A DNA stretch of 41,805 nt, taken from contig CAZOMW010000001.1 in the NCBI GenBank assembly GCA_964581135.1, positions 1 through 41,805 on the forward strand. The letters run 5' to 3'. Both the position numbers and the translations under genes were made by a program. This DNA comes from an uncultured Oscillospiraceae bacterium (GTDB lineage Bacteria; Bacillota; Clostridia; Saccharofermentanales; UBA5734). This document shows positions 1 through 41,805 of the stretch, piece after piece. How positions within the stretch are numbered: the first letter of the stretch is position 1; each line of letters begins with the position of its first letter. The notes below the pieces were generated by a model. That model was not told the DNA's origin, did not search any database, and was given only the letters and a program-made list of their open reading frames with translations.

Positions 1-1497
1 CTTACGGATCTCGGTTACAACTTCCTTTCGGAGACAGATACGGAAGTAATCGGCCATCTTGTTGAGCATCATCTGGAAAAGCAGCCGCAGACGGATTTAC
101 TGGCAGCCGTTCGCGCCACCCTTGAAGATCTGGAGGGCTCTTATGCGCTCGCGGTTCTGAATGCAGCCGATCCCGATCAGTTAATCGCTGCCCGCAAAGA
201 CAGTCCTTTAATAATTGGTCTGGGTGAAGGCTGCAACTATATTGCTTCTGACATACCTGCGATTCTGTCCCGCACCCGTAACGTTATAATCATGGAAAAC
301 CGTGAAGTCGTGCGGGTAACGCAGGACAGAATTGAGCTCTGGGATGAGTTCGGCCGGTCTGTCGTACGTGAGCCGCTGCACGTGACCTGGGACAGTGAAG
401 CCGCGGAAAAAGGCGGTTACGAGCACTTCATGATGAAGGAGATACATGAGGAGCCACGTGCTGTGCGTGATACCATTTCACCGCGGATACGGGAAAATAC
501 CATTCGTTTTCCGGAAATTGATCTGGACAGCCTGTTACTGGGAATAGACCGGATCCGGATCATCGCTTGCGGCACCGCACTGCATGCCGGCATTGTCGGC
601 AAGTATTTGCTTGAAAAGCTGACCAGGATTCCAACTGAAGCAGACTATGCTTCGGAGTTTCGTTACCGCGATCCGATTGTCAGCGATAAAACCCTGGTTA
701 TTGTCATCAGCCAATCGGGTGAAACGCTGGATACACTGGCAGCGATGCGAGAAGCAAGCCAACGCGGCGGCCGCATCCTGGCCATTGTCAATGTCGTAGG
801 CAGTTCAATTGCCCGCGAGGCCGGTTCGGTTATCTATACAGGTGCCGGTCCGGAAATTTCCGTTGCTTCAACCAAAGCCTACAACACACAGCTGGCTGCC
901 TTGAGTCTGCTGGCAGTCGAGATCGGACACCGTAACGGCCACCTGGACGAGTCTGAATACGTGAGATATATCACCGAGCTTGAAAAACTGCCGGGAATTC
1001 TTGAGCAGACTCTGGCAGCCAAGGACGAAATCCAGCGCTTTGCGTCCCAGCACTTCAACGCGCGCAGCATTTTCTTTATGGGAAGAGGTCTGGATTATGC
1101 ACTGGCGATGGAGTCTTCGCTTAAGCTCAAGGAAATTTCCTACATCCATTCGGAAGCTTATCCTGCCGGAGAACTAAAGCACGGTACAATCGCATTGATT
1201 GAGCAGGGAACATTAGTTATCTGCCCTTTAACCCAACCTCAGCTTCTGGACAAAATGATCAGCAATATCCGTGAAGTCAAAGCCCGCGGAGCTGTTGTGA
1301 TGGGTATCGCTACACCTGCCTGTGAGCGCGCTCACGAGGTTTGTGACGTAGTAATCGGACTGCCGGAGGTCGATGCGGATTTTTCACCGATTGTCGCCAT
1401 AACTCCGGCGCAGATGTTCGCATATTATGTGACTGTCCATAAAGGCCTTGATGTGGATAAACCGCGTAATCTTGCTAAAAGCGTAACGGTTGAATAG
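1..1497 (+). CDS. glmS: Glutamine--fructose-6-phosphate aminotransferase (isomerising), 5'-truncated by the window edge
   Basis: Frame 1 is open from base 1 (LTDLGYNFLSETDTEVIGHLVEH...) and runs into track ORF 292..1497. SIS-domain motifs VIVISQSGETLDT and EISYIHSEAYPAGELKHGTIALI are present, with the typical C-terminal ...NLAKSVTVE. Stop TAG is at 1495-1497. Confidence 0.95.
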   Translation, partial: LTDLGYNFLSETDTEVIGHLVEHHLEKQPQTDLLAAVRATLEDLEGSYALAVLNAADPDQLIAARKDSPLIIGLGEGCNYIASDIPAILSRTRNVIIMENREVVRVTQDRIELWDEFGRSVVREPLHVTWDSEAAEKGGYEHFMMKEIHEEPRAVRDTISPRIRENTIRFPEIDLDSLLLGIDRIRIIACGTALHAGIVGKYLLEKLTRIPTEADYASEFRYRDPIVSDKTLVIVISQSGETLDTLAAMREASQRGGRILAIVNVVGSSIAREAGSVIYTGAGPEISVASTKAYNTQLAALSLLAVEIGHRNGHLDESEYVRYITELEKLPGILEQTLAAKDEIQRFASQHFNARSIFFMGRGLDYALAMESSLKLKEISYIHSEAYPAGELKHGTIALIEQGTLVICPLTQPQLLDKMISNIREVKARGAVVMGIATPACERAHEVCDVVIGLPEVDADFSPIVAITPAQMFAYYVTVHKGLDVDKPRNLAKSVTVE

Positions 1498-1507
1498 GGA
1501 GAAGAAT

Positions 1508-2194
1508 ATGCATACAGCGATAGAGATTGAGACACTGCTTGACTTAAGCCAAACCATAGCAGCGGGACTGTTCAAAGATTTAACCTATCCATGGGAAGCA
1601 CTGCCGAAACTGAAGGACTATATCCGTCAGCTGGGTTCTACATTGTCGCAAGAAGATTATGAGCAGCGTGGCGATGATATCTGGATTGCCCGCAGTGCCG
1701 TCGTAGCTCCGACTGCCAGCCTGGCCGGCCCGCTGATTATCTGTGCCGGAGCGGAAATCCGCCATTGTGCTTTTATCCGTGGCTCAGCCATAATCGGTGA
1801 GAACGCGGTTGTCGGCAACTCCACTGAAGTTAAGAACAGCTTGCTGTTCAACTATGTACAAGTGCCGCATTACAACTATGTAGGCGATTCAATTCTCGGT
1901 TATAAAGCCCATATGGGGGCCGGCTCAATTACATCCAACGTAAAAAGTGATAAGACACTTGTGTATGTGCCGTTTGGCGGCGAACATATTGAAACTGGTT
2001 TACGCAAGTTCGGTGCTGTTCTGGGTGACTTCGTGGAAGTAGGCTGCAACAGCGTGATGAACCCCGGCGCAGTTGTGGGTCGTCATTCTAATATTTACCC
2101 ATTGTCGAGCGTTCGTGGAGTGGTGCCGGATCACAGCATTTATAAATCAAGGTCCGAAATTGTTCACAAATACGAGAATGGGAGGCAGCCCTGA
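1508..2194 (+). CDS. Stand-alone left-handed beta-helix (hexapeptide-repeat) protein resembling the GlmU C-terminal / sugar-nucleotidyltransferase-associated LbH domain
   Basis: Repeated [LIV]-G-x-x-x-x hexapeptide pattern (IIGENAVVGNSTEVKNSLLFNYVQVPHYNYVGDSILGYKAHMGAGSITSNV...VLGDFVEVGCNSVMNPGAVVG). I prefer ATG 1508 over the track TTG 1490 because GGGAGA lies 5 nt upstream. The gene abuts the glmS stop. Confidence 0.75.
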   Translation: MHTAIEIETLLDLSQTIAAGLFKDLTYPWEALPKLKDYIRQLGSTLSQEDYEQRGDDIWIARSAVVAPTASLAGPLIICAGAEIRHCAFIRGSAIIGENAVVGNSTEVKNSLLFNYVQVPHYNYVGDSILGYKAHMGAGSITSNVKSDKTLVYVPFGGEHIETGLRKFGAVLGDFVEVGCNSVMNPGAVVGRHSNIYPLSSVRGVVPDHSIYKSRSEIVHKYENGRQP

Positions 2195-2217
2195 TTATTA
2201 TCGAGGCAGGTAACCGG

Positions 2218-2733
2218 ATGACAGCTATTGAACGCCGGGAAGAAATTGCGGCTTTACTGGAAAACTCATCAGAACCCATCAGCGCCGGTACGCTGGCGCT
2301 GAAATTTTCTGTCAGCCGCCAGATAATTGTTGGTGACATAGCTTTATTGCGGGCAGCCGGCACTGACATTCAGGCAACCCCGCGCGGTTACGTAATGCAA
2401 CGGACTGATCTGGAAGGCTACGTCGGTACAGTTGCCTGCCGCCACGGGCGCGAGGAGCTGCGGGCGGAACTATACGCGATCATTGACAACGGTGGCAGCG
2501 TCCTTGATGTAATTGTCGAACACCCTATATACGGTCAGTTGATTGGTCAGCTGCACCTGTTTTCACGTCATGATGTTGATGATTTTGTCGAGCAGCTTGA
2601 ATCAACGCAGAGCAATCCATTATCGGAGGTAACAGATGGTATTCATCTGCACACCATCCGCTGTCAGGATAAAACTGCCTTTGCCAGGATTATCAGAGCA
2701 CTGACAAAACTTGATGTTATCTACAAAGAATGA
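2218..2733 (+). CDS. niaR: NiaR (YrxA/NadR-type) niacin-responsive transcription repressor, HTH_11 + 3H domain
   Basis: N-terminal ERREEIAALLENSSEPISAGTLALKFSVSRQIIVGDIALLRAAG HTH, followed by a His-rich 3H-type C-domain (CRHGREEL...VEHPIYGQL...GIHLHTI). The size of 171 aa is typical. Confidence 0.88.
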   Translation: MTAIERREEIAALLENSSEPISAGTLALKFSVSRQIIVGDIALLRAAGTDIQATPRGYVMQRTDLEGYVGTVACRHGREELRAELYAIIDNGGSVLDVIVEHPIYGQLIGQLHLFSRHDVDDFVEQLESTQSNPLSEVTDGIHLHTIRCQDKTAFARIIRALTKLDVIYKE

Positions 2734-2830
2734 AGCTCAATGGGATAAAATTATCTTTGCAGAGGATCTCAGCTTAGTTATTTCGAATGACAATCCAAAA
2801 TAAATCCCAAAATAAATATATAGAATTTTC

Positions 2831-2859
2831 TTGACAGTTATTGTGCAGTTTACTAGAAT
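2831..2859 (+). promoter_or_regulatory. Sigma-A-type promoter for the downstream transporter gene
   Basis: TTGACA (2831-2836), a 17-nt spacer, then TAGAAT (2854-2859). It lies about 150 nt upstream of ATG 3006. Confidence 0.55.
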
Positions 2860-2862
2860 GGT

Positions 2863-2890
2863 CAAGACAGGTGTCATGACACTTGCCTTG
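2863..2890. promoter_or_regulatory. 28-bp imperfect palindrome, candidate NiaR operator
   Basis: caagacaggtgtca|tgacacttgccttg: 12 of 14 arm positions are symmetric, with core ACAGGTGTCATGACAC. It starts 4 nt after the -10 box, a repressor-type position, and lies directly downstream of niaR. Confidence 0.6.
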
Positions 2891-3005
2891 ACTGCAAAAA
2901 AACTGCGCCGCGATTTTTACTGAGAAACAATTAGCTGAAAGCTGTCGGAAATATAGGCAGTACACCACTGGAAATTTATTTTTCACTTACTGAAAGGTTG
3001 ATTTA

Positions 3006-3578
3006 ATGAGAAACAACAGACTGTATCAGATGCTGCTTGCTGCAATGCTTAGTGCCATCGGCATAATTATTCCCCTGTTTTCACCAGTAAAAATTTTGCT
3101 GGAGCCGGCTTCCTTTACTTTGGCAAGTCATGTAGCGATATATGTCGCCATGTTTATTTCGCCGGGGGTGGCGCTTTCAGTTGCGGTTGGTACCACTTTA
3201 GGCTTCCTGCTGGCTGCTTTTCCGCCAGTTGTCGTAGTACGTGCGGCCTCTCATCTGATCTTCACTGCTGTCGGTTCTTTAGTGATAAAGAAAAACCCCA
3301 AACTAATTGATCAGACAGGTCCAATGGTGATTTTTGCGTTATTAATCAGCTTGCTGCATGCAACCACTGAAATGCTAGTGGTAATGCCGTTCTATTTCGG
3401 CGGTGCTATGACAACAGCTTATTATGCTAAAGGCTTTGTAACCTCGATTATCCTGTTGGTGGGTTTAGGCACAGTTGTTCACAGCCTGATTGATTTTGCG
3501 ATTGCGCGTGTTGTCTGGCAGCCTCTGCGCAAAATAATCAACGGTCGAAATCAAAGCAGAAGTAGAAAAACCATTTAA
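3006..3578 (+). CDS. Small 6-TM membrane protein, probable vitamin (niacin/NAD-precursor) uptake component, ECF S-component-like
   Basis: 190 aa with six hydrophobic segments and a basic C-terminal tail (NGRNQSRSRKTI). It sits behind the promoter and palindrome next to niaR. The family assignment is inferred from context and topology only. Confidence 0.6.
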   Translation: MRNNRLYQMLLAAMLSAIGIIIPLFSPVKILLEPASFTLASHVAIYVAMFISPGVALSVAVGTTLGFLLAAFPPVVVVRAASHLIFTAVGSLVIKKNPKLIDQTGPMVIFALLISLLHATTEMLVVMPFYFGGAMTTAYYAKGFVTSIILLVGLGTVVHSLIDFAIARVVWQPLRKIINGRNQSRSRKTI

Positions 3579-3618
3579 AAACCTTCTCGATTATTACTCA
3601 CCTGAATTAACCAGAAAC

Positions 3619-3650
3619 AAAACAGCCGGCGAAGATATCGTCGGCTGTTT
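3619..3650. terminator. Bidirectional intrinsic terminator between convergent genes
   Basis: aaacagccg-gcgaagatatcgt-cggctgttt hairpin. It is flanked by an A-run upstream and T-rich sequence downstream, and the minus-strand reading gives stem + ttttgtttc. It lies between the stops at 3578 (+) and 3731 (-). Confidence 0.7.
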
Positions 3651-3730
3651 CAACTTCGGCTGAGTCGAATGACATAAGCCAAATAAATATTCTCTTTCCA
3701 GTGTTGTTGATCAGATCAACCTTTTTTCAG

Positions 3731-5062
3731 TTAACCAACATAAGACATTGGGTTTTTGGTTGAACCGCCTGAACGTACTTCAAAGTGCAGATGCGGGCCG
3801 GTGGATGTACCGGTGCTGCCGCAAGTTCCGATCCGGTCACCGGCGCTGACTGACTGTCCGCTTTTTACCAACGTCTCTTTCATGTGTCCATATAAGGTGG
3901 ATAAGCCGCCGGCATGGGCAATAACGACGTAGTTGCCGTAGCCGGAACCGCCTTTGTTGCGGCCTTGAACGGGATTACTGACTAGAATTACGGTACCGTC
4001 ACGTGCGGCCACAATCGGGTTGCCATAACTGCCGCCGAGGTCTACCCCTGAATGAAAACGGCGGACCCGGTAAATCGGATGAATGCGCCAGCCGTAAGGA
4101 GAATATACCCGCTTGTCGCCGGGATATGGCCAGAACCAGCCGCGACTGTTAGCGCTGTTCTCAGGCTTTGACACAGATTGCTTTGTATTATTCTTTTCTT
4201 TTTCTCTGGCTGCTTTGGCTGCAGCGCTTGCCTGCGCAGCCGCAGTTGCTTTGGCAGCAGCTGTTGCCTTCGCGGAAAGCTCCGCTTCCAGCTTTTGCTG
4301 TAAAGCGGTTATTTCACCATCCAGACGCAAAGCTTCCTGATTAAGGGCTTCCTCGTCCTTAGCTGCTCTGCTCATTTGCAGTTGGATAGATTCAAGCTCC
4401 GCAAGTGTAGATGTTTCCTGCTTCTGTAGTGCTGCCAGCTGAGCTTCGATTTGCTCAACCACAATAGTCATGTCTTCTGTTGTCTTTTCAGCAACCTGCT
4501 GCTGCAAGTCGGCGTTATCCTGAGCAGTCTTAAGATCATCGATCATAAGCTTGTCGGATTCGGCTACCAGAGACATAAACTGGATTGTAGTGAAAAAGTT
4601 TTTGACATTGCCGGCTTCAATGAAAATCTGCAGATAAGATTTTTGCCGGCGTGAGAACATCGTTTGCAAACGGGAACGGTATTGCTCCTGCTTGGCGGCC
4701 AGATTATCACAGGCATCGATGTAAGCCTGGTTGGCTGCTGCCATTTCCGAAATCGCAGCTGCTAATTGAGCTGATTTATCAATAAATTGCTGACGTTGTT
4801 CTTCAGAACGGTCGTTCAACCAGTCAAGCCGGCCGCTGACCTTGTTTTTACTGTTAGCGAGTTGTGCGCTTTCCTGCTCAATCCGGGCAAGCTTATCTGT
4901 CAGTGATGCCTGGTTCTGACGGGCTTTCTCAAGCTGTGCGGATGTGGATTGGGCGTAAACGGGTGTTATGGCGGTAAATTCCAGCGTCAGTCCCATTGCC
5001 ATAATCAGACAAAGGACAAAGGCTGCAAACCGAATTTTAATGGTGCTCCGGTTCGTATGCAT
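3731..5062 (-). CDS. Secreted coiled-coil M23 (LytM-type) peptidoglycan metalloendopeptidase
   Basis: The C-terminal M23 domain has an intact HxxxD (FHSGVDLGG) and HxH (GPHLHFEV). The N-terminal signal/anchor is IRFAAFVLCLIMAMGLTLEFTAITPVYA|Q. A Q/E/A-rich coiled coil of about 280 aa and an Ala-rich linker (KATAAAKATAAAQASAAAKAA) follow. The start is moved to ATG 5062 (MHTNRST) because AAGGAGAT lies 9 nt upstream. Confidence 0.9.
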   Translation of the reverse strand: MHTNRSTIKIRFAAFVLCLIMAMGLTLEFTAITPVYAQSTSAQLEKARQNQASLTDKLARIEQESAQLANSKNKVSGRLDWLNDRSEEQRQQFIDKSAQLAAAISEMAAANQAYIDACDNLAAKQEQYRSRLQTMFSRRQKSYLQIFIEAGNVKNFFTTIQFMSLVAESDKLMIDDLKTAQDNADLQQQVAEKTTEDMTIVVEQIEAQLAALQKQETSTLAELESIQLQMSRAAKDEEALNQEALRLDGEITALQQKLEAELSAKATAAAKATAAAQASAAAKAAREKEKNNTKQSVSKPENSANSRGWFWPYPGDKRVYSPYGWRIHPIYRVRRFHSGVDLGGSYGNPIVAARDGTVILVSNPVQGRNKGGSGYGNYVVIAHAGGLSTLYGHMKETLVKSGQSVSAGDRIGTCGSTGTSTGPHLHFEVRSGGSTKNPMSYVG

Positions 5063-5304
5063 GATAAAGGGATCTCCTTGCTTTAACTGTGCAGTCTCCT
5101 CACAGTTTACGTAAAGTGCCAACTTCTGATGTCAACTAGAATTTTCCTTCATCCGGATTGATATGTCAAGGAATTGATAGTTGTTCCGGCAAAGTGAAGC
5201 CATGTGTCACTGAAAAGTAATCACACTGCAACAATTGGTCAGAAAATACAGCCGACTTTTAGATCGTTACAATTTTTGAAATGGCTGAAGTGGTACACTG
5301 TTAG

Positions 5305-5313
5305 TGCTATAAT
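5305..5313 (+). promoter_or_regulatory. Extended -10 promoter element (TGcTATAAT) upstream of the 5423 gene cluster
   Basis: tgctataat at 5305-5313. No good -35 lies at 17 nt, and the element is about 110 nt upstream of ATG 5423. Confidence 0.4.
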
Positions 5314-5320
5314 ATTTGAC

Positions 5321-5356
5321 ATTGATTAATTATTCGGGCAACAGATATTAATCGAT
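5321..5356. promoter_or_regulatory. Inverted repeat ATTGATTAAT-N16-ATTAATCGAT, candidate operator
   Basis: 10-bp arms with one mismatch, starting 8 nt downstream of the TATAAT box. This is the only obvious dyad in the 5' leader of the regulator-less cluster. Confidence 0.35.
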
Positions 5357-5422
5357 TATCATTACAACTAAACAGCAAAAAAAATTAAAGAGCTGAGAAA
5401 GCCAGACGAGAAGGAGAATACC

Positions 5423-6199
5423 ATGAACGATTCTTTTATTAAACAGTTTTCACTCGACGGAAAAACAGCGATTGTTACAGGCGCGGCCAAAACCTCAGGC
5501 CTCTGCTACGGAATGGCAAAAGCTTTGCATGATGCTGGAGCGTCAGTTGTTTTGATGGATGTTTCGCCTGAAGTTTTTGAGCTGCAAAAGTTTATGGGCG
5601 GTGAAGAAAACCGTTATTATGCTGTACAGGCAGATCTCTGTGATGAAGAAAATATGGCAACCGGCTTCAACAAGGCTGTGGAGCTGCTTGGCGGCAGACT
5701 TGACATTCTGCTCAACGGTGCCGGACTGCAGTACCGCGAAGATGCGATTGATTTCCCTTCGGAAAAATGGCACCAGATTATTGATGTAAACCTGACAGCC
5801 ATTTTCCTGCTGAGCCAGATGGCTGCCCGCGTTATGATTCCACAGGGCGGCGGTAAAATCATCAACATTGCTTCGATGACGTCTTTTGTTGCCAGCCGCC
5901 GGATTCCTGCATACGCTGCCAGTAAGGGTGGAGTTATGCAGCTGACAAAAGCGCTCTCCAACGAATGGTGTATTAAAGGCGTTAATGTTAATGCGATTGC
6001 TCCGGGTTATATGGCGACGGAACTTACTGCCAATCTGATCAATACCGATCTGGGCAAAATGACGACAGCGCGTATTGCTGCCGGCCGCTGGGGCAAACCT
6101 GAGGATCTGGCCGGTGCCGTTGTATTCCTGGCTTCACCTGCTTCCGATTATATCAGCGGCGCCATTCTGCCTGTGGATGGCGGTTATCTTGGATTATAA
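5423..6199 (+). CDS. SDR-family oxidoreductase, KduD / gluconate-5-dehydrogenase-like
   Basis: TGAAKTSGLCYG cofactor loop, NGAG, catalytic S...YAASK and the PG motif (IAPGYMATE). RBS GAAGGAGAA. Confidence 0.9.
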   Translation: MNDSFIKQFSLDGKTAIVTGAAKTSGLCYGMAKALHDAGASVVLMDVSPEVFELQKFMGGEENRYYAVQADLCDEENMATGFNKAVELLGGRLDILLNGAGLQYREDAIDFPSEKWHQIIDVNLTAIFLLSQMAARVMIPQGGGKIINIASMTSFVASRRIPAYAASKGGVMQLTKALSNEWCIKGVNVNAIAPGYMATELTANLINTDLGKMTTARIAAGRWGKPEDLAGAVVFLASPASDYISGAILPVDGGYLGL

Positions 6200-6223
6200 C
6201 AGCAACAGGCAAAGGAATTTGAT

Positions 6224-6724
6224 ATGAACAAGGATACAGTTTACATTGGCAACGACCATGGCGGCTACGAAACAAAGGTTCAGATCCTAAAATATCTGGA
6301 CGAACTGGGCATCCCCTATATTGATTTCGGCGGTCATTCCAGCGAAATCGTTCGCTATCCTTATTATGCCGCCCAGGTGGCAAGTGCTGTTTCCACTGGC
6401 AAGGCCAGCCGCGGTATTTTGATCTGCTCTACTGGCATAGGCATGAGTATCATGGCTAATAAATACCCGAATGTCCGCGCTTCCGTGTGCACGAGCCACT
6501 ATATGGGCAAGATTACCCGGGCGCACAATAATTCCAACATTCTCTGCCTCGGCGGTAAAATCACCGGCATTTTTGAAATTTTTGATATTCTGGATGCCTG
6601 GCTTAACACCGATTATGAAGGCGGCAGACATGATATCTCGCTTGGTCTGCTGGCGGAAGCTGAGGGCTGTCTGGCACAAGGCTGTGAATGGGAACCGGCA
6701 GTTCCGGAAGAAGGCAGACAATAG
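6224..6724 (+). CDS. rpiB: RpiB/LacA/LacB-family sugar-phosphate isomerase
   Basis: IGNDHGGYETK, ICSTGIGMSIMANK, HNNSNILCLGG and EGGRH motifs. A C-terminal tail of about 15 aa extends beyond the usual end. Confidence 0.88.
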   Translation: MNKDTVYIGNDHGGYETKVQILKYLDELGIPYIDFGGHSSEIVRYPYYAAQVASAVSTGKASRGILICSTGIGMSIMANKYPNVRASVCTSHYMGKITRAHNNSNILCLGGKITGIFEIFDILDAWLNTDYEGGRHDISLGLLAEAEGCLAQGCEWEPAVPEEGRQ

Positions 6725-6746
6725 CTGTAAACCGGCAGTTCCGGAA
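6693..6746 (+). repeat. 17-bp perfect direct repeat (aaccggcagttccggaa) x2, 37 nt apart, straddling the rpiB stop
   Basis: The copies are at 6693-6709 and 6730-6746, each preceded by gctgt. Confidence 0.9.
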
Positions 6747-6796
6747 AAATTAAAGCGAGAATTTTCAGCCTGGTTTGGCGGTATGGAGGTCAATAA

Positions 6797-7726
6797 ATGA
6801 CAAAAATCGCGATCATCGGCACCGGACAGATTGCGACCAGCATGGCGGTATTATTTACTGGAAACGGGCACCCCTGTTGGCTGGTTTCACGTTCAGAAGC
6901 CAGCAGTGAGCGGGCTCTGCAGGATTACAAAGATTATTTCGCTGACCTGAACAAAAATGGTCTGGTAAGTGCAGAACAGGCTGAACGCTGCCGGGATTTA
7001 CTGACAATTACCAGAGATATCAGAGAAATCAGCGACGCTGATTTTATTATTGAAGCAGTCGTTGAAAAACTCTCAGTCAAACACGATACCTACCGGCAAA
7101 TCGAAGGAATCTGCCGACCGGAAGTCGTAATTGCTTCAGTTACCTCAGGCATACCGCCCGAACAGCTTGACAGCGAAATGACACATCCGGAACGCCTCGT
7201 GGTGGCGCACCCTTTCATGCCTCCCCATCTGGTACCGTGTATCGAAATAGTCCGCGGTACGAATACCTCTGACAAAACAGTTGAAGGCACTATCGAACTG
7301 TTTGAATCTGTCGGCCGTACAGTGGTTGTTCTGAAAAAGAGTGTGTCCGGTTTTATTGCTAATCGCTTGCAGTATGCCATGCTTCGCGAGGCGGTTTATC
7401 TGATTCAGGAGGGTGTAACAACTGCGGAAGATATCGACCGTACCCTGATGACAAGCTTTGGCCCCCGTTATTCAAACATCGGACTATTCGAGCATATGGA
7501 AAATGCCGGTCTGGATCTTTGCGCCAGTATTCAGGAATATCTGTTGCCGTTGCTTAGTGTCGAACAGACAGTACAACCGGCTATCGCGGAAAAGGTAGCT
7601 GCCGGCGATCTTGGCAGTAAAACCGGCCGCGGCTTTCTGGACTGGAAAAACACAGATATGGCGGAATTCCGGCTGCGCCGCAGTGAGCCGTATTTCAGGT
7701 TCTTTAACTGGAAACTGCCGGAGTAA
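6797..7726 (+). CDS. 3-hydroxyacyl-CoA dehydrogenase-family NAD-dependent dehydrogenase (L-gulonate/L-carnitine 3-dehydrogenase-like)
   Basis: N-terminal Rossmann IAIIGTGQIATSMA, the central VAHPFMPPHL...EIV segment and a C-terminal helical domain. 309 aa. Confidence 0.85.
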   Translation: MTKIAIIGTGQIATSMAVLFTGNGHPCWLVSRSEASSERALQDYKDYFADLNKNGLVSAEQAERCRDLLTITRDIREISDADFIIEAVVEKLSVKHDTYRQIEGICRPEVVIASVTSGIPPEQLDSEMTHPERLVVAHPFMPPHLVPCIEIVRGTNTSDKTVEGTIELFESVGRTVVVLKKSVSGFIANRLQYAMLREAVYLIQEGVTTAEDIDRTLMTSFGPRYSNIGLFEHMENAGLDLCASIQEYLLPLLSVEQTVQPAIAEKVAAGDLGSKTGRGFLDWKNTDMAEFRLRRSEPYFRFFNWKLPE

Positions 7727-7746
7727 ATTAATCTTCAGGAGACTTA

Positions 7747-8745
7747 ATGGTAACCTCAGCAATTCAAAGTGTGCTCTCGCTGCTGATCCTGATCGGGGTC
7801 GGTTATGTTGTCGCCAGCCAATCCTGGTATCCAGAATCGGGCACCGCGTTTTTATCTAAATTATGTGTGCAGGTGGCAATACCTTGCCATATGTTTATCA
7901 GCACGATCACGAACATCAAAACGCCGCAGACACTGGCGGAGCTGGTACGCAATCTGCCGGTGCCATATCTGACGATTCTCGTAAGTCTGCTTATGGGTCT
8001 GGCTATAGCCAGGGTGTTTAGAATCCATCCGACCCGGCGCGGAGTTTTCATAAATGCCGTAACGTTTTCTAATGTCGTTCTGGTTGGATTTGTTGTGGTT
8101 GAAACCATATTCGGCGAAGCTGCCATGCCCGATGTCATGGTTTACTACTTTGCCAACACTACACTGTTCTGGACAGTAGGAGTAACACTACTGCGACAGG
8201 ATGGTGAAAAAGCACGTCAGCTGGCAGTCGGTCCAGACGCAACTGTAGTCGGCAGCAGGAATCGTGCCGGCATAGTGCGCCTTTTTCTACGCAGCCTGGC
8301 TTCACCGCCGCTGATGGCGGTTGTCCTTGGAATTGTGGTAATTCTGACCAGAATCGAGCTGCCGGATTTTATCATGTCGCCAATCATGAGCCTGCGCAAT
8401 ATGACAACACCGCTGGCCATGATCTTTACCGGAGCCATTATCCGAGCGACTGATTTCAAGCGAACCAAGGTTTCCCGTGATCTGATTCTGGTAATGGCGG
8501 CACGTTTTGTGGTAACACCGGTTTTCATGGTATTACTGCTCAGGCCGATACCCATTACTACACAAATGAAACAGATTTTCTTCTTGATGGCAACAATGCC
8601 CGTTATGACACAATTGGGAATTATGTCCAAGGAATCAGGCAGTGATTATGAATATGCCTCGCTGCTGGTCACATTTACAACTGCTTTCAGCATGATGGCA
8701 CTTCCGCTTTATCTTTATGTTCTTGAACGCTTTCAGATCTTTTAA
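7747..8745 (+). CDS. AEC (auxin efflux carrier / Mem_trans) family permease
   Basis: 332 aa and about 10 TM segments, in the two-halves architecture with a central polar loop that is typical of AEC transporters. Confidence 0.82.
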   Translation: MVTSAIQSVLSLLILIGVGYVVASQSWYPESGTAFLSKLCVQVAIPCHMFISTITNIKTPQTLAELVRNLPVPYLTILVSLLMGLAIARVFRIHPTRRGVFINAVTFSNVVLVGFVVVETIFGEAAMPDVMVYYFANTTLFWTVGVTLLRQDGEKARQLAVGPDATVVGSRNRAGIVRLFLRSLASPPLMAVVLGIVVILTRIELPDFIMSPIMSLRNMTTPLAMIFTGAIIRATDFKRTKVSRDLILVMAARFVVTPVFMVLLLRPIPITTQMKQIFFLMATMPVMTQLGIMSKESGSDYEYASLLVTFTTAFSMMALPLYLYVLERFQIF

Positions 8746-8773
8746 TTGCCAGTAACCGGCGGAGGTGAGCGTA

Positions 8774-10096
8774 ATGCCTTTCGCAATTGCGATCAATAAT
8801 GCTGTTATCCTCTCGGCGCACACTGATTATGTACCTTTTATCGGCAGTGTCGGTATCAGCGAGGGGCGGATTGCCTGGATCGGTGAGAAGCCGATCGCCC
8901 CTGGTGAGGCAGCAAAACGTATTGATGCTGCGGGTCATATTCTGATGCCCGGGCTGTTTAACGCTCATTGCCATGGTGATATGACTTTTGCCCGCGGTCT
9001 GGGTGATGATCTGACTTTACTTGAGCAAAATGAAGCCTTTGCAGACACTGATTGGTTCTACACATTAATCAATGATGATGATCGTTTTTATTCTCGCCAG
9101 CTTACTTATTGCGAAGCGCTGCTTTCAGGCACAACTTTCCTCAACGAAAACATGTACTGGGGTTTGGGCGAACGCTCGGCTGAAGCTATGGCTGCTACTG
9201 GTATTAAGGGCGCGCTTAGCGAAGATATCCGCTACGATTTTACCAGACCGGCTGAGCTGCTGAGCGATACCAGACTGGCAGAGCTGGCAGCCAGGGCTCA
9301 GGACTGCGGCCTGATCCCGGTTCTTGGCGGCTTATCCGAAGAAGATTATTCTGCTACTCTTTTGCAGCGTGTTGAAGCCAAACGCAGCCAGTTTGATCTT
9401 ATTCTGACTTGTCATCTGGCTGAAACTGACTGGCGGGTAGAACGCATAGCGGCGCTTTACGATTGCACACCGATTGAGTACCTGGCGCAAAACAACTGTC
9501 TGCACGAGAAAATCCTGGGTTCGCATGTCGTCTGGACGACCCCGCATGATCTTGAACTGCTGGCTAAGTACAATGTAAAGATTGTCAATACACCTCTATG
9601 TGAGATGAAAATCGCGGACGGGATTGCCCGGATTCCGGCAATGGTTCAGACCGGCCTTTGTGTCTGCCTGGGTACCGACGGCGCCATGTGGAACAACAGC
9701 AATGACATATTTCGTGAAATGAAAGGCATGCAGTTACTGCACACTGTAAACTCCGGCATTCGCAGCCTGAGTGTACAGGCTGTACTGGATATGGCAACGC
9801 TAAATGGTGCTGAAGCATTCGGACTTGGTGAGGAAACGGGCAGCATCGAAGTCGGCCGCTGTGCAGACTTGATCCTGATAAACACTGAACAGGCGCATCT
9901 GACTCCGTTGCGGCTCGGCAAACACGAAAATATAGCCTCATCTGTGGTCTACAACGCTACCGGCCGGGATGTAAGCGATGTCTTTGTCAACGGCAGTCAG
10001 GTTGTTGAACGCGGCAACTTAATGACTGCTGATCTGGCAGACATTCGAGCCCGTGTTACAGAGACTTCGGCAAAGGTTGCTGCTGCGCTAAACTGA
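8774..10096 (+). CDS. Amidohydrolase-superfamily deaminase/chlorohydrolase (MtaD/SsnA/guanine-deaminase-like, COG0402 type)
   Basis: Metal ligand motifs NAHCHGDMT (HxH), CHLAET and LGTDGAMWNNSNDIF, plus a C-terminal GSIEVGRCADLIL. ATG 8774 is preferred over GTG 8765 because GGAGGTG lies 6 nt upstream. Confidence 0.85.
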   Translation: MPFAIAINNAVILSAHTDYVPFIGSVGISEGRIAWIGEKPIAPGEAAKRIDAAGHILMPGLFNAHCHGDMTFARGLGDDLTLLEQNEAFADTDWFYTLINDDDRFYSRQLTYCEALLSGTTFLNENMYWGLGERSAEAMAATGIKGALSEDIRYDFTRPAELLSDTRLAELAARAQDCGLIPVLGGLSEEDYSATLLQRVEAKRSQFDLILTCHLAETDWRVERIAALYDCTPIEYLAQNNCLHEKILGSHVVWTTPHDLELLAKYNVKIVNTPLCEMKIADGIARIPAMVQTGLCVCLGTDGAMWNNSNDIFREMKGMQLLHTVNSGIRSLSVQAVLDMATLNGAEAFGLGEETGSIEVGRCADLILINTEQAHLTPLRLGKHENIASSVVYNATGRDVSDVFVNGSQVVERGNLMTADLADIRARVTETSAKVAAALN

Positions 10097-10232
10097 TGAT
10101 TGTGTCGCAGTTAATGGAAACTGGTGCCGCTTGAATACTGATGTCGCACGAAGAATTAATAACTGAACCGGCGACTCTTCTGTGCACAACAGGATTTATG
10201 CCTGGAATCAGCGCTAAGAAAGGGAAGACAAT

Positions 10233-11093
10233 ATGCAGCCAGCAGAGAATAATAAAAAAATCAACCGGGCCAGTGCGCCCCGCTCTGAAAATGAAGGAGT
10301 TTATCATCTGCAGCTTAAGCCCGGTGATGTGCCGCCTTACGTTATCCTGCCCGGTGCGCCTGAACGGACCCTGATTATTGCGCAGGACTGGACTGAAGTC
10401 CGGGAGGTCGCGTCCTACCGTGAATACAAAACTGTTACTGGCAAGTACAAGGATGTGCCTCTGGCAACAATCTCAACCGGCATCGGCGGCGCCAGTTCGG
10501 AAATCTGCATTCATGAGCTGAATGTGCTTGGTGTGCATACCTGTATCCGGGTCGGCACAACCGGCTGTATTGTGCCGGAATATGATCTGGGCGACCTGAT
10601 TATCCCGGTAGCGGCTGTCCGCAAGGACGGAACCTCTGCCACTTATATCGAACCGGAATTCCCGGCCTTTGCCAATACCTATGTGGTAATGGCGCTGATG
10701 CAGGCCTGCGAACGGCTCGGCTTCCGCTACGGATTGGGACTGAGTTATACAGTCGGTTCCTTCTATATCGGCCAGGGCAGGCCTCTGAATGAGGATGGCT
10801 CGGGTTACTGGCCATCTTTTGCCGATCATATTATTCCTGATCTGCAGGCCGCCCGGGTTACCAACATCGAAATGGAAGCTGCCGCTCAATTTGTGGTTGG
10901 TTATCTGCATGACATGCGGATGGGCGCGATTCTGTCAGTTGTCTCCAACCGGGTGCTCGATCGCTGGGGTGATAATGGCGGCGAAGCCAAAGCTTGTCTG
11001 GCCGCCTCGGAAGCTTTAGCTGTTCTGGCAGAGTGGGACAGAAACGGTAAGTTGCCTTTCCACACCACGGCGGAAAATGATATCATAATCTAA
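10233..11093 (+). CDS. PNP_UDP_1-family nucleoside phosphorylase (uridine-phosphorylase-like)
   Basis: VYHLQLKPGDVPPYVILPGAPERT, STGIGGASSEICIHEL, RVGTTG and NIEMEAAA motifs. A basic N-terminal extension of about 25 aa is present. Confidence 0.85.
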   Translation: MQPAENNKKINRASAPRSENEGVYHLQLKPGDVPPYVILPGAPERTLIIAQDWTEVREVASYREYKTVTGKYKDVPLATISTGIGGASSEICIHELNVLGVHTCIRVGTTGCIVPEYDLGDLIIPVAAVRKDGTSATYIEPEFPAFANTYVVMALMQACERLGFRYGLGLSYTVGSFYIGQGRPLNEDGSGYWPSFADHIIPDLQAARVTNIEMEAAAQFVVGYLHDMRMGAILSVVSNRVLDRWGDNGGEAKACLAASEALAVLAEWDRNGKLPFHTTAENDIII

Positions 11094-12031
11094 TGAGTGT
11101 TTTAGTTGTTTTGCAGCAGATAGCACCGCTGTTCATAATCATGTTCATTGGTCTCGCGATCGGGAAACTGCACATATCAAATCAGGCAATCACCCAATTC
11201 TTATCCTGGGTCTGCATTTCGGTTTTTCTGCCGGCTTCGCTGATCAAGTCGTTTTCAGCACCAATGACCGCGGCAATGATTCGTGAAGGCTCTATCCTGA
11301 TTATCGCCGGGGCAGTTACCCTGATTTTTGCCTTTTTTCTTTCTTTTGCGGTTGTTCGTATCCTGAAAATGAAAATACCGTCATCTAATATCGTTTATTT
11401 TTCGCTGATGTTCTCAAATTTCGGTTTTGTCGGCGTCGGTATTCTTACGGCAGTATATGGCGATCGGGGTCTTTTTTATATGACAATGTATGTGCTGATC
11501 ATGCGTTTTGCGTTCAATTCCTTTGGAACCGTTGTGATGCAGCGTGGTGTCGACAATAAGGAACGGCTGTCTTTCCGCCAGGTTTTTATTAATCCGCCGA
11601 TCATCGCTCTGGTTGTTTCTCTGTTTGTCATGGCCTTTCAAATTCGTTTTCCGGCTCCGGTAAAAGCCAGTATTGATTCGCTGGCAGCCTGCCTTTCACC
11701 TGTTGGCATGCTGACGGTTGGAATGATTACCGCCAATTTCCCTTTACGTGCTTTCTTCTCAAACGCCCGTGTTTATGTGCTGGTATTTTTACGTCTGCTG
11801 GGAATTCCCCTTGCTGTAACTGTAGCGATGTGGCTGGTGGGTTTCCGCGGTCTGATGCTGACGGCTTCAGCTCTTACCATGGCACTGCCGGCGGCGGCAA
11901 ATTGCTGCCTTCTGGCTGAACGGTATAATGGAGATGTAATGCTTGGCACCCAGGTTGTTACCATAACTAATATCTTTTCTGTCATCACGATGCCGATTGT
12001 TGTTGCCTTTGCGGAACGACTGGCTGGCTGA
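11093..12031 (+). CDS. AEC (Mem_trans) family permease, second copy
   Basis: 312 aa polytopic membrane protein. Its start overlaps the preceding stop (TAATG). Confidence 0.82.
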   Translation: MSVLVVLQQIAPLFIIMFIGLAIGKLHISNQAITQFLSWVCISVFLPASLIKSFSAPMTAAMIREGSILIIAGAVTLIFAFFLSFAVVRILKMKIPSSNIVYFSLMFSNFGFVGVGILTAVYGDRGLFYMTMYVLIMRFAFNSFGTVVMQRGVDNKERLSFRQVFINPPIIALVVSLFVMAFQIRFPAPVKASIDSLAACLSPVGMLTVGMITANFPLRAFFSNARVYVLVFLRLLGIPLAVTVAMWLVGFRGLMLTASALTMALPAAANCCLLAERYNGDVMLGTQVVTITNIFSVITMPIVVAFAERLAG

Positions 12032-12104
12032 TGCTTTTATTTAACCTCAGGATTTAGAGCGCTGCATTACCGGCAGGCACAGGAGCTGAATTAAGGAGAA
12101 GAGT

Positions 12105-13199
12105 ATGAACCGTTCCGAAATACCTACACCCGCAATTCTGGTGGACCTGGATGTGGTCGACACCAACATCCGGACAATGGTGGAAAACAGCCGCAAGTAT
12201 GGAATAAATCACCGACCGCATATCAAAACCCACAAAAGCGTGGAACTGGCAAAACGTCAGGTTGAGCTCGGCGCCAGAGGCATAACCTGCGCCAAACTCG
12301 GTGAAGCGGAAGTTATGGCAGCAGCCGGTTTCGATGATATTCTTGTCGCCTTTCCGCTGATCGGTGAGGATAAGTTGCAGCGGCTGCAGGCTTTGCTGGA
12401 ACAGGGCATCACTCTTCGAACAATAGTCAACAGTGAAGCCGGAGCAGCGGGTATTGCTACAGTTGGCGAACGGCTTGGCAGTCCGGTTGAAGTGCTGATC
12501 GAAATTGACGGCGGAATTGACCGCGGTGGTCTTAAGCCCGGTGAACCGGCAGTTGAATTCGCCCGCAAAATCAGGAACCTTACTGGAATCAAAGTTGTCG
12601 GTATCCTGTACTTCGGCGGCGGTATCGGCAAGAAGGATTCGCCGGTAAATGTGATTGAAAAAAGTCTGCGCGAACGCGATGAAATTATCCGGACAGCCGA
12701 GCTGCTGCGAGCGGAAGGACTGACAATGGATATTCTCAGCGGCGGCTCTTCCTTTAGCTCCAAAAACGCGGAATGTCTGGAAGGTCTGACTGAGGTAAGA
12801 GCGGGTACTTATATATTCAATGATGTTTCACAGCTGGTTATCGGCTATGCCCGGCAGGAGGACTGCGCTTTAACCTGTATTGCAACAGTTATCAGCCGTC
12901 CGGATGAGTATTCGGCAATTATTGATGCCGGATCCAAAACACTTACCTCGGAAACAAATCCGCAGCGACCGGGATACGGTTATATTATTGAGGATCCAAG
13001 GATCCAGATTGTCAAGCTTAATGAAGAACACGGATTTCTGAGGTCAGAATCGCGCCTTAAACTCAGCATCGGCGAAAAGATAACAATTATTCCCAATCAT
13101 GTCTGCCTGCTGCCAAATATGGTGGACGAAATGTATGGTATGCGTGGAGAAAAACTGGAAAAGATGCTCAAAGTGGATGCCCGCGGCTGTAATCGCTAA
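12105..13199 (+). CDS. D-TA-family PLP-dependent enzyme (alanine-racemase-N fold; D-threonine aldolase / D-serine or D-3-hydroxyaspartate dehydratase-like)
   Basis: TPAILVDLDVVDTNI...HRPHIKTHKS (PLP lysine context) and a C-terminal LNEEHGFL...IIPNHVC motif. RBS AAGGAGAAG. Confidence 0.85.
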   Translation: MNRSEIPTPAILVDLDVVDTNIRTMVENSRKYGINHRPHIKTHKSVELAKRQVELGARGITCAKLGEAEVMAAAGFDDILVAFPLIGEDKLQRLQALLEQGITLRTIVNSEAGAAGIATVGERLGSPVEVLIEIDGGIDRGGLKPGEPAVEFARKIRNLTGIKVVGILYFGGGIGKKDSPVNVIEKSLRERDEIIRTAELLRAEGLTMDILSGGSSFSSKNAECLEGLTEVRAGTYIFNDVSQLVIGYARQEDCALTCIATVISRPDEYSAIIDAGSKTLTSETNPQRPGYGYIIEDPRIQIVKLNEEHGFLRSESRLKLSIGEKITIIPNHVCLLPNMVDEMYGMRGEKLEKMLKVDARGCNR

Positions 13200-13250
13200 A
13201 TCAGCTTAATTACGAAAACCCTAGTTATGCTGCAGCGAAAGGAGCGCTTG

Positions 13251-14135
13251 ATGGCAACAGTTTCCGGCCTTAACTGGTTGGCTGAAATATATGTTCCGGA
13301 CGGCAGCGACCCGGTTGAGGCGCTGCGCCGGACAACCCATCTGGCTGTCGGCGCTCACCCTGATGACGTTGAAATTATGGCTCAACATGGGATTCTGGCC
13401 TGTTACCAACAATCCGACCTTCACTTTACAGCTGTAATTGCTGCTAACGGCGCCGGCAGTCCCAGAAACGGCAGTTATGCTGATGCCTCTGATGCCGACC
13501 TGATTAGGTTGCGTCGCCGGGAGCAGCTGCAGGCTGCCGAAGCAGGCGCCTACTCAGCGGTGGTATTGCTGAACCACAGCAGCGCCGATATCAAAAGTAC
13601 CGACATTGCAGACACTTCTCCTCTCCGCAATGACTTGCTGCAGCTGCTGGCCTTGACCAGGCCGGCGGTGCTTTATACACATCAGCCTGCGGACCGTCAC
13701 CCCACCCATGTTGCTGTTTGCGTCCGGGTCATCGAGGCTCTGCGGTCTTTACCGGTTAAGGAACGCCCTGCGGAAATTTACGGCTGTGAGGTTTGGCGTT
13801 CACTCGACTGGGTAAATGAAGCTGAGCGCATTTCGCTCGATGTTTCCGGCCGGGAGGAACTGCGGCGGACACTGTTGCAGGTTTTCAAATCGCAGATTGA
13901 CGGCGGCAAACGTTATGATCTGGCGGCAATCGGCCGTCAACAGGCAAACGCTGTCTTCGACAGCTCTCATTGTACGGATGCGTTGACAGCAGTGAATTAC
14001 GCTATTGACCTTGCGCCTGCACTTGCCGAAGCAGGTCCGGAAGCGTATCTGAACCGCTTGATTGGTGGTTTTCATAAACAGACAATTGAAACACTTCGTC
14101 TGTTTACATCTGACGCAACAAAAAAGGAGACATAA
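13251..14135 (+). CDS. PIG-L/LmbE-family N-deacetylase
   Basis: HLAVGAHPDDVEIM and ADRHPTHVA metal-site motifs. The start is moved to ATG 13251 because AAGGAG lies 6 nt upstream. The stop TAA at 14133-14135 abuts the sbcD GTG. Confidence 0.8.
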   Translation: MATVSGLNWLAEIYVPDGSDPVEALRRTTHLAVGAHPDDVEIMAQHGILACYQQSDLHFTAVIAANGAGSPRNGSYADASDADLIRLRRREQLQAAEAGAYSAVVLLNHSSADIKSTDIADTSPLRNDLLQLLALTRPAVLYTHQPADRHPTHVAVCVRVIEALRSLPVKERPAEIYGCEVWRSLDWVNEAERISLDVSGREELRRTLLQVFKSQIDGGKRYDLAAIGRQQANAVFDSSHCTDALTAVNYAIDLAPALAEAGPEAYLNRLIGGFHKQTIETLRLFTSDATKKET

Positions 14136-15296
14136 GTGCGGTTTTTTCATTTAGGGGATCTGCATATCGGTAAACAGCTGCACGGTGTAAACCTGCTTGA
14201 AGATCAGAAATTTGTCCTGGCTCAGACAGTCAGCCTGGCATCGGAGCATAAACCTGACGCAGTATTGATCGCCGGTGATATTTTCGACCGTAGTGTACCA
14301 ACTGGTGAAGCAGTCAGTGTTCTGGATGATTTTCTGACAGACCTGGCTGCCACCGGTGCGCAGGTTTTCCTGATCAGCGGCAACCATGATTCGCCTGAAA
14401 GGCTCAATTTTGCCAGCCGTTTGTTGCGCGATCAGGGTATCCATATCAGCGGCACCTTTAACGGGGAGCTGCAGCGTATCGAAATTACGGATGAGTCCGG
14501 TCCGGTACATGTTTATCTGCTGCCGTTTGTAAAACCTGCCTTTGTCCGCCCCTGGTTCCCTGATGCGGTGCTTGAAACCTATGAAGATACGGTTCGTACC
14601 ATAATCGAGGCTGACGCTCCAGATCCTGGCGCTCGCAATATTCTGCTGGCTCATCAGTTCGTCACTAACAGTGGCCGGGAGCCGGAGCGTTCTGAATCTG
14701 AAACATTTAATATCGGTGGTCTTGATAACATCGATTTGTCTGTTTTCGAGGCTTTTGATTATGTCGCGCTTGGCCACATCCATGGTCCGCAGACAATCGG
14801 TCGCCCGGGCGTCAGGTATGCCGGCTCACCCTTGAAATATTCTTTCTCTGAAGCCAATCATACAAAGGGTATCAGTATGGTTGACTTTAACAGCCGCGAT
14901 GACCTGCAGATCACTGTTTTACCTTTAAAACCGAAGCACGATCTTCGTACTATCAGGGGACCACTGGCTGAGCTTGTCGAAGCGGCCAGAGCGGCCGAGA
15001 CAATCGGTGGTGAAGTCTGCCACGACTATATACGCGCGACTCTTACTGATGAACGGGAACTGATCGACCCATTCGGTCAGCTGCGGATTAATTACCCCAA
15101 CCTGCTGACGCTGGAATTCGATAACCGGCGTACCCAAAGCCAGACGGGTACAGTTGTCGCGGGGCTCAACGCTGCAACCCGCTCACCGCTGGAGTTGTTC
15201 AGTGATTTTTATGAAATCCAAAACAACACCGAACTAACTGCTGAGCAGGAGGAAGTTCTCAGCCGGGTAATGGTGGAGGCAGGAGGGGAATCATGA
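14136..15296 (+). CDS. sbcD: Exonuclease SbcCD, nuclease subunit D (Mre11 family)
   Basis: Phosphoesterase motifs HLGDLHIG, AGDIFD, GNHD and GHIHGPQ. GTG start, with AAGGAGA 5 nt upstream. Confidence 0.92.
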   Translation: MRFFHLGDLHIGKQLHGVNLLEDQKFVLAQTVSLASEHKPDAVLIAGDIFDRSVPTGEAVSVLDDFLTDLAATGAQVFLISGNHDSPERLNFASRLLRDQGIHISGTFNGELQRIEITDESGPVHVYLLPFVKPAFVRPWFPDAVLETYEDTVRTIIEADAPDPGARNILLAHQFVTNSGREPERSESETFNIGGLDNIDLSVFEAFDYVALGHIHGPQTIGRPGVRYAGSPLKYSFSEANHTKGISMVDFNSRDDLQITVLPLKPKHDLRTIRGPLAELVEAARAAETIGGEVCHDYIRATLTDERELIDPFGQLRINYPNLLTLEFDNRRTQSQTGTVVAGLNAATRSPLELFSDFYEIQNNTELTAEQEEVLSRVMVEAGGES

Positions 15297-18200
15297 AGCC
15301 GCTTCATCTGGTCATGTGCGGCTTCGGGCCCTATGCTGAACGCTGCGAACTCCCTTTTGAAAAATTCCTCGACAGCGGTTTGTTTTTAATCACAGGCAAT
15401 ACCGGAGCCGGCAAGACGACAATTTTCGATGCGATTACTTTCGCTCTTTTCGGTGAAACCAGCGGCAGTACCCGTACAACCGAAACACTGCGCAGTGATT
15501 TCTCTGATCCGGATACAAAAACATATGTAGAGCTGACTTTCCGGCATCGCGGCAGCGAGTATCAAATTTATCGCAATCCCGCCTATGACCGCCCCAGCAT
15601 GCGCGGCGAAGGCCTGACTCGCCAGAAAGCAGAAGCCTGGCTGACCTTGCCTGACAAAACTGTAATTGACGGCGACCGCAGGGTAACCCAGTCTGTGGTT
15701 GAACTTCTGGGGCTCGACCATAACCAGTTTAAGCAGATTGCTATGATCGCCCAGGGCGAGTTTCTGCGTTTATTACTGGCAGAAAGCAAGGACAGGGCCG
15801 TAATTTTCCGGCGGCTTTTTGCTACCGGCTTTTACCTGCGGGTTCAGGATCTGCTAAAGCAGCAGGAAAAAGAGTTACGAGAGAGCTGTGAAGAGCTGAA
15901 ACGCAGCGAGCTGCAAAGCATGGCTTCGATTGTCGTAGATGACACAAACCCTGCGGCAGCTGAACTGCAAGCGCTTCTGGCGCAGGAGAGCGTTCATGCC
16001 GCTAGTGATGTCCTGCAGCTCCTGTCTGCCCAGAACAAGGCAGATGCATATACCGATAAATTGCTCTGTGACCAGAACACAATCCTTGGTAAACAGATTG
16101 ATGATCTGACAAAACAAATCGCGGCGGCAGAGTATATTAATCAGCAGTTTGCTGACCTGGCAGCGGCTCAGGCTGCTGCAGAACGCCTTACTGCCAGAGA
16201 ACCGGCTATGAAAGCGTTAGCAAAGCAAATTGAGCGCGCCGAACTCGCTGAAAACAAGATTCAGCCATCTGAAAAGGATTATCAGCGTGAAAATAACGCG
16301 CTTGCGGGATTGACAGCCCATATTGCTGAATTGGAGACCGAGGTGGGAAAACTCCTGCCCGTTATAGCAGCTTTGCAAAAAGCACTCGAGCAGGAACTGG
16401 AACGCGAGCCGTTGCGCGAACAAGCCGCGGCAGAGGTACGCGCTCTGACTGCGTCGCTGCCCGGATATGAGGAGCTGGACAAGCTCAGCCGAGAGCTTGT
16501 GCCTCAGCGTGAAAAGAAAATTAAGCTGGAGGCGGAGCACCTGCAGCTGCGGATCTCCAAGGAGGCACTTGAGCAAAACAACAACAAACTGGCCGCAGAG
16601 CTGCAGACTTTAACCGATGTTGACCGGCAACTGGTTACTATAAATAGTCGGATCGGGATTCTTAACCAGACTCGGACAACTATAAAGCAGCTGATGGGAG
16701 GTTTGCAAACAGCTGGCAAGCTGACGGAAGAATGTGATCAGGCCAGGCAATACTATAAAAAGCAGCAGGAGTTATATCAGCAGACACAGCTGAAATTCCG
16801 CAGTCAGGAAGCACTGTTTTACGATCAGCAGGCCGGTCTGCTTGCTGCCGAGCTGCAGCCCGGTCAACCGTGCCCTGTCTGCGGTTCGCTGTCTCATCCA
16901 CTTAAGGCAGTAATGACAGAACAGGCTCCGAAACAGGAACAGCTGCGATTTTTAAGTGAGCATTGTGACAAACTGCAGATGCAAGTGCAGAATGCCAGCA
17001 CTAAAGCGGGTGAACTGCAAAGCAAACTGACAACTGAACTGAAAAATATCCGCGCACGGACAGCAGATATTGTTGAAATTGACCCGGTTCCCATGCAGAT
17101 AGATGAACTGCACACCGTCTTGCAGCAGGCACTTGCCGCGCTTGAGCTCGAAGCAGAAGAAGCTGAAGCCTCTCGGCAGAATCTGGCGAATCTTTCTAAA
17201 CGCCGGGTCGAGATTATCCGGGAGACCGGAGAGGCTGAAAAGCAGCGTCAGCAGGATGATAAACGGCTGGCGGATCTGAATAGTGAACATAATGAACTGA
17301 CAGCAGCCATCAGTGCCGCAGAACGCGATCTGGCAAATCTGCGCCGTGAATTAGCCTGTCCGGATCTGGCGGCTGCACAGCAGAAACTCAAAACAGCGGC
17401 GGAGTACAGTCAGCAGTTGAAAAAAGCTTTGCAGCTTGCCCAAAGCAATTATGAGCAGGAAAGCGACAAACTAAAGGCAAAACAGACACTGCTTCAGGCA
17501 GAGAAAACACGTCTGCCTTCCGTGCAGAACCTTTCAGAAAAGGCGAGTGAGGAATATAAGAAAGCATTAAAGACTTTTGGTTTTACCGATGAAACTGATT
17601 ATAAACAGGCTTTGCTGCCGGAGTCAGAGCTGATTGCCGGTCGCGATTCATTATCAGCTTTTAAGGCTGAATGCAATCGCACAGCAGATCAGATTAAACG
17701 TCTGGAAAAGGCCACAGATAAGAAACAGACTGTTGATATCTCCGGCCTGCAAACTGAACAGCAAAAAGCCACAGAACTGAAAGCCAGTCAGGCAGACCAG
17801 GAAAAAAAGATCTACCTCCGGCTGGAGAGCAATCGTCGCCTGACGACTGAACTGCAAAAAACTGAGATAAAGCGGTTGGAACAAGAAGAGAAGTACTCTT
17901 TAATCAGCGGCCTTGCCAAAACCGCCAATGGCGAATTGACAGGCAGGCAAAAGCTCGCGTTTGAACAGTATGTGCAGGCCTCTTACTTTGAACAGGTACT
18001 GCTTGAAGCCAACAAACGCCTGTCACTTATGACCGGCAGCCGTTTTACGCTTCTGCGGCAGGAGGAAGCTTCAAATCTGCGCTCCCAGACCGGTCTGGAC
18101 ATAGAAGTTCTGGATCAGTACACAGGTTTGCGCCGGCCGGTGCGTTCTTTATCAGGCGGCGAATCATTCAAGGCTTCGCTGGCTTTAGCACTGGGACTTT

Positions 18201-18442
18201 CCGATATTGTGCAGCAATATGCCGGCGGGGTTGAAATTGATACCTTGTTTATTGACGAGGGTTTCGGAGCGCTCGACAGCGAATCGCTGGAACAATCAAT
18301 CAGTATTCTCAACAGTCTTACAACCGGCAATCGACTGGTTGGAATTATTTCCCATGTAACTGAGCTCAAGGAACGAATCGAGCATAAGGTTATCGTGCAC
18401 GGCTCAACCAGCGGCAGCAGGATTGAACTGGTCAAACCCTGA
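15293..18442 (+). CDS. sbcC: Exonuclease SbcCD, ATPase subunit C (Rad50/SMC-like)
   Basis: Walker A GNTGAGKTT, a long coiled coil with a central zinc hook CPVCGS, signature LSGGESF and Walker B LFIDEGFG. An ATGA overlap links it to sbcD. Confidence 0.92.
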   Translation: MKPLHLVMCGFGPYAERCELPFEKFLDSGLFLITGNTGAGKTTIFDAITFALFGETSGSTRTTETLRSDFSDPDTKTYVELTFRHRGSEYQIYRNPAYDRPSMRGEGLTRQKAEAWLTLPDKTVIDGDRRVTQSVVELLGLDHNQFKQIAMIAQGEFLRLLLAESKDRAVIFRRLFATGFYLRVQDLLKQQEKELRESCEELKRSELQSMASIVVDDTNPAAAELQALLAQESVHAASDVLQLLSAQNKADAYTDKLLCDQNTILGKQIDDLTKQIAAAEYINQQFADLAAAQAAAERLTAREPAMKALAKQIERAELAENKIQPSEKDYQRENNALAGLTAHIAELETEVGKLLPVIAALQKALEQELEREPLREQAAAEVRALTASLPGYEELDKLSRELVPQREKKIKLEAEHLQLRISKEALEQNNNKLAAELQTLTDVDRQLVTINSRIGILNQTRTTIKQLMGGLQTAGKLTEECDQARQYYKKQQELYQQTQLKFRSQEALFYDQQAGLLAAELQPGQPCPVCGSLSHPLKAVMTEQAPKQEQLRFLSEHCDKLQMQVQNASTKAGELQSKLTTELKNIRARTADIVEIDPVPMQIDELHTVLQQALAALELEAEEAEASRQNLANLSKRRVEIIRETGEAEKQRQQDDKRLADLNSEHNELTAAISAAERDLANLRRELACPDLAAAQQKLKTAAEYSQQLKKALQLAQSNYEQESDKLKAKQTLLQAEKTRLPSVQNLSEKASEEYKKALKTFGFTDETDYKQALLPESELIAGRDSLSAFKAECNRTADQIKRLEKATDKKQTVDISGLQTEQQKATELKASQADQEKKIYLRLESNRRLTTELQKTEIKRLEQEEKYSLISGLAKTANGELTGRQKLAFEQYVQASYFEQVLLEANKRLSLMTGSRFTLLRQEEASNLRSQTGLDIEVLDQYTGLRRPVRSLSGGESFKASLALALGLSDIVQQYAGGVEIDTLFIDEGFGALDSESLEQSISILNSLTTGNRLVGIISHVTELKERIEHKVIVHGSTSGSRIELVKP

Positions 18443-18524
18443 AAGAAATTACCGCCTGGTATCGAGCCTGTTATTTTCTGATTGATGCAGATTAAGTGCC
18501 GAAAGGGATTTGTCCGGCAGGTGC

Positions 18525-18553
18525 TTGACATATCCGGAATCGGGGGGCATAAT
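18525..18553 (+). promoter_or_regulatory. Sigma-A-type promoter of copA
   Basis: TTGACA (18525-18530), a 17-nt spacer, then CATAAT (18548-18553). Confidence 0.55.
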
Positions 18554-18563
18554 CATCTTTGAC

Positions 18564-18580
18564 ACACCCCACTGGGGTGT
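18564..18580. promoter_or_regulatory. CsoR-type operator (ACACCCC-act-GGGGTGT)
   Basis: Perfect 7-bp GC-rich arms with a 3-nt spacer, just downstream of the -10 box. It resembles the published C4/G4-type CsoR boxes, and csoR is encoded in the same operon. Confidence 0.65.
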
Positions 18581-18598
18581 AGAGTAAGGAGTGATCGG

Positions 18599-20911
18599 AT
18601 GAAGGAAAAATTTGATATAAAAGGGATGACCTGCTCAGCATGTCAGGCCAGTATCGCCAAGGCCGTCAGTAAGATGCCGGGCGTCAATAATGTCAATGTC
18701 AATCTGTTAACAAATGACATGGTTGTTGACTATGATGATTCATCAATAAACAGTGAAGCAATTGTAAAAGCTGTGTCGGATGCAGGCTACAGTGCCATGC
18801 CGGCTGTGGCGGCAGTGCCGGCGGGGCAGAAAGCCGCGGCTGAAGGTGCCCGGCGCGGAGCCGACCGCATTCGTGACGTGTACGCTGAAGAAATGCACAC
18901 AATGCGCATTCGTTTGTGGGTTTCATTCGCATTCCTGATCCCTTTGCTTTATCTGGCTATGGGGCACATGATAGGCCTGCCTCTGCCAGCCTGGCTGCAT
19001 GGCGTCGAAGGCGCGGCAAATTTTGCCTTTCTGCAGTTTTTACTGACTCTGCCGATAGTGATTGTAAATTACAAGTATTATCAGGTCGGGTTCAAGACTC
19101 TCCGGCGACGCAATCCCAACATGGATTCTCTGATCGCGATAGGCTCCGGTGCCGCATTCCTGTATGGCGTATTCGCTATTTTCCGGATGAATCATGCCAT
19201 GGGGCAAGGTCAGCTGGAGGTTGTTCACCATTACATGAACGACCTTTACTTCGAATCTGCCGCTACAATTCTGACCCTGATTACTTTAGGCAAATACCTG
19301 GAAACACGTTCGAAAAGTAAAACATCCGATGCGATAAACCAGTTGATTAACCTGGCACCTAAAACCGCTGTCGTACGCCGCGACGGGCAGGAAATCGAGC
19401 TGCCGGTTGAAGAGGTACTAGTGGGCGACCTGATTATTGTCCGTCCGGGACAAAGCATACCTGTCGACGGTGTCATAGTCGAAGGCCGGACCTCGATAGA
19501 TCAGGCTGCCCTGACCGGCGAAAGCATGCCGGTAGAAAAACAGGTTGGTGACAAGGTTTCTGCCGCCACAATCAATAAATCAGGTTATTTTGTCTTTCGA
19601 GCTGAAAAGATCGGTGGCGACACGACCCTGGCTCAGATAATCCAGCTGGTTGAAGAAGCGTCCTCATCCAAGGCTCCTATTTCCAAACTGGCCGACCGGA
19701 TCAGCGGTATCTTCGTACCCGTAGTAATTACAATTGCGCTGGCCGCGACTGTTGTCTGGCTGCTGCTTGGCTACGGCTTTGAATTCGCGCTTTCGATCGG
19801 TATTGCAGTCCTGGTAATTTCCTGCCCTTGTGCACTTGGTCTGGCGACACCGGTCGCAATCATGGTCGGTACAGGCAAAGGAGCAACGCACGGCATCCTG
19901 ATCAAATCAGCCGAGGCACTTGAAATTGCCCATACTGTAAATACCGTTGTCCTCGACAAAACCGGCACGATCACTGAAGGCAAACCGCAGGTTACAGACA
20001 TTGTACCGGCAGGGGATGTAGATCCGCAGGTCCTGCTGCAACTGGCCGCCTCGATCGAAAAACCGTCAGAGCACCCGCTGGCAGATGCGATTATCGGCCG
20101 CGCTGAAGCTGACGGACTGGAGCTGTTGCCAACGGATGAGTTTGAAGCAGTTCCCGGCCGCGGTATCGGCGCAGAAATTGAAGGCCGGTTGCTGCTGGCT
20201 GGTAATCCGGCTTTTATGCGCGAACAGAATGTTGATATTTCTGAATTGCAGACTCAGGGCGACGAATTTTCAGCTGACGGCAAGACTCCGCTCTACTTTG
20301 CCGATTCCGGCCGGCCGCTGGGTGTAATCGCGGTGGCGGATGTTATCAAGCCGACCAGCAGAGACGCAATCAGGCAGTTTAAAAAGCTGGGTATTAATGT
20401 TGTGATGCTCACCGGTGACAACCAGCGAACAGCAGAGGCTATTCGCCGTCAGCTCGATATAGATCGGGTTGTGGCTGAGGTTATGCCGCAGGATAAAGAA
20501 GCGGAGATCCGTCGTCTGCAGGAAAATGGCCAGAAAGTCGCTATGATTGGTGATGGCATCAACGATGCGCCGGCTCTGGCCCGTGCCGATGTAGGCATTG
20601 CGATCGGCGCCGGCACCGATATCGCGATTGAATCAGCTGACATCGTGCTGATGCGCAGTGATCTGCAGGATGCCGTTACAGCGGTCGAATTAAGTAAAGC
20701 TGTAATTCGCAATATCAAACAGAATCTGTTCTGGGCCTTTGCCTATAACACAGCCGGCATTCCACTGGCAGCCGGTGTTTTCTATATGTTGCTTAACTGG
20801 CGTTTAAGCCCGATGTTTGCTGCCGCTGCCATGAGCCTGAGTTCAGTGAGTGTTGTGACAAATGCCCTGCGGTTACGCAGCTTCAAGCCCTCAAACCGTA
20901 CCTGGAAATGA
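18599..20911 (+). CDS. copA: Copper-translocating P1B-type ATPase
   Basis: N-terminal HMA domain GMTCSACQ, CPC (SCPCALGLATP), DKTGT and GDGINDAP. 770 aa. Confidence 0.95.
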   Translation: MKEKFDIKGMTCSACQASIAKAVSKMPGVNNVNVNLLTNDMVVDYDDSSINSEAIVKAVSDAGYSAMPAVAAVPAGQKAAAEGARRGADRIRDVYAEEMHTMRIRLWVSFAFLIPLLYLAMGHMIGLPLPAWLHGVEGAANFAFLQFLLTLPIVIVNYKYYQVGFKTLRRRNPNMDSLIAIGSGAAFLYGVFAIFRMNHAMGQGQLEVVHHYMNDLYFESAATILTLITLGKYLETRSKSKTSDAINQLINLAPKTAVVRRDGQEIELPVEEVLVGDLIIVRPGQSIPVDGVIVEGRTSIDQAALTGESMPVEKQVGDKVSAATINKSGYFVFRAEKIGGDTTLAQIIQLVEEASSSKAPISKLADRISGIFVPVVITIALAATVVWLLLGYGFEFALSIGIAVLVISCPCALGLATPVAIMVGTGKGATHGILIKSAEALEIAHTVNTVVLDKTGTITEGKPQVTDIVPAGDVDPQVLLQLAASIEKPSEHPLADAIIGRAEADGLELLPTDEFEAVPGRGIGAEIEGRLLLAGNPAFMREQNVDISELQTQGDEFSADGKTPLYFADSGRPLGVIAVADVIKPTSRDAIRQFKKLGINVVMLTGDNQRTAEAIRRQLDIDRVVAEVMPQDKEAEIRRLQENGQKVAMIGDGINDAPALARADVGIAIGAGTDIAIESADIVLMRSDLQDAVTAVELSKAVIRNIKQNLFWAFAYNTAGIPLAAGVFYMLLNWRLSPMFAAAAMSLSSVSVVTNALRLRSFKPSNRTWK

Positions 20912-20965
20912 CAGCCAAAGCAATTATAACGAAATAACTTACTCTGAAATTTAAAAATGCTCTGT

Positions 20966-21003
20966 TAACTAAGAATGAGAGAAATCGGATAACTAAGAAT
21001 GAG
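20966..21003 (+). repeat. 14-bp perfect direct repeat (taactaagaatgag) x2, 24 nt apart
   Basis: Copies at 20966-20979 and 20990-21003, in the copA-copZ spacer. Confidence 0.85.
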
Positions 21004-21064
21004 TGATAAGAGACTTGAAATGCAAACAAAAACAAAAATTGGAAACCAGATAAGGAGATTAAAA

Positions 21065-21295
21065 ATGAAAAAAGAAATTAAAATTAATGGTATGACCTGC
21101 GCCCATTGCCAGGCCAGTGTTGAAAAAGCTCTTAATGCCCTGCCAGGCGTAAGCGCTGAGGTGAATCTGAAAAACAACAGTGCTGTTGTTACAATGACTG
21201 AAGAGTTATCAGATGAAGTTTTGCTGGCTGCGGTTCGTGATGCCGGCTATGAACCGGTTTCAATCCGCGAGAAAAAAAGTCTGTTCAATAAATAA
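21065..21295 (+). CDS. copZ: Copper chaperone, HMA domain
   Basis: MKKEIKINGMTCAHCQASVEKAL... The start is moved from the track 20999 to ATG 21065 because AAGGAG lies 8 nt upstream. The resulting 76 aa is typical. Confidence 0.9.
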   Translation: MKKEIKINGMTCAHCQASVEKALNALPGVSAEVNLKNNSAVVTMTEELSDEVLLAAVRDAGYEPVSIREKKSLFNK

Positions 21296-21307
21296 GCAGG
21301 TGAATGA

Positions 21308-21580
21308 ATGAAAGCAGATAATAAGCAGATTTCAAGACTTTTGAAGACAGCGCGCGGCCAGCTTGACGGAATCCTGAAGATGGTTGAGGACGATCGTTAT
21401 TGTATCGATATTTCTAACCAGCTGCTGGCAACTCAGGCGATCTTAAAAAGGGTGAACCGCGAAATTATTCACAGTCACATAGAACACTGTGTAATGGAAG
21501 CCACTGCCAGCGGTAATCCGGAAGATCAACGCGAAAAACTGACAGAAATTGACAATATCCTGGCAAAACTGATGGGCTGA
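21308..21580 (+). CDS. csoR: CsoR-family metal-sensing transcriptional repressor
   Basis: 90 aa, with DDRYCIDISNQLLATQAILKRVNREIIHSHIEHCV carrying the C...H...C ligand pattern. Confidence 0.9.
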   Translation: MKADNKQISRLLKTARGQLDGILKMVEDDRYCIDISNQLLATQAILKRVNREIIHSHIEHCVMEATASGNPEDQREKLTEIDNILAKLMG

Positions 21581-21715
21581 CAAAGAATAAGGCAGAGAGA
21601 TACGGATTAATGAAAGCAACAGAAAAATCCGAAAAGTAATAAAAACACCTAATTATTCCCGTTGACTGATGAGCTGCTATAACAAGTTAATACAAGTATA
21701 AGGTGCTTGACACTG

Positions 21716-21772
21716 AAAGTGGCCTTGACTATGCTGAATGTAGGATTAATTCACTGGGCAAGGCCACTTTTT
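21716..21772 (+). terminator. Long-loop hairpin with U-tract: terminator of the cop operon or a leader element of the downstream operon
   Basis: Perfect 12-bp stem aaagtggccttg (21716-21727) / caaggccacttt (21759-21770), a 31-nt loop, then a T-run (ttttt, 21768-21772) that overlaps the 3' end of the stem. Confidence 0.5.
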
Positions 21773-21835
21773 ATGTGCAAATCATATGTGTCGCGGCAGC
21801 ACCGTAAAACCTGGCTGGGATAAAGGAGAAAAGCT

Positions 21836-22804
21836 TTGAAAAAAGTAGTGATCGCTCAAAAAACCAATCCGCAGATTGTGGCTATGCTGGCCGAAAAGGC
21901 CGAAGTTGTACAGGTCAATGAAGGCAGCGTTGAAGATCTTAGAGAAAAACTCAAAGGTGCTTACGCAGTATTTCTGGGAACCTGGGTTAAATTCACAGCC
22001 GAACTTATGGATATATCACCCGAGCTTAAAGTTATCTCGCGCACCGGCGTCGGCGTCGATAATGTTGATATTGCCGCTGCCAGCGAGCGGGGAATTATGG
22101 TACTGAATACGCCAACAGCAAATGCTGTTTCCGTTGCAGAACACGCCGTTACTTTGATTCTGGCGCTGGCCAAGCAGCTGTTTTTCCTGGACGGCAGTAT
22201 TCGTGACGATAATTTCAAAGCCCGCCGTCTGAATCTGCCGATTGATGTCGACGGGAAAACTCTTGGCCTGATAGGCTGTGGTGGAATCGGACGCCTTGTC
22301 GCGCAGAAGTGTCGTCTGGGTTTCAACATGAAGGTTTTAGGCTACGACCCCTATTTGAAAACCGCACCAGAGGGAATCGAGCTGGTAAAAGACATCGAGG
22401 ATATCTACCGGCAGTCCGATTTTATTTCAATCCACTTACCGTTGACAGATGAAACCAGGAACATGATCAACGCTGAGACACTGACAAAATTCAAACCCGG
22501 AGCGATTCTGATCAATACCTCCCGCGGCGGCATTGTTGACGAAGCTGCCCTGGCGGCGGCACTGAATTCCGGACAGATAGCCGGTGCCGGTCTGGATGTT
22601 TTTTCACAGGAGCCTGTTCCCATGGAAAGCCCGTTGCTGCAGGCGAAGAATCTGATCATGACACCGCACAGCGCCGCTCTGACGCAGGAATGTGTACTCC
22701 GGGTTGCTACCGCCGCTGCTGAAGGCATTATTGCTGCTGTTGAAGGCCGTGAACCGGCTTCCGTATTCAACCAACGTGAACTGATCAGGAGGAAAGAAGT
22801 ATGA
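21836..22804 (+). CDS. D-isomer-specific 2-hydroxyacid dehydrogenase (PGDH / glyoxylate-hydroxypyruvate reductase-like)
   Basis: GLIGCGGIGRLVA NAD loop, SRGGIVDE and TPHSAA. TTG start, with AAGGAG 7 nt upstream. Confidence 0.88.
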   Translation: MKKVVIAQKTNPQIVAMLAEKAEVVQVNEGSVEDLREKLKGAYAVFLGTWVKFTAELMDISPELKVISRTGVGVDNVDIAAASERGIMVLNTPTANAVSVAEHAVTLILALAKQLFFLDGSIRDDNFKARRLNLPIDVDGKTLGLIGCGGIGRLVAQKCRLGFNMKVLGYDPYLKTAPEGIELVKDIEDIYRQSDFISIHLPLTDETRNMINAETLTKFKPGAILINTSRGGIVDEAALAAALNSGQIAGAGLDVFSQEPVPMESPLLQAKNLIMTPHSAALTQECVLRVATAAAEGIIAAVEGREPASVFNQRELIRRKEV

Positions 22805-24147
22805 ATGCACCACAATACATTCTCGGGATTGACTGCGGAACCTCTTCCGTAAAAACAGGTTTATTTGATCTTGACATGAACCTGGTAGCTGAAACAAGGT
22901 CACCGCATAGTTACATCACTAACGGACTGGCGGTCGAAATTGACCCTAACGAACTGTTTGCTTCGTTTCTGCGCTCGCTGGAAGGTTTACGCGAATACCT
23001 GCCCAATGTAAAGGCAATGGGTTTTTCCGGCCTTTGCCCTGATCTGATTCTGATGGATGAACAGGGCAACTCGCTTGATAACGGCATTATTCATCTTGAC
23101 CGGCGCAGCGAAAAACAGGGCCTGGAAATCGTTGAAAAGTTCGGTGAAGAACGTTTCATCTCAATTGCCGGCAACGTACCCTGCCCCGGCGGCATGTCAA
23201 TAACCAGCCTGATGTGGATGCGGGACAATAAACCGGAGATATACAACAAAGCCTACAAATTCGGACATACGACCAGCTATTTCATTGCCCGGCTTACAGG
23301 CAACTTCGTAATTGATCCGACCAATGCCGGCTTTAACGGACTTTTTGATACAGTAGGCATGACCGGCTGGAGCGAAGAAATCTGCGAGACCTTCGATATC
23401 CGCCGCGATATTCTGCCGGAAATTAAAATGTGTTACGAAGAAGCCGGCCGGATAACTCCTGAAGCCGCAAAAATTACCGGCCTGCCGGAGGGAATTCTGG
23501 TAATTGCCGGCGGCGGCGATACTGCCTGTTCCGTATACGGGGCCGGCTGTGACACTAATGGCACGCTGCTTAACTCAACCGGAACAGTTGAGGTTATGGC
23601 CATGTGCACAGACAAACCTCATGCCACAGGCCGTTATCTGCTGCGTCCTGCCTGCAACGATGGTCATTGGGTTGTGATGAATCTGATCGGAGCCGGCGGC
23701 GAAAGCCTCAACTGGTTCTACGATAATTTCTGCCGTGAAATGAGTAAGTCGGAATTTTTTGACGAATATCTCCCCAGCCTGTTAGGCAAACTCGATACTG
23801 ATGTTCTGATGACACCCTATCTGGCCGGCGATCGCTGCAGTGTTATCAACAAGGCCGCCACGGTAACAGGCCTGACTCTGGCTACATCCCGTGATGACAT
23901 GCTGGTTGGTCTGGTAAAAGGAATGATCGGTCAGCTGAAGGACGGCATGGACGATTTCCAGCGCTTTGCCGGCAAACTTGACGATACGATCTACTTCACC
24001 GGTGGCGGTGCCGGCGCTTTATTCGATTACAAAAGGCAGATGTTCCCTCAGTTCTCTTTTGAAGGCGTTGATAATTCTGCCATGAAAGGAATCGGCCGTT
24101 TGATCCATGAGGCTTATGAAAAAGAACTGAACTCAAAAAAACAGTAA
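22801..24147 (+). CDS. FGGY-family carbohydrate kinase (xylulokinase-like, short form)
   Basis: LGIDCGTSSVKTGLFD phosphate-1 motif and AGGGDTACSVYGAG. An ATGA overlap links it to the upstream gene. Confidence 0.88.
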   Translation: MNAPQYILGIDCGTSSVKTGLFDLDMNLVAETRSPHSYITNGLAVEIDPNELFASFLRSLEGLREYLPNVKAMGFSGLCPDLILMDEQGNSLDNGIIHLDRRSEKQGLEIVEKFGEERFISIAGNVPCPGGMSITSLMWMRDNKPEIYNKAYKFGHTTSYFIARLTGNFVIDPTNAGFNGLFDTVGMTGWSEEICETFDIRRDILPEIKMCYEEAGRITPEAAKITGLPEGILVIAGGGDTACSVYGAGCDTNGTLLNSTGTVEVMAMCTDKPHATGRYLLRPACNDGHWVVMNLIGAGGESLNWFYDNFCREMSKSEFFDEYLPSLLGKLDTDVLMTPYLAGDRCSVINKAATVTGLTLATSRDDMLVGLVKGMIGQLKDGMDDFQRFAGKLDDTIYFTGGGAGALFDYKRQMFPQFSFEGVDNSAMKGIGRLIHEAYEKELNSKKQ

Positions 24148-24157
24148 AAAGATGGCC

Positions 24158-24190
24158 ACACAGCCGGCAGCGTTAAGTTGCCGGCTGTGT
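24158..24190 (+). terminator. Strong hairpin without U-tract (possible partial terminator or mRNA stabiliser)
   Basis: Perfect 12-bp stem acacagccggca / tgccggctgtgt with a 9-nt loop, followed by tagatcgg (no T-run). Confidence 0.4.
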
Positions 24191-24245
24191 TAGATCGGAA
24201 GAAATGGAATACGGGAAATTCAGGAATTTTCAGGAGGAAAGTAAA

Positions 24246-25217
24246 TTGCCTGCCTTTGAAATGAGTATGGCCGAATTGAAGGAATACCGCGGCAAGAGTC
24301 CGCTGCCGGCAGATTTTACAGAGTACTGGGATCGCGCCCTGGCTGAACTCGACGCCTTGCCTGGTGCCCTGGAATACCGGCTTGAGCCCGCTGATTTTGA
24401 GGCACCTGGTCTGAGCTGCAGTTACCTGTGGTTTGACGGCGTTGGAAATGCAGTTATTCGCTGCAAGCTGGTGCAACCTGAGGCTGTTGCTGCAGACGGA
24501 AGGGCCGGCGTGGCCTTGTTTCACGGCTACACCCATCATAGCGGCGACTGGTTCGACCTGTTGCCGCACGCTTATGCCGGCAGAGCAGTAATGTCGCTTG
24601 ATGTCCGCGGACAGGGCGGCCTGTCCACAGATCCAACAAATGCCATCGGTCCGACTTTGTTCGGCCATATTGTCCGCGGTGTTGCCGATCCGGATCCGGA
24701 TAAGCTGTTTTACCGTTCAGTATATCTGGATGCTGTGCAGATGACACGAATCCTGATGTCGCTCGAAGGCGTTGACCCGGATAGAATAGGCACTAGCGGC
24801 AATTCACAGGGTGGCGCGCTCGCGCTTGTTACAGCCGCTCTGAACCCCCGCATTGCCCGCTGCGCCCCGATTCATCCGTTTCTGTCGGATTTTCGCCGGA
24901 TGGTCGAACTTGATCTCGACCAGGGTGCCTACGAAGGCTTCCGGCTTTATTTCCGTAAATACGATCCTTTGCATGAACGTGAGGCTGAATTCTACGAGCG
25001 GCTGGGTTATATAGATGTACAGAATTTTGCCGTTCATGTTAAAGCAGAGGTTTTGTGGCAAACAGGGCTGATGGATACCCTGTGTGCGCCCTCTACCCAG
25101 TTCGCGATTTACAATAAACTGCTGTGTCCCAAGCATATGCTGCTCAGCCCTGACTATGGTCACGAAAAAATTGTCTATGCAGCAGATCGTATTTTCAGTT
25201 TCTTCAATAAGTTATGA
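24246..25217 (+). CDS. CE7-family acetyl esterase (acetylxylan esterase / cephalosporin-C deacetylase type)
   Basis: All three CE7 signature motifs are seen: RGQ (LDVRGQGG), GxSQG (GNSQGG) and HE (DYGHE). I propose a TTG start at 24246 (M-PAFEMSMAELKEYRG, matching the usual CE7 N-terminus) with AGGAGGA 7 nt upstream. The track ORF starts at 24204. Confidence 0.85.
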   Translation: MPAFEMSMAELKEYRGKSPLPADFTEYWDRALAELDALPGALEYRLEPADFEAPGLSCSYLWFDGVGNAVIRCKLVQPEAVAADGRAGVALFHGYTHHSGDWFDLLPHAYAGRAVMSLDVRGQGGLSTDPTNAIGPTLFGHIVRGVADPDPDKLFYRSVYLDAVQMTRILMSLEGVDPDRIGTSGNSQGGALALVTAALNPRIARCAPIHPFLSDFRRMVELDLDQGAYEGFRLYFRKYDPLHEREAEFYERLGYIDVQNFAVHVKAEVLWQTGLMDTLCAPSTQFAIYNKLLCPKHMLLSPDYGHEKIVYAADRIFSFFNKL

Positions 25218-25327
25218 GGCAATGGATGTTGTTACAGTCCTGACTGATTTTTAGATGTAAAATTATTAACAATAACGAAAGCAACGAACCGGTTTGATCA
25301 TTGTTTAGCAAATACAGGAGGGTAACC

Positions 25328-27310
25328 ATGAACAGATCAAAAGAACTTGACCAACTGGCGATCAATTCCATCCGCATACTTTCAATGGATGCAGTCCAAA
25401 AAGCAAATTCAGGGCATCCCGGCACCCCGATCGGCGCCGCCCCCATGGCTTATACTCTATGGTCGGAGGTTATGAGACATAACCCCGGCAATCCCGACTG
25501 GCCGAACCGCGACCGTTTTGTACTTAGCGTCGGCCATGCTTCAATGCTGATTTATTCACTGCTGCATCTTTTTGATTACGGTCTCGAGCTTGAGGAAATC
25601 AAAAACTTCCGGCAATGGGGCAGCAAAACACCCGGACATCCCGAATTCGGTCATACCGTAGGCATTGAAACAACGACAGGGCCACTCGGCCAGGGCATTG
25701 CCACTGCCGTAGGCATGGCACTGGCAGAAGCACATAAAGCAGCCCGCTTTAACCGTCCCGGTTACCCGATTGTCGACCACTGGACTTATACCATGATGGG
25801 CGACGGCTGCATGATGGAAGGCGTAGCCAGTGAAGCCGCTTCTCTGGCGGGCACACTGAAGCTGGGCAAACTGATTGCCATTTATGACTCTAATCGCATC
25901 AGCATCGAGGGTGATACCGACCTGGCAATGACTGAAAACGTCGGTATGCGCTTTGAAGCCTATGGCTGGCAGGTACTTCGCGTTGAAGACGGCAATGATA
26001 CCGCAGCGGTTAAAAAGGCTTTGGAAGAAGCAAAAGCGGAGACCGGGAAGCCTTCGCTGGTCATTGTTAAAACCCAGATTGCTTACGGCACACCTCTGGC
26101 CGGCTCTGAAAAAACTCACGGTAACCCGTTAGGCGTGGAAAATATTGCCAAAACACGGGAATACTATAACTGGCCGCTCAGCGAAGCCTTTGCGGTACCG
26201 CAGGAAGTTTACGATTACATGGCAGAGCAGAAGGCTGCACTGGCTGAGTCTGAGAGCGAATGGAACAGACTTTTTGCCGAGTGGGAAGTAAAGTATCCCG
26301 AGCTGGCAGCCGCATATAGAAGCGAGCTGGCAGGTGAACTGCCGGATCTGGTTGCTGATCCCGATTTCTGGAATTTCAGCGGTGAGCTGGCACCCCGTAA
26401 AGCCAGCGAAATGATTCTTACGATGTTGGGAAACAAATTACCGAACTTTATCGGCGGCAGCGCCGACCTCGCACATTCCAACTACTCTGAGATGCAGGGT
26501 ATCGACTGGTTGAGCCCGGAAAATTACGCTGGCCGCAACATCCATTTCGGCGTGCGTGAATTCGCGATGGCGGATATAGTCAACGGCCTGATACTGCACG
26601 GCGGCTTGTTTGCCTACGGCGCGACTTTCCTTGTCTTCAGTGATTACCAGAAGGCTGCTATTCGTCTGGCGGCGATCATGAATCTGCCGTCAATTTTTGT
26701 CCTGACCCACGATAGTATCGGAGTCGGCGAAGACGGTCCCACCCATGAACCGATTGAGCACCTGACTGCTTTGCGGGCCACACCTAACGTCACTGTCTGG
26801 CGTCCGGCCGATGGTAAAGAAACGGCTGCCGGCTATATTCAGGCGCTTTCCCGCAAAGGCCCTACAGCTATGGCGCTTGCCAAGCAAAACCTGTCGACAC
26901 TGGACGAAAGCGGGCCGATTGCAATGCGGGGCGGCTATATCCTCAAGGATTCCGAAAATCCGCAGGCGATCATAATTGCTACCGGCTCCGAAGTTGAAAT
27001 CGCGGTTCAGGCTTATGAGCAACTCAAGGAACGCAATATTCATGTTCGCGTTGTATCAATGCCTTCAACAGAAGTTTTTGAAGAGCAGGATGAAGAATAC
27101 AAGGCTAAGGTTCTGCCCGCTGCAATTAAAGCCCGTGTAGCTGTTGAAGCAGGCGCGACAATGCCCTGGTGCCGCTATGTCGGCCTTGACGGTGAAGTTA
27201 TCGGGATTGACCACTTCGGCGCTTCAGCTCCTGCACCGGTGCTGTTCCGCGAATTCGGCTTCACACCCGAAAATGTAGTGGCCGCTGTCGAGCGCGTAAT
27301 CGCCAGATAA
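25328..27310 (+). CDS. tkt: Transketolase (full-length, single polypeptide)
   Basis: [13 protein letters not shown] and GDGCMMEG (ThDP motif), with a conserved middle Pyr domain and C-terminal domain. The start is moved to ATG 25328 because GGAGGG lies upstream. Confidence 0.95.
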
Positions 27311-27445
27311 AGACGGTCAGTATATGCTGACTATCAGGAATAAAACTTTTTCCGGTCGCAGTTAAGCCCGTTAATTTTAGTTTCGCCAGCCTCGTTTCGA
27401 CAGAAGCGCAGGCTGGCAAACTGTTTAAAATTGAGGAGGAAAAGC

Positions 27446-28189
27446 ATGGTAGAAAAAAGAGTCGCAATTGTAACAGGTGCCGGTAAAGGCATTGGCCGAG
27501 CCATAGCAGTAGCTCTGGCAAAAGATGGTGTGCTGCCGCTGATTTTTGATATTGATCCGGCAACCGGGGCTGAGGCTGTTAAGGAAGTCGAATCTGCGGG
27601 CGGCGAATCACAATTTTTCAAGGTAGATGTAAGTAATGTTGCCAATATTGAAGCAGCAGTCGCAGAAGTCGAAAGAACATACGGTCGGATTGATATTCTG
27701 GTCAATAACGCTGGAATTCTCAGCACTGCCTGGCCTGATAATATCACCGAAACTGAATGGGATAAAGTGATGGATATAAACCTCAAGGGTGTTATTTTCA
27801 TGCTCAAATATTCCCTGCCGGCGATACTTCGCAGCCCGGCAGGACGCGTTATCAGCGTTTCATCCAATGCCGGCCGTGGCGGCGGCATTAGTTCGGGCAT
27901 TGCTTATTCCGCTTCCAAAGCTGCAATCCTTGGGGTTATGCGCAGCCTGGCACGTAAATATGCCTCAACCGGAACCACCTTCAATGTAGTAGCGCCAGGC
28001 CCTACCAGCAGTGATATCGTCAAGGGCTATACAGCAGAAGAATACGCTAAAGTTACCGCCTCCATCCCGGTCGGCCGCTTTGGCACACCGGCTGAAATCG
28101 CCTCGGCTGTTGTTTATTTCGCCTCTGAGGCAGCAGGATTTGCCACCGGCGCAACGCTTGACATTAACGGCGGTATATACATTGGTTGA
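27446..28189 (+). CDS. SDR-family oxidoreductase, FabG-like
   Basis: VTGAGKGIGRAIA, NNAG, S...YSASK and a PG motif. ATG 27446 has GAGGAGGA upstream. Confidence 0.9.
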   Translation: MVEKRVAIVTGAGKGIGRAIAVALAKDGVLPLIFDIDPATGAEAVKEVESAGGESQFFKVDVSNVANIEAAVAEVERTYGRIDILVNNAGILSTAWPDNITETEWDKVMDINLKGVIFMLKYSLPAILRSPAGRVISVSSNAGRGGGISSGIAYSASKAAILGVMRSLARKYASTGTTFNVVAPGPTSSDIVKGYTAEEYAKVTASIPVGRFGTPAEIASAVVYFASEAAGFATGATLDINGGIYIG

Positions 28190-28216
28190 TCTCGCCGGAA
28201 TGCAACGTTTGTGTGC

Positions 28217-28245
28217 TTGACAACAGCAGAGATTGAAAGTAATAT
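28217..28245 (+). promoter_or_regulatory. Sigma-A-type promoter of the 28379 operon
   Basis: TTGACA (28217-28222), a 17-nt spacer, then TAATAT (28240-28245). Confidence 0.55.
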
Positions 28246-28249
28246 ATAG

Positions 28250-28261
28250 TTGTATATACAA
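28250..28261. promoter_or_regulatory. Perfect 12-bp palindrome TTGTATATACAA, candidate GntR/HutC-type operator
   Basis: It starts 5 nt after the -10 box and fits the generic GntR-family GT-N-TA-N-AC dyad. A GntR/HutC regulator is the last gene of this operon. Confidence 0.55.
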
Positions 28262-28378
28262 GTACAACATAGTTGACGCGTAAAAGTAATTTTTCAGCAG
28301 TTAAAAAGTCACACACAGTCAAGACAACACGTTAATACAACATGGTCGACTGAAAACGTTGCCACTAAGGAGGATACT

Positions 28379-29725
28379 ATGCTTCATGTCAATTATCGCT
28401 CGATCGGCGAAGGCAATCTGGGAATCAGCTATACCCTTGCAGGCCTCGACAAACCGGCTGTCAAGGGTGATGAGGATTTCGTCAACCGGATTGAGAATCT
28501 GGATATTTCGGCCGCTGATTTCAAACAGCTCAACCGTGCCGTCAAAGCAATCGGGGTAACAGACCGGTTCCGTGACGTCATCGGCACTTTCAAAACCCCG
28601 GCAGGAGAAACCCCGCCCGGCTTCCGGCTCGAAAGCACCCTGATGGCTGACGGACTGTTGTCGGTTGATCTGGTACGTGATATCGGCTTCGACAAAAACG
28701 GCGTTAAACGACCGACTCAGGTTATATTTTCGGCTGATTCGGCCAACCCCTATGAAATTGCGCCGATTGCCAGGCTGCTTGGCAACCTGACCTGCAATCC
28801 CGGCATAGTTTACGATCTGTTTATCAATAATCCCAAGGCTAATATCGACCATCGCTTCAATACGATGGAAGAAGTAATGACCGAAATCGGCAATATTCTT
28901 GGCCCCGGCTGTGATATCAGTGTCGAAATCGAAGATCCTTTTGAAGAGGATTTTGATAAGATCGTGGAGGAAATCGAAAAGTACCGCGAGATTCTCTCCG
29001 ATTACCGCCTGGTCGTCAAGGTGCCCCATACCGGTCCGGTAAATAATGATAATGTCAAAGAACTGCTTGAAGGCGACCGTACCTTCAGTAAGCGTTATGA
29101 TGAGCCAGCCACAGTTGATGCTCTGCGCGGCCATAATCTGGCGCTGCGTCTGCGCGAGCATGGCTACCGGGTTAATTATACTTTGATGTTTGATCCTTAT
29201 CAGACTAACCTTGCTCTGCAGGCCAAGCCTTATTACATCAACAGTTTTGTCCGCCACCGCAAAATGCAAAGTGAAATGATCAAAAAAATGGTTGATTTCT
29301 TCAAACTGACTGGTGAGCAAAAGTATCTGGAGGACCTGCGCGCCTACATGATCAAGACCGATTACCTTGCAAACGGCGACACCGGTTATGATTTATTCGC
29401 AGTATTGAAGAAGGCTGAAGATCTGCTGGCTTACCGCCGCTATGATTCACCGGAGGGAAGCGATGGTCTTGATTCCGTGCGTCACAATCTGCGTCTGCTC
29501 AGACAGTGCAACCTGCCTGATACCCGCCTGATCATCTGCAGCATGGAAGGATCCTACAATTATCCGGACATTGATAAGCTGATCACCGAACCCGAATTCG
29601 CTGATATGCTCGACCGACTGATAATCACTGCCGAGCCCGGTTATCTGGCGCGATTCACCTCATCGAATCAGGTTGTATCCTATCAGCGTCGGTTTATGAA
29701 CGCTGCTGCAACTGCAAAAAAATAA
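28379..29725 (+). CDS. Atypical, enlarged transaldolase/fructose-6-P-aldolase-fold (class I, Schiff-base) enzyme of unknown specificity
   Basis: Strong RBS (AAGGAGGA, 6 nt spacer). By-eye alignment to the TAL/FSA motifs gives FSADSAN ~ (L)DT(A/S)D, LTCNPG ~ VTTNPS, VVKVPHT ~ VVKVPVT (Schiff-base Lys), NYTLMF ~ N(V/C)TLLF, INSFVRH ~ (V/I)SPFVGR, LIICSMEG ~ ILAASFRN and IITAEP ~ ITL/ISP. The protein is 448 aa against about 220-320 aa for known TAL/FSA enzymes. Confidence 0.72.
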   Translation: MLHVNYRSIGEGNLGISYTLAGLDKPAVKGDEDFVNRIENLDISAADFKQLNRAVKAIGVTDRFRDVIGTFKTPAGETPPGFRLESTLMADGLLSVDLVRDIGFDKNGVKRPTQVIFSADSANPYEIAPIARLLGNLTCNPGIVYDLFINNPKANIDHRFNTMEEVMTEIGNILGPGCDISVEIEDPFEEDFDKIVEEIEKYREILSDYRLVVKVPHTGPVNNDNVKELLEGDRTFSKRYDEPATVDALRGHNLALRLREHGYRVNYTLMFDPYQTNLALQAKPYYINSFVRHRKMQSEMIKKMVDFFKLTGEQKYLEDLRAYMIKTDYLANGDTGYDLFAVLKKAEDLLAYRRYDSPEGSDGLDSVRHNLRLLRQCNLPDTRLIICSMEGSYNYPDIDKLITEPEFADMLDRLIITAEPGYLARFTSSNQVVSYQRRFMNAAATAKK

Positions 29726-29754
29726 TTAAAAATCCAGAGGCTTGGAGGCTGAAA

Positions 29755-30642
29755 ATGGACAAGAAACTTATGGGCGTATTCGCGCCGATCACAACCCCGT
29801 TTACTGCTGATGAAAAGGTTGACTTCGCAGGCTTAAAAAAGAACATGGAATTTTACGCCAAGTCCCGTTTACAGGGATACCTGGCACTTGGTTCCAATGG
29901 CGAAAACAAGAGCCTGACCAATGATGAAAAGATTGAAGTTCTGCGGATCATCATTGAAAACAAACATCCTGACCAGACAGTCATGGCCGGCTGTATTTTC
30001 GAATCTACTTTCGAAACCATTGAGTTTGCCCTCAAATTCGCTGAAATGGGTGCAGATTATCTGACCCTGCTGCCACCGTCTTACTTCAAAAAACAAATGA
30101 CAGATGATGTTCTGATTCGCTACTTCACCTCAGTCGCAGACGCTGTTGACAAGCCCTGTCTTATCTACAACGCTCCGCAGTTCTGCGCCGGAACAACACT
30201 CTCGGTCAATCTGATCAAGACGGTTGCCGATCATCCCAACATTGTCGGTGTCAAGGATTCCTCCACCGGCAATATCGAAAAATACCTTTTCGCGGCGCGT
30301 GACAAGATGAGTGTTATGGCCGGCTCCGCCAATTTCTTTATGAATGCCCTGATTATGGGTGCCAGCGGCGGCATCCTCTCACTGGCAAACGCTTTCCCTG
30401 ATATCACCGCCGATCTATATGAACTGATTCAGGCTAAGGAGTGGGAAAAAGCATTCGCGCTCAACGAACGTATCTTCCAGATGAATTCTGCGGTTTCAGG
30501 TAAAGGCGGCGTCGCAGCTGTTAAATACGCTATGGACCTTGCCGGTCTGGCCGGTGGCAATCCGCGTTTGCCTTTGCTGCCTCTCGCCGAAGAAGCAAAG
30601 CAGACTATTTCCGGCTATCTCAAAAAAGACGGCATAATTTAA
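29755..30642 (+). CDS. DHDPS/N-acetylneuraminate-lyase-family class I aldolase (2-keto-3-deoxy-acid aldolase-like)
   Basis: LGSNGENKSLTNDEK (GxxGE motif), YNAPQF (catalytic Tyr context) and VGVKDSS (Schiff-base Lys). 295 aa, RBS GGAGG. Confidence 0.9.
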   Translation: MDKKLMGVFAPITTPFTADEKVDFAGLKKNMEFYAKSRLQGYLALGSNGENKSLTNDEKIEVLRIIIENKHPDQTVMAGCIFESTFETIEFALKFAEMGADYLTLLPPSYFKKQMTDDVLIRYFTSVADAVDKPCLIYNAPQFCAGTTLSVNLIKTVADHPNIVGVKDSSTGNIEKYLFAARDKMSVMAGSANFFMNALIMGASGGILSLANAFPDITADLYELIQAKEWEKAFALNERIFQMNSAVSGKGGVAAVKYAMDLAGLAGGNPRLPLLPLAEEAKQTISGYLKKDGII

Positions 30643-30699
30643 GCTGCATCAGCCGCTGAACGTTGACTTTTTTCAGATCTTGCAAACAAGAAACATATA

Positions 30700-30731
30700 A
30701 GGAACCGGGTGCTTCGCGGCATCCGGTTCCT
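30700..30731 (+). terminator. 13-bp GC-rich hairpin without U-tract between the aldolase gene and gntR
   Basis: aggaaccgggtgc-ttcgcg-gcatccggttcct, with one G-U pair. It is followed by ggcctgaaatg (no T-run). Confidence 0.4.
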
Positions 30732-30778
30732 GGCCTGAAATGAAGAACCCGCGGTACACAAAGTGAGTGAGAATAAAC

Positions 30779-31513
30779 ATGCTTAACAGAAACAGTCCTA
30801 TCCCTCTGCACCAGCAGCTGGAAGATATAATAAAAGCTAAAATTTATAATGACGAGTGGAAACCTGACAGCCAGATTCCTTCCGAAAATGAGTTGAGCAA
30901 AACCTACGGACTCAGCAGAATGACAGCCCGTAACGTTATTCTGCGGCTTGTTTTTGAAGGCCTGTTATATCGCGTTGCCGGTAAGGGCACTTTTGTTGCG
31001 GCACCCAAAATAACAAATAAACCATTGCTGCAATTGGGTATTCAGGAACAGCTTGATCAGATGGGGATCGAAAGTGAAACCAGGCTGATTGATATCAACA
31101 AAATAAAAGCACCGCCACGTGTGCAAAAGGAACTGGCGTTAGCAGCCGATTCTACAGTTTTCAATGTCGAACGTCTGCGCTCGATAAAGGGTGATCCTCT
31201 AAGCATCCATATTTCCTACATACCAGTTGAACTGGCGGCAAAACTGGAGCAGGAAAAAAGCTTTGAAGAAAAACAGTTATGCGACATCCTTGAGGAAAAC
31301 TATCAGCTTAGCACCAGCAGGGTAGTAGAGACACTTGAAACTTCTCAGGCAACAGCGCGGGAAGCCGAGCTGCTGGGGGTTAAGCCGGGGTTCACTCTTT
31401 TGCGCCTGGAAAGCACGGAGTATGATGCTGATGACATGCCTTTTGTTTATAACCGGGTTACTTTCCGCGGCGACAAGATAAAAATAAAACTGGAATTCAA
31501 CCGCAAGGAATGA
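30779..31513 (+). CDS. GntR-family transcriptional regulator, HutC subfamily (wHTH + UTRA)
   Basis: IPSENELSKTYGLSRMTARNVILRLVFEGLLYRVAGKGTFV, followed by a UTRA-like C-domain. ATG 30779 is preferred over the track GTG 30767, though the RBS is weak for either. Confidence 0.88.
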   Translation: MLNRNSPIPLHQQLEDIIKAKIYNDEWKPDSQIPSENELSKTYGLSRMTARNVILRLVFEGLLYRVAGKGTFVAAPKITNKPLLQLGIQEQLDQMGIESETRLIDINKIKAPPRVQKELALAADSTVFNVERLRSIKGDPLSIHISYIPVELAAKLEQEKSFEEKQLCDILEENYQLSTSRVVETLETSQATAREAELLGVKPGFTLLRLESTEYDADDMPFVYNRVTFRGDKIKIKLEFNRKE

Positions 31514-31518
31514 CCTGG

Positions 31519-32763
31519 TTAAAATCTACGCCGACCGAATTCCAAAGCCTCGATGGTTTTTAAATATGGGAACCTGTTATTCAGCGCCAGGGCGGCTGCT
31601 CCGATGGCACCGATACTCGCATCATATTCTGAACAGATCAGCTGCAGATTACGGGCGTTGGTCTGGTAAGCCATTCGATCCAGGCGCTCCTGTAAAGCTT
31701 TCAACAGCAGATCAGAAGCGCGGGTCAGTTCACCGAAGAAAATAACCTTAGTTGGATTAAGAATATTAACAACACCGGTTAATCCGAAAGCCAGATAATC
31801 GCAAATTTCATCAAACAACAGAAGTGAATCCTTGTGACCGGCAACAACTGAATCCGCAAAGCTGCTGATTGTGATCCTGGCAGGATCCCGGCCCACCATG
31901 TCAAACAGTTTCTGATAACGATTGCCTTTTACACCTTCCCGCAGAATATTCATAATACCCTCGTCAGAAGCCAGAGTATCTATGCAGCCGTAACGGCCGC
32001 AGCTACAAGTGCGTCTGTTGCCGGGCACAGGTATATGACCGATTTCGCCGGCGGAATTGTTGCGGCCCCGTATCAATTGCCCATTGATGAAGCAGCTGAT
32101 ATGGACACTTTTACGGATTGAAAACAAAACAAAATCATCATCCTGATGTTCGGCATCAAGAGTCTTAATAGCCAAAGCGATGGTATTAATGTTGTGATCA
32201 ATGTATACAGGCAGGCTGAAGTTTCTCTCGATTGCCAACTTAACCGGCAGCTCCTGCAACAGATTGAAATCTGTATAGACAGGCTCGGCCGAGTTGTTGA
32301 AATCTATCAGGCCGGGCGAGCCGACTCCGATCCCCAGTACGCGTTTACCGGTATTAACCAAAGGCAGATAAAGTTCATTCAGCAGTTCAACTATTTCTTT
32401 AGTAAGCAAAGCCTGGCTCATGATTTCGTGTTTCAGCTCCCTGGTGAGTGAAGCTGTTTTTTCGCCTTTGAGGTTGATTACAGCGCCGGAAATGGAAAGC
32501 AAATTGAACTCTACACCAATAAAAAAGCCGCCTTCAGGATTAAGGATGAAGTATTCCGGTCGGCGGCCGCCATGTGACATTCCTTTACCATCGGAGACAA
32601 TATATTTGTCGGCCAGCAGCTCATCGATAGCGGTCAGAATTGTAGTCATACTGTAACGGGTTGTTTTTTGAAGCTGAAATTTAGAAGCTTTACCTTCACT
32701 GCGGATAATATTCAGAAGTGTATTGCGCGTATTTATTTTGCGCCACTCACCCATAGAGATCAT
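31519..32763 (-). CDS. ROK-family transcriptional regulator (N-terminal wHTH + ROK sugar-sensor domain)
   Basis: N-terminal NTRNTLLNIIRSEGKASKFQLQKTTRYSMTTILTAIDELLADKYI, the ROK glycine motif GIGVGSPGLID and the zinc motif CSCGRYGCIDTLAS. Confidence 0.88.
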   Translation of the reverse strand: MISMGEWRKINTRNTLLNIIRSEGKASKFQLQKTTRYSMTTILTAIDELLADKYIVSDGKGMSHGGRRPEYFILNPEGGFFIGVEFNLLSISGAVINLKGEKTASLTRELKHEIMSQALLTKEIVELLNELYLPLVNTGKRVLGIGVGSPGLIDFNNSAEPVYTDFNLLQELPVKLAIERNFSLPVYIDHNINTIALAIKTLDAEHQDDDFVLFSIRKSVHISCFINGQLIRGRNNSAGEIGHIPVPGNRRTCSCGRYGCIDTLASDEGIMNILREGVKGNRYQKLFDMVGRDPARITISSFADSVVAGHKDSLLLFDEICDYLAFGLTGVVNILNPTKVIFFGELTRASDLLLKALQERLDRMAYQTNARNLQLICSEYDASIGAIGAAALALNNRFPYLKTIEALEFGRRRF

Positions 32764-32838
32764 AAGCGTTCTTCCCTTCAGAATATCCTTCTATATTTGC
32801 AACTAATATAACAAATATAAGACAAAATGTATACGTAA

Positions 32839-32858
32839 TTAGAATAAATAGTTTCTAA
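32839..32858. promoter_or_regulatory. Inverted repeat TTAGAA-N8-TTCTAA in the ROK/ABC divergent intergenic region
   Basis: Perfect 6-bp arms in an AT-rich context. A regulatory role is only a guess. Confidence 0.25.
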
Positions 32859-32952
32859 ATTGTGCAAAATGCCAGTATTGGATCGTGAAATTTAATGATG
32901 TTTCCCTGACAAAGCTACAGGCAAATCCCCCGGACACGCGTATCAACGGTAA

Positions 32953-32981
32953 TTGACAGTCATGAAATGAAAGCCTAACAT
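32953..32981 (+). promoter_or_regulatory. Candidate promoter of the ABC exporter operon
   Basis: TTGACA (32953-32958), a 17-nt spacer, then TAACAT (32976-32981). Confidence 0.4.
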
Positions 32982-33093
32982 TAATGAGCGTGTCTCTAGT
33001 AAAACCTGTATTCAGCTCTTACATAGAGCAGGGTACATTGTTGTGCAGACTATAAATATTCTAATAAGAACGCCGGTCAGAGGTAAAAAACCA

Positions 33094-35355
33094 ATGTTAA
33101 AACTAATGAAATACCTGAGGCCATATGCTCTGGTTATCCTTGTGATCTTCGCATTGCTTTTCGGGCAGGCGATGGCAGACTTGGCATTGCCGGATTATAT
33201 GTCACGCATTGTAAATTACGGTTTGCAGCGCGGAGGTATGGAAGACAGCGTTCCTGAAGTAATGAGGGTTTCCGAATTTGAGCGTCTTAAGCTGTTTATG
33301 AGCAGCGAGGATCAGACTTTTGTTGAAAGTAAATTCGAGACTCTTTCTACAGCCGGCTGTGTAGTCTCAGATGGCGGTGCTGATTTTGCCGCTCTGATCG
33401 AACGCTACCCGATCATCGCGACTGAGCCCGTTATGCGACCTGTTGAACTGTCTGAAAGCGACCGGGAACGCCTCAACAAAATATTCAGTCGGGCTGCGAC
33501 AATGGCCGGATTTATTAAAGCTGCCAGCAGCGGTGAAGTGCTGCCGGGTACCGCCGGTGATCCTGCCGATCTGTTTGGCCGGTTGCCGCCGGGTACTGAT
33601 CTGTTCGCGCTGCTGGCCGAAATGCCAGCCGAACAGAGGCTTGCCTTACTGGCAAAAGCTGAACCTCAGCTAAACGCTTTACCAGCGACTGTGACGGAGC
33701 AGGTCGCTTCAATTTGGTTAAGCGAGGAATATAAAGCCGTGGGGCTTGATACCAACAGAATGCAGACTAACTACATTCTGCGGATTGGTGCCCTGATGCT
33801 GCTTATCGCCTCTGCCGGCGCGGTCGCAACTGTACTCGTCAGCCTTCTGGCCGCGCGCGTTGCCGCCGGTCTGGGCCGCGATCTGCGCAGCCGCGTTTTC
33901 ACTAAAGTTGAATCTTTTTCCAATGCCGAGTTCGCTTCTTTTTCCACGGCTTCTTTGATCACGCGTTCTACCAATGATATTCAGCAAATCCAGATGTCAC
34001 TGGTCATGCTGTTGCGGATTCTGTTTTATGCACCGATTATGGGTGTCGGCGGCATCCTCAAAGTTGTGCGCACAGATGTGTCGATGACCTGGATCATTGC
34101 TCTGGCCGTGGCATTGCTGATGACCCTGATTCTGGTCTTGTTCATCTTCGCGCTGCCCCGTTTCAAGCTGGTTCAGAAGCTGATTGACCGGCTCAATCTT
34201 ACTACACGCGAAATGCTGACCGGCCTTATGGTAATCCGTGCTTTTAATAATGAAGAGCACCAGGAAGAACGTTTCGATGAAACCAACCGGGAACTGACCA
34301 GAGTAAATCTGTTCGTCAACCGGCTGATGATTCTGATGATGCCTTTTATGATGCTGATTATGAACATGACCACCCTGGCAATTGTCTGGTTCGGCGCCAA
34401 ACAGGTTGACCTTGGCAGCATTCAGGTAGGAAGCCTGATGGCTTTTATGCAATACGCGACACAGATAATCTTCGCCTTCCTGTTTGTATCCTTTGCCTTT
34501 ATTCTGCTGCCGCGTGCCAGCGTTTCCGCCGCCCGAATCGACGAGGTTCTCAGTGTGGAACCGGTGATTCTTGATCCGGCTGAACCCGTCAGCTTTCCGG
34601 CTGCAGCAACTGGCGAGGTTGTTTTCGACAATGTCAGTTTCCGTTATCCGGATGCAGATGAAAATGTAATCTGCAATATCAGCTTTACCGCCCGACCGGG
34701 TGAAACCACTGCGTTTATCGGTAGTACCGGCAGCGGTAAATCAACGATTGTAAATCTTATTCCGCGTTTCTATGACGTTTCCAGCGGCAGCATCCGCATC
34801 GACGGTATCGATGTACGTGATGTTAACATGGCAGAGCTGCGGCAGCGCATTGGCTATGTACCGCAACAAGGCGTTTTGTTTACCGGCGACATTGCAAGCA
34901 ACATCCGTTATGGTAAGTCGGATGCTGATGACGCTGAAGTCAGGCATGCTGCTGAAATAGCTCAGGCGTTGGAATTCATTAACCAGAGCCCGGCAGGTTT
35001 CGAGACCGAAATCGCCCAGGGTGGTGCCAATGTTTCCGGCGGTCAGCGGCAGCGGCTTTCGATTGCCCGCGCTTTGGCAAGAAGACCGGATATTTATATT
35101 TTTGATGACAGCTTTTCTGCGCTTGACTATCGCACTGATGCACGTTTGCGTCAGGCGCTTAAAGCGGATACAGCCAAAGCAACCATACTGATTGTAGCTC
35201 AGCGGGTCGGCACAATAATTAACGCTGAACAGATCGTGGTGCTGGAGGAAGGCCGGGTAGTAGGAATCGGTACCCATCGCGAGCTCTTGAAAACCTGTCC
35301 GGTTTATCATGAAATCGCGCTTTCGCAGCTTTCACAAGAGGAGTTGGCAGTATGA
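33094..35355 (+). CDS. ABC exporter half-transporter (TMD-NBD), degenerate-site subunit, with a large extracytoplasmic insert
   Basis: Walker A GSTGSGKST and signature VSGGQRQRLSIARAL. Walker B is IYIFDDS (Asp replaces the catalytic Glu) and the H-loop is VAQRVG (Gln replaces His). A soluble insert of about 180 aa lies between TM1 and TM2. The start is moved to ATG 33094 (MLKLMKYLRPY). Confidence 0.9.
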   Translation: MLKLMKYLRPYALVILVIFALLFGQAMADLALPDYMSRIVNYGLQRGGMEDSVPEVMRVSEFERLKLFMSSEDQTFVESKFETLSTAGCVVSDGGADFAALIERYPIIATEPVMRPVELSESDRERLNKIFSRAATMAGFIKAASSGEVLPGTAGDPADLFGRLPPGTDLFALLAEMPAEQRLALLAKAEPQLNALPATVTEQVASIWLSEEYKAVGLDTNRMQTNYILRIGALMLLIASAGAVATVLVSLLAARVAAGLGRDLRSRVFTKVESFSNAEFASFSTASLITRSTNDIQQIQMSLVMLLRILFYAPIMGVGGILKVVRTDVSMTWIIALAVALLMTLILVLFIFALPRFKLVQKLIDRLNLTTREMLTGLMVIRAFNNEEHQEERFDETNRELTRVNLFVNRLMILMMPFMMLIMNMTTLAIVWFGAKQVDLGSIQVGSLMAFMQYATQIIFAFLFVSFAFILLPRASVSAARIDEVLSVEPVILDPAEPVSFPAAATGEVVFDNVSFRYPDADENVICNISFTARPGETTAFIGSTGSGKSTIVNLIPRFYDVSSGSIRIDGIDVRDVNMAELRQRIGYVPQQGVLFTGDIASNIRYGKSDADDAEVRHAAEIAQALEFINQSPAGFETEIAQGGANVSGGQRQRLSIARALARRPDIYIFDDSFSALDYRTDARLRQALKADTAKATILIVAQRVGTIINAEQIVVLEEGRVVGIGTHRELLKTCPVYHEIALSQLSQEELAV

Positions 35356-37292
35356 GCACCAGGCTTGATAAAGTTCGCAAAGACATTGAAACAGGCAAGG
35401 ACGCCGCACCGCCTGCAGGTGCTGCAGGCCGCGGGCCCGGGCCCGGGCGGGGCGGACCCGGTCACGGCGGGCCGGCCGGTGCCATGATGGGTGGTGAAAA
35501 GCCGCGCGATTTCAAGGGTTCGCTGGCTAAGCTAACCCGCTTCCTGCGCCCATATTGGTTCAAAATTATTCTGGTTATGCTGTTCGCAGCTGCCAGCACG
35601 GTTTTCAGTATCGCCGGTCCGAAAATTCTCAGTCAGGCGATTAATACACTCTACGAAGGTGTTATAGGCAAGATGACCGGCAGCGGTCAGGGCATCGATT
35701 TTACAAGCATTGGCCGTGTGCTGCTGTTGCTGCTTGGACTATATGGATTAAGCTCTGTGCTTACTTACATTCAGGGGTTCATCATGAGCGGCCTGGCGCA
35801 GCACATCAGCTATTCACTGCGGCGTGACATTTCGTTGAAAATCAAAAAACTGCCATTAAGTTATTTTGATAAAACAACTCACGGCGAAGTATTGTCGCGC
35901 GTTACCAATGACGTTGATACCGTCAGCCACACGCTGAATCAGAGCCTGTCGCAGCTGGTTACCTCGATCGCGACCATAGTGGGCGCCCTGATTATGATGC
36001 TGTCGATCAGCCTGATCATGACTCTGTCGGCTGTAATCGTGCTGCCGCTTTCAATGCTGGTGATTCAACTGATTGTTAAGCGTTCGCAAAAATATTTCCG
36101 GGCACAGCAGACATATCTGGGCCATCTAAACGGCCATGTTGAAGAAATGTACGGCGGCCACCTGGTTGTTAAGGCGTTCAGCGGTGAAGCGCGTTCAATC
36201 GAAACCTTTGAAGAAATAAATTCCGAGCTTTACAAATCGTCCTGGAAGTCGCAGTTCCTGTCCGGCATAATGATGCCACTGATGGGTTTTGTCGGCAATC
36301 TGGGTTATGTTCTTGTCGTTCTGATCGGGGCGCTGCAGACCGCCCGCGGCACCATCCTTGTTGGCGATATTGTTGCTTTTATCCAGTATGTGCGCATGTT
36401 CAACCAGCCGATTACTCAGCTGGCCAGCGTTGCCAACGTCCTGCAGTCAACTACTGCCGCCGCTGAACGTGTCTTTGAATTCCTGGAAGAGCCTGAAGAA
36501 CCGGTTGACATAGCTGAAGCCGCCTCTGTGGAAAATATTGTTGGACGGGTCAGCTTCCATGAGGTCAGTTTTGGCTACAATCCTGATCAGACAGTCATTT
36601 CCAACTTTTCGACCGATATCCTGCCCGGCCGGAAGGTAGCTATTGTCGGTCCTACAGGCGCCGGCAAGACAACCATTGTTAAGCTGCTGATGCGTTTTTA
36701 TGATGTCAGGTCCGGGGCGATTAAAATTGACGGAACAGATATCCGTGAGTTTAAACGCAGTGATTTGCGTGGCTTGTTCGGTATGGTTCTGCAGGATACC
36801 TGGCTGTTCAACGGCACAATCAGCGAAAACATCCGCTTCAGCCGGCAGGATGCCACAGATGAAGAAGTTGAGGCAGCGGCCCGTGCGGCTTCAGCCGATC
36901 ACTTTATCCGCACCCTGCCCGGTGGCTACGATATGGTGCTGAATGAAGAAGTGAGCAACATTTCGCAAGGGCAGAAGCAGTTGCTGACCATTGCCCGCGC
37001 TATCCTTGCCGACCCGCGGATTCTGATTCTGGATGAAGCGACCAGTTCTGTTGATACCCGTACCGAAGTATTAATTCAAAAAGCGATGGCAAGGCTGATG
37101 CGGGGCCGCACCAGCTTTATCATCGCTCATCGTCTTTCGACAATACGAGATGCTGACCTGATTCTGGTTTTACGAGATGGCGATATCGTCGAGCAGGGCA
37201 CTCATTCGGAGCTGCTGGCCGCCAATGGTTTTTACAGTGAGTTGTACCGCAGTCAGTTTGAAACCGGCATATCTGAAAGCAACGGGGCTTAA
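35352..37292 (+). CDS. ABC exporter half-transporter (TMD-NBD), consensus-site subunit
   Basis: Walker A GPTGAGKTT, Walker B ILILDEATS and H-loop IAHRLS, but a deviant signature ISQGQKQ. The N-terminus is Gly/Pro-rich (GRGPGPGRGGPGHGGPAG). An ATGA overlap links it to the partner gene. Confidence 0.92.
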   Translation: MSTRLDKVRKDIETGKDAAPPAGAAGRGPGPGRGGPGHGGPAGAMMGGEKPRDFKGSLAKLTRFLRPYWFKIILVMLFAAASTVFSIAGPKILSQAINTLYEGVIGKMTGSGQGIDFTSIGRVLLLLLGLYGLSSVLTYIQGFIMSGLAQHISYSLRRDISLKIKKLPLSYFDKTTHGEVLSRVTNDVDTVSHTLNQSLSQLVTSIATIVGALIMMLSISLIMTLSAVIVLPLSMLVIQLIVKRSQKYFRAQQTYLGHLNGHVEEMYGGHLVVKAFSGEARSIETFEEINSELYKSSWKSQFLSGIMMPLMGFVGNLGYVLVVLIGALQTARGTILVGDIVAFIQYVRMFNQPITQLASVANVLQSTTAAAERVFEFLEEPEEPVDIAEAASVENIVGRVSFHEVSFGYNPDQTVISNFSTDILPGRKVAIVGPTGAGKTTIVKLLMRFYDVRSGAIKIDGTDIREFKRSDLRGLFGMVLQDTWLFNGTISENIRFSRQDATDEEVEAAARAASADHFIRTLPGGYDMVLNEEVSNISQGQKQLLTIARAILADPRILILDEATSSVDTRTEVLIQKAMARLMRGRTSFIIAHRLSTIRDADLILVLRDGDIVEQGTHSELLAANGFYSELYRSQFETGISESNGA

Positions 37293-37357
37293 CGTTAACC
37301 GTTTATCAACTAAGGCTGACTGAAGAAAACGGCTACAGCTGATCTCAACAGTCTGAC

Positions 37358-37391
37358 AAAAAGTCTGCGCCTGTGAAGGCGCAGACTTTTT
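37358..37391. terminator. Bidirectional intrinsic terminator
   Basis: Perfect 14-bp stem aaaaagtctgcgcc / ggcgcagacttttt with a 6-nt loop. The A/T runs on both sides serve the convergent genes ending at 37292 (+) and 37420 (-). Confidence 0.85.
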
Positions 37392-37419
37392 CAACGACAG
37401 CTTTTTCAGAGTAAGTTTT

Positions 37420-38850
37420 TTAGCGATTGCCTTCCTCGTAAAATTTCAGATACTGCTGATAACGGGCGCGGATACGTCCCGAATTCTCTGAGTCTGGTTC
37501 TGGAGGTGTGCCCCGGTCACCGTGGAAATCTTCCGGACTATCAATCAGACCCAGAGCTGCCATGCCCATCGCGGCGCCGCCGAGCAGGGAAGCCTGGCTT
37601 GACTTTGCGATCCGCAGCGGCTGATTCCACAGGTCTGCCGCCATCTGTGACCAGATGCGGGAGTTATTGATGCCTCCTGAGATGCGGATTTCGTACGGCG
37701 CGTCGGTAGCCGTGGTCAGGAGCTCGTAGCACTGGTAGAGATTAAACAGAATGCCTTCGAGCAAAGCTGTATAGAGCTCGGGCAGCCGATGTGCCGCCAG
37801 AATACCGGCAAAACCACCGCGGCGGCTGTCCATCCAGCCCGGGCAGCGCTCGCCGTAAAGGAAAGGCAGGAAGGTAGGCGGCGTGGACATATCTGCCCGC
37901 AGAACCATATTATCCATTTCGCGGTAGCTCATTTCAGGGGTGAAAGCAATTTTAAACCAGTCAACACAGTTGGTGGCGCCGTTGGTGGCGGCACCGCAGA
38001 TATAGCGATCCGGCGCGTAATAGCACCAGGTGCCGGGACTCTGAGGCAGGATCGGTTTGTCAGATGTAACGCGCAGAGCGCCGCTGGTACCGACAGAAAG
38101 GGTCATGATACCAGGCTTCAGCGCACCGGCGCCAACCTGATTCATGGAACCGTCCGGATAAGGCAGGCCGACAGGAATACCCGGTTTCACACCAAGCAGT
38201 TTAGCTGCTTCCGGCAACAGTGTTGCGTAAGCGTTATCTTTATCGTAGCGCTGTACTTCAGGTAATTGACTAAGTGAGATACCGGCCATTTCGACTGTCT
38301 GCGGATTCCAGTCCAATGTATGCGTATTCAGCAGGGCTGTGCCGGAAAACAGGCTGGTGCTGGCACGCAGCTCCCCAGTCAGGCGCTGGTAAAGGAAGCT
38401 GCCCTGATCCACTACCTTGTCGTCGGGAGCGATCATTTTCTTTTGCTGCAGCAGCATCAGCTTATACAGGGGATAGATAGCATGCGGCATACAGCCGGTT
38501 TCATAATAGAGAGTGCGGGTCAGTTCTTCATTTGCCCGGATCGGCATGGCAACGGCCGAAGCGTCGCGCCAGGCCCAGGTTAAAATACGTGTTTTCGGGC
38601 GCAGATTGCTGTCGGTGATCATTACACTATGCCAGGTGCAGTTGAGCGCCACTACCTCAATATCGTAATCTTCGGCCACTTCACGGCCGATTTCAAAGAT
38701 CATCGCCATCATACCTTCGGCTTCTATAGTCGAACCATCGCTGACAGATTCCGGATACATCCGGGTAATCATGTTGACTACACCCTTTTCCGGTTCGTAA
38801 ACCATGGCTTTCGCCGCGGAGGTACTGGCTTCGAGAACAAGTATTGCCAT
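37420..38850 (-). CDS. FGGY-family carbohydrate kinase (gluconokinase/xylulokinase-like)
   Basis: MAILVLEASTSAAKAMVY N-terminal phosphate motif, GTSGALRV and ISGGINNS. The start is moved to ATG 38850 because AGGGAGA lies 5 nt upstream. Confidence 0.85.
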   Translation of the reverse strand: MAILVLEASTSAAKAMVYEPEKGVVNMITRMYPESVSDGSTIEAEGMMAMIFEIGREVAEDYDIEVVALNCTWHSVMITDSNLRPKTRILTWAWRDASAVAMPIRANEELTRTLYYETGCMPHAIYPLYKLMLLQQKKMIAPDDKVVDQGSFLYQRLTGELRASTSLFSGTALLNTHTLDWNPQTVEMAGISLSQLPEVQRYDKDNAYATLLPEAAKLLGVKPGIPVGLPYPDGSMNQVGAGALKPGIMTLSVGTSGALRVTSDKPILPQSPGTWCYYAPDRYICGAATNGATNCVDWFKIAFTPEMSYREMDNMVLRADMSTPPTFLPFLYGERCPGWMDSRRGGFAGILAAHRLPELYTALLEGILFNLYQCYELLTTATDAPYEIRISGGINNSRIWSQMAADLWNQPLRIAKSSQASLLGGAAMGMAALGLIDSPEDFHGDRGTPPEPDSENSGRIRARYQQYLKFYEEGNR

Positions 38851-38943
38851 ATGCGTCTCCCTGTTAAAATTATTAAACCGACCGAACAATCAGCACAGAA
38901 AAAAGCTTTTGCTGAACTGCGGATATGTTCGATTGTTATGAAT

Positions 38944-38972
38944 ATTATAAGGAACGGTATCTGGTTAAGCAA
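38944..38972 (-). promoter_or_regulatory. Candidate promoter of the 38850 kinase gene (minus strand)
   Basis: The minus strand reads TTGCTT, a 17-nt spacer, then TATAAT. On the plus strand these are aagcaa at 38967-38972 and attata at 38944-38949. Confidence 0.5.
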
Positions 38973-38974
38973 TG

Positions 38975-39003
38975 CAGCGAGGTAATCCAGCGAGGTAATC
39001 CAG
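38975..39003. repeat. Tandem 13-mer (cagcgaggtaatc) x2 plus a partial third copy
   Basis: 38975-38987 and 38988-39000 are identical and are followed by cag. The repeat lies immediately 3' of the ubiB-like stop codon (39007-39009, minus strand). Confidence 0.85.
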
Positions 39004-39006
39004 GCG

Positions 39007-40713
39007 CTATTTCATTTTACGTCCGCGCAGCATGGAAATAATCAAACCGGCAACTATTACCAGTGAAATAAGGATGCCTGAGCGCAGCACAAAGGAATTG
39101 ATCAGCAGGGCAGAAGCATCGGTATTGGCAATTATGCTGGAGCCGATAATTATGCCGGCGATAATAATACTGACGGCAAGCAGAACAACAGCGAACGCCA
39201 GACGGTTGAAGATCTGATTGATCTGGTGGTAGATGGATTTACGGTTTTTCAGATCAATGAATACTGTATAGTCATCGTCCTCCAGCTTGCGCAGAAAATT
39301 CAGGGCGCTGACCGGCGCCTCCCGTATAAGATGGTCATAAGCGGCAGCAGTAGAAGCAAGGCGCCGTGTGTAATCACGCGGGTTGAAAGATTCGCTTAAT
39401 AAATTTTTAGTGATTGGCTTCATTATAGTCAGCAGGTCAAGTGAATTATCAAGCTTGTCGACGATGCTTTCCAGCGTAACTAGCATTTTAGCGACCAACG
39501 CCAGCTCGCCCGGTATCCGCACATGGTATTTTCGCGCCAGGTCGAAAACCTCAAACAACAGCTCACCAACCTTGATTTCTTCAATTGGCAGCTCCAGAAA
39601 ACGCTCCAGCAGCAAATTTATATCGTTGCGAAAGCGGTGCAGCATTGAGCGCTTTTTCATGGTATCAAGCGCGATTATCGCTTCCATAACCCTGCCGCCG
39701 TCGCTGCCGGCCATTCCAATCAGCATTTCACTGAGGATCCGTTTGCGTGAAGCGGAAAGCCGACCCACCTGGCCCAGATCAATAAAGGCGAGCCTGCCGT
39801 CGGCCATCACAAAAAGGTTGCCGGGATGAGGGTCGGCGTGGAAAAATCCATCCCGCAGCATCTGCTGCGCAAGAGTGCGCGAAAGCCTCATGCCCAGCTC
39901 GCGGCAGTCAAAACCGGCCGCTTTCAGTTCCTGAGTCTGATTGATGCTGATGCCCTCAATCCGTTCCATCGTCAGGACACAGCGCGTGGTGTAAACCCAG
40001 TGTATTTCCGGGAAGTGAATGGTGGGATCGTCTGCGAAATTGCGCCGGAACCGGTCCGCATTTTCACCTTCGCGTACGAAATCAAGCTCATTAAGTAAAG
40101 CTGTTTCGAGCTCCGCGACCATGCTGGCGAATTCGTACTGCTCGCCCAGACGACTGTGGCGGTCGAGCAAGCCGGCAATATCTTTCAGAATATCAAGATC
40201 AGTTTTAATCTGTTTTACGATCTCAGGGCGCTGAACTTTGACAGCAACCTCCTGACCGGAAGCTAGTCGGGCAAGATGGACCTGTGAAATGGATGCTGAA
40301 GCCAGAGGCTGCTTTTTTATCTCGCTGAAAACCTCAGTTGGCGGTTTGCCGAAAGCATCAATCAGTACAGATTCTATATCACTCCAGGGTATAGGACTGA
40401 CTGATTGCTGCAGCTTTTCCAGTTCAAAGATAATATCTGCCGGTAGCAGGTCGGGACGGGTGCTGAGCAGCTGACCGATTTTGACAAACGTCGGGCCCAG
40501 AGTTTCACAGACCCGCCGCAGCCTAACCCCTGCTGTCAGGCTATCTTTTCTGGCCGCTGTTTCAGCTGATTTATCCTGATAAACCTGTCGCGGGCTGAGG
40601 CGCAGGGCGCGGAAAATGCCGGCCTGTCTTAATAAAAGACCGAAACCGTTTTTCGCCAGAACAGTTACGATCTGGCGATAACGATTCAGGTGAAGGCGTG
40701 ATACTGAAGGCAT
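39007..40713 (-). CDS. ABC1/UbiB (AarF/ADCK) atypical protein-kinase-family protein with a C-terminal TM anchor
   Basis: ASASISQVHLARLASGQEVAVKVQRPE, GFFHADPHPGNLF and IDLGQVG motifs. Two C-terminal hydrophobic segments follow (FAVVLLAVSIIIAGIIIGS; LISLVIVAGLIISML). Confidence 0.9.
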   Translation of the reverse strand: MPSVSRLHLNRYRQIVTVLAKNGFGLLLRQAGIFRALRLSPRQVYQDKSAETAARKDSLTAGVRLRRVCETLGPTFVKIGQLLSTRPDLLPADIIFELEKLQQSVSPIPWSDIESVLIDAFGKPPTEVFSEIKKQPLASASISQVHLARLASGQEVAVKVQRPEIVKQIKTDLDILKDIAGLLDRHSRLGEQYEFASMVAELETALLNELDFVREGENADRFRRNFADDPTIHFPEIHWVYTTRCVLTMERIEGISINQTQELKAAGFDCRELGMRLSRTLAQQMLRDGFFHADPHPGNLFVMADGRLAFIDLGQVGRLSASRKRILSEMLIGMAGSDGGRVMEAIIALDTMKKRSMLHRFRNDINLLLERFLELPIEEIKVGELLFEVFDLARKYHVRIPGELALVAKMLVTLESIVDKLDNSLDLLTIMKPITKNLLSESFNPRDYTRRLASTAAAYDHLIREAPVSALNFLRKLEDDDYTVFIDLKNRKSIYHQINQIFNRLAFAVVLLAVSIIIAGIIIGSSIIANTDASALLINSFVLRSGILISLVIVAGLIISMLRGRKMK

Positions 40714-40718
40714 ACCGG

Positions 40719-41153
40719 CTACATACCGGTTTCTGAACCTGCCGGCTGATCAGCGGCGGTGGATTTTGTAACGGTGTCATCTGAAGCGGGAGAACAGCCG
40801 GAACAACCTGCGTCCGTAGTTGCTTCGCCTGTGTTAACGCCGGCTTCCCGGGCTGCCAGTGCAGCCTCAACCTGTTCGCGCACCATACGTTCGAGCTCAG
40901 ATTTACGGGCGGCTTCATCTTTCAGGCCAACTTTCGTCAGTGCTTTATCAACTTCGCTGCTGATCAGTTTCTGAATTTCATCCCGACCTGCCTTGCCCTT
41001 TTCGATCAGTTCATCGGCCACTTTGCGGGCATCTTTGTTGGCTACTTCGCCGCGTTTTACCATTTCTTCGACCAGTTCTTCAATTTTTTCCTTGGAATAG
41101 ACTGCCAGGCCGAGTCCGAAATCGATTGTTTTTCTGACAAGATTGTCAGACAT
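40719..41153 (-). CDS. Phasin-like (PHA-granule-regulator-like, COG3937-type) helical protein
   Basis: MSDNLVRKTIDFGLGLAVYSKEKIEELVEEMVKRGEVANKDARK... is typical of this family. RBS AAGGAGGTG. The stop lies 5 nt before the ubiB-like ATG. Confidence 0.72.
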   Translation of the reverse strand: MSDNLVRKTIDFGLGLAVYSKEKIEELVEEMVKRGEVANKDARKVADELIEKGKAGRDEIQKLISSEVDKALTKVGLKDEAARKSELERMVREQVEAALAAREAGVNTGEATTDAGCSGCSPASDDTVTKSTAADQPAGSETGM

Positions 41154-41342
41154 GCAAACGCACCTCCTTGCCGTACCGGCGGTCAGGCAAGCTGCAGGAT
41201 TACAGTCCAGCCGCCAGCTGATTTCATGATAGCACCGGGCGTAAAGGTGCGCAAACAGGTTTGTGACGGAACGCAGGCTTTATGGTAATAAGCAGGTGAT
41301 TCGCAGATGCCCTGACGTTTTACAGAGCTGTGATAAATGTTT

Positions 41343-41804
41343 TTAGGGCAGCGGCTGTTGCTTAACCGGCCATTCCACCAGCAGAATTGCAGTGAAAATT
41401 ATCAGTCCACCCAGGATCAGGCGGACAGAAAATGTTTCAAAACCGAAGACGACTGAAAGCAGGCTGCCAAAAAGTGCTTCCAGCGACAGAAGTATCGCGG
41501 TGCGCGAAGCAGAAGTGTGGCGTTGGGCATAAGTCTGGAGAAAATAAGCAACACATGAGCTGAACAGCAGCAGATAGAGGATAGCAGGAGCTCCCATTTC
41601 CCAATTGATACTTTTAAGCGAAACCCAGTCAAAAGGCAGGACCAGCAGTGAACAGACGGCAGCAGTAAACATTTGCAGGAATATCAGACGCGGAACACTG
41701 ACTTTCGTTAAAGCCGATTCCAGCGCGATTAATTGAAACGCGAAACAAACAGCGCAGGCGAGAGTCAGCAGGTCGCCGCTCAGATGCGCGTCGCTAAGAC
41801 CCTG
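41343..41804 (-). CDS. DMT/EamA-family permease, 5' end outside the window
   Basis: The frame is open to the window edge (QGLSDAHLSGDLLTLACAVCFAFQLIALE...), with an EamA-repeat-like C-terminal half of hydrophobic segments. The track lists only the Met-initiated part, 41343..41672. Confidence 0.82.
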   Translation of the reverse strand, partial: QGLSDAHLSGDLLTLACAVCFAFQLIALESALTKVSVPRLIFLQMFTAAVCSLLVLPFDWVSLKSINWEMGAPAILYLLLFSSCVAYFLQTYAQRHTSASRTAILLSLEALFGSLLSVVFGFETFSVRLILGGLIIFTAILLVEWPVKQQPLP

Positions 41805-41805
41805 G

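Follow-up and report, generated by a model that had tools for sequence, protein, structure and literature searches.

A compact nine-gene cluster of an uncultured Oscillospiraceae bacterium is probably a deletion mosaic around a conserved nucleoside-breakdown pair, not a single pathway

We analyzed a 41,805-nt stretch of DNA, hereafter the window, from a 1.79-Mb genome that is 85% complete (G000), and compared it with four other genomes of the same genus (G001 to G004) and with loci elsewhere (L followed by a number). Nine intact plus-strand open reading frames occupy positions 5423-14135, bearing out an initial annotation that had described them as co-directional, and every Pfam family it proposed was found over cut-off (PF13561, PF02502, PF02737/PF00725, PF03547 twice, PF01979, PF01048, PF01168+PF14031 and PF02585). 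With a putative promoter and the two genes that follow, they are:

5305-5313, plus strand: putative extended -10 promoter motif TGCTATAAT, read from sequence, without a consensus -35
5423-6199, plus strand: KduD/gluconate-5-dehydrogenase-like SDR of a sugar-acid module (profile, PDB matches)
6224-6724, plus strand: RpiB-family isomerase, third paralogue in G000 (TIGR01120 over cut-off)
6797-7726, plus strand: 3HCDH-fold dehydrogenase of the non-CoA branch, FHMPC dehydrogenase/L-gulonate 3-dehydrogenase-like (NCBIfam, PDB)
7747-8745, plus strand: AEC-family permease 1, AEC1 (PF03547)
8765-10096, plus strand: COG0402-type amidohydrolase, probable cytidine-type nucleoside deaminase, core of a conserved module (residues, fold model, linkage)
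10233-11093, plus strand: uridine-phosphorylase-type NP-I enzyme, core of the conserved module (profile, residues)
11093-12031, plus strand: AEC-family permease 2, AEC2, from an AEC-RidA-D-TA-PIG-L tail (PF03547)
12105-13199, plus strand: D-TA/DSD1-family PLP enzyme, probable D-amino (sugar) acid dehydratase or aldolase (PF01168+PF14031)
13227-14135, plus strand: PIG-L family deacetylase (PF02585)
14136-18442, plus strand: sbcD-sbcC, passengers (0-nt gap after PIG-L)

The intergenic gaps measure, in order, 24, 72, 20, 19, 136, -1 (TAATG), 73 and 27 nt, so the range previously given as 20-136 nt becomes 19-136 nt, while the single TAATG overlap stands. The extended -10 motif reported ahead of the genes is present, and is also found upstream of the SDR gene in G001 and G003, which share the gene order; the pattern occurs 111 times on both strands of the genome, equivalent to a chance of about 1% per 300-nt upstream region, and a sigma-70 scan did not pick up the motif because it lacks a -35. 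As described, no regulator lies within or adjoining the nine genes. The cluster does not, however, end at position 14135 as had been proposed, since sbcD begins 0 nt past the PIG-L stop, sbcC overlaps sbcD by 4 nt and no terminator-like site is listed at the PIG-L/sbcD junction. In G002, PIG-L and sbcD are parted by two chromate-transporter-like genes and one further ORF. The nine genes are probably transcribed from one promoter, with transcription continuing into sbcDC.

The full nine-gene set was found only in G000, G001 and G003, three species of one genus that keep its order at 73-75% DNA identity with equally syntenic flanking genes; it was found co-localized in no unrelated genome. Across 40 distant loci, the deaminase was linked to the phosphorylase in 34, BMP in 33, ABC in 32, VOC in 30, Fe-ADH in 29, deoB in 25, and deoC and a transaldolase-like gene in 23 each, with transketolase as another partner. 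RpiB, the 3HCDH-like dehydrogenase, both AEC permeases, D-TA and PIG-L accompanied it in none of these loci and the SDR in one (partial, 60%). The deaminase and the phosphorylase, alone of the nine, belong to a widespread, unstudied nucleoside-breakdown system. Of the chain that the initial annotation had proposed, the opening deaminate-then-phosphorolyse steps are upheld by this linkage, whereas the subsequent isomerization, redox, PLP and deacetylase steps are not. Full operon carriers among cultured gut anaerobes include Faecalicatena contorta, F. orotica and Mediterraneibacter massiliensis. The operon deoC reaches 152-158 bits, compared with 246-298 for the canonical deoC copies of the same genomes, and cdd is present alongside the deaminase in six of seven distant genomes, so plain cytidine is not certain to be the substrate. 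No description of this operon or gene combination was found in the literature searched, whose coverage took in few subscription papers.

Nor do the nearest non-genus relatives of SDR, D-TA and PIG-L support a single chain, since they sit in other modules. The SDR (264 bits to TIGR01832, under cut-off; best PDB matches KduD and gluconate dehydrogenases) has its nearest relatives in the phylum (49-52%) among TRAP, KDG kinase/aldolase-like and gluconokinase-like genes. For RpiB, whose two other homologues in G000 lie on contigs C10 (beside upp) and C17, no close orthologue was found in 400 phylum genomes at E 1e-50, and the single family-level orthologue (G012, 59%) lies among glycohydrolase/fucosidase-like genes. 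The 3HCDH-like dehydrogenase (best NCBIfam match FHMPC_DH, under cut-off; best PDB match 4om8) has homologues in unrelated gene contexts. AEC1, 22% identical to AEC2, is present in G002 without the nucleoside pair; AEC2 adjoins PIG-L in G002 and comes after the long operon's aldehyde dehydrogenase in L093 and L104. D-TA, in which K41, H332 and C334 are invariant in 120 homologues, has its nearest non-genus relatives in modules that combine DSD1/D-TA with an adjoining RidA and an M20 or D-aminoacylase-like N-acyl-amino-acid deacylase. The window differs from these in that it has no RidA, which is present in L093 and L104, and in that PIG-L, outside those deacylase families, follows. When metagenomes were scanned with D-TA, the only matches were nine distant relatives (31-43%), and none of them had the nucleoside pair nearby. 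PIG-L relatives outside the genus are mostly found with ROK, SIS and hexosaminidase-like (GlcNAc) genes, and a sequence search of the PDB found none.

On the deaminase tree, the window and G001/G003 (100/100) are nested within G004 (95/90) and then L087/L093 (100/100). The long operon is present in both successive outgroups, and the closest outgroups have it followed by AEC-RidA-D-TA-PIG-L, from which the nine-gene cluster is read as a probable deletion-collapsed mosaic. The ancestor of the genus would have carried a long operon of Fe-ADH, deaminase, VOC, BMP-ABC importer, phosphorylase, deoB and aldehyde dehydrogenase ahead of the AEC-RidA-D-TA-PIG-L block; the G000/G001/G003 lineage would then have lost Fe-ADH, VOC, the importer, deoB, aldehyde dehydrogenase and RidA, and the remaining genes would have come to lie directly after a sugar-acid block (SDR, RpiB, 3HCDH-like, AEC1). 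VOC, a BMP orthologue and deoB were not found in G000, G001 or G003. A search of the intergenic gaps for traces of the lost genes found nothing detectable (best E 0.08), so the deletions are deduced from tree and gene order, not from scars. G002 (98% complete) keeps AEC1, AEC2, PIG-L and, on another contig, the 3HCDH-like gene, and a search there for close orthologues of deaminase, phosphorylase, D-TA, SDR and RpiB found none. In G004, about 18.6 kb lies between phosphorylase and AEC2, and PIG-L was not found; even in G004 and L093, none of SDR, RpiB, 3HCDH and AEC1 lies next to the pair. Two or three close relatives share the order of five of the nine genes, which leaves open a smaller functional link among those five. 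Absence calls refer to MAGs of 81-95% completeness, in one of which, G003, upp was missed. G002 has cdd, and a search of the four congeners that carry the deaminase (G000, G001, G003, G004) found no copy, a pattern of five related genomes rather than of independent events. Pyrimidine auxotrophy was set aside as the reason for the pair's retention, given that OMP decarboxylase is found in all four other congeners (G001-G004), though not in G000.

The deaminase has the TIM-barrel plus beta-sandwich and the HxH, HxxE, His and Asp set of COG0402 amidohydrolases, and its metal and catalytic residues (H68, H70, H217, E220, H254, D305) are kept in 96-97 of 97 homologues. Its structure model (pLDDT 95.4) matches MTA/adenosine deaminases with TM 0.88-0.89, and fold and mononuclear metal site are common to MTA/SAH/5'-deoxyadenosine deaminases (MtaD, DadD; 4f0r, 4dyk, 4gbd, 1p1m), from which it differs by an identity of only 25-28%, replaced purine/ribose pocket residues and a uracil-type partner phosphorylase. 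The source database labels it MTA/SAH deaminase; its scores are below the corresponding cut-offs (NF012037, 144 vs 779; NF004701, 255 vs 609; NF005557, 215 vs 522), and an ESM Atlas search gave generic amidohydrolase clusters only. In an alignment to 4f0r/4dzh, the adenine/ribose pocket of MtaD is replaced by Gln88, a variable position 96, Leu190/Glu192/Glu193 and Trp309, with Gln88, Glu192-Glu193 and Trp309 invariant among homologues. We take the MTA-deaminase counterparts to be the stacking Trp at the Gln88 site, the ribose-binding Glu at position 96, the HAPY-loop His near Glu192-Glu193 and the Ser after the metal Asp at the Trp309 site. The enzyme most likely converts a cytidine-type nucleoside to a uridine-type one by hydrolyzing off its C4-amino group, as the uracil-type partner and the cdd pattern indirectly suggest, and the substrate is possibly sugar-modified. 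We know of no described amidohydrolase-fold deaminase for cytidine-type nucleosides. Nicotinamide riboside was set aside as a substrate because COG0402 enzymes attack ring amines, not carboxamides, as was viperin-derived ddhC, which would fit a HOGA-like aldolase but has no other support.

The phosphorylase falls under the TIGR01718 equivalog cut-off (209.4 vs 280.3 bits) and therefore represents a divergent subfamily. In most loci, its distant orthologues share 72-84% identity with it. The Udp phosphate/ribose residues are all present (His8, Gly26, Arg30, Arg48, Arg91, Thr94, Met197, Glu198), the Udp Asp27 position is Ala, and the uracil-binding triad Q181, R183 and R240 (E. coli Gln166, Arg168, Arg223) is invariant in 36 of 36 rows. 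This Gln/Arg/Arg triad confers specificity for uracil over cytosine in Udp (PMC5238616), and a cytidine substrate would therefore need the deaminase first. Most likely, the enzyme splits a uridine-type nucleoside with phosphate into uracil and pentose-1-phosphate.

The region 8-17 kb beyond the nine genes contains orthologues of sugar and regulator genes from the nucleoside operon:

21836-22804, plus strand: 2-hydroxyacid dehydrogenase, orthologue of a Christensenellaceae-type nucleoside operon gene (54-56% in 5 loci)
25301-27310, plus strand: transketolase, with homologues in Lachnospiraceae-type nucleoside operons (53-56% in 19 loci)
28250-28261, no strand assigned: perfect GntR/HutC-type palindrome upstream of the transaldolase-like gene
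28379-29725, plus strand: long transaldolase-like protein, deaminase partner in distant operons (54-57% in 23/40 loci)
29755-30642, plus strand: DHDPS-family aldolase closest to 4-hydroxy-2-oxoglutarate aldolase (best PDB 3s5n, E 6e-49)
30767-31513, plus strand: GntR/UTRA regulator, orthologue of the regulator heading Christensenellaceae-type nucleoside operons (Pfam GntR+UTRA; 48-53% in 5 loci)

The transketolase is also in G002 and is therefore not specific to the module. Not found in G002 are the transaldolase-like gene, which is present in the four deaminase-positive congeners, and the DHDPS-family aldolase (61-64% in 5 loci). The Christensenellaceae nucleoside operon (L047, L057) has a two-mismatch version of the palindrome, with the same 3' tail, immediately after its -10; the palindrome was not found upstream of position 5423, nor was any operator common to the nine-gene promoter and the downstream operons. 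G000 also has upp and a Pgm-size phosphomutase, and its deoC lies on another contig.

The scheme, from import through deamination and phosphorolysis to mutase and aldolase steps, is that of deo-type operons (E. coli deoCABD, udp, cdd; B. subtilis dra-nupC-pdp, drm-pupG), and in distant relatives the pair is accompanied by BMP-ABC, deoB, deoC and a DeoR or GntR regulator. It differs from them in its amidohydrolase-fold deaminase in place of Cdd and in additional VOC, Fe-ADH and long transaldolase-like genes; the window, moreover, is without importer, deoB or Fe-ADH, and the linked mutase and aldolase seen in 25 and 23 of the distant loci are missing there. Salvage of 5'-deoxyadenosine or MTA and the DHAP shunt likewise have a deaminase next to a phosphorylase, and Fe-ADH occurs in the window's relatives. 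However, the shunt uses a phosphorylase (or nucleosidase plus kinase), MtnA and a class II aldolase, whereas these relatives use deoB, and a search of G000-G004 for an MtnA-type isomerase (PF01008) found none while detecting it in G041 and nine controls. RpiB is of a different fold from MtnA and acts on 5-phosphates; with no MtnA found, the likeness to 5'-deoxy-nucleoside salvage drawn by the initial annotation therefore fails.

We favor, at a probability of roughly 70%, the explanation that the cluster is a deletion mosaic and not one pathway, and that its central pair performs cytidine-type deamination followed by uridine-type phosphorolysis. Gene content, linkage, the sequence of losses on the deaminase tree and the active-site residues are observed, while co-transcription, the reactions, the substrate and the mutase stand-in are deduced. 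Uracil would be salvaged via Upp, and the sugar would probably reach the pentose-phosphate pathway through phosphoglucomutase, as a presumed stand-in for the mutase, and the downstream transketolase and transaldolase-like genes.

The order shared by five genes could instead mean that deaminase, phosphorylase, AEC2, D-TA and PIG-L are a real unit for an N-acyl or amino-acid pyrimidine nucleoside, e.g. N4-acetylcytidine, in which PIG-L would deacetylate, deaminase and phosphorylase would act next and AEC2 would substitute for the lost ABC importer. Order and strand are the same in L093, L104 has the stretch that runs from the ABC permeases through PIG-L, all five genes survived while six kinds of intervening gene disappeared, and phosphorylase and AEC2 overlap in the window. 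Yet L093 is close to G002 (AEC 74%, PIG-L 80%), so the shared order counts as one inherited event; G002 has AEC2-PIG-L without the other three, G004 holds phosphorylase and AEC2 far apart, and D-TA and PIG-L, which like AEC2 are absent from all 40 distant loci, have their own partner sets elsewhere. We regard such a unit as unlikely.

Very improbable, and already largely refuted by gene distribution, is the original proposal that all nine genes work together on a nucleoside whose sugar is an amino or N-acetyl sugar. They are indeed co-directional, with short gaps and one conserved promoter motif, and intact in three species, but sbcDC is joined equally tightly, the set is confined to those congeners, four of its members lie apart from the pair in G004 and L093, and RpiB cannot take a 1-phosphate, neither deoB nor MtnA having been found. 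It is also quite unlikely, though less so, that the deaminase is simply a standard adenosine/MTA/SAH deaminase, with the phosphorylase serving a different, pyrimidine substrate within a broad operon for nucleoside scavenging. The closest solved structures by sequence and fold, the source labels and a Met three residues past HxH agree with this; the low identity, scores far below the NCBIfam cut-offs and the aligned pocket (including the missing HAPY His, if its presumed role is right) speak against it, as do the uracil-type partner and the operon's deoB, which requires a free 5-OH.

Beyond the mosaic and its pair, we offer tentatively, as a doubtful extension, that the pair feeds a sugar-modified pyrimidine nucleoside poorly handled by Cdd/Udp/DeoC, e.g. 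2'-O-methylcytidine, into a so far undescribed route that does not need oxygen. Deamination, phosphorolysis and a mutase would be followed by the divergent DeoC, giving a substituted acetaldehyde that Fe-ADH or aldehyde dehydrogenase would remove. Gut Lachnospiraceae and Christensenellaceae have the full operon alongside canonical cdd, udp, deoB and deoC, and the window would be its pared-down remnant. Catabolism of 2'-O-methylated nucleosides is largely unexplored and a newly reported route needs oxygen (PMC12709175), so an anaerobic route, if true, would fill a gap; as cultured gut anaerobes carry the full operon, the substrate is directly testable. The two-gene core is of interest regardless, since databases label such a deaminase MTA/SAH deaminase, and the pair could bear on gut turnover of cytidine-analogue drugs. 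The cluster itself would be a clean case of genome reduction building a convincing but false operon.

The initial annotation described nine co-directional genes behind one extended -10 promoter; all nine ORFs proved intact and in one direction, each carrying the Pfam family proposed for it, and the -10 motif was confirmed. The features discussed here are as follows.

5305-5313: extended -10 motif
5423-14135 (+): nine-gene run, in order SDR, RpiB, 3HCDH-like, AEC1, deaminase, phosphorylase, AEC2, D-TA and PIG-L
6224-6724 (+): RpiB paralogue
8765-10096 (+): COG0402-type deaminase
10233-11093 (+): Udp-like phosphorylase
12105-13199 (+): D-TA
14136-18442: sbcD-sbcC
21836-31513: 2-hydroxyacid dehydrogenase, FGGY kinase, CE7 esterase, transketolase, SDR, transaldolase-like, HOGA-like aldolase and GntR genes
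28250-28261: perfect GntR/HutC-type palindrome
37420-38889 (-): FGGY gluconokinase-like gene

The ORFs are spaced, in order, by 24, 72, 20, 19, 136, -1, 73 and 27 nt, and nothing in their GC content, which is even (0.47-0.55 against 0.49 for the genome), suggests recent import. The extended -10 pattern is uncommon in the source assembly (111 copies in 1.79 Mb; 84.5% complete) and recurs 5' of the SDR gene in two congeners, which are digester-type Clostridia MAGs, probably Saccharofermentanales, like the other congeners of the source. The run extends past 14135, as sbcD adjoins PIG-L with a gap of 0 nt and is itself overlapped by sbcC; it is possible that these DNA-repair genes share the catabolic promoter, or that an undetected internal promoter drives them.

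When 41 relatives were searched at the DNA level, the complete run was recovered only in the congeners G001 and G003, at 73-75% identity; a short contig from SRA data, almost the same in sequence as G001, carries five of the nine genes. Synteny is just as strong in the flanks, which comprise the gene at 3006-3578, sbcDC, copA and the sugar operons downstream, and the common gene order is therefore nothing peculiar to the nine genes. Among 54 family genomes, the phosphorylase orthologue is confined to this genus. In G002, the most complete congener (98%), the deaminase, phosphorylase, D-TA, SDR and RpiB have no close orthologues; it retains AEC1 and AEC2-PIG-L, with its 3HCDH-like gene on a separate contig.

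Outside the genus, a scan of species-representative genomes yielded 40 deaminase loci from Lachnospiraceae, Oscillospiraceae, Christensenellaceae, Clostridiaceae, Synergistaceae and Spirochaetia, for which neighbors were counted within 10 kb; because many of these loci are related, the counts cannot be treated as independent. Neighbors of the deaminase include the phosphorylase at 34 loci, a BMP-family binding protein at 33, the ABC ATPase and permeases of the latter at 30-32, a VOC protein at 30, an Fe-alcohol dehydrogenase at 29, deoB at 25, deoC and a long transaldolase-like protein at 23 each, DeoR at 21 and transketolase at 19. Five loci of a Christensenellaceae-type variant instead carry GntR, class II aldolase, PHP phosphatase, DHDPS-family aldolase, aldehyde dehydrogenase and 2-hydroxyacid dehydrogenase genes. 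The deaminase-phosphorylase association nevertheless extends across several clades with good support in the deaminase tree. RpiB, 3HCDH, AEC1, AEC2, D-TA and PIG-L were found at 0 of the 40 loci, and SDR at one, as a partial match. The VOC-fold protein (L025:7141-7575 and 29 other loci) is a highly conserved part of the operon core in which the usual quartet of metal ligands appears to be missing. A deeper deaminase clade (44-47% identity; L050, L051 and L052) has two tandem Udp-like genes, one without some phosphate-binding residues.

The interpretation in the initial annotation stands in part: the deaminase/phosphorylase pair is supported, but a single pathway of nine genes is not. We consider it very unlikely that the nine genes form one pathway, and the most likely reading (probability roughly 70%) is a mosaic built by deletion around a real deaminase/phosphorylase pair. 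In the deaminase tree the window groups with G001 and G003 (100/100), next with the congener G004 (95/90) and then with metagenome contigs L087 and L093 (100/100), and both successive outgroups have a long operon. That of L093 runs on one strand through Fe-ADH, deaminase, VOC, BMP, phosphorylase, ABC, two permeases, deoB, aldehyde dehydrogenase, AEC, RidA, D-TA and PIG-L, the tail of this order recurring in locus L104. G004 has the long operon too, with about 18.6 kb between phosphorylase and AEC2 and with D-TA across a contig break. No VOC gene, BMP orthologue or deoB was found in the source genome, G001 or G003. Stepwise deletion, with the survivors closing up, would be the simplest history of the run, and the PIG-L/sbcD junction fits the same process because chromate-transporter-like genes intervene there in G002. 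A divergent MerR-family gene (L086:7715-8548) heads the long operon in the closest outgroups, a third regulator type for these operons besides DeoR and GntR.

The second catabolic region, 8-17 kb downstream, holds genes orthologous to those that accompany the deaminase in distant operons: 2-hydroxyacid dehydrogenase (54-56% identity), transketolase (53-56%), transaldolase-like (54-57%), HOGA-like aldolase (61-64%) and GntR (48-53%). The transaldolase-like and HOGA-like genes occur in 4/4 deaminase-positive congeners and were not found in G002. Given these shared orthologues and this co-occurrence, the downstream genes are better candidates for partners of the pair than the seven genes beside it, though they are probably under separate control from it. 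The GntR-type palindrome has a near match, identical in its 3' tail, behind the -10 of the Christensenellaceae nucleoside operon (L047, L057, position 6098), but no counterpart upstream of 5423.

The COG0402 metal site is complete in the deaminase, which by model has the fold of MTA/adenosine deaminases, at only 25-28% identity. By alignment it lacks their purine-pocket residues and has invariant Gln88, Glu192, Glu193 and Trp309 instead. Canonical cdd was not found in the four congeners with the deaminase and is present in the one without it. In the phosphorylase, the residues for phosphate and ribose in Udp are retained, as is an invariant triad, Gln181/Arg183/Arg240; in E. coli Udp the Gln/Arg/Arg triad selects uracil over cytosine (PMC5238616). 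Together, these observations point to a predicted route in which the deaminase would convert a cytidine-type to a uridine-type nucleoside, which the phosphorylase would cleave to uracil and pentose-1-phosphate; Upp and a Pgm-size mutase, both encoded in the genome, could take up these products. The comparison with 5'-deoxy-nucleoside salvage drawn initially fails, as MtnA of that route was not found in this genus.

Canonical cdd occurs alongside the deaminase in six of the seven distant genomes that were checked, and most also have separate canonical deoC and nucleoside phosphorylase copies. The operon DeoC is consistently divergent (152-158 bits versus 246-298 for canonical copies). In its first and last active-site motifs, changes conserved across L022:4496-5182 and 24 homologous loci suggest, from sequence, that it may act on another pentose-phosphate substrate. 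This coexistence and divergence suggest that the nucleoside handled by the ancestral operon is a non-canonical pyrimidine one, possibly modified in its sugar, though we regard a sugar-modified substrate as less likely than not. One candidate is 2'-O-methylcytidine, because its catabolism is poorly known (PMC12709175) and aldol cleavage would yield an aldehyde for the ever-present Fe-ADH.

The other seven genes have relatives in different settings. The nearest non-genus D-TA relatives (53-58%) have RidA and either a deacylase or a racemase-like gene as neighbors, often following a sugar ABC importer, and we infer that this module serves N-acyl-D-amino (sugar) acids. At D-TA residues 169-170 the subfamily has Tyr-Tyr, here Tyr-Phe, where solved D-TA family enzymes align His, hinting at a possible distinct reaction or substrate. 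The setting of PIG-L relatives (43-47%) is a GlcNAc one, mostly among ROK, SIS and hexosaminidase-like genes. Relatives of the SDR (49-52%) are found among TRAP transporter, KDG kinase/aldolase-like, dehydratase and gluconokinase-like genes; the window's own gluconokinase-like gene, 42% identical to the one beside the SDR's nearest relative (in genome G418), is a more plausible partner for the SDR at 5423. The closest matches to the 3HCDH-like protein are non-CoA members (FHMPC dehydrogenase), with one homologue labeled L-gulonate 3-dehydrogenase and variable neighbor genes. The RpiB of the run is the third paralogue in the genome, another adjoining upp on contig C10. The copy in the run deviates from the canonical enzyme in the loop ahead of helix 2, and the second Arg following its C-terminal GRH motif is missing. 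AEC1 of G003 (L016:8878-9984) and G001 (L017:8878-9984) has a 37-residue insertion relative to that of the window.

Overall, the deaminase/phosphorylase pair is best read as a new form of deo-type nucleoside catabolism, with a deaminase from an uncharacterized subfamily.

Follow-up and report, generated by a model that had tools for sequence, protein, structure and literature searches.

TAL*, a long and strongly conserved transaldolase-family protein with an altered phosphate site and a putatively regulated carbohydrate gene neighbourhood

A 41,805-nt stretch of DNA from an uncultured Oscillospiraceae bacterium (here called the window) encodes a 448-aa long transaldolase-family protein which, together with its homologues, represents a distinct, uncharacterised and very strongly conserved subfamily of the transaldolase/FSA superfamily. 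We use the name TAL* for this protein and for its subfamily. Conserved residues, a structural model and gene neighbourhoods suggest that TAL* is probably an active class I (Schiff-base) transaldolase/FSA enzyme performing a three-carbon transfer in a catabolic module; both the activity and the class of substrate are predicted.

The positions of the gene, its parts, its upstream signals and its neighbours are listed in Table 1. A protein in public data (P0001) is 100% identical to TAL*, while a plasmid search gave no match. The initial annotation had attributed a strong RBS, an own promoter and an operator to the gene, and sequence signals for all three are present. The number of promoter-like sites in the scanned region was not above the shuffled expectation, and the site upstream of TAL* is to be read as a consensus match only. 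The operator core TTGTATATACAA has its sole exact copy within the window at this place. In 74 loci, the density of the decamer TGTATATACA was 0.69 per kb within 300 nt 5′ of the TAL* homologue vs 0.015 per kb in the remainder of these loci, corresponding to an enrichment of about 47-fold. Further operator copies precede RpiB, TktN and DeoC-like genes, and the operator is kept across phyla. A GntR gene was located within 6 kb of TAL* in 11 of 37 dereplicated loci, and the GntR/HutC-family regulator encoded in the window is the likely candidate for binding of the operator.

Table 1. Positions of TAL*, its domains and key codons, its upstream signals and neighbouring genes in the window.
Feature	Position	Strand	Basis or remark
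D-2-hydroxyacid dehydrogenase	21836-22804	+	Pfam; below NCBIfam equivalog cutoffs
FGGY sugar kinase	22801-24147	+	Pfam; below NCBIfam equivalog cutoffs
AXE1 esterase	24204-25217	+	Pfam; below NCBIfam equivalog cutoffs
Full-length transketolase, upstream	25301..27310	+	NCBIfam TIGR00232, 897 bits vs cutoff 682
SDR-family oxidoreductase, immediately upstream	27431..28189	+	Pfam adh_short
Sigma-70-type promoter-like site TTGACA-17 nt-TAATAT	28217..28245	+	10/12 consensus matches; 189-nt gap after SDR gene
Palindromic operator TAGTTGTATATACAAGTA, HutC/GntR type	28247..28264	.	Perfect core TTGTATATACAA at 28250-28261, immediately 3′ of the -10 hexamer
RBS AAGGAGG of TAL*	28367-28373	+	Read from sequence; 5 nt 5′ of ATG
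TAL* CDS	28379..29725	+	ORF, 448 aa, ATG start
Family-specific N-terminal α/β domain, aa 1-112, ordered from ~aa 17	28379..28714	+	AF2 pLDDT 85-90 over aa 20-100
TAL/FSA-type (β/α)8 barrel, aa 113-448	28715..29722	+	AF2 secondary structure, Foldseek, alignment to small transaldolases
Lys214 codon AAG, predicted Schiff-base lysine on β4 (VVKVPHT)	29018..29020	+	Aligned to β4 lysine; invariant in 231/231
Insert 1, ~aa 219-250, between β4 and helix α4	29033..29128	+	Lower confidence, pLDDT 57-66
His293 codon, position of β6 phosphate-binding Arg (TalB R181)	29255..29257	+	INSFVRH aligned to VSPFVGR
Insert 2, ~aa 295-361, helical, between β6 and β7	29261..29461	+	Helices 294-311, 314-326, 339-352, pLDDT 84-97
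Glu390 codon, position of β7 phosphate-binding Arg/Lys (TalB R228, FsaA K168)	29546..29548	+	Glu in 229/231 members
DHDPS-family class I pyruvate aldolase, HOGA-like, 295 aa, co-operonic	29755..30642	+	Pfam PF00701; 29 nt 3′ of TAL*
GntR/HutC-family regulator, UTRA effector domain	30767..31513	+	Pfam GntR + UTRA

Relationship to the TAL/FSA family was established by profile, structure and sequence searches. The search with Pfam model PF00923 (TAL_FSA), which the initial annotation had proposed as a check, gave a significant match of 39.1 bits (E=7.4e-10, gathering cutoff 27), in which residues 119-292 of TAL* are aligned to positions 3-161 of the 285-position profile, that is, the first half of the barrel only. 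In the AF2 model, which is of moderate confidence (mean pLDDT 74), eight strand-helix units form the postulated (β/α)8 barrel with strands at aa 116-118, 134-137, 179-183, 210-215, 264-267, 286-290, 383-387, and 414-417. All Foldseek matches listed for this model belong to the TAL/FSA family (best E=2.9e-8, probability 1.00, target TM 0.6-0.72), with identities of 12-18% to small transaldolases in the alignments listed. After trimming of the inserts, a phmmer search of the PDB allowed a strand-by-strand alignment of the TAL* core with small transaldolases; these matches are weak, and the top 14 are all transaldolases (E 0.004 to 0.11). The Pfam match above cutoff, the Foldseek matches and the trimmed-core search together indicate that the resemblance noticed initially is not due to chance. 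Full-length TAL* gave nothing significant by phmmer against the PDB (best E ~1), the family profile reached only E=0.034 (1vpx), and hhalign of the family with single FsaA or TalB resulted in probabilities <5% and partly wrong registers. In place of single-template hhalign, the phmmer search of the PDB with the insert-trimmed core was used for the residue mapping.

The statement that the protein matches no transaldolase class was borne out. None of the NCBIfam equivalog or subfamily models reaches its cutoff with TAL*, the best transaldolase model scoring 11.9 bits (cutoff 344), and phmmer, run exhaustively over 1.84 billion representatives, found the TAL* family only, without a significant canonical transaldolase among the 156 matches listed. 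A profile search with the trimmed core likewise returned the TAL* family alone and no intermediates toward canonical transaldolases. Identity with the cd00955 transaldolase-like (plant/actinobacterial TAL-type) group (PMC4407918) was considered and rejected, as no canonical transaldolase was significant among the listed matches of the exhaustive search. The literature search in full text, including one specific for erythrulose, yielded no description of the TAL* family or its gene cluster, and neither a solved structure nor a named model for the family was found. The initial proposal of an undescribed enzyme family is supported, with the qualification that Pfam already recognises the family and NCBI labels its members 'transaldolase family protein'.

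The survey of homologues, also proposed initially, revealed at least 1,756 sequences, 356 species (one genome-per-species survey), and at least six phyla. Carriers belong to Bacillota, Actinomycetota, Chloroflexota, Spirochaetota, and Elusimicrobiota, and include MAGs labelled Bacteroidota and Burkholderiales; TAL* is abundant in gut and digester metagenomes. Cultured carriers include Bariatricus massiliensis, Yeguia hominis, Aestuariimicrobium, and Tessaracoccus. The lowest identity within the family is about 51%, and TAL* evolves more slowly than its operon partners transketolase and RpiB. This degree of conservation, exceeding that of the operon partners, points to a tightly constrained function.

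All motifs on which the claim of a full ordered TAL/FSA set had been based were located at the positions quoted: FSAD120SAN, TCNPG (138-142), VEIED (182-186), VVK214VPHT, NYTLMF (266-271), NSFVRH (288-293), CSME (387-390), and IITAEP (415-420). In the trimmed-core phmmer alignment, D120, N140, E183, K214, T268, F290, and S388 fall on catalytic positions of solved transaldolases. Conservation was counted over 231 family members of 429-453 aa, in all of which D120, N140, E183, K214, N266, T268, N288, and F290 are invariant. Lys214 aligns to the β4 lysine (VVK(L/I)P motif) in the transaldolases of Thermus thermophilus, Thermotoga maritima, and Thermoplasma acidophilum; this lysine, Lys86 in T. 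acidophilum, is taken to be the one forming the Schiff base. The assignment of Lys214 and Asp120 as catalytic residues is thereby supported by alignment as well as by invariance. For the acidic pair Glu183/Glu185, the proposal holds for the conserved Glu183 but not for Glu185, which is Asn in 222 of the 231 members.

The three additions to the barrel that had been estimated by eye were recovered with similar lengths. Measured from D6 of E. coli FsaA to D120, the N-terminal extension amounts to +114 aa (about 110 aa had been proposed), and it forms the domain of aa 1-112. A Foldseek search of this domain against the PDB found no structural neighbour (best E=0.41), and a profile search found only the TAL* family and its fragments, with no other host proteins; apparent fusions or stand-alone N-domains (P0142, P0226, P0227, P0419) were rejected as chimeric or frameshift-split copies. 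The spacing between the lysine and the β5 threonine is 54 residues in TAL* vs 24 in FsaA, i.e. +30, in line with the proposed insert of 25-30 aa after the Lys strand. From F290 to S388, the spacing is 98 residues vs 35 in FsaA (+63) and 48 in TalB (+50), which agrees with the 50-60 aa predicted between the FVGR and ASFR equivalents.

The genes around TAL* were analysed in the window and in homologous loci. The HOGA-like aldolase downstream missed all NCBIfam cutoffs; in the PDB, it is closest to human 4-hydroxy-2-oxoglutarate aldolase (E=6e-49), the best DapA reaching 3e-36. A DHDPS partner follows TAL* directly in 31 of 75 loci, starting about 22 nt after it, and in 34 of the 75, a few nt at most separate the end of TktC from TAL*. 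The split partner transketolases align poorly at phosphate-residue positions. In the window, a bona fide transketolase is located about 1 kb upstream with the SDR gene in between, and the SDR-TAL* arrangement recurs in three loci (L001, L006, L007). Following up the neighbourhoods as initially suggested, we found within 6 kb of TAL* in 37 dereplicated loci a transketolase in 24, another aldolase in 27, and a sugar kinase in 27; any sugar-phosphate enzyme was present in 32, and five loci had no recognisable sugar-metabolism neighbour. Apart from the window transketolase, a DeoC-like aldolase, and RpiB, which was recognised at subfamily level, no pathway gene among the neighbours was assigned an equivalog by NCBIfam. 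The pathway could not be assigned to any of the routes considered, namely those for erythritol/erythrulose, apiose, inositol, sulfoquinovose, KDG, and sedoheptulose; within the annotated part of the neighbours, no sulfoquinovose-pathway gene (sulfoquinovosidase, SQ isomerase, sulfolactaldehyde enzymes) was recognisable. One genome carries two paralogous TAL* clusters (L025/L031 and L026/L035), which argues for a catabolic module and not for a housekeeping function.

From these data, the following course of the reaction is proposed. A ketose donor would be bound through its C2 as a Schiff base of Lys214 on β4; Asp120 and Glu183 would bring about cleavage between C3 and C4, probably assisted by Thr268 and a bound water, and the aldose part would depart. 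The dihydroxyacetone carbanion/enamine would be held on the enzyme, neither protonated nor released, because TAL* has Phe at position 290 and Glu at position 183 instead of the Tyr and Gln of FSA, and the three-carbon unit would then be passed to an acceptor aldehyde. On the donor (dihydroxyacetone) side, the pocket would be canonical. The distal pocket would be rebuilt with His293, Ser388, Glu390, and Glu419, with Arg292 and Arg294 on its flanks; a cap would probably be provided by the inserts, the N-domain, or a swapped C-terminal helix (YQRRF) bearing Arg437/Arg438. As judged solely from strand positions, H293, E390, E419, R292, and R294 may be arranged around Lys214. Such a rebuilt pocket would recognise the substrate tail in another way than F6P, S7P, G3P, and E4P are recognised by ordinary transaldolases. 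Expression would occur from a putative GntR-repressed promoter of TAL*, together with the HOGA-like pyruvate aldolase, and TAL*, transketolase, RpiB, and sugar kinases would constitute a pentose-phosphate-like rearrangement module feeding some sugar, polyol, or sugar acid into the central metabolism of anaerobes.

The phosphate site bears on the question of whether TAL* could instead be an ordinary S7P:G3P transaldolase of the pentose phosphate pathway in an unusual package, with its extra domain and inserts serving only oligomerisation or stability. The canonical triad consists of two Arg and one Ser, which are R181, S226, and R228 in TalB (PMC3962226). In TAL*, Ser388 is retained and both basic residues are replaced, as the initial annotation had read from the FVGR and ASFR equivalents: His293 and Glu390 are each present in 229 of 231 members. 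The alignment of LIICS with ILVAS in the T. acidophilum transaldolase places Glu390 two residues past the conserved Ser388. Replacement of both clamp arginines, one of them by an acidic residue, speaks against the ordinary enzyme, and a change of this kind in TalB lowers the preference for phosphate substrates (PMC3962226); the engineered variant R181E has a better affinity for non-phosphorylated glyceraldehyde (PMC3962226). However, the phosphate might be held by Arg292/Arg294, which flank His293 and are invariant in 231/231 members, and/or by the likewise invariant Arg437/Arg438 of a swapped helix; on sequence grounds, these four arginines could be alternative phosphate ligands, which qualifies the initial hint that the substrate may not be an ordinary sugar phosphate. 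In the monomer model, confidence is low for the C-terminal helix, which would agree with a swap between subunits; a swap of this kind in decameric FSA is attributed to Thorell 2002 in the account given by PMC7092467. Further points in favour are the fully canonical catalytic set with its Glu/Phe signature, the pentose-phosphate partners transketolase and RpiB as the commonest neighbours, and the transketolase gene shortly upstream in the window; nearly all TAL* neighbours are sugar-phosphate enzymes. Against this stand the own GntR operator, the location in catabolic clusters that also contain transporters, dehydrogenases, and kinases, the occurrence of TAL* twice in one genome in different clusters, and a conservation far above that of transketolase and RpiB. 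On balance, we regard the ordinary transaldolase as a rather improbable reading.

An FSA-type lyase, which would interconvert a ketose with free dihydroxyacetone and an aldehyde, the former then being phosphorylated by dihydroxyacetone kinase, appears unlikely. DhaK/DhaL adjoin TAL* in Anaerolineae, some Propionibacteriaceae, and one Christensenellaceae genome, which would fit the release of free dihydroxyacetone better than its transfer; FSA is among the closest solved structures, and the conserved His217 and His252 near the lysine could in principle donate a proton. But Dak neighbours occur in only 2 of the 37 dereplicated loci vs 24 with transketolase, and with the NCBIfam FSA equivalog TIGR00875, TAL* reaches 15 bits (cutoff 245.95). 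The β3 Glu183 and the β6 Phe290 present in 231/231 members are the pair of transaldolases, vs Gln/Tyr of FSA, and aldolase activity is conferred by Tyr at the β6 position, a single F178Y change turning TalB into an aldolase (PMC3962226). Entries for swapped pairs are among the Foldseek matches (TacTAL E60Q/F132Y, 4xz9; FSA Q59E, 4rxg; FSA Y131F, 4rxf). The combination of Glu183 and Phe290 is predicted to be a transferase signature and not an aldolase one. A non-catalytic relic or regulatory protein with a transaldolase-like fold, for which the partial Pfam match and the lost phosphate clamp might be cited, is extremely improbable, as catalytic residues invariant in 231 members and at least six phyla rule out a decayed pseudoenzyme, and TAL* changes more slowly in evolution than the neighbouring enzymes do and fills an enzyme slot of metabolic operons.

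Returning to TAL* as a three-carbon-transferring enzyme of a catabolic module, a more specific and speculative version can be put forward tentatively, which in our view may well prove wrong. Here, TAL* would be a sixth transaldolase subfamily in addition to the five recognised ones (PMC7092467), with a distal pocket (His293, Glu390, Glu419, inserts, and N-domain) evolved for a non-phosphorylated partner. Candidate acceptors are glycolaldehyde, glyceraldehyde, or glyoxylate formed by the HOGA-like or DeoC-like aldolases; transfer of the dihydroxyacetone unit onto such an aldehyde would yield a ketose, which would be phosphorylated by an FGGY/PfkB kinase and absorbed by transketolase and RpiB. 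If true, this would provide fermentative anaerobes with a redox-neutral aldehyde salvage and would be a natural counterpart to engineered biocatalysts of the TalB R181E type. With regard to classification, TAL* would add a large sixth and apparently unstudied branch to textbook enzymes, with a new domain, inserts, and a rebuilt pocket. An undescribed carbohydrate pathway of anaerobes is indicated by the constant company in which TAL* is found, namely transketolase, HOGA-like aldolase, sugar kinases, and the conserved GntR operator. Also for biocatalysis, family enzymes accepting non-phosphorylated substrates are sought for carbon-carbon bond formation, and TAL* with its Glu/His clamp is a direct candidate.

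Among known systems, the best structural and sequence neighbours of TAL* are the small decameric transaldolases of subfamily IV, represented by T. maritima TM0295 (1vpx) and the enzymes of T. thermophilus (1wx0), T. acidophilum (3s0c), and B. subtilis (3r8r). They share with TAL* the barrel, the order of catalytic motifs, and the Asp/Asn/Glu/Lys/Thr/Phe set, from which the same Schiff-base transfer chemistry is predicted. In contrast to their ~215-230 aa, TAL* proteins have ~430-450 aa and additionally possess the 112-aa N-domain, the 30-aa insert after β4, and the 63-aa helical insert before β7, while the FVGR and AS(I/F)R arginines of subfamily IV correspond to His293 and Glu390. TAL* is thus outside the length range of transaldolase proper (EC 2.2.1.2; 215-390 aa), though its Glu/Phe pair matches. 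E. coli FsaA/FsaB (subfamily V) have the same fold, a nearly identical Lys strand (VVKVPVT vs VVKVPHT), and are among the top Foldseek matches. However, the aldolase signature of FSA, Gln59 and Tyr131, is missing from TAL*, in which Glu183 and Phe290 occupy these positions, and FSA retains the phosphate-site residues Arg134 and Lys168, which TAL* does not. TalB (subfamily I) can be compared residue for residue (RISTEVD/DISVEIE, NCNLTLLF/RVNYTLMF, ISPFVGR/INSFVRH); unlike TAL*, it is a 317-aa dimer with other extra helices, keeps R181/S226/R228, and has no N-terminal domain. The engineered removal of the β6 Arg in TalB for non-phosphorylated acceptors parallels the natural His293/Glu390 of TAL* (PMC3962226). 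The 6-deoxy-6-sulfofructose transaldolase BmSF-TAL (8bc3/8c4i) is found among both the sequence and the structure matches. Although SF-TAL is small (~220 aa), decameric, and without the extra domain or inserts of TAL*, it provides a precedent for a transaldolase-family enzyme acting in a dedicated catabolic pathway on a substrate with a non-phosphate tail (PMC7491151).

The Pfam model TAL_FSA (PF00923) recognised the long transaldolase-family protein of the window (TAL*) with 39.1 bits (gathering cutoff 27; E = 7.4e-10), the alignment being limited to residues 119-292, i.e. profile positions 3-161 of 285. None of the NCBIfam models for transaldolase or fructose-6-phosphate aldolase (FSA) came near its cutoff, and searches of PDB sequences with the full-length protein or a family profile returned nothing significant. 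AlphaFold2, supplied with 26 family members, gave a model (mean pLDDT 74.2, pTM 0.65) in which an N-terminal alpha/beta domain (approximately residues 17-100) is followed by eight strand-helix units, with a confidently predicted helical insertion at residues 294-376. All 50 Foldseek matches listed from the PDB were TAL/FSA-family proteins (transaldolases, FSA, sulfofructose transaldolase, and the classical E. coli transaldolase TalB), the best of those listed being 1vpx (E = 2.9e-8, probability 1.00, target TM 0.70). Both the predicted fold and the catalytic residues of TAL* are those that define the TAL/FSA superfamily; the phosphate triad is not retained.

A trimmed core of 247 aa (residues 112-222, 249-297, and 362-448), from which three lineage-specific segments had been removed, was searched against PDB sequences; the top 14 matches were all transaldolases (E 0.004 to 0.11). 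The motifs quoted in the initial annotation were all found in the translation at the residues named there. Its estimates of segment size also held against the authentic E. coli FsaA and TalB sequences: the N-terminal extension (estimated at about 110 aa) amounts to 114 aa, the insert between the Lys strand and beta5 (25-30 aa) to 30 aa, and the insert between beta6 and beta7, before the ASFR equivalent (50-60 aa), to 63 aa relative to FsaA and 50 aa relative to TalB. Invariant in 231 full-length members are D120, N140, E183, K214, N266, T268, N288, F290, R292, R294, S388, R353, R368, R437, and R438. Of the two glutamates proposed for the active site, E183 thus stood, while E185 is not catalytic because Asn occupies this position in 222/231 members.

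Features of the TAL* gene, its product and its surroundings in the window
Feature	Position	Strand	Basis
TAL* ORF, 448 aa, ATG start	28379-29725	+	ORF read from window
Ribosome-binding site AAGGAGG, ATG 5 nt beyond	28367-28373	+	sequence
Promoter-like site TTGACA-17-TAATAT	28217-28245		10/12 consensus matches
Perfect palindrome TTGTATATACAA, immediately after promoter-like site	28250-28261		
GntR/HutC-type palindrome, core TGTATATACA	28247-28264		
Transketolase	25301-27310		
DHDPS-family partner	29755-30642		
Separate cluster	5423-13199	+	
Barrel strands	residues 116-118, 134-137, 179-183, 210-215, 264-267, 286-290, 383-387, 414-417		AlphaFold2 model
D120-SAN (DTAS in solved enzymes)	D120		trimmed-core alignment
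NLTCNPG (GVTTNPT)	N140		trimmed-core alignment
ISVEI (VSVEV)	E183		trimmed-core alignment
LVVKVPHT (VVKIPMT)	K214		trimmed-core alignment
RVNYTLMF (NTNCTLVF)	T268		trimmed-core alignment
YINSFVRH (YVSPFVGR)	F290, H293		trimmed-core alignment
RLIICS (QILVAS)	S388		trimmed-core alignment

The canonical transaldolase phosphate site consists of two Arg and one Ser (PMC3962226). The replacement of these Arg by His and Glu, noticed initially in the single protein, proved to be a family trait (H293 and E390 each in 229/231 members), and E419 is kept in 227/231. Engineered TalB R181E binds non-phosphorylated D-glyceraldehyde with better affinity (PMC3962226). We consider TAL* probably an active Schiff-base dihydroxyacetone transferase of the transaldolase type, which would combine a canonical donor half-site with a remodelled distal pocket and would act with transketolase, RpiB, kinases, and a pyruvate aldolase resembling 4-hydroxy-2-oxoglutarate aldolase (HOGA) in an undescribed catabolic module. 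However, phosphate may still be bound: H293 is flanked by the invariant Arg292 and Arg294, and the monomer model places the C-terminal YQRRF helix, likewise invariant, only poorly; in decameric FSA the C-terminal helix is exchanged between subunits, according to Thorell 2002 as cited in PMC7092467. An ordinary pentose-phosphate transaldolase holding the phosphate by R292, R294, R437, and R438 is a possible but rather unlikely reading. The pair Glu183 and Phe290 is that of transaldolases, whereas FSA has Gln59 and Tyr131 at these positions; aldolase activity of TalB arises from a single F178Y change (PMC3962226), and the swapped-pair variants 4xz9, 4rxg, and 4rxf were among the listed Foldseek matches. 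As the Glu/Phe pair is invariant and Dak neighbours are rare, an FSA-like lyase feeding dihydroxyacetone kinase is improbable. The complete conservation of the catalytic residues makes a non-catalytic relic very unlikely.

At least 1,756 matches were obtained in the first homology search; the best 120 (64-83% identity, nearly all 445-455 aa) belonged to Treponema, Clostridia, Anaerolineaceae, Elusimicrobiota, and Propionibacteriaceae and were labelled, where named, 'transaldolase family protein', 'transaldolase' or 'hypothetical'. A scan with one genome per species found TAL* in 356 species, cultured carriers including Bariatricus massiliensis, Yeguia hominis, Tessaracoccus, Georgenia, and Actinotalea. 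When 1.84 billion representatives at 50% identity were searched exhaustively with phmmer, 156 matches were obtained, consisting of one full-length representative and fragments, with no canonical transaldolase among the 150 listed. Profile searches with the core and with the N-domain returned nothing but the TAL* family, including an abundant subgroup of 431-433 aa. Modelled alone (pLDDT 78.7), the N-domain had no structural neighbour (best E 0.41). Apparent fusions and stand-alone N-domains were rejected as chimeras or frameshift-split genes; in several genomes a frameshift splits TAL* into two adjacent ORFs (locus L094, 4001-5346; proteins P0273/P0274 and P0178/P0307), either by sequencing indels in long-read assemblies or in pseudogenes. 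Over 74 loci, median pairwise identity is 63% (minimum 51%); syntenic partners diverge further in the same genome pairs (median TktC 50%, RpiB 45%, GntR 44%). Some loci lie in MAGs labelled Burkholderiales (L026, L035), Bacteroidetes (L081) or beta proteobacterium (L083); because the TAL* cluster of L026 shares its gene order with Bacillota MAGs such as that of L025, recent horizontal transfer or mis-binned contigs are suggested.

In the window, TAL* is preceded, in this order, by genes for a 2-hydroxyacid dehydrogenase, an FGGY kinase, an AXE1 esterase, a transketolase, and an SDR, and followed by those for a DHDPS-family aldolase and a GntR/UTRA regulator; a ROK gene lies on the opposite strand. 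Only the transketolase exceeds an equivalog cutoff (TIGR00232). The DHDPS-family partner is closest in the PDB to human HOGA (E = 6e-49; best DapA 3e-36). It lies directly downstream of TAL* in 31/75 loci, and a glyoxylate/hydroxypyruvate-reductase-like 2-hydroxyacid dehydrogenase often comes next. With a median identity of 69%, its conservation comes close to that of TAL*; it reaches none of the NCBIfam equivalog cutoffs, and its sequence marks it as a putative, uncharacterised bacterial HOGA-like pyruvate aldolase. At the position of R520, a phosphate-binding residue of E. coli TktA, the three full-length partner transketolases have Lys; in split transketolases (TktN/TktC; L005, L016, L052, L090, and others) the residue is Arg in 19, Asn in 12, and Ser in 3, and an H461 equivalent is missing, although the alignment of the split enzymes is uncertain at both sites. 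The separate cluster encodes an SDR, a 3-hydroxyacyl-CoA dehydrogenase, two AEC-family (Mem_trans) transporters, an amidohydrolase, a PNP/UDP-family phosphorylase, and a D-serine-dehydratase-like PLP enzyme, with no obvious pathway.

Several arrangements recur across the related loci: (i) DUF4432, Zn-ADH, cyclase, ABC transporter, DHDPS, RpiB, TktN, TktC, TAL*, DHDPS, 2-hydroxyacid dehydrogenase, PfkB, GFO, cupin; (ii) DeoC-like (several copies), FGGY, HAD, TAL*, TktN, TktC, GntR, class II aldolase, PHP; (iii) in Anaerolineae, DhaK, DhaL, HAD, class II aldolase, with GntR divergent from TAL*; and (iv) the window type, common to L001, L006, and L007. In 37 dereplicated loci flanked on either side by 6 kb or more, a transketolase was present within 6 kb of TAL* in 24, another aldolase in 27, a sugar kinase in 27, any sugar-phosphate enzyme in 32, and none recognisable in 5. 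In two MAGs the TAL* cluster is present twice (L025/L031 and L026/L035). HAD or PHP phosphatases adjoin TAL* repeatedly in several arrangements. In L088 and L089, two places carrying P0325, which represents the cluster with most member sequences (1,624), a HAD phosphatase directly follows TAL* and transketolase is absent nearby; in L088 this pair lies beside a maltodextrin ABC transporter and a GH77 locus. The abundant gut-metagenome locus L090/L091 (831-7581) shows an unusual class I aldolase pile-up, with four DeoC-family paralogues and three PEP_hydrolase-domain proteins, of which two also carry a fused AraC domain, adjoining an FGGY, HAD, TAL*, Tkt, GntR, class II aldolase, and PHP cluster.

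The ribosome-binding site, promoter, and operator ascribed to the gene initially all have counterparts in the sequence. The promoter-like site, a consensus match in a region without enrichment in such sites, lies within the 189-nt gap between the SDR gene and TAL*. The GntR/HutC-type palindrome is conserved 5′ of TAL* in Clostridia, Chloroflexota, Actinomycetota, and Spirochaetota (L002, L014, L018, L020, L038, L049, L052, L054, L072, L074, L079, and others). Within the 300 nt that precede TAL*, its core decamer occurs at 0.69/kb, versus 0.015/kb elsewhere in the loci (~47-fold), several of the copies counted elsewhere really preceding TAL* itself, whose start was over-extended by the ORF caller. 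Since further copies precede RpiB, TktN or DeoC-like genes, TAL* belongs to a putatively GntR-controlled regulon of sugar-phosphate rearrangement enzymes carried between phyla. The palindrome could help to delimit the regulon and to find the remaining pathway genes.

No solved structure, curated equivalog or literature description of the family was found in the PDB, NCBIfam, and full-text literature. Identity with the plant/actinobacterial TAL-type group (PMC4407918) was rejected, as canonical transaldolases of every group were absent from the significant matches listed in the exhaustive phmmer search. The five described transaldolase subfamilies (PMC7092467) differ from TAL* in length, architecture, and curated models, in agreement with the initial view that no known class is matched; TAL* is an uncharacterised, architecturally distinct transaldolase subfamily of a known superfamily.
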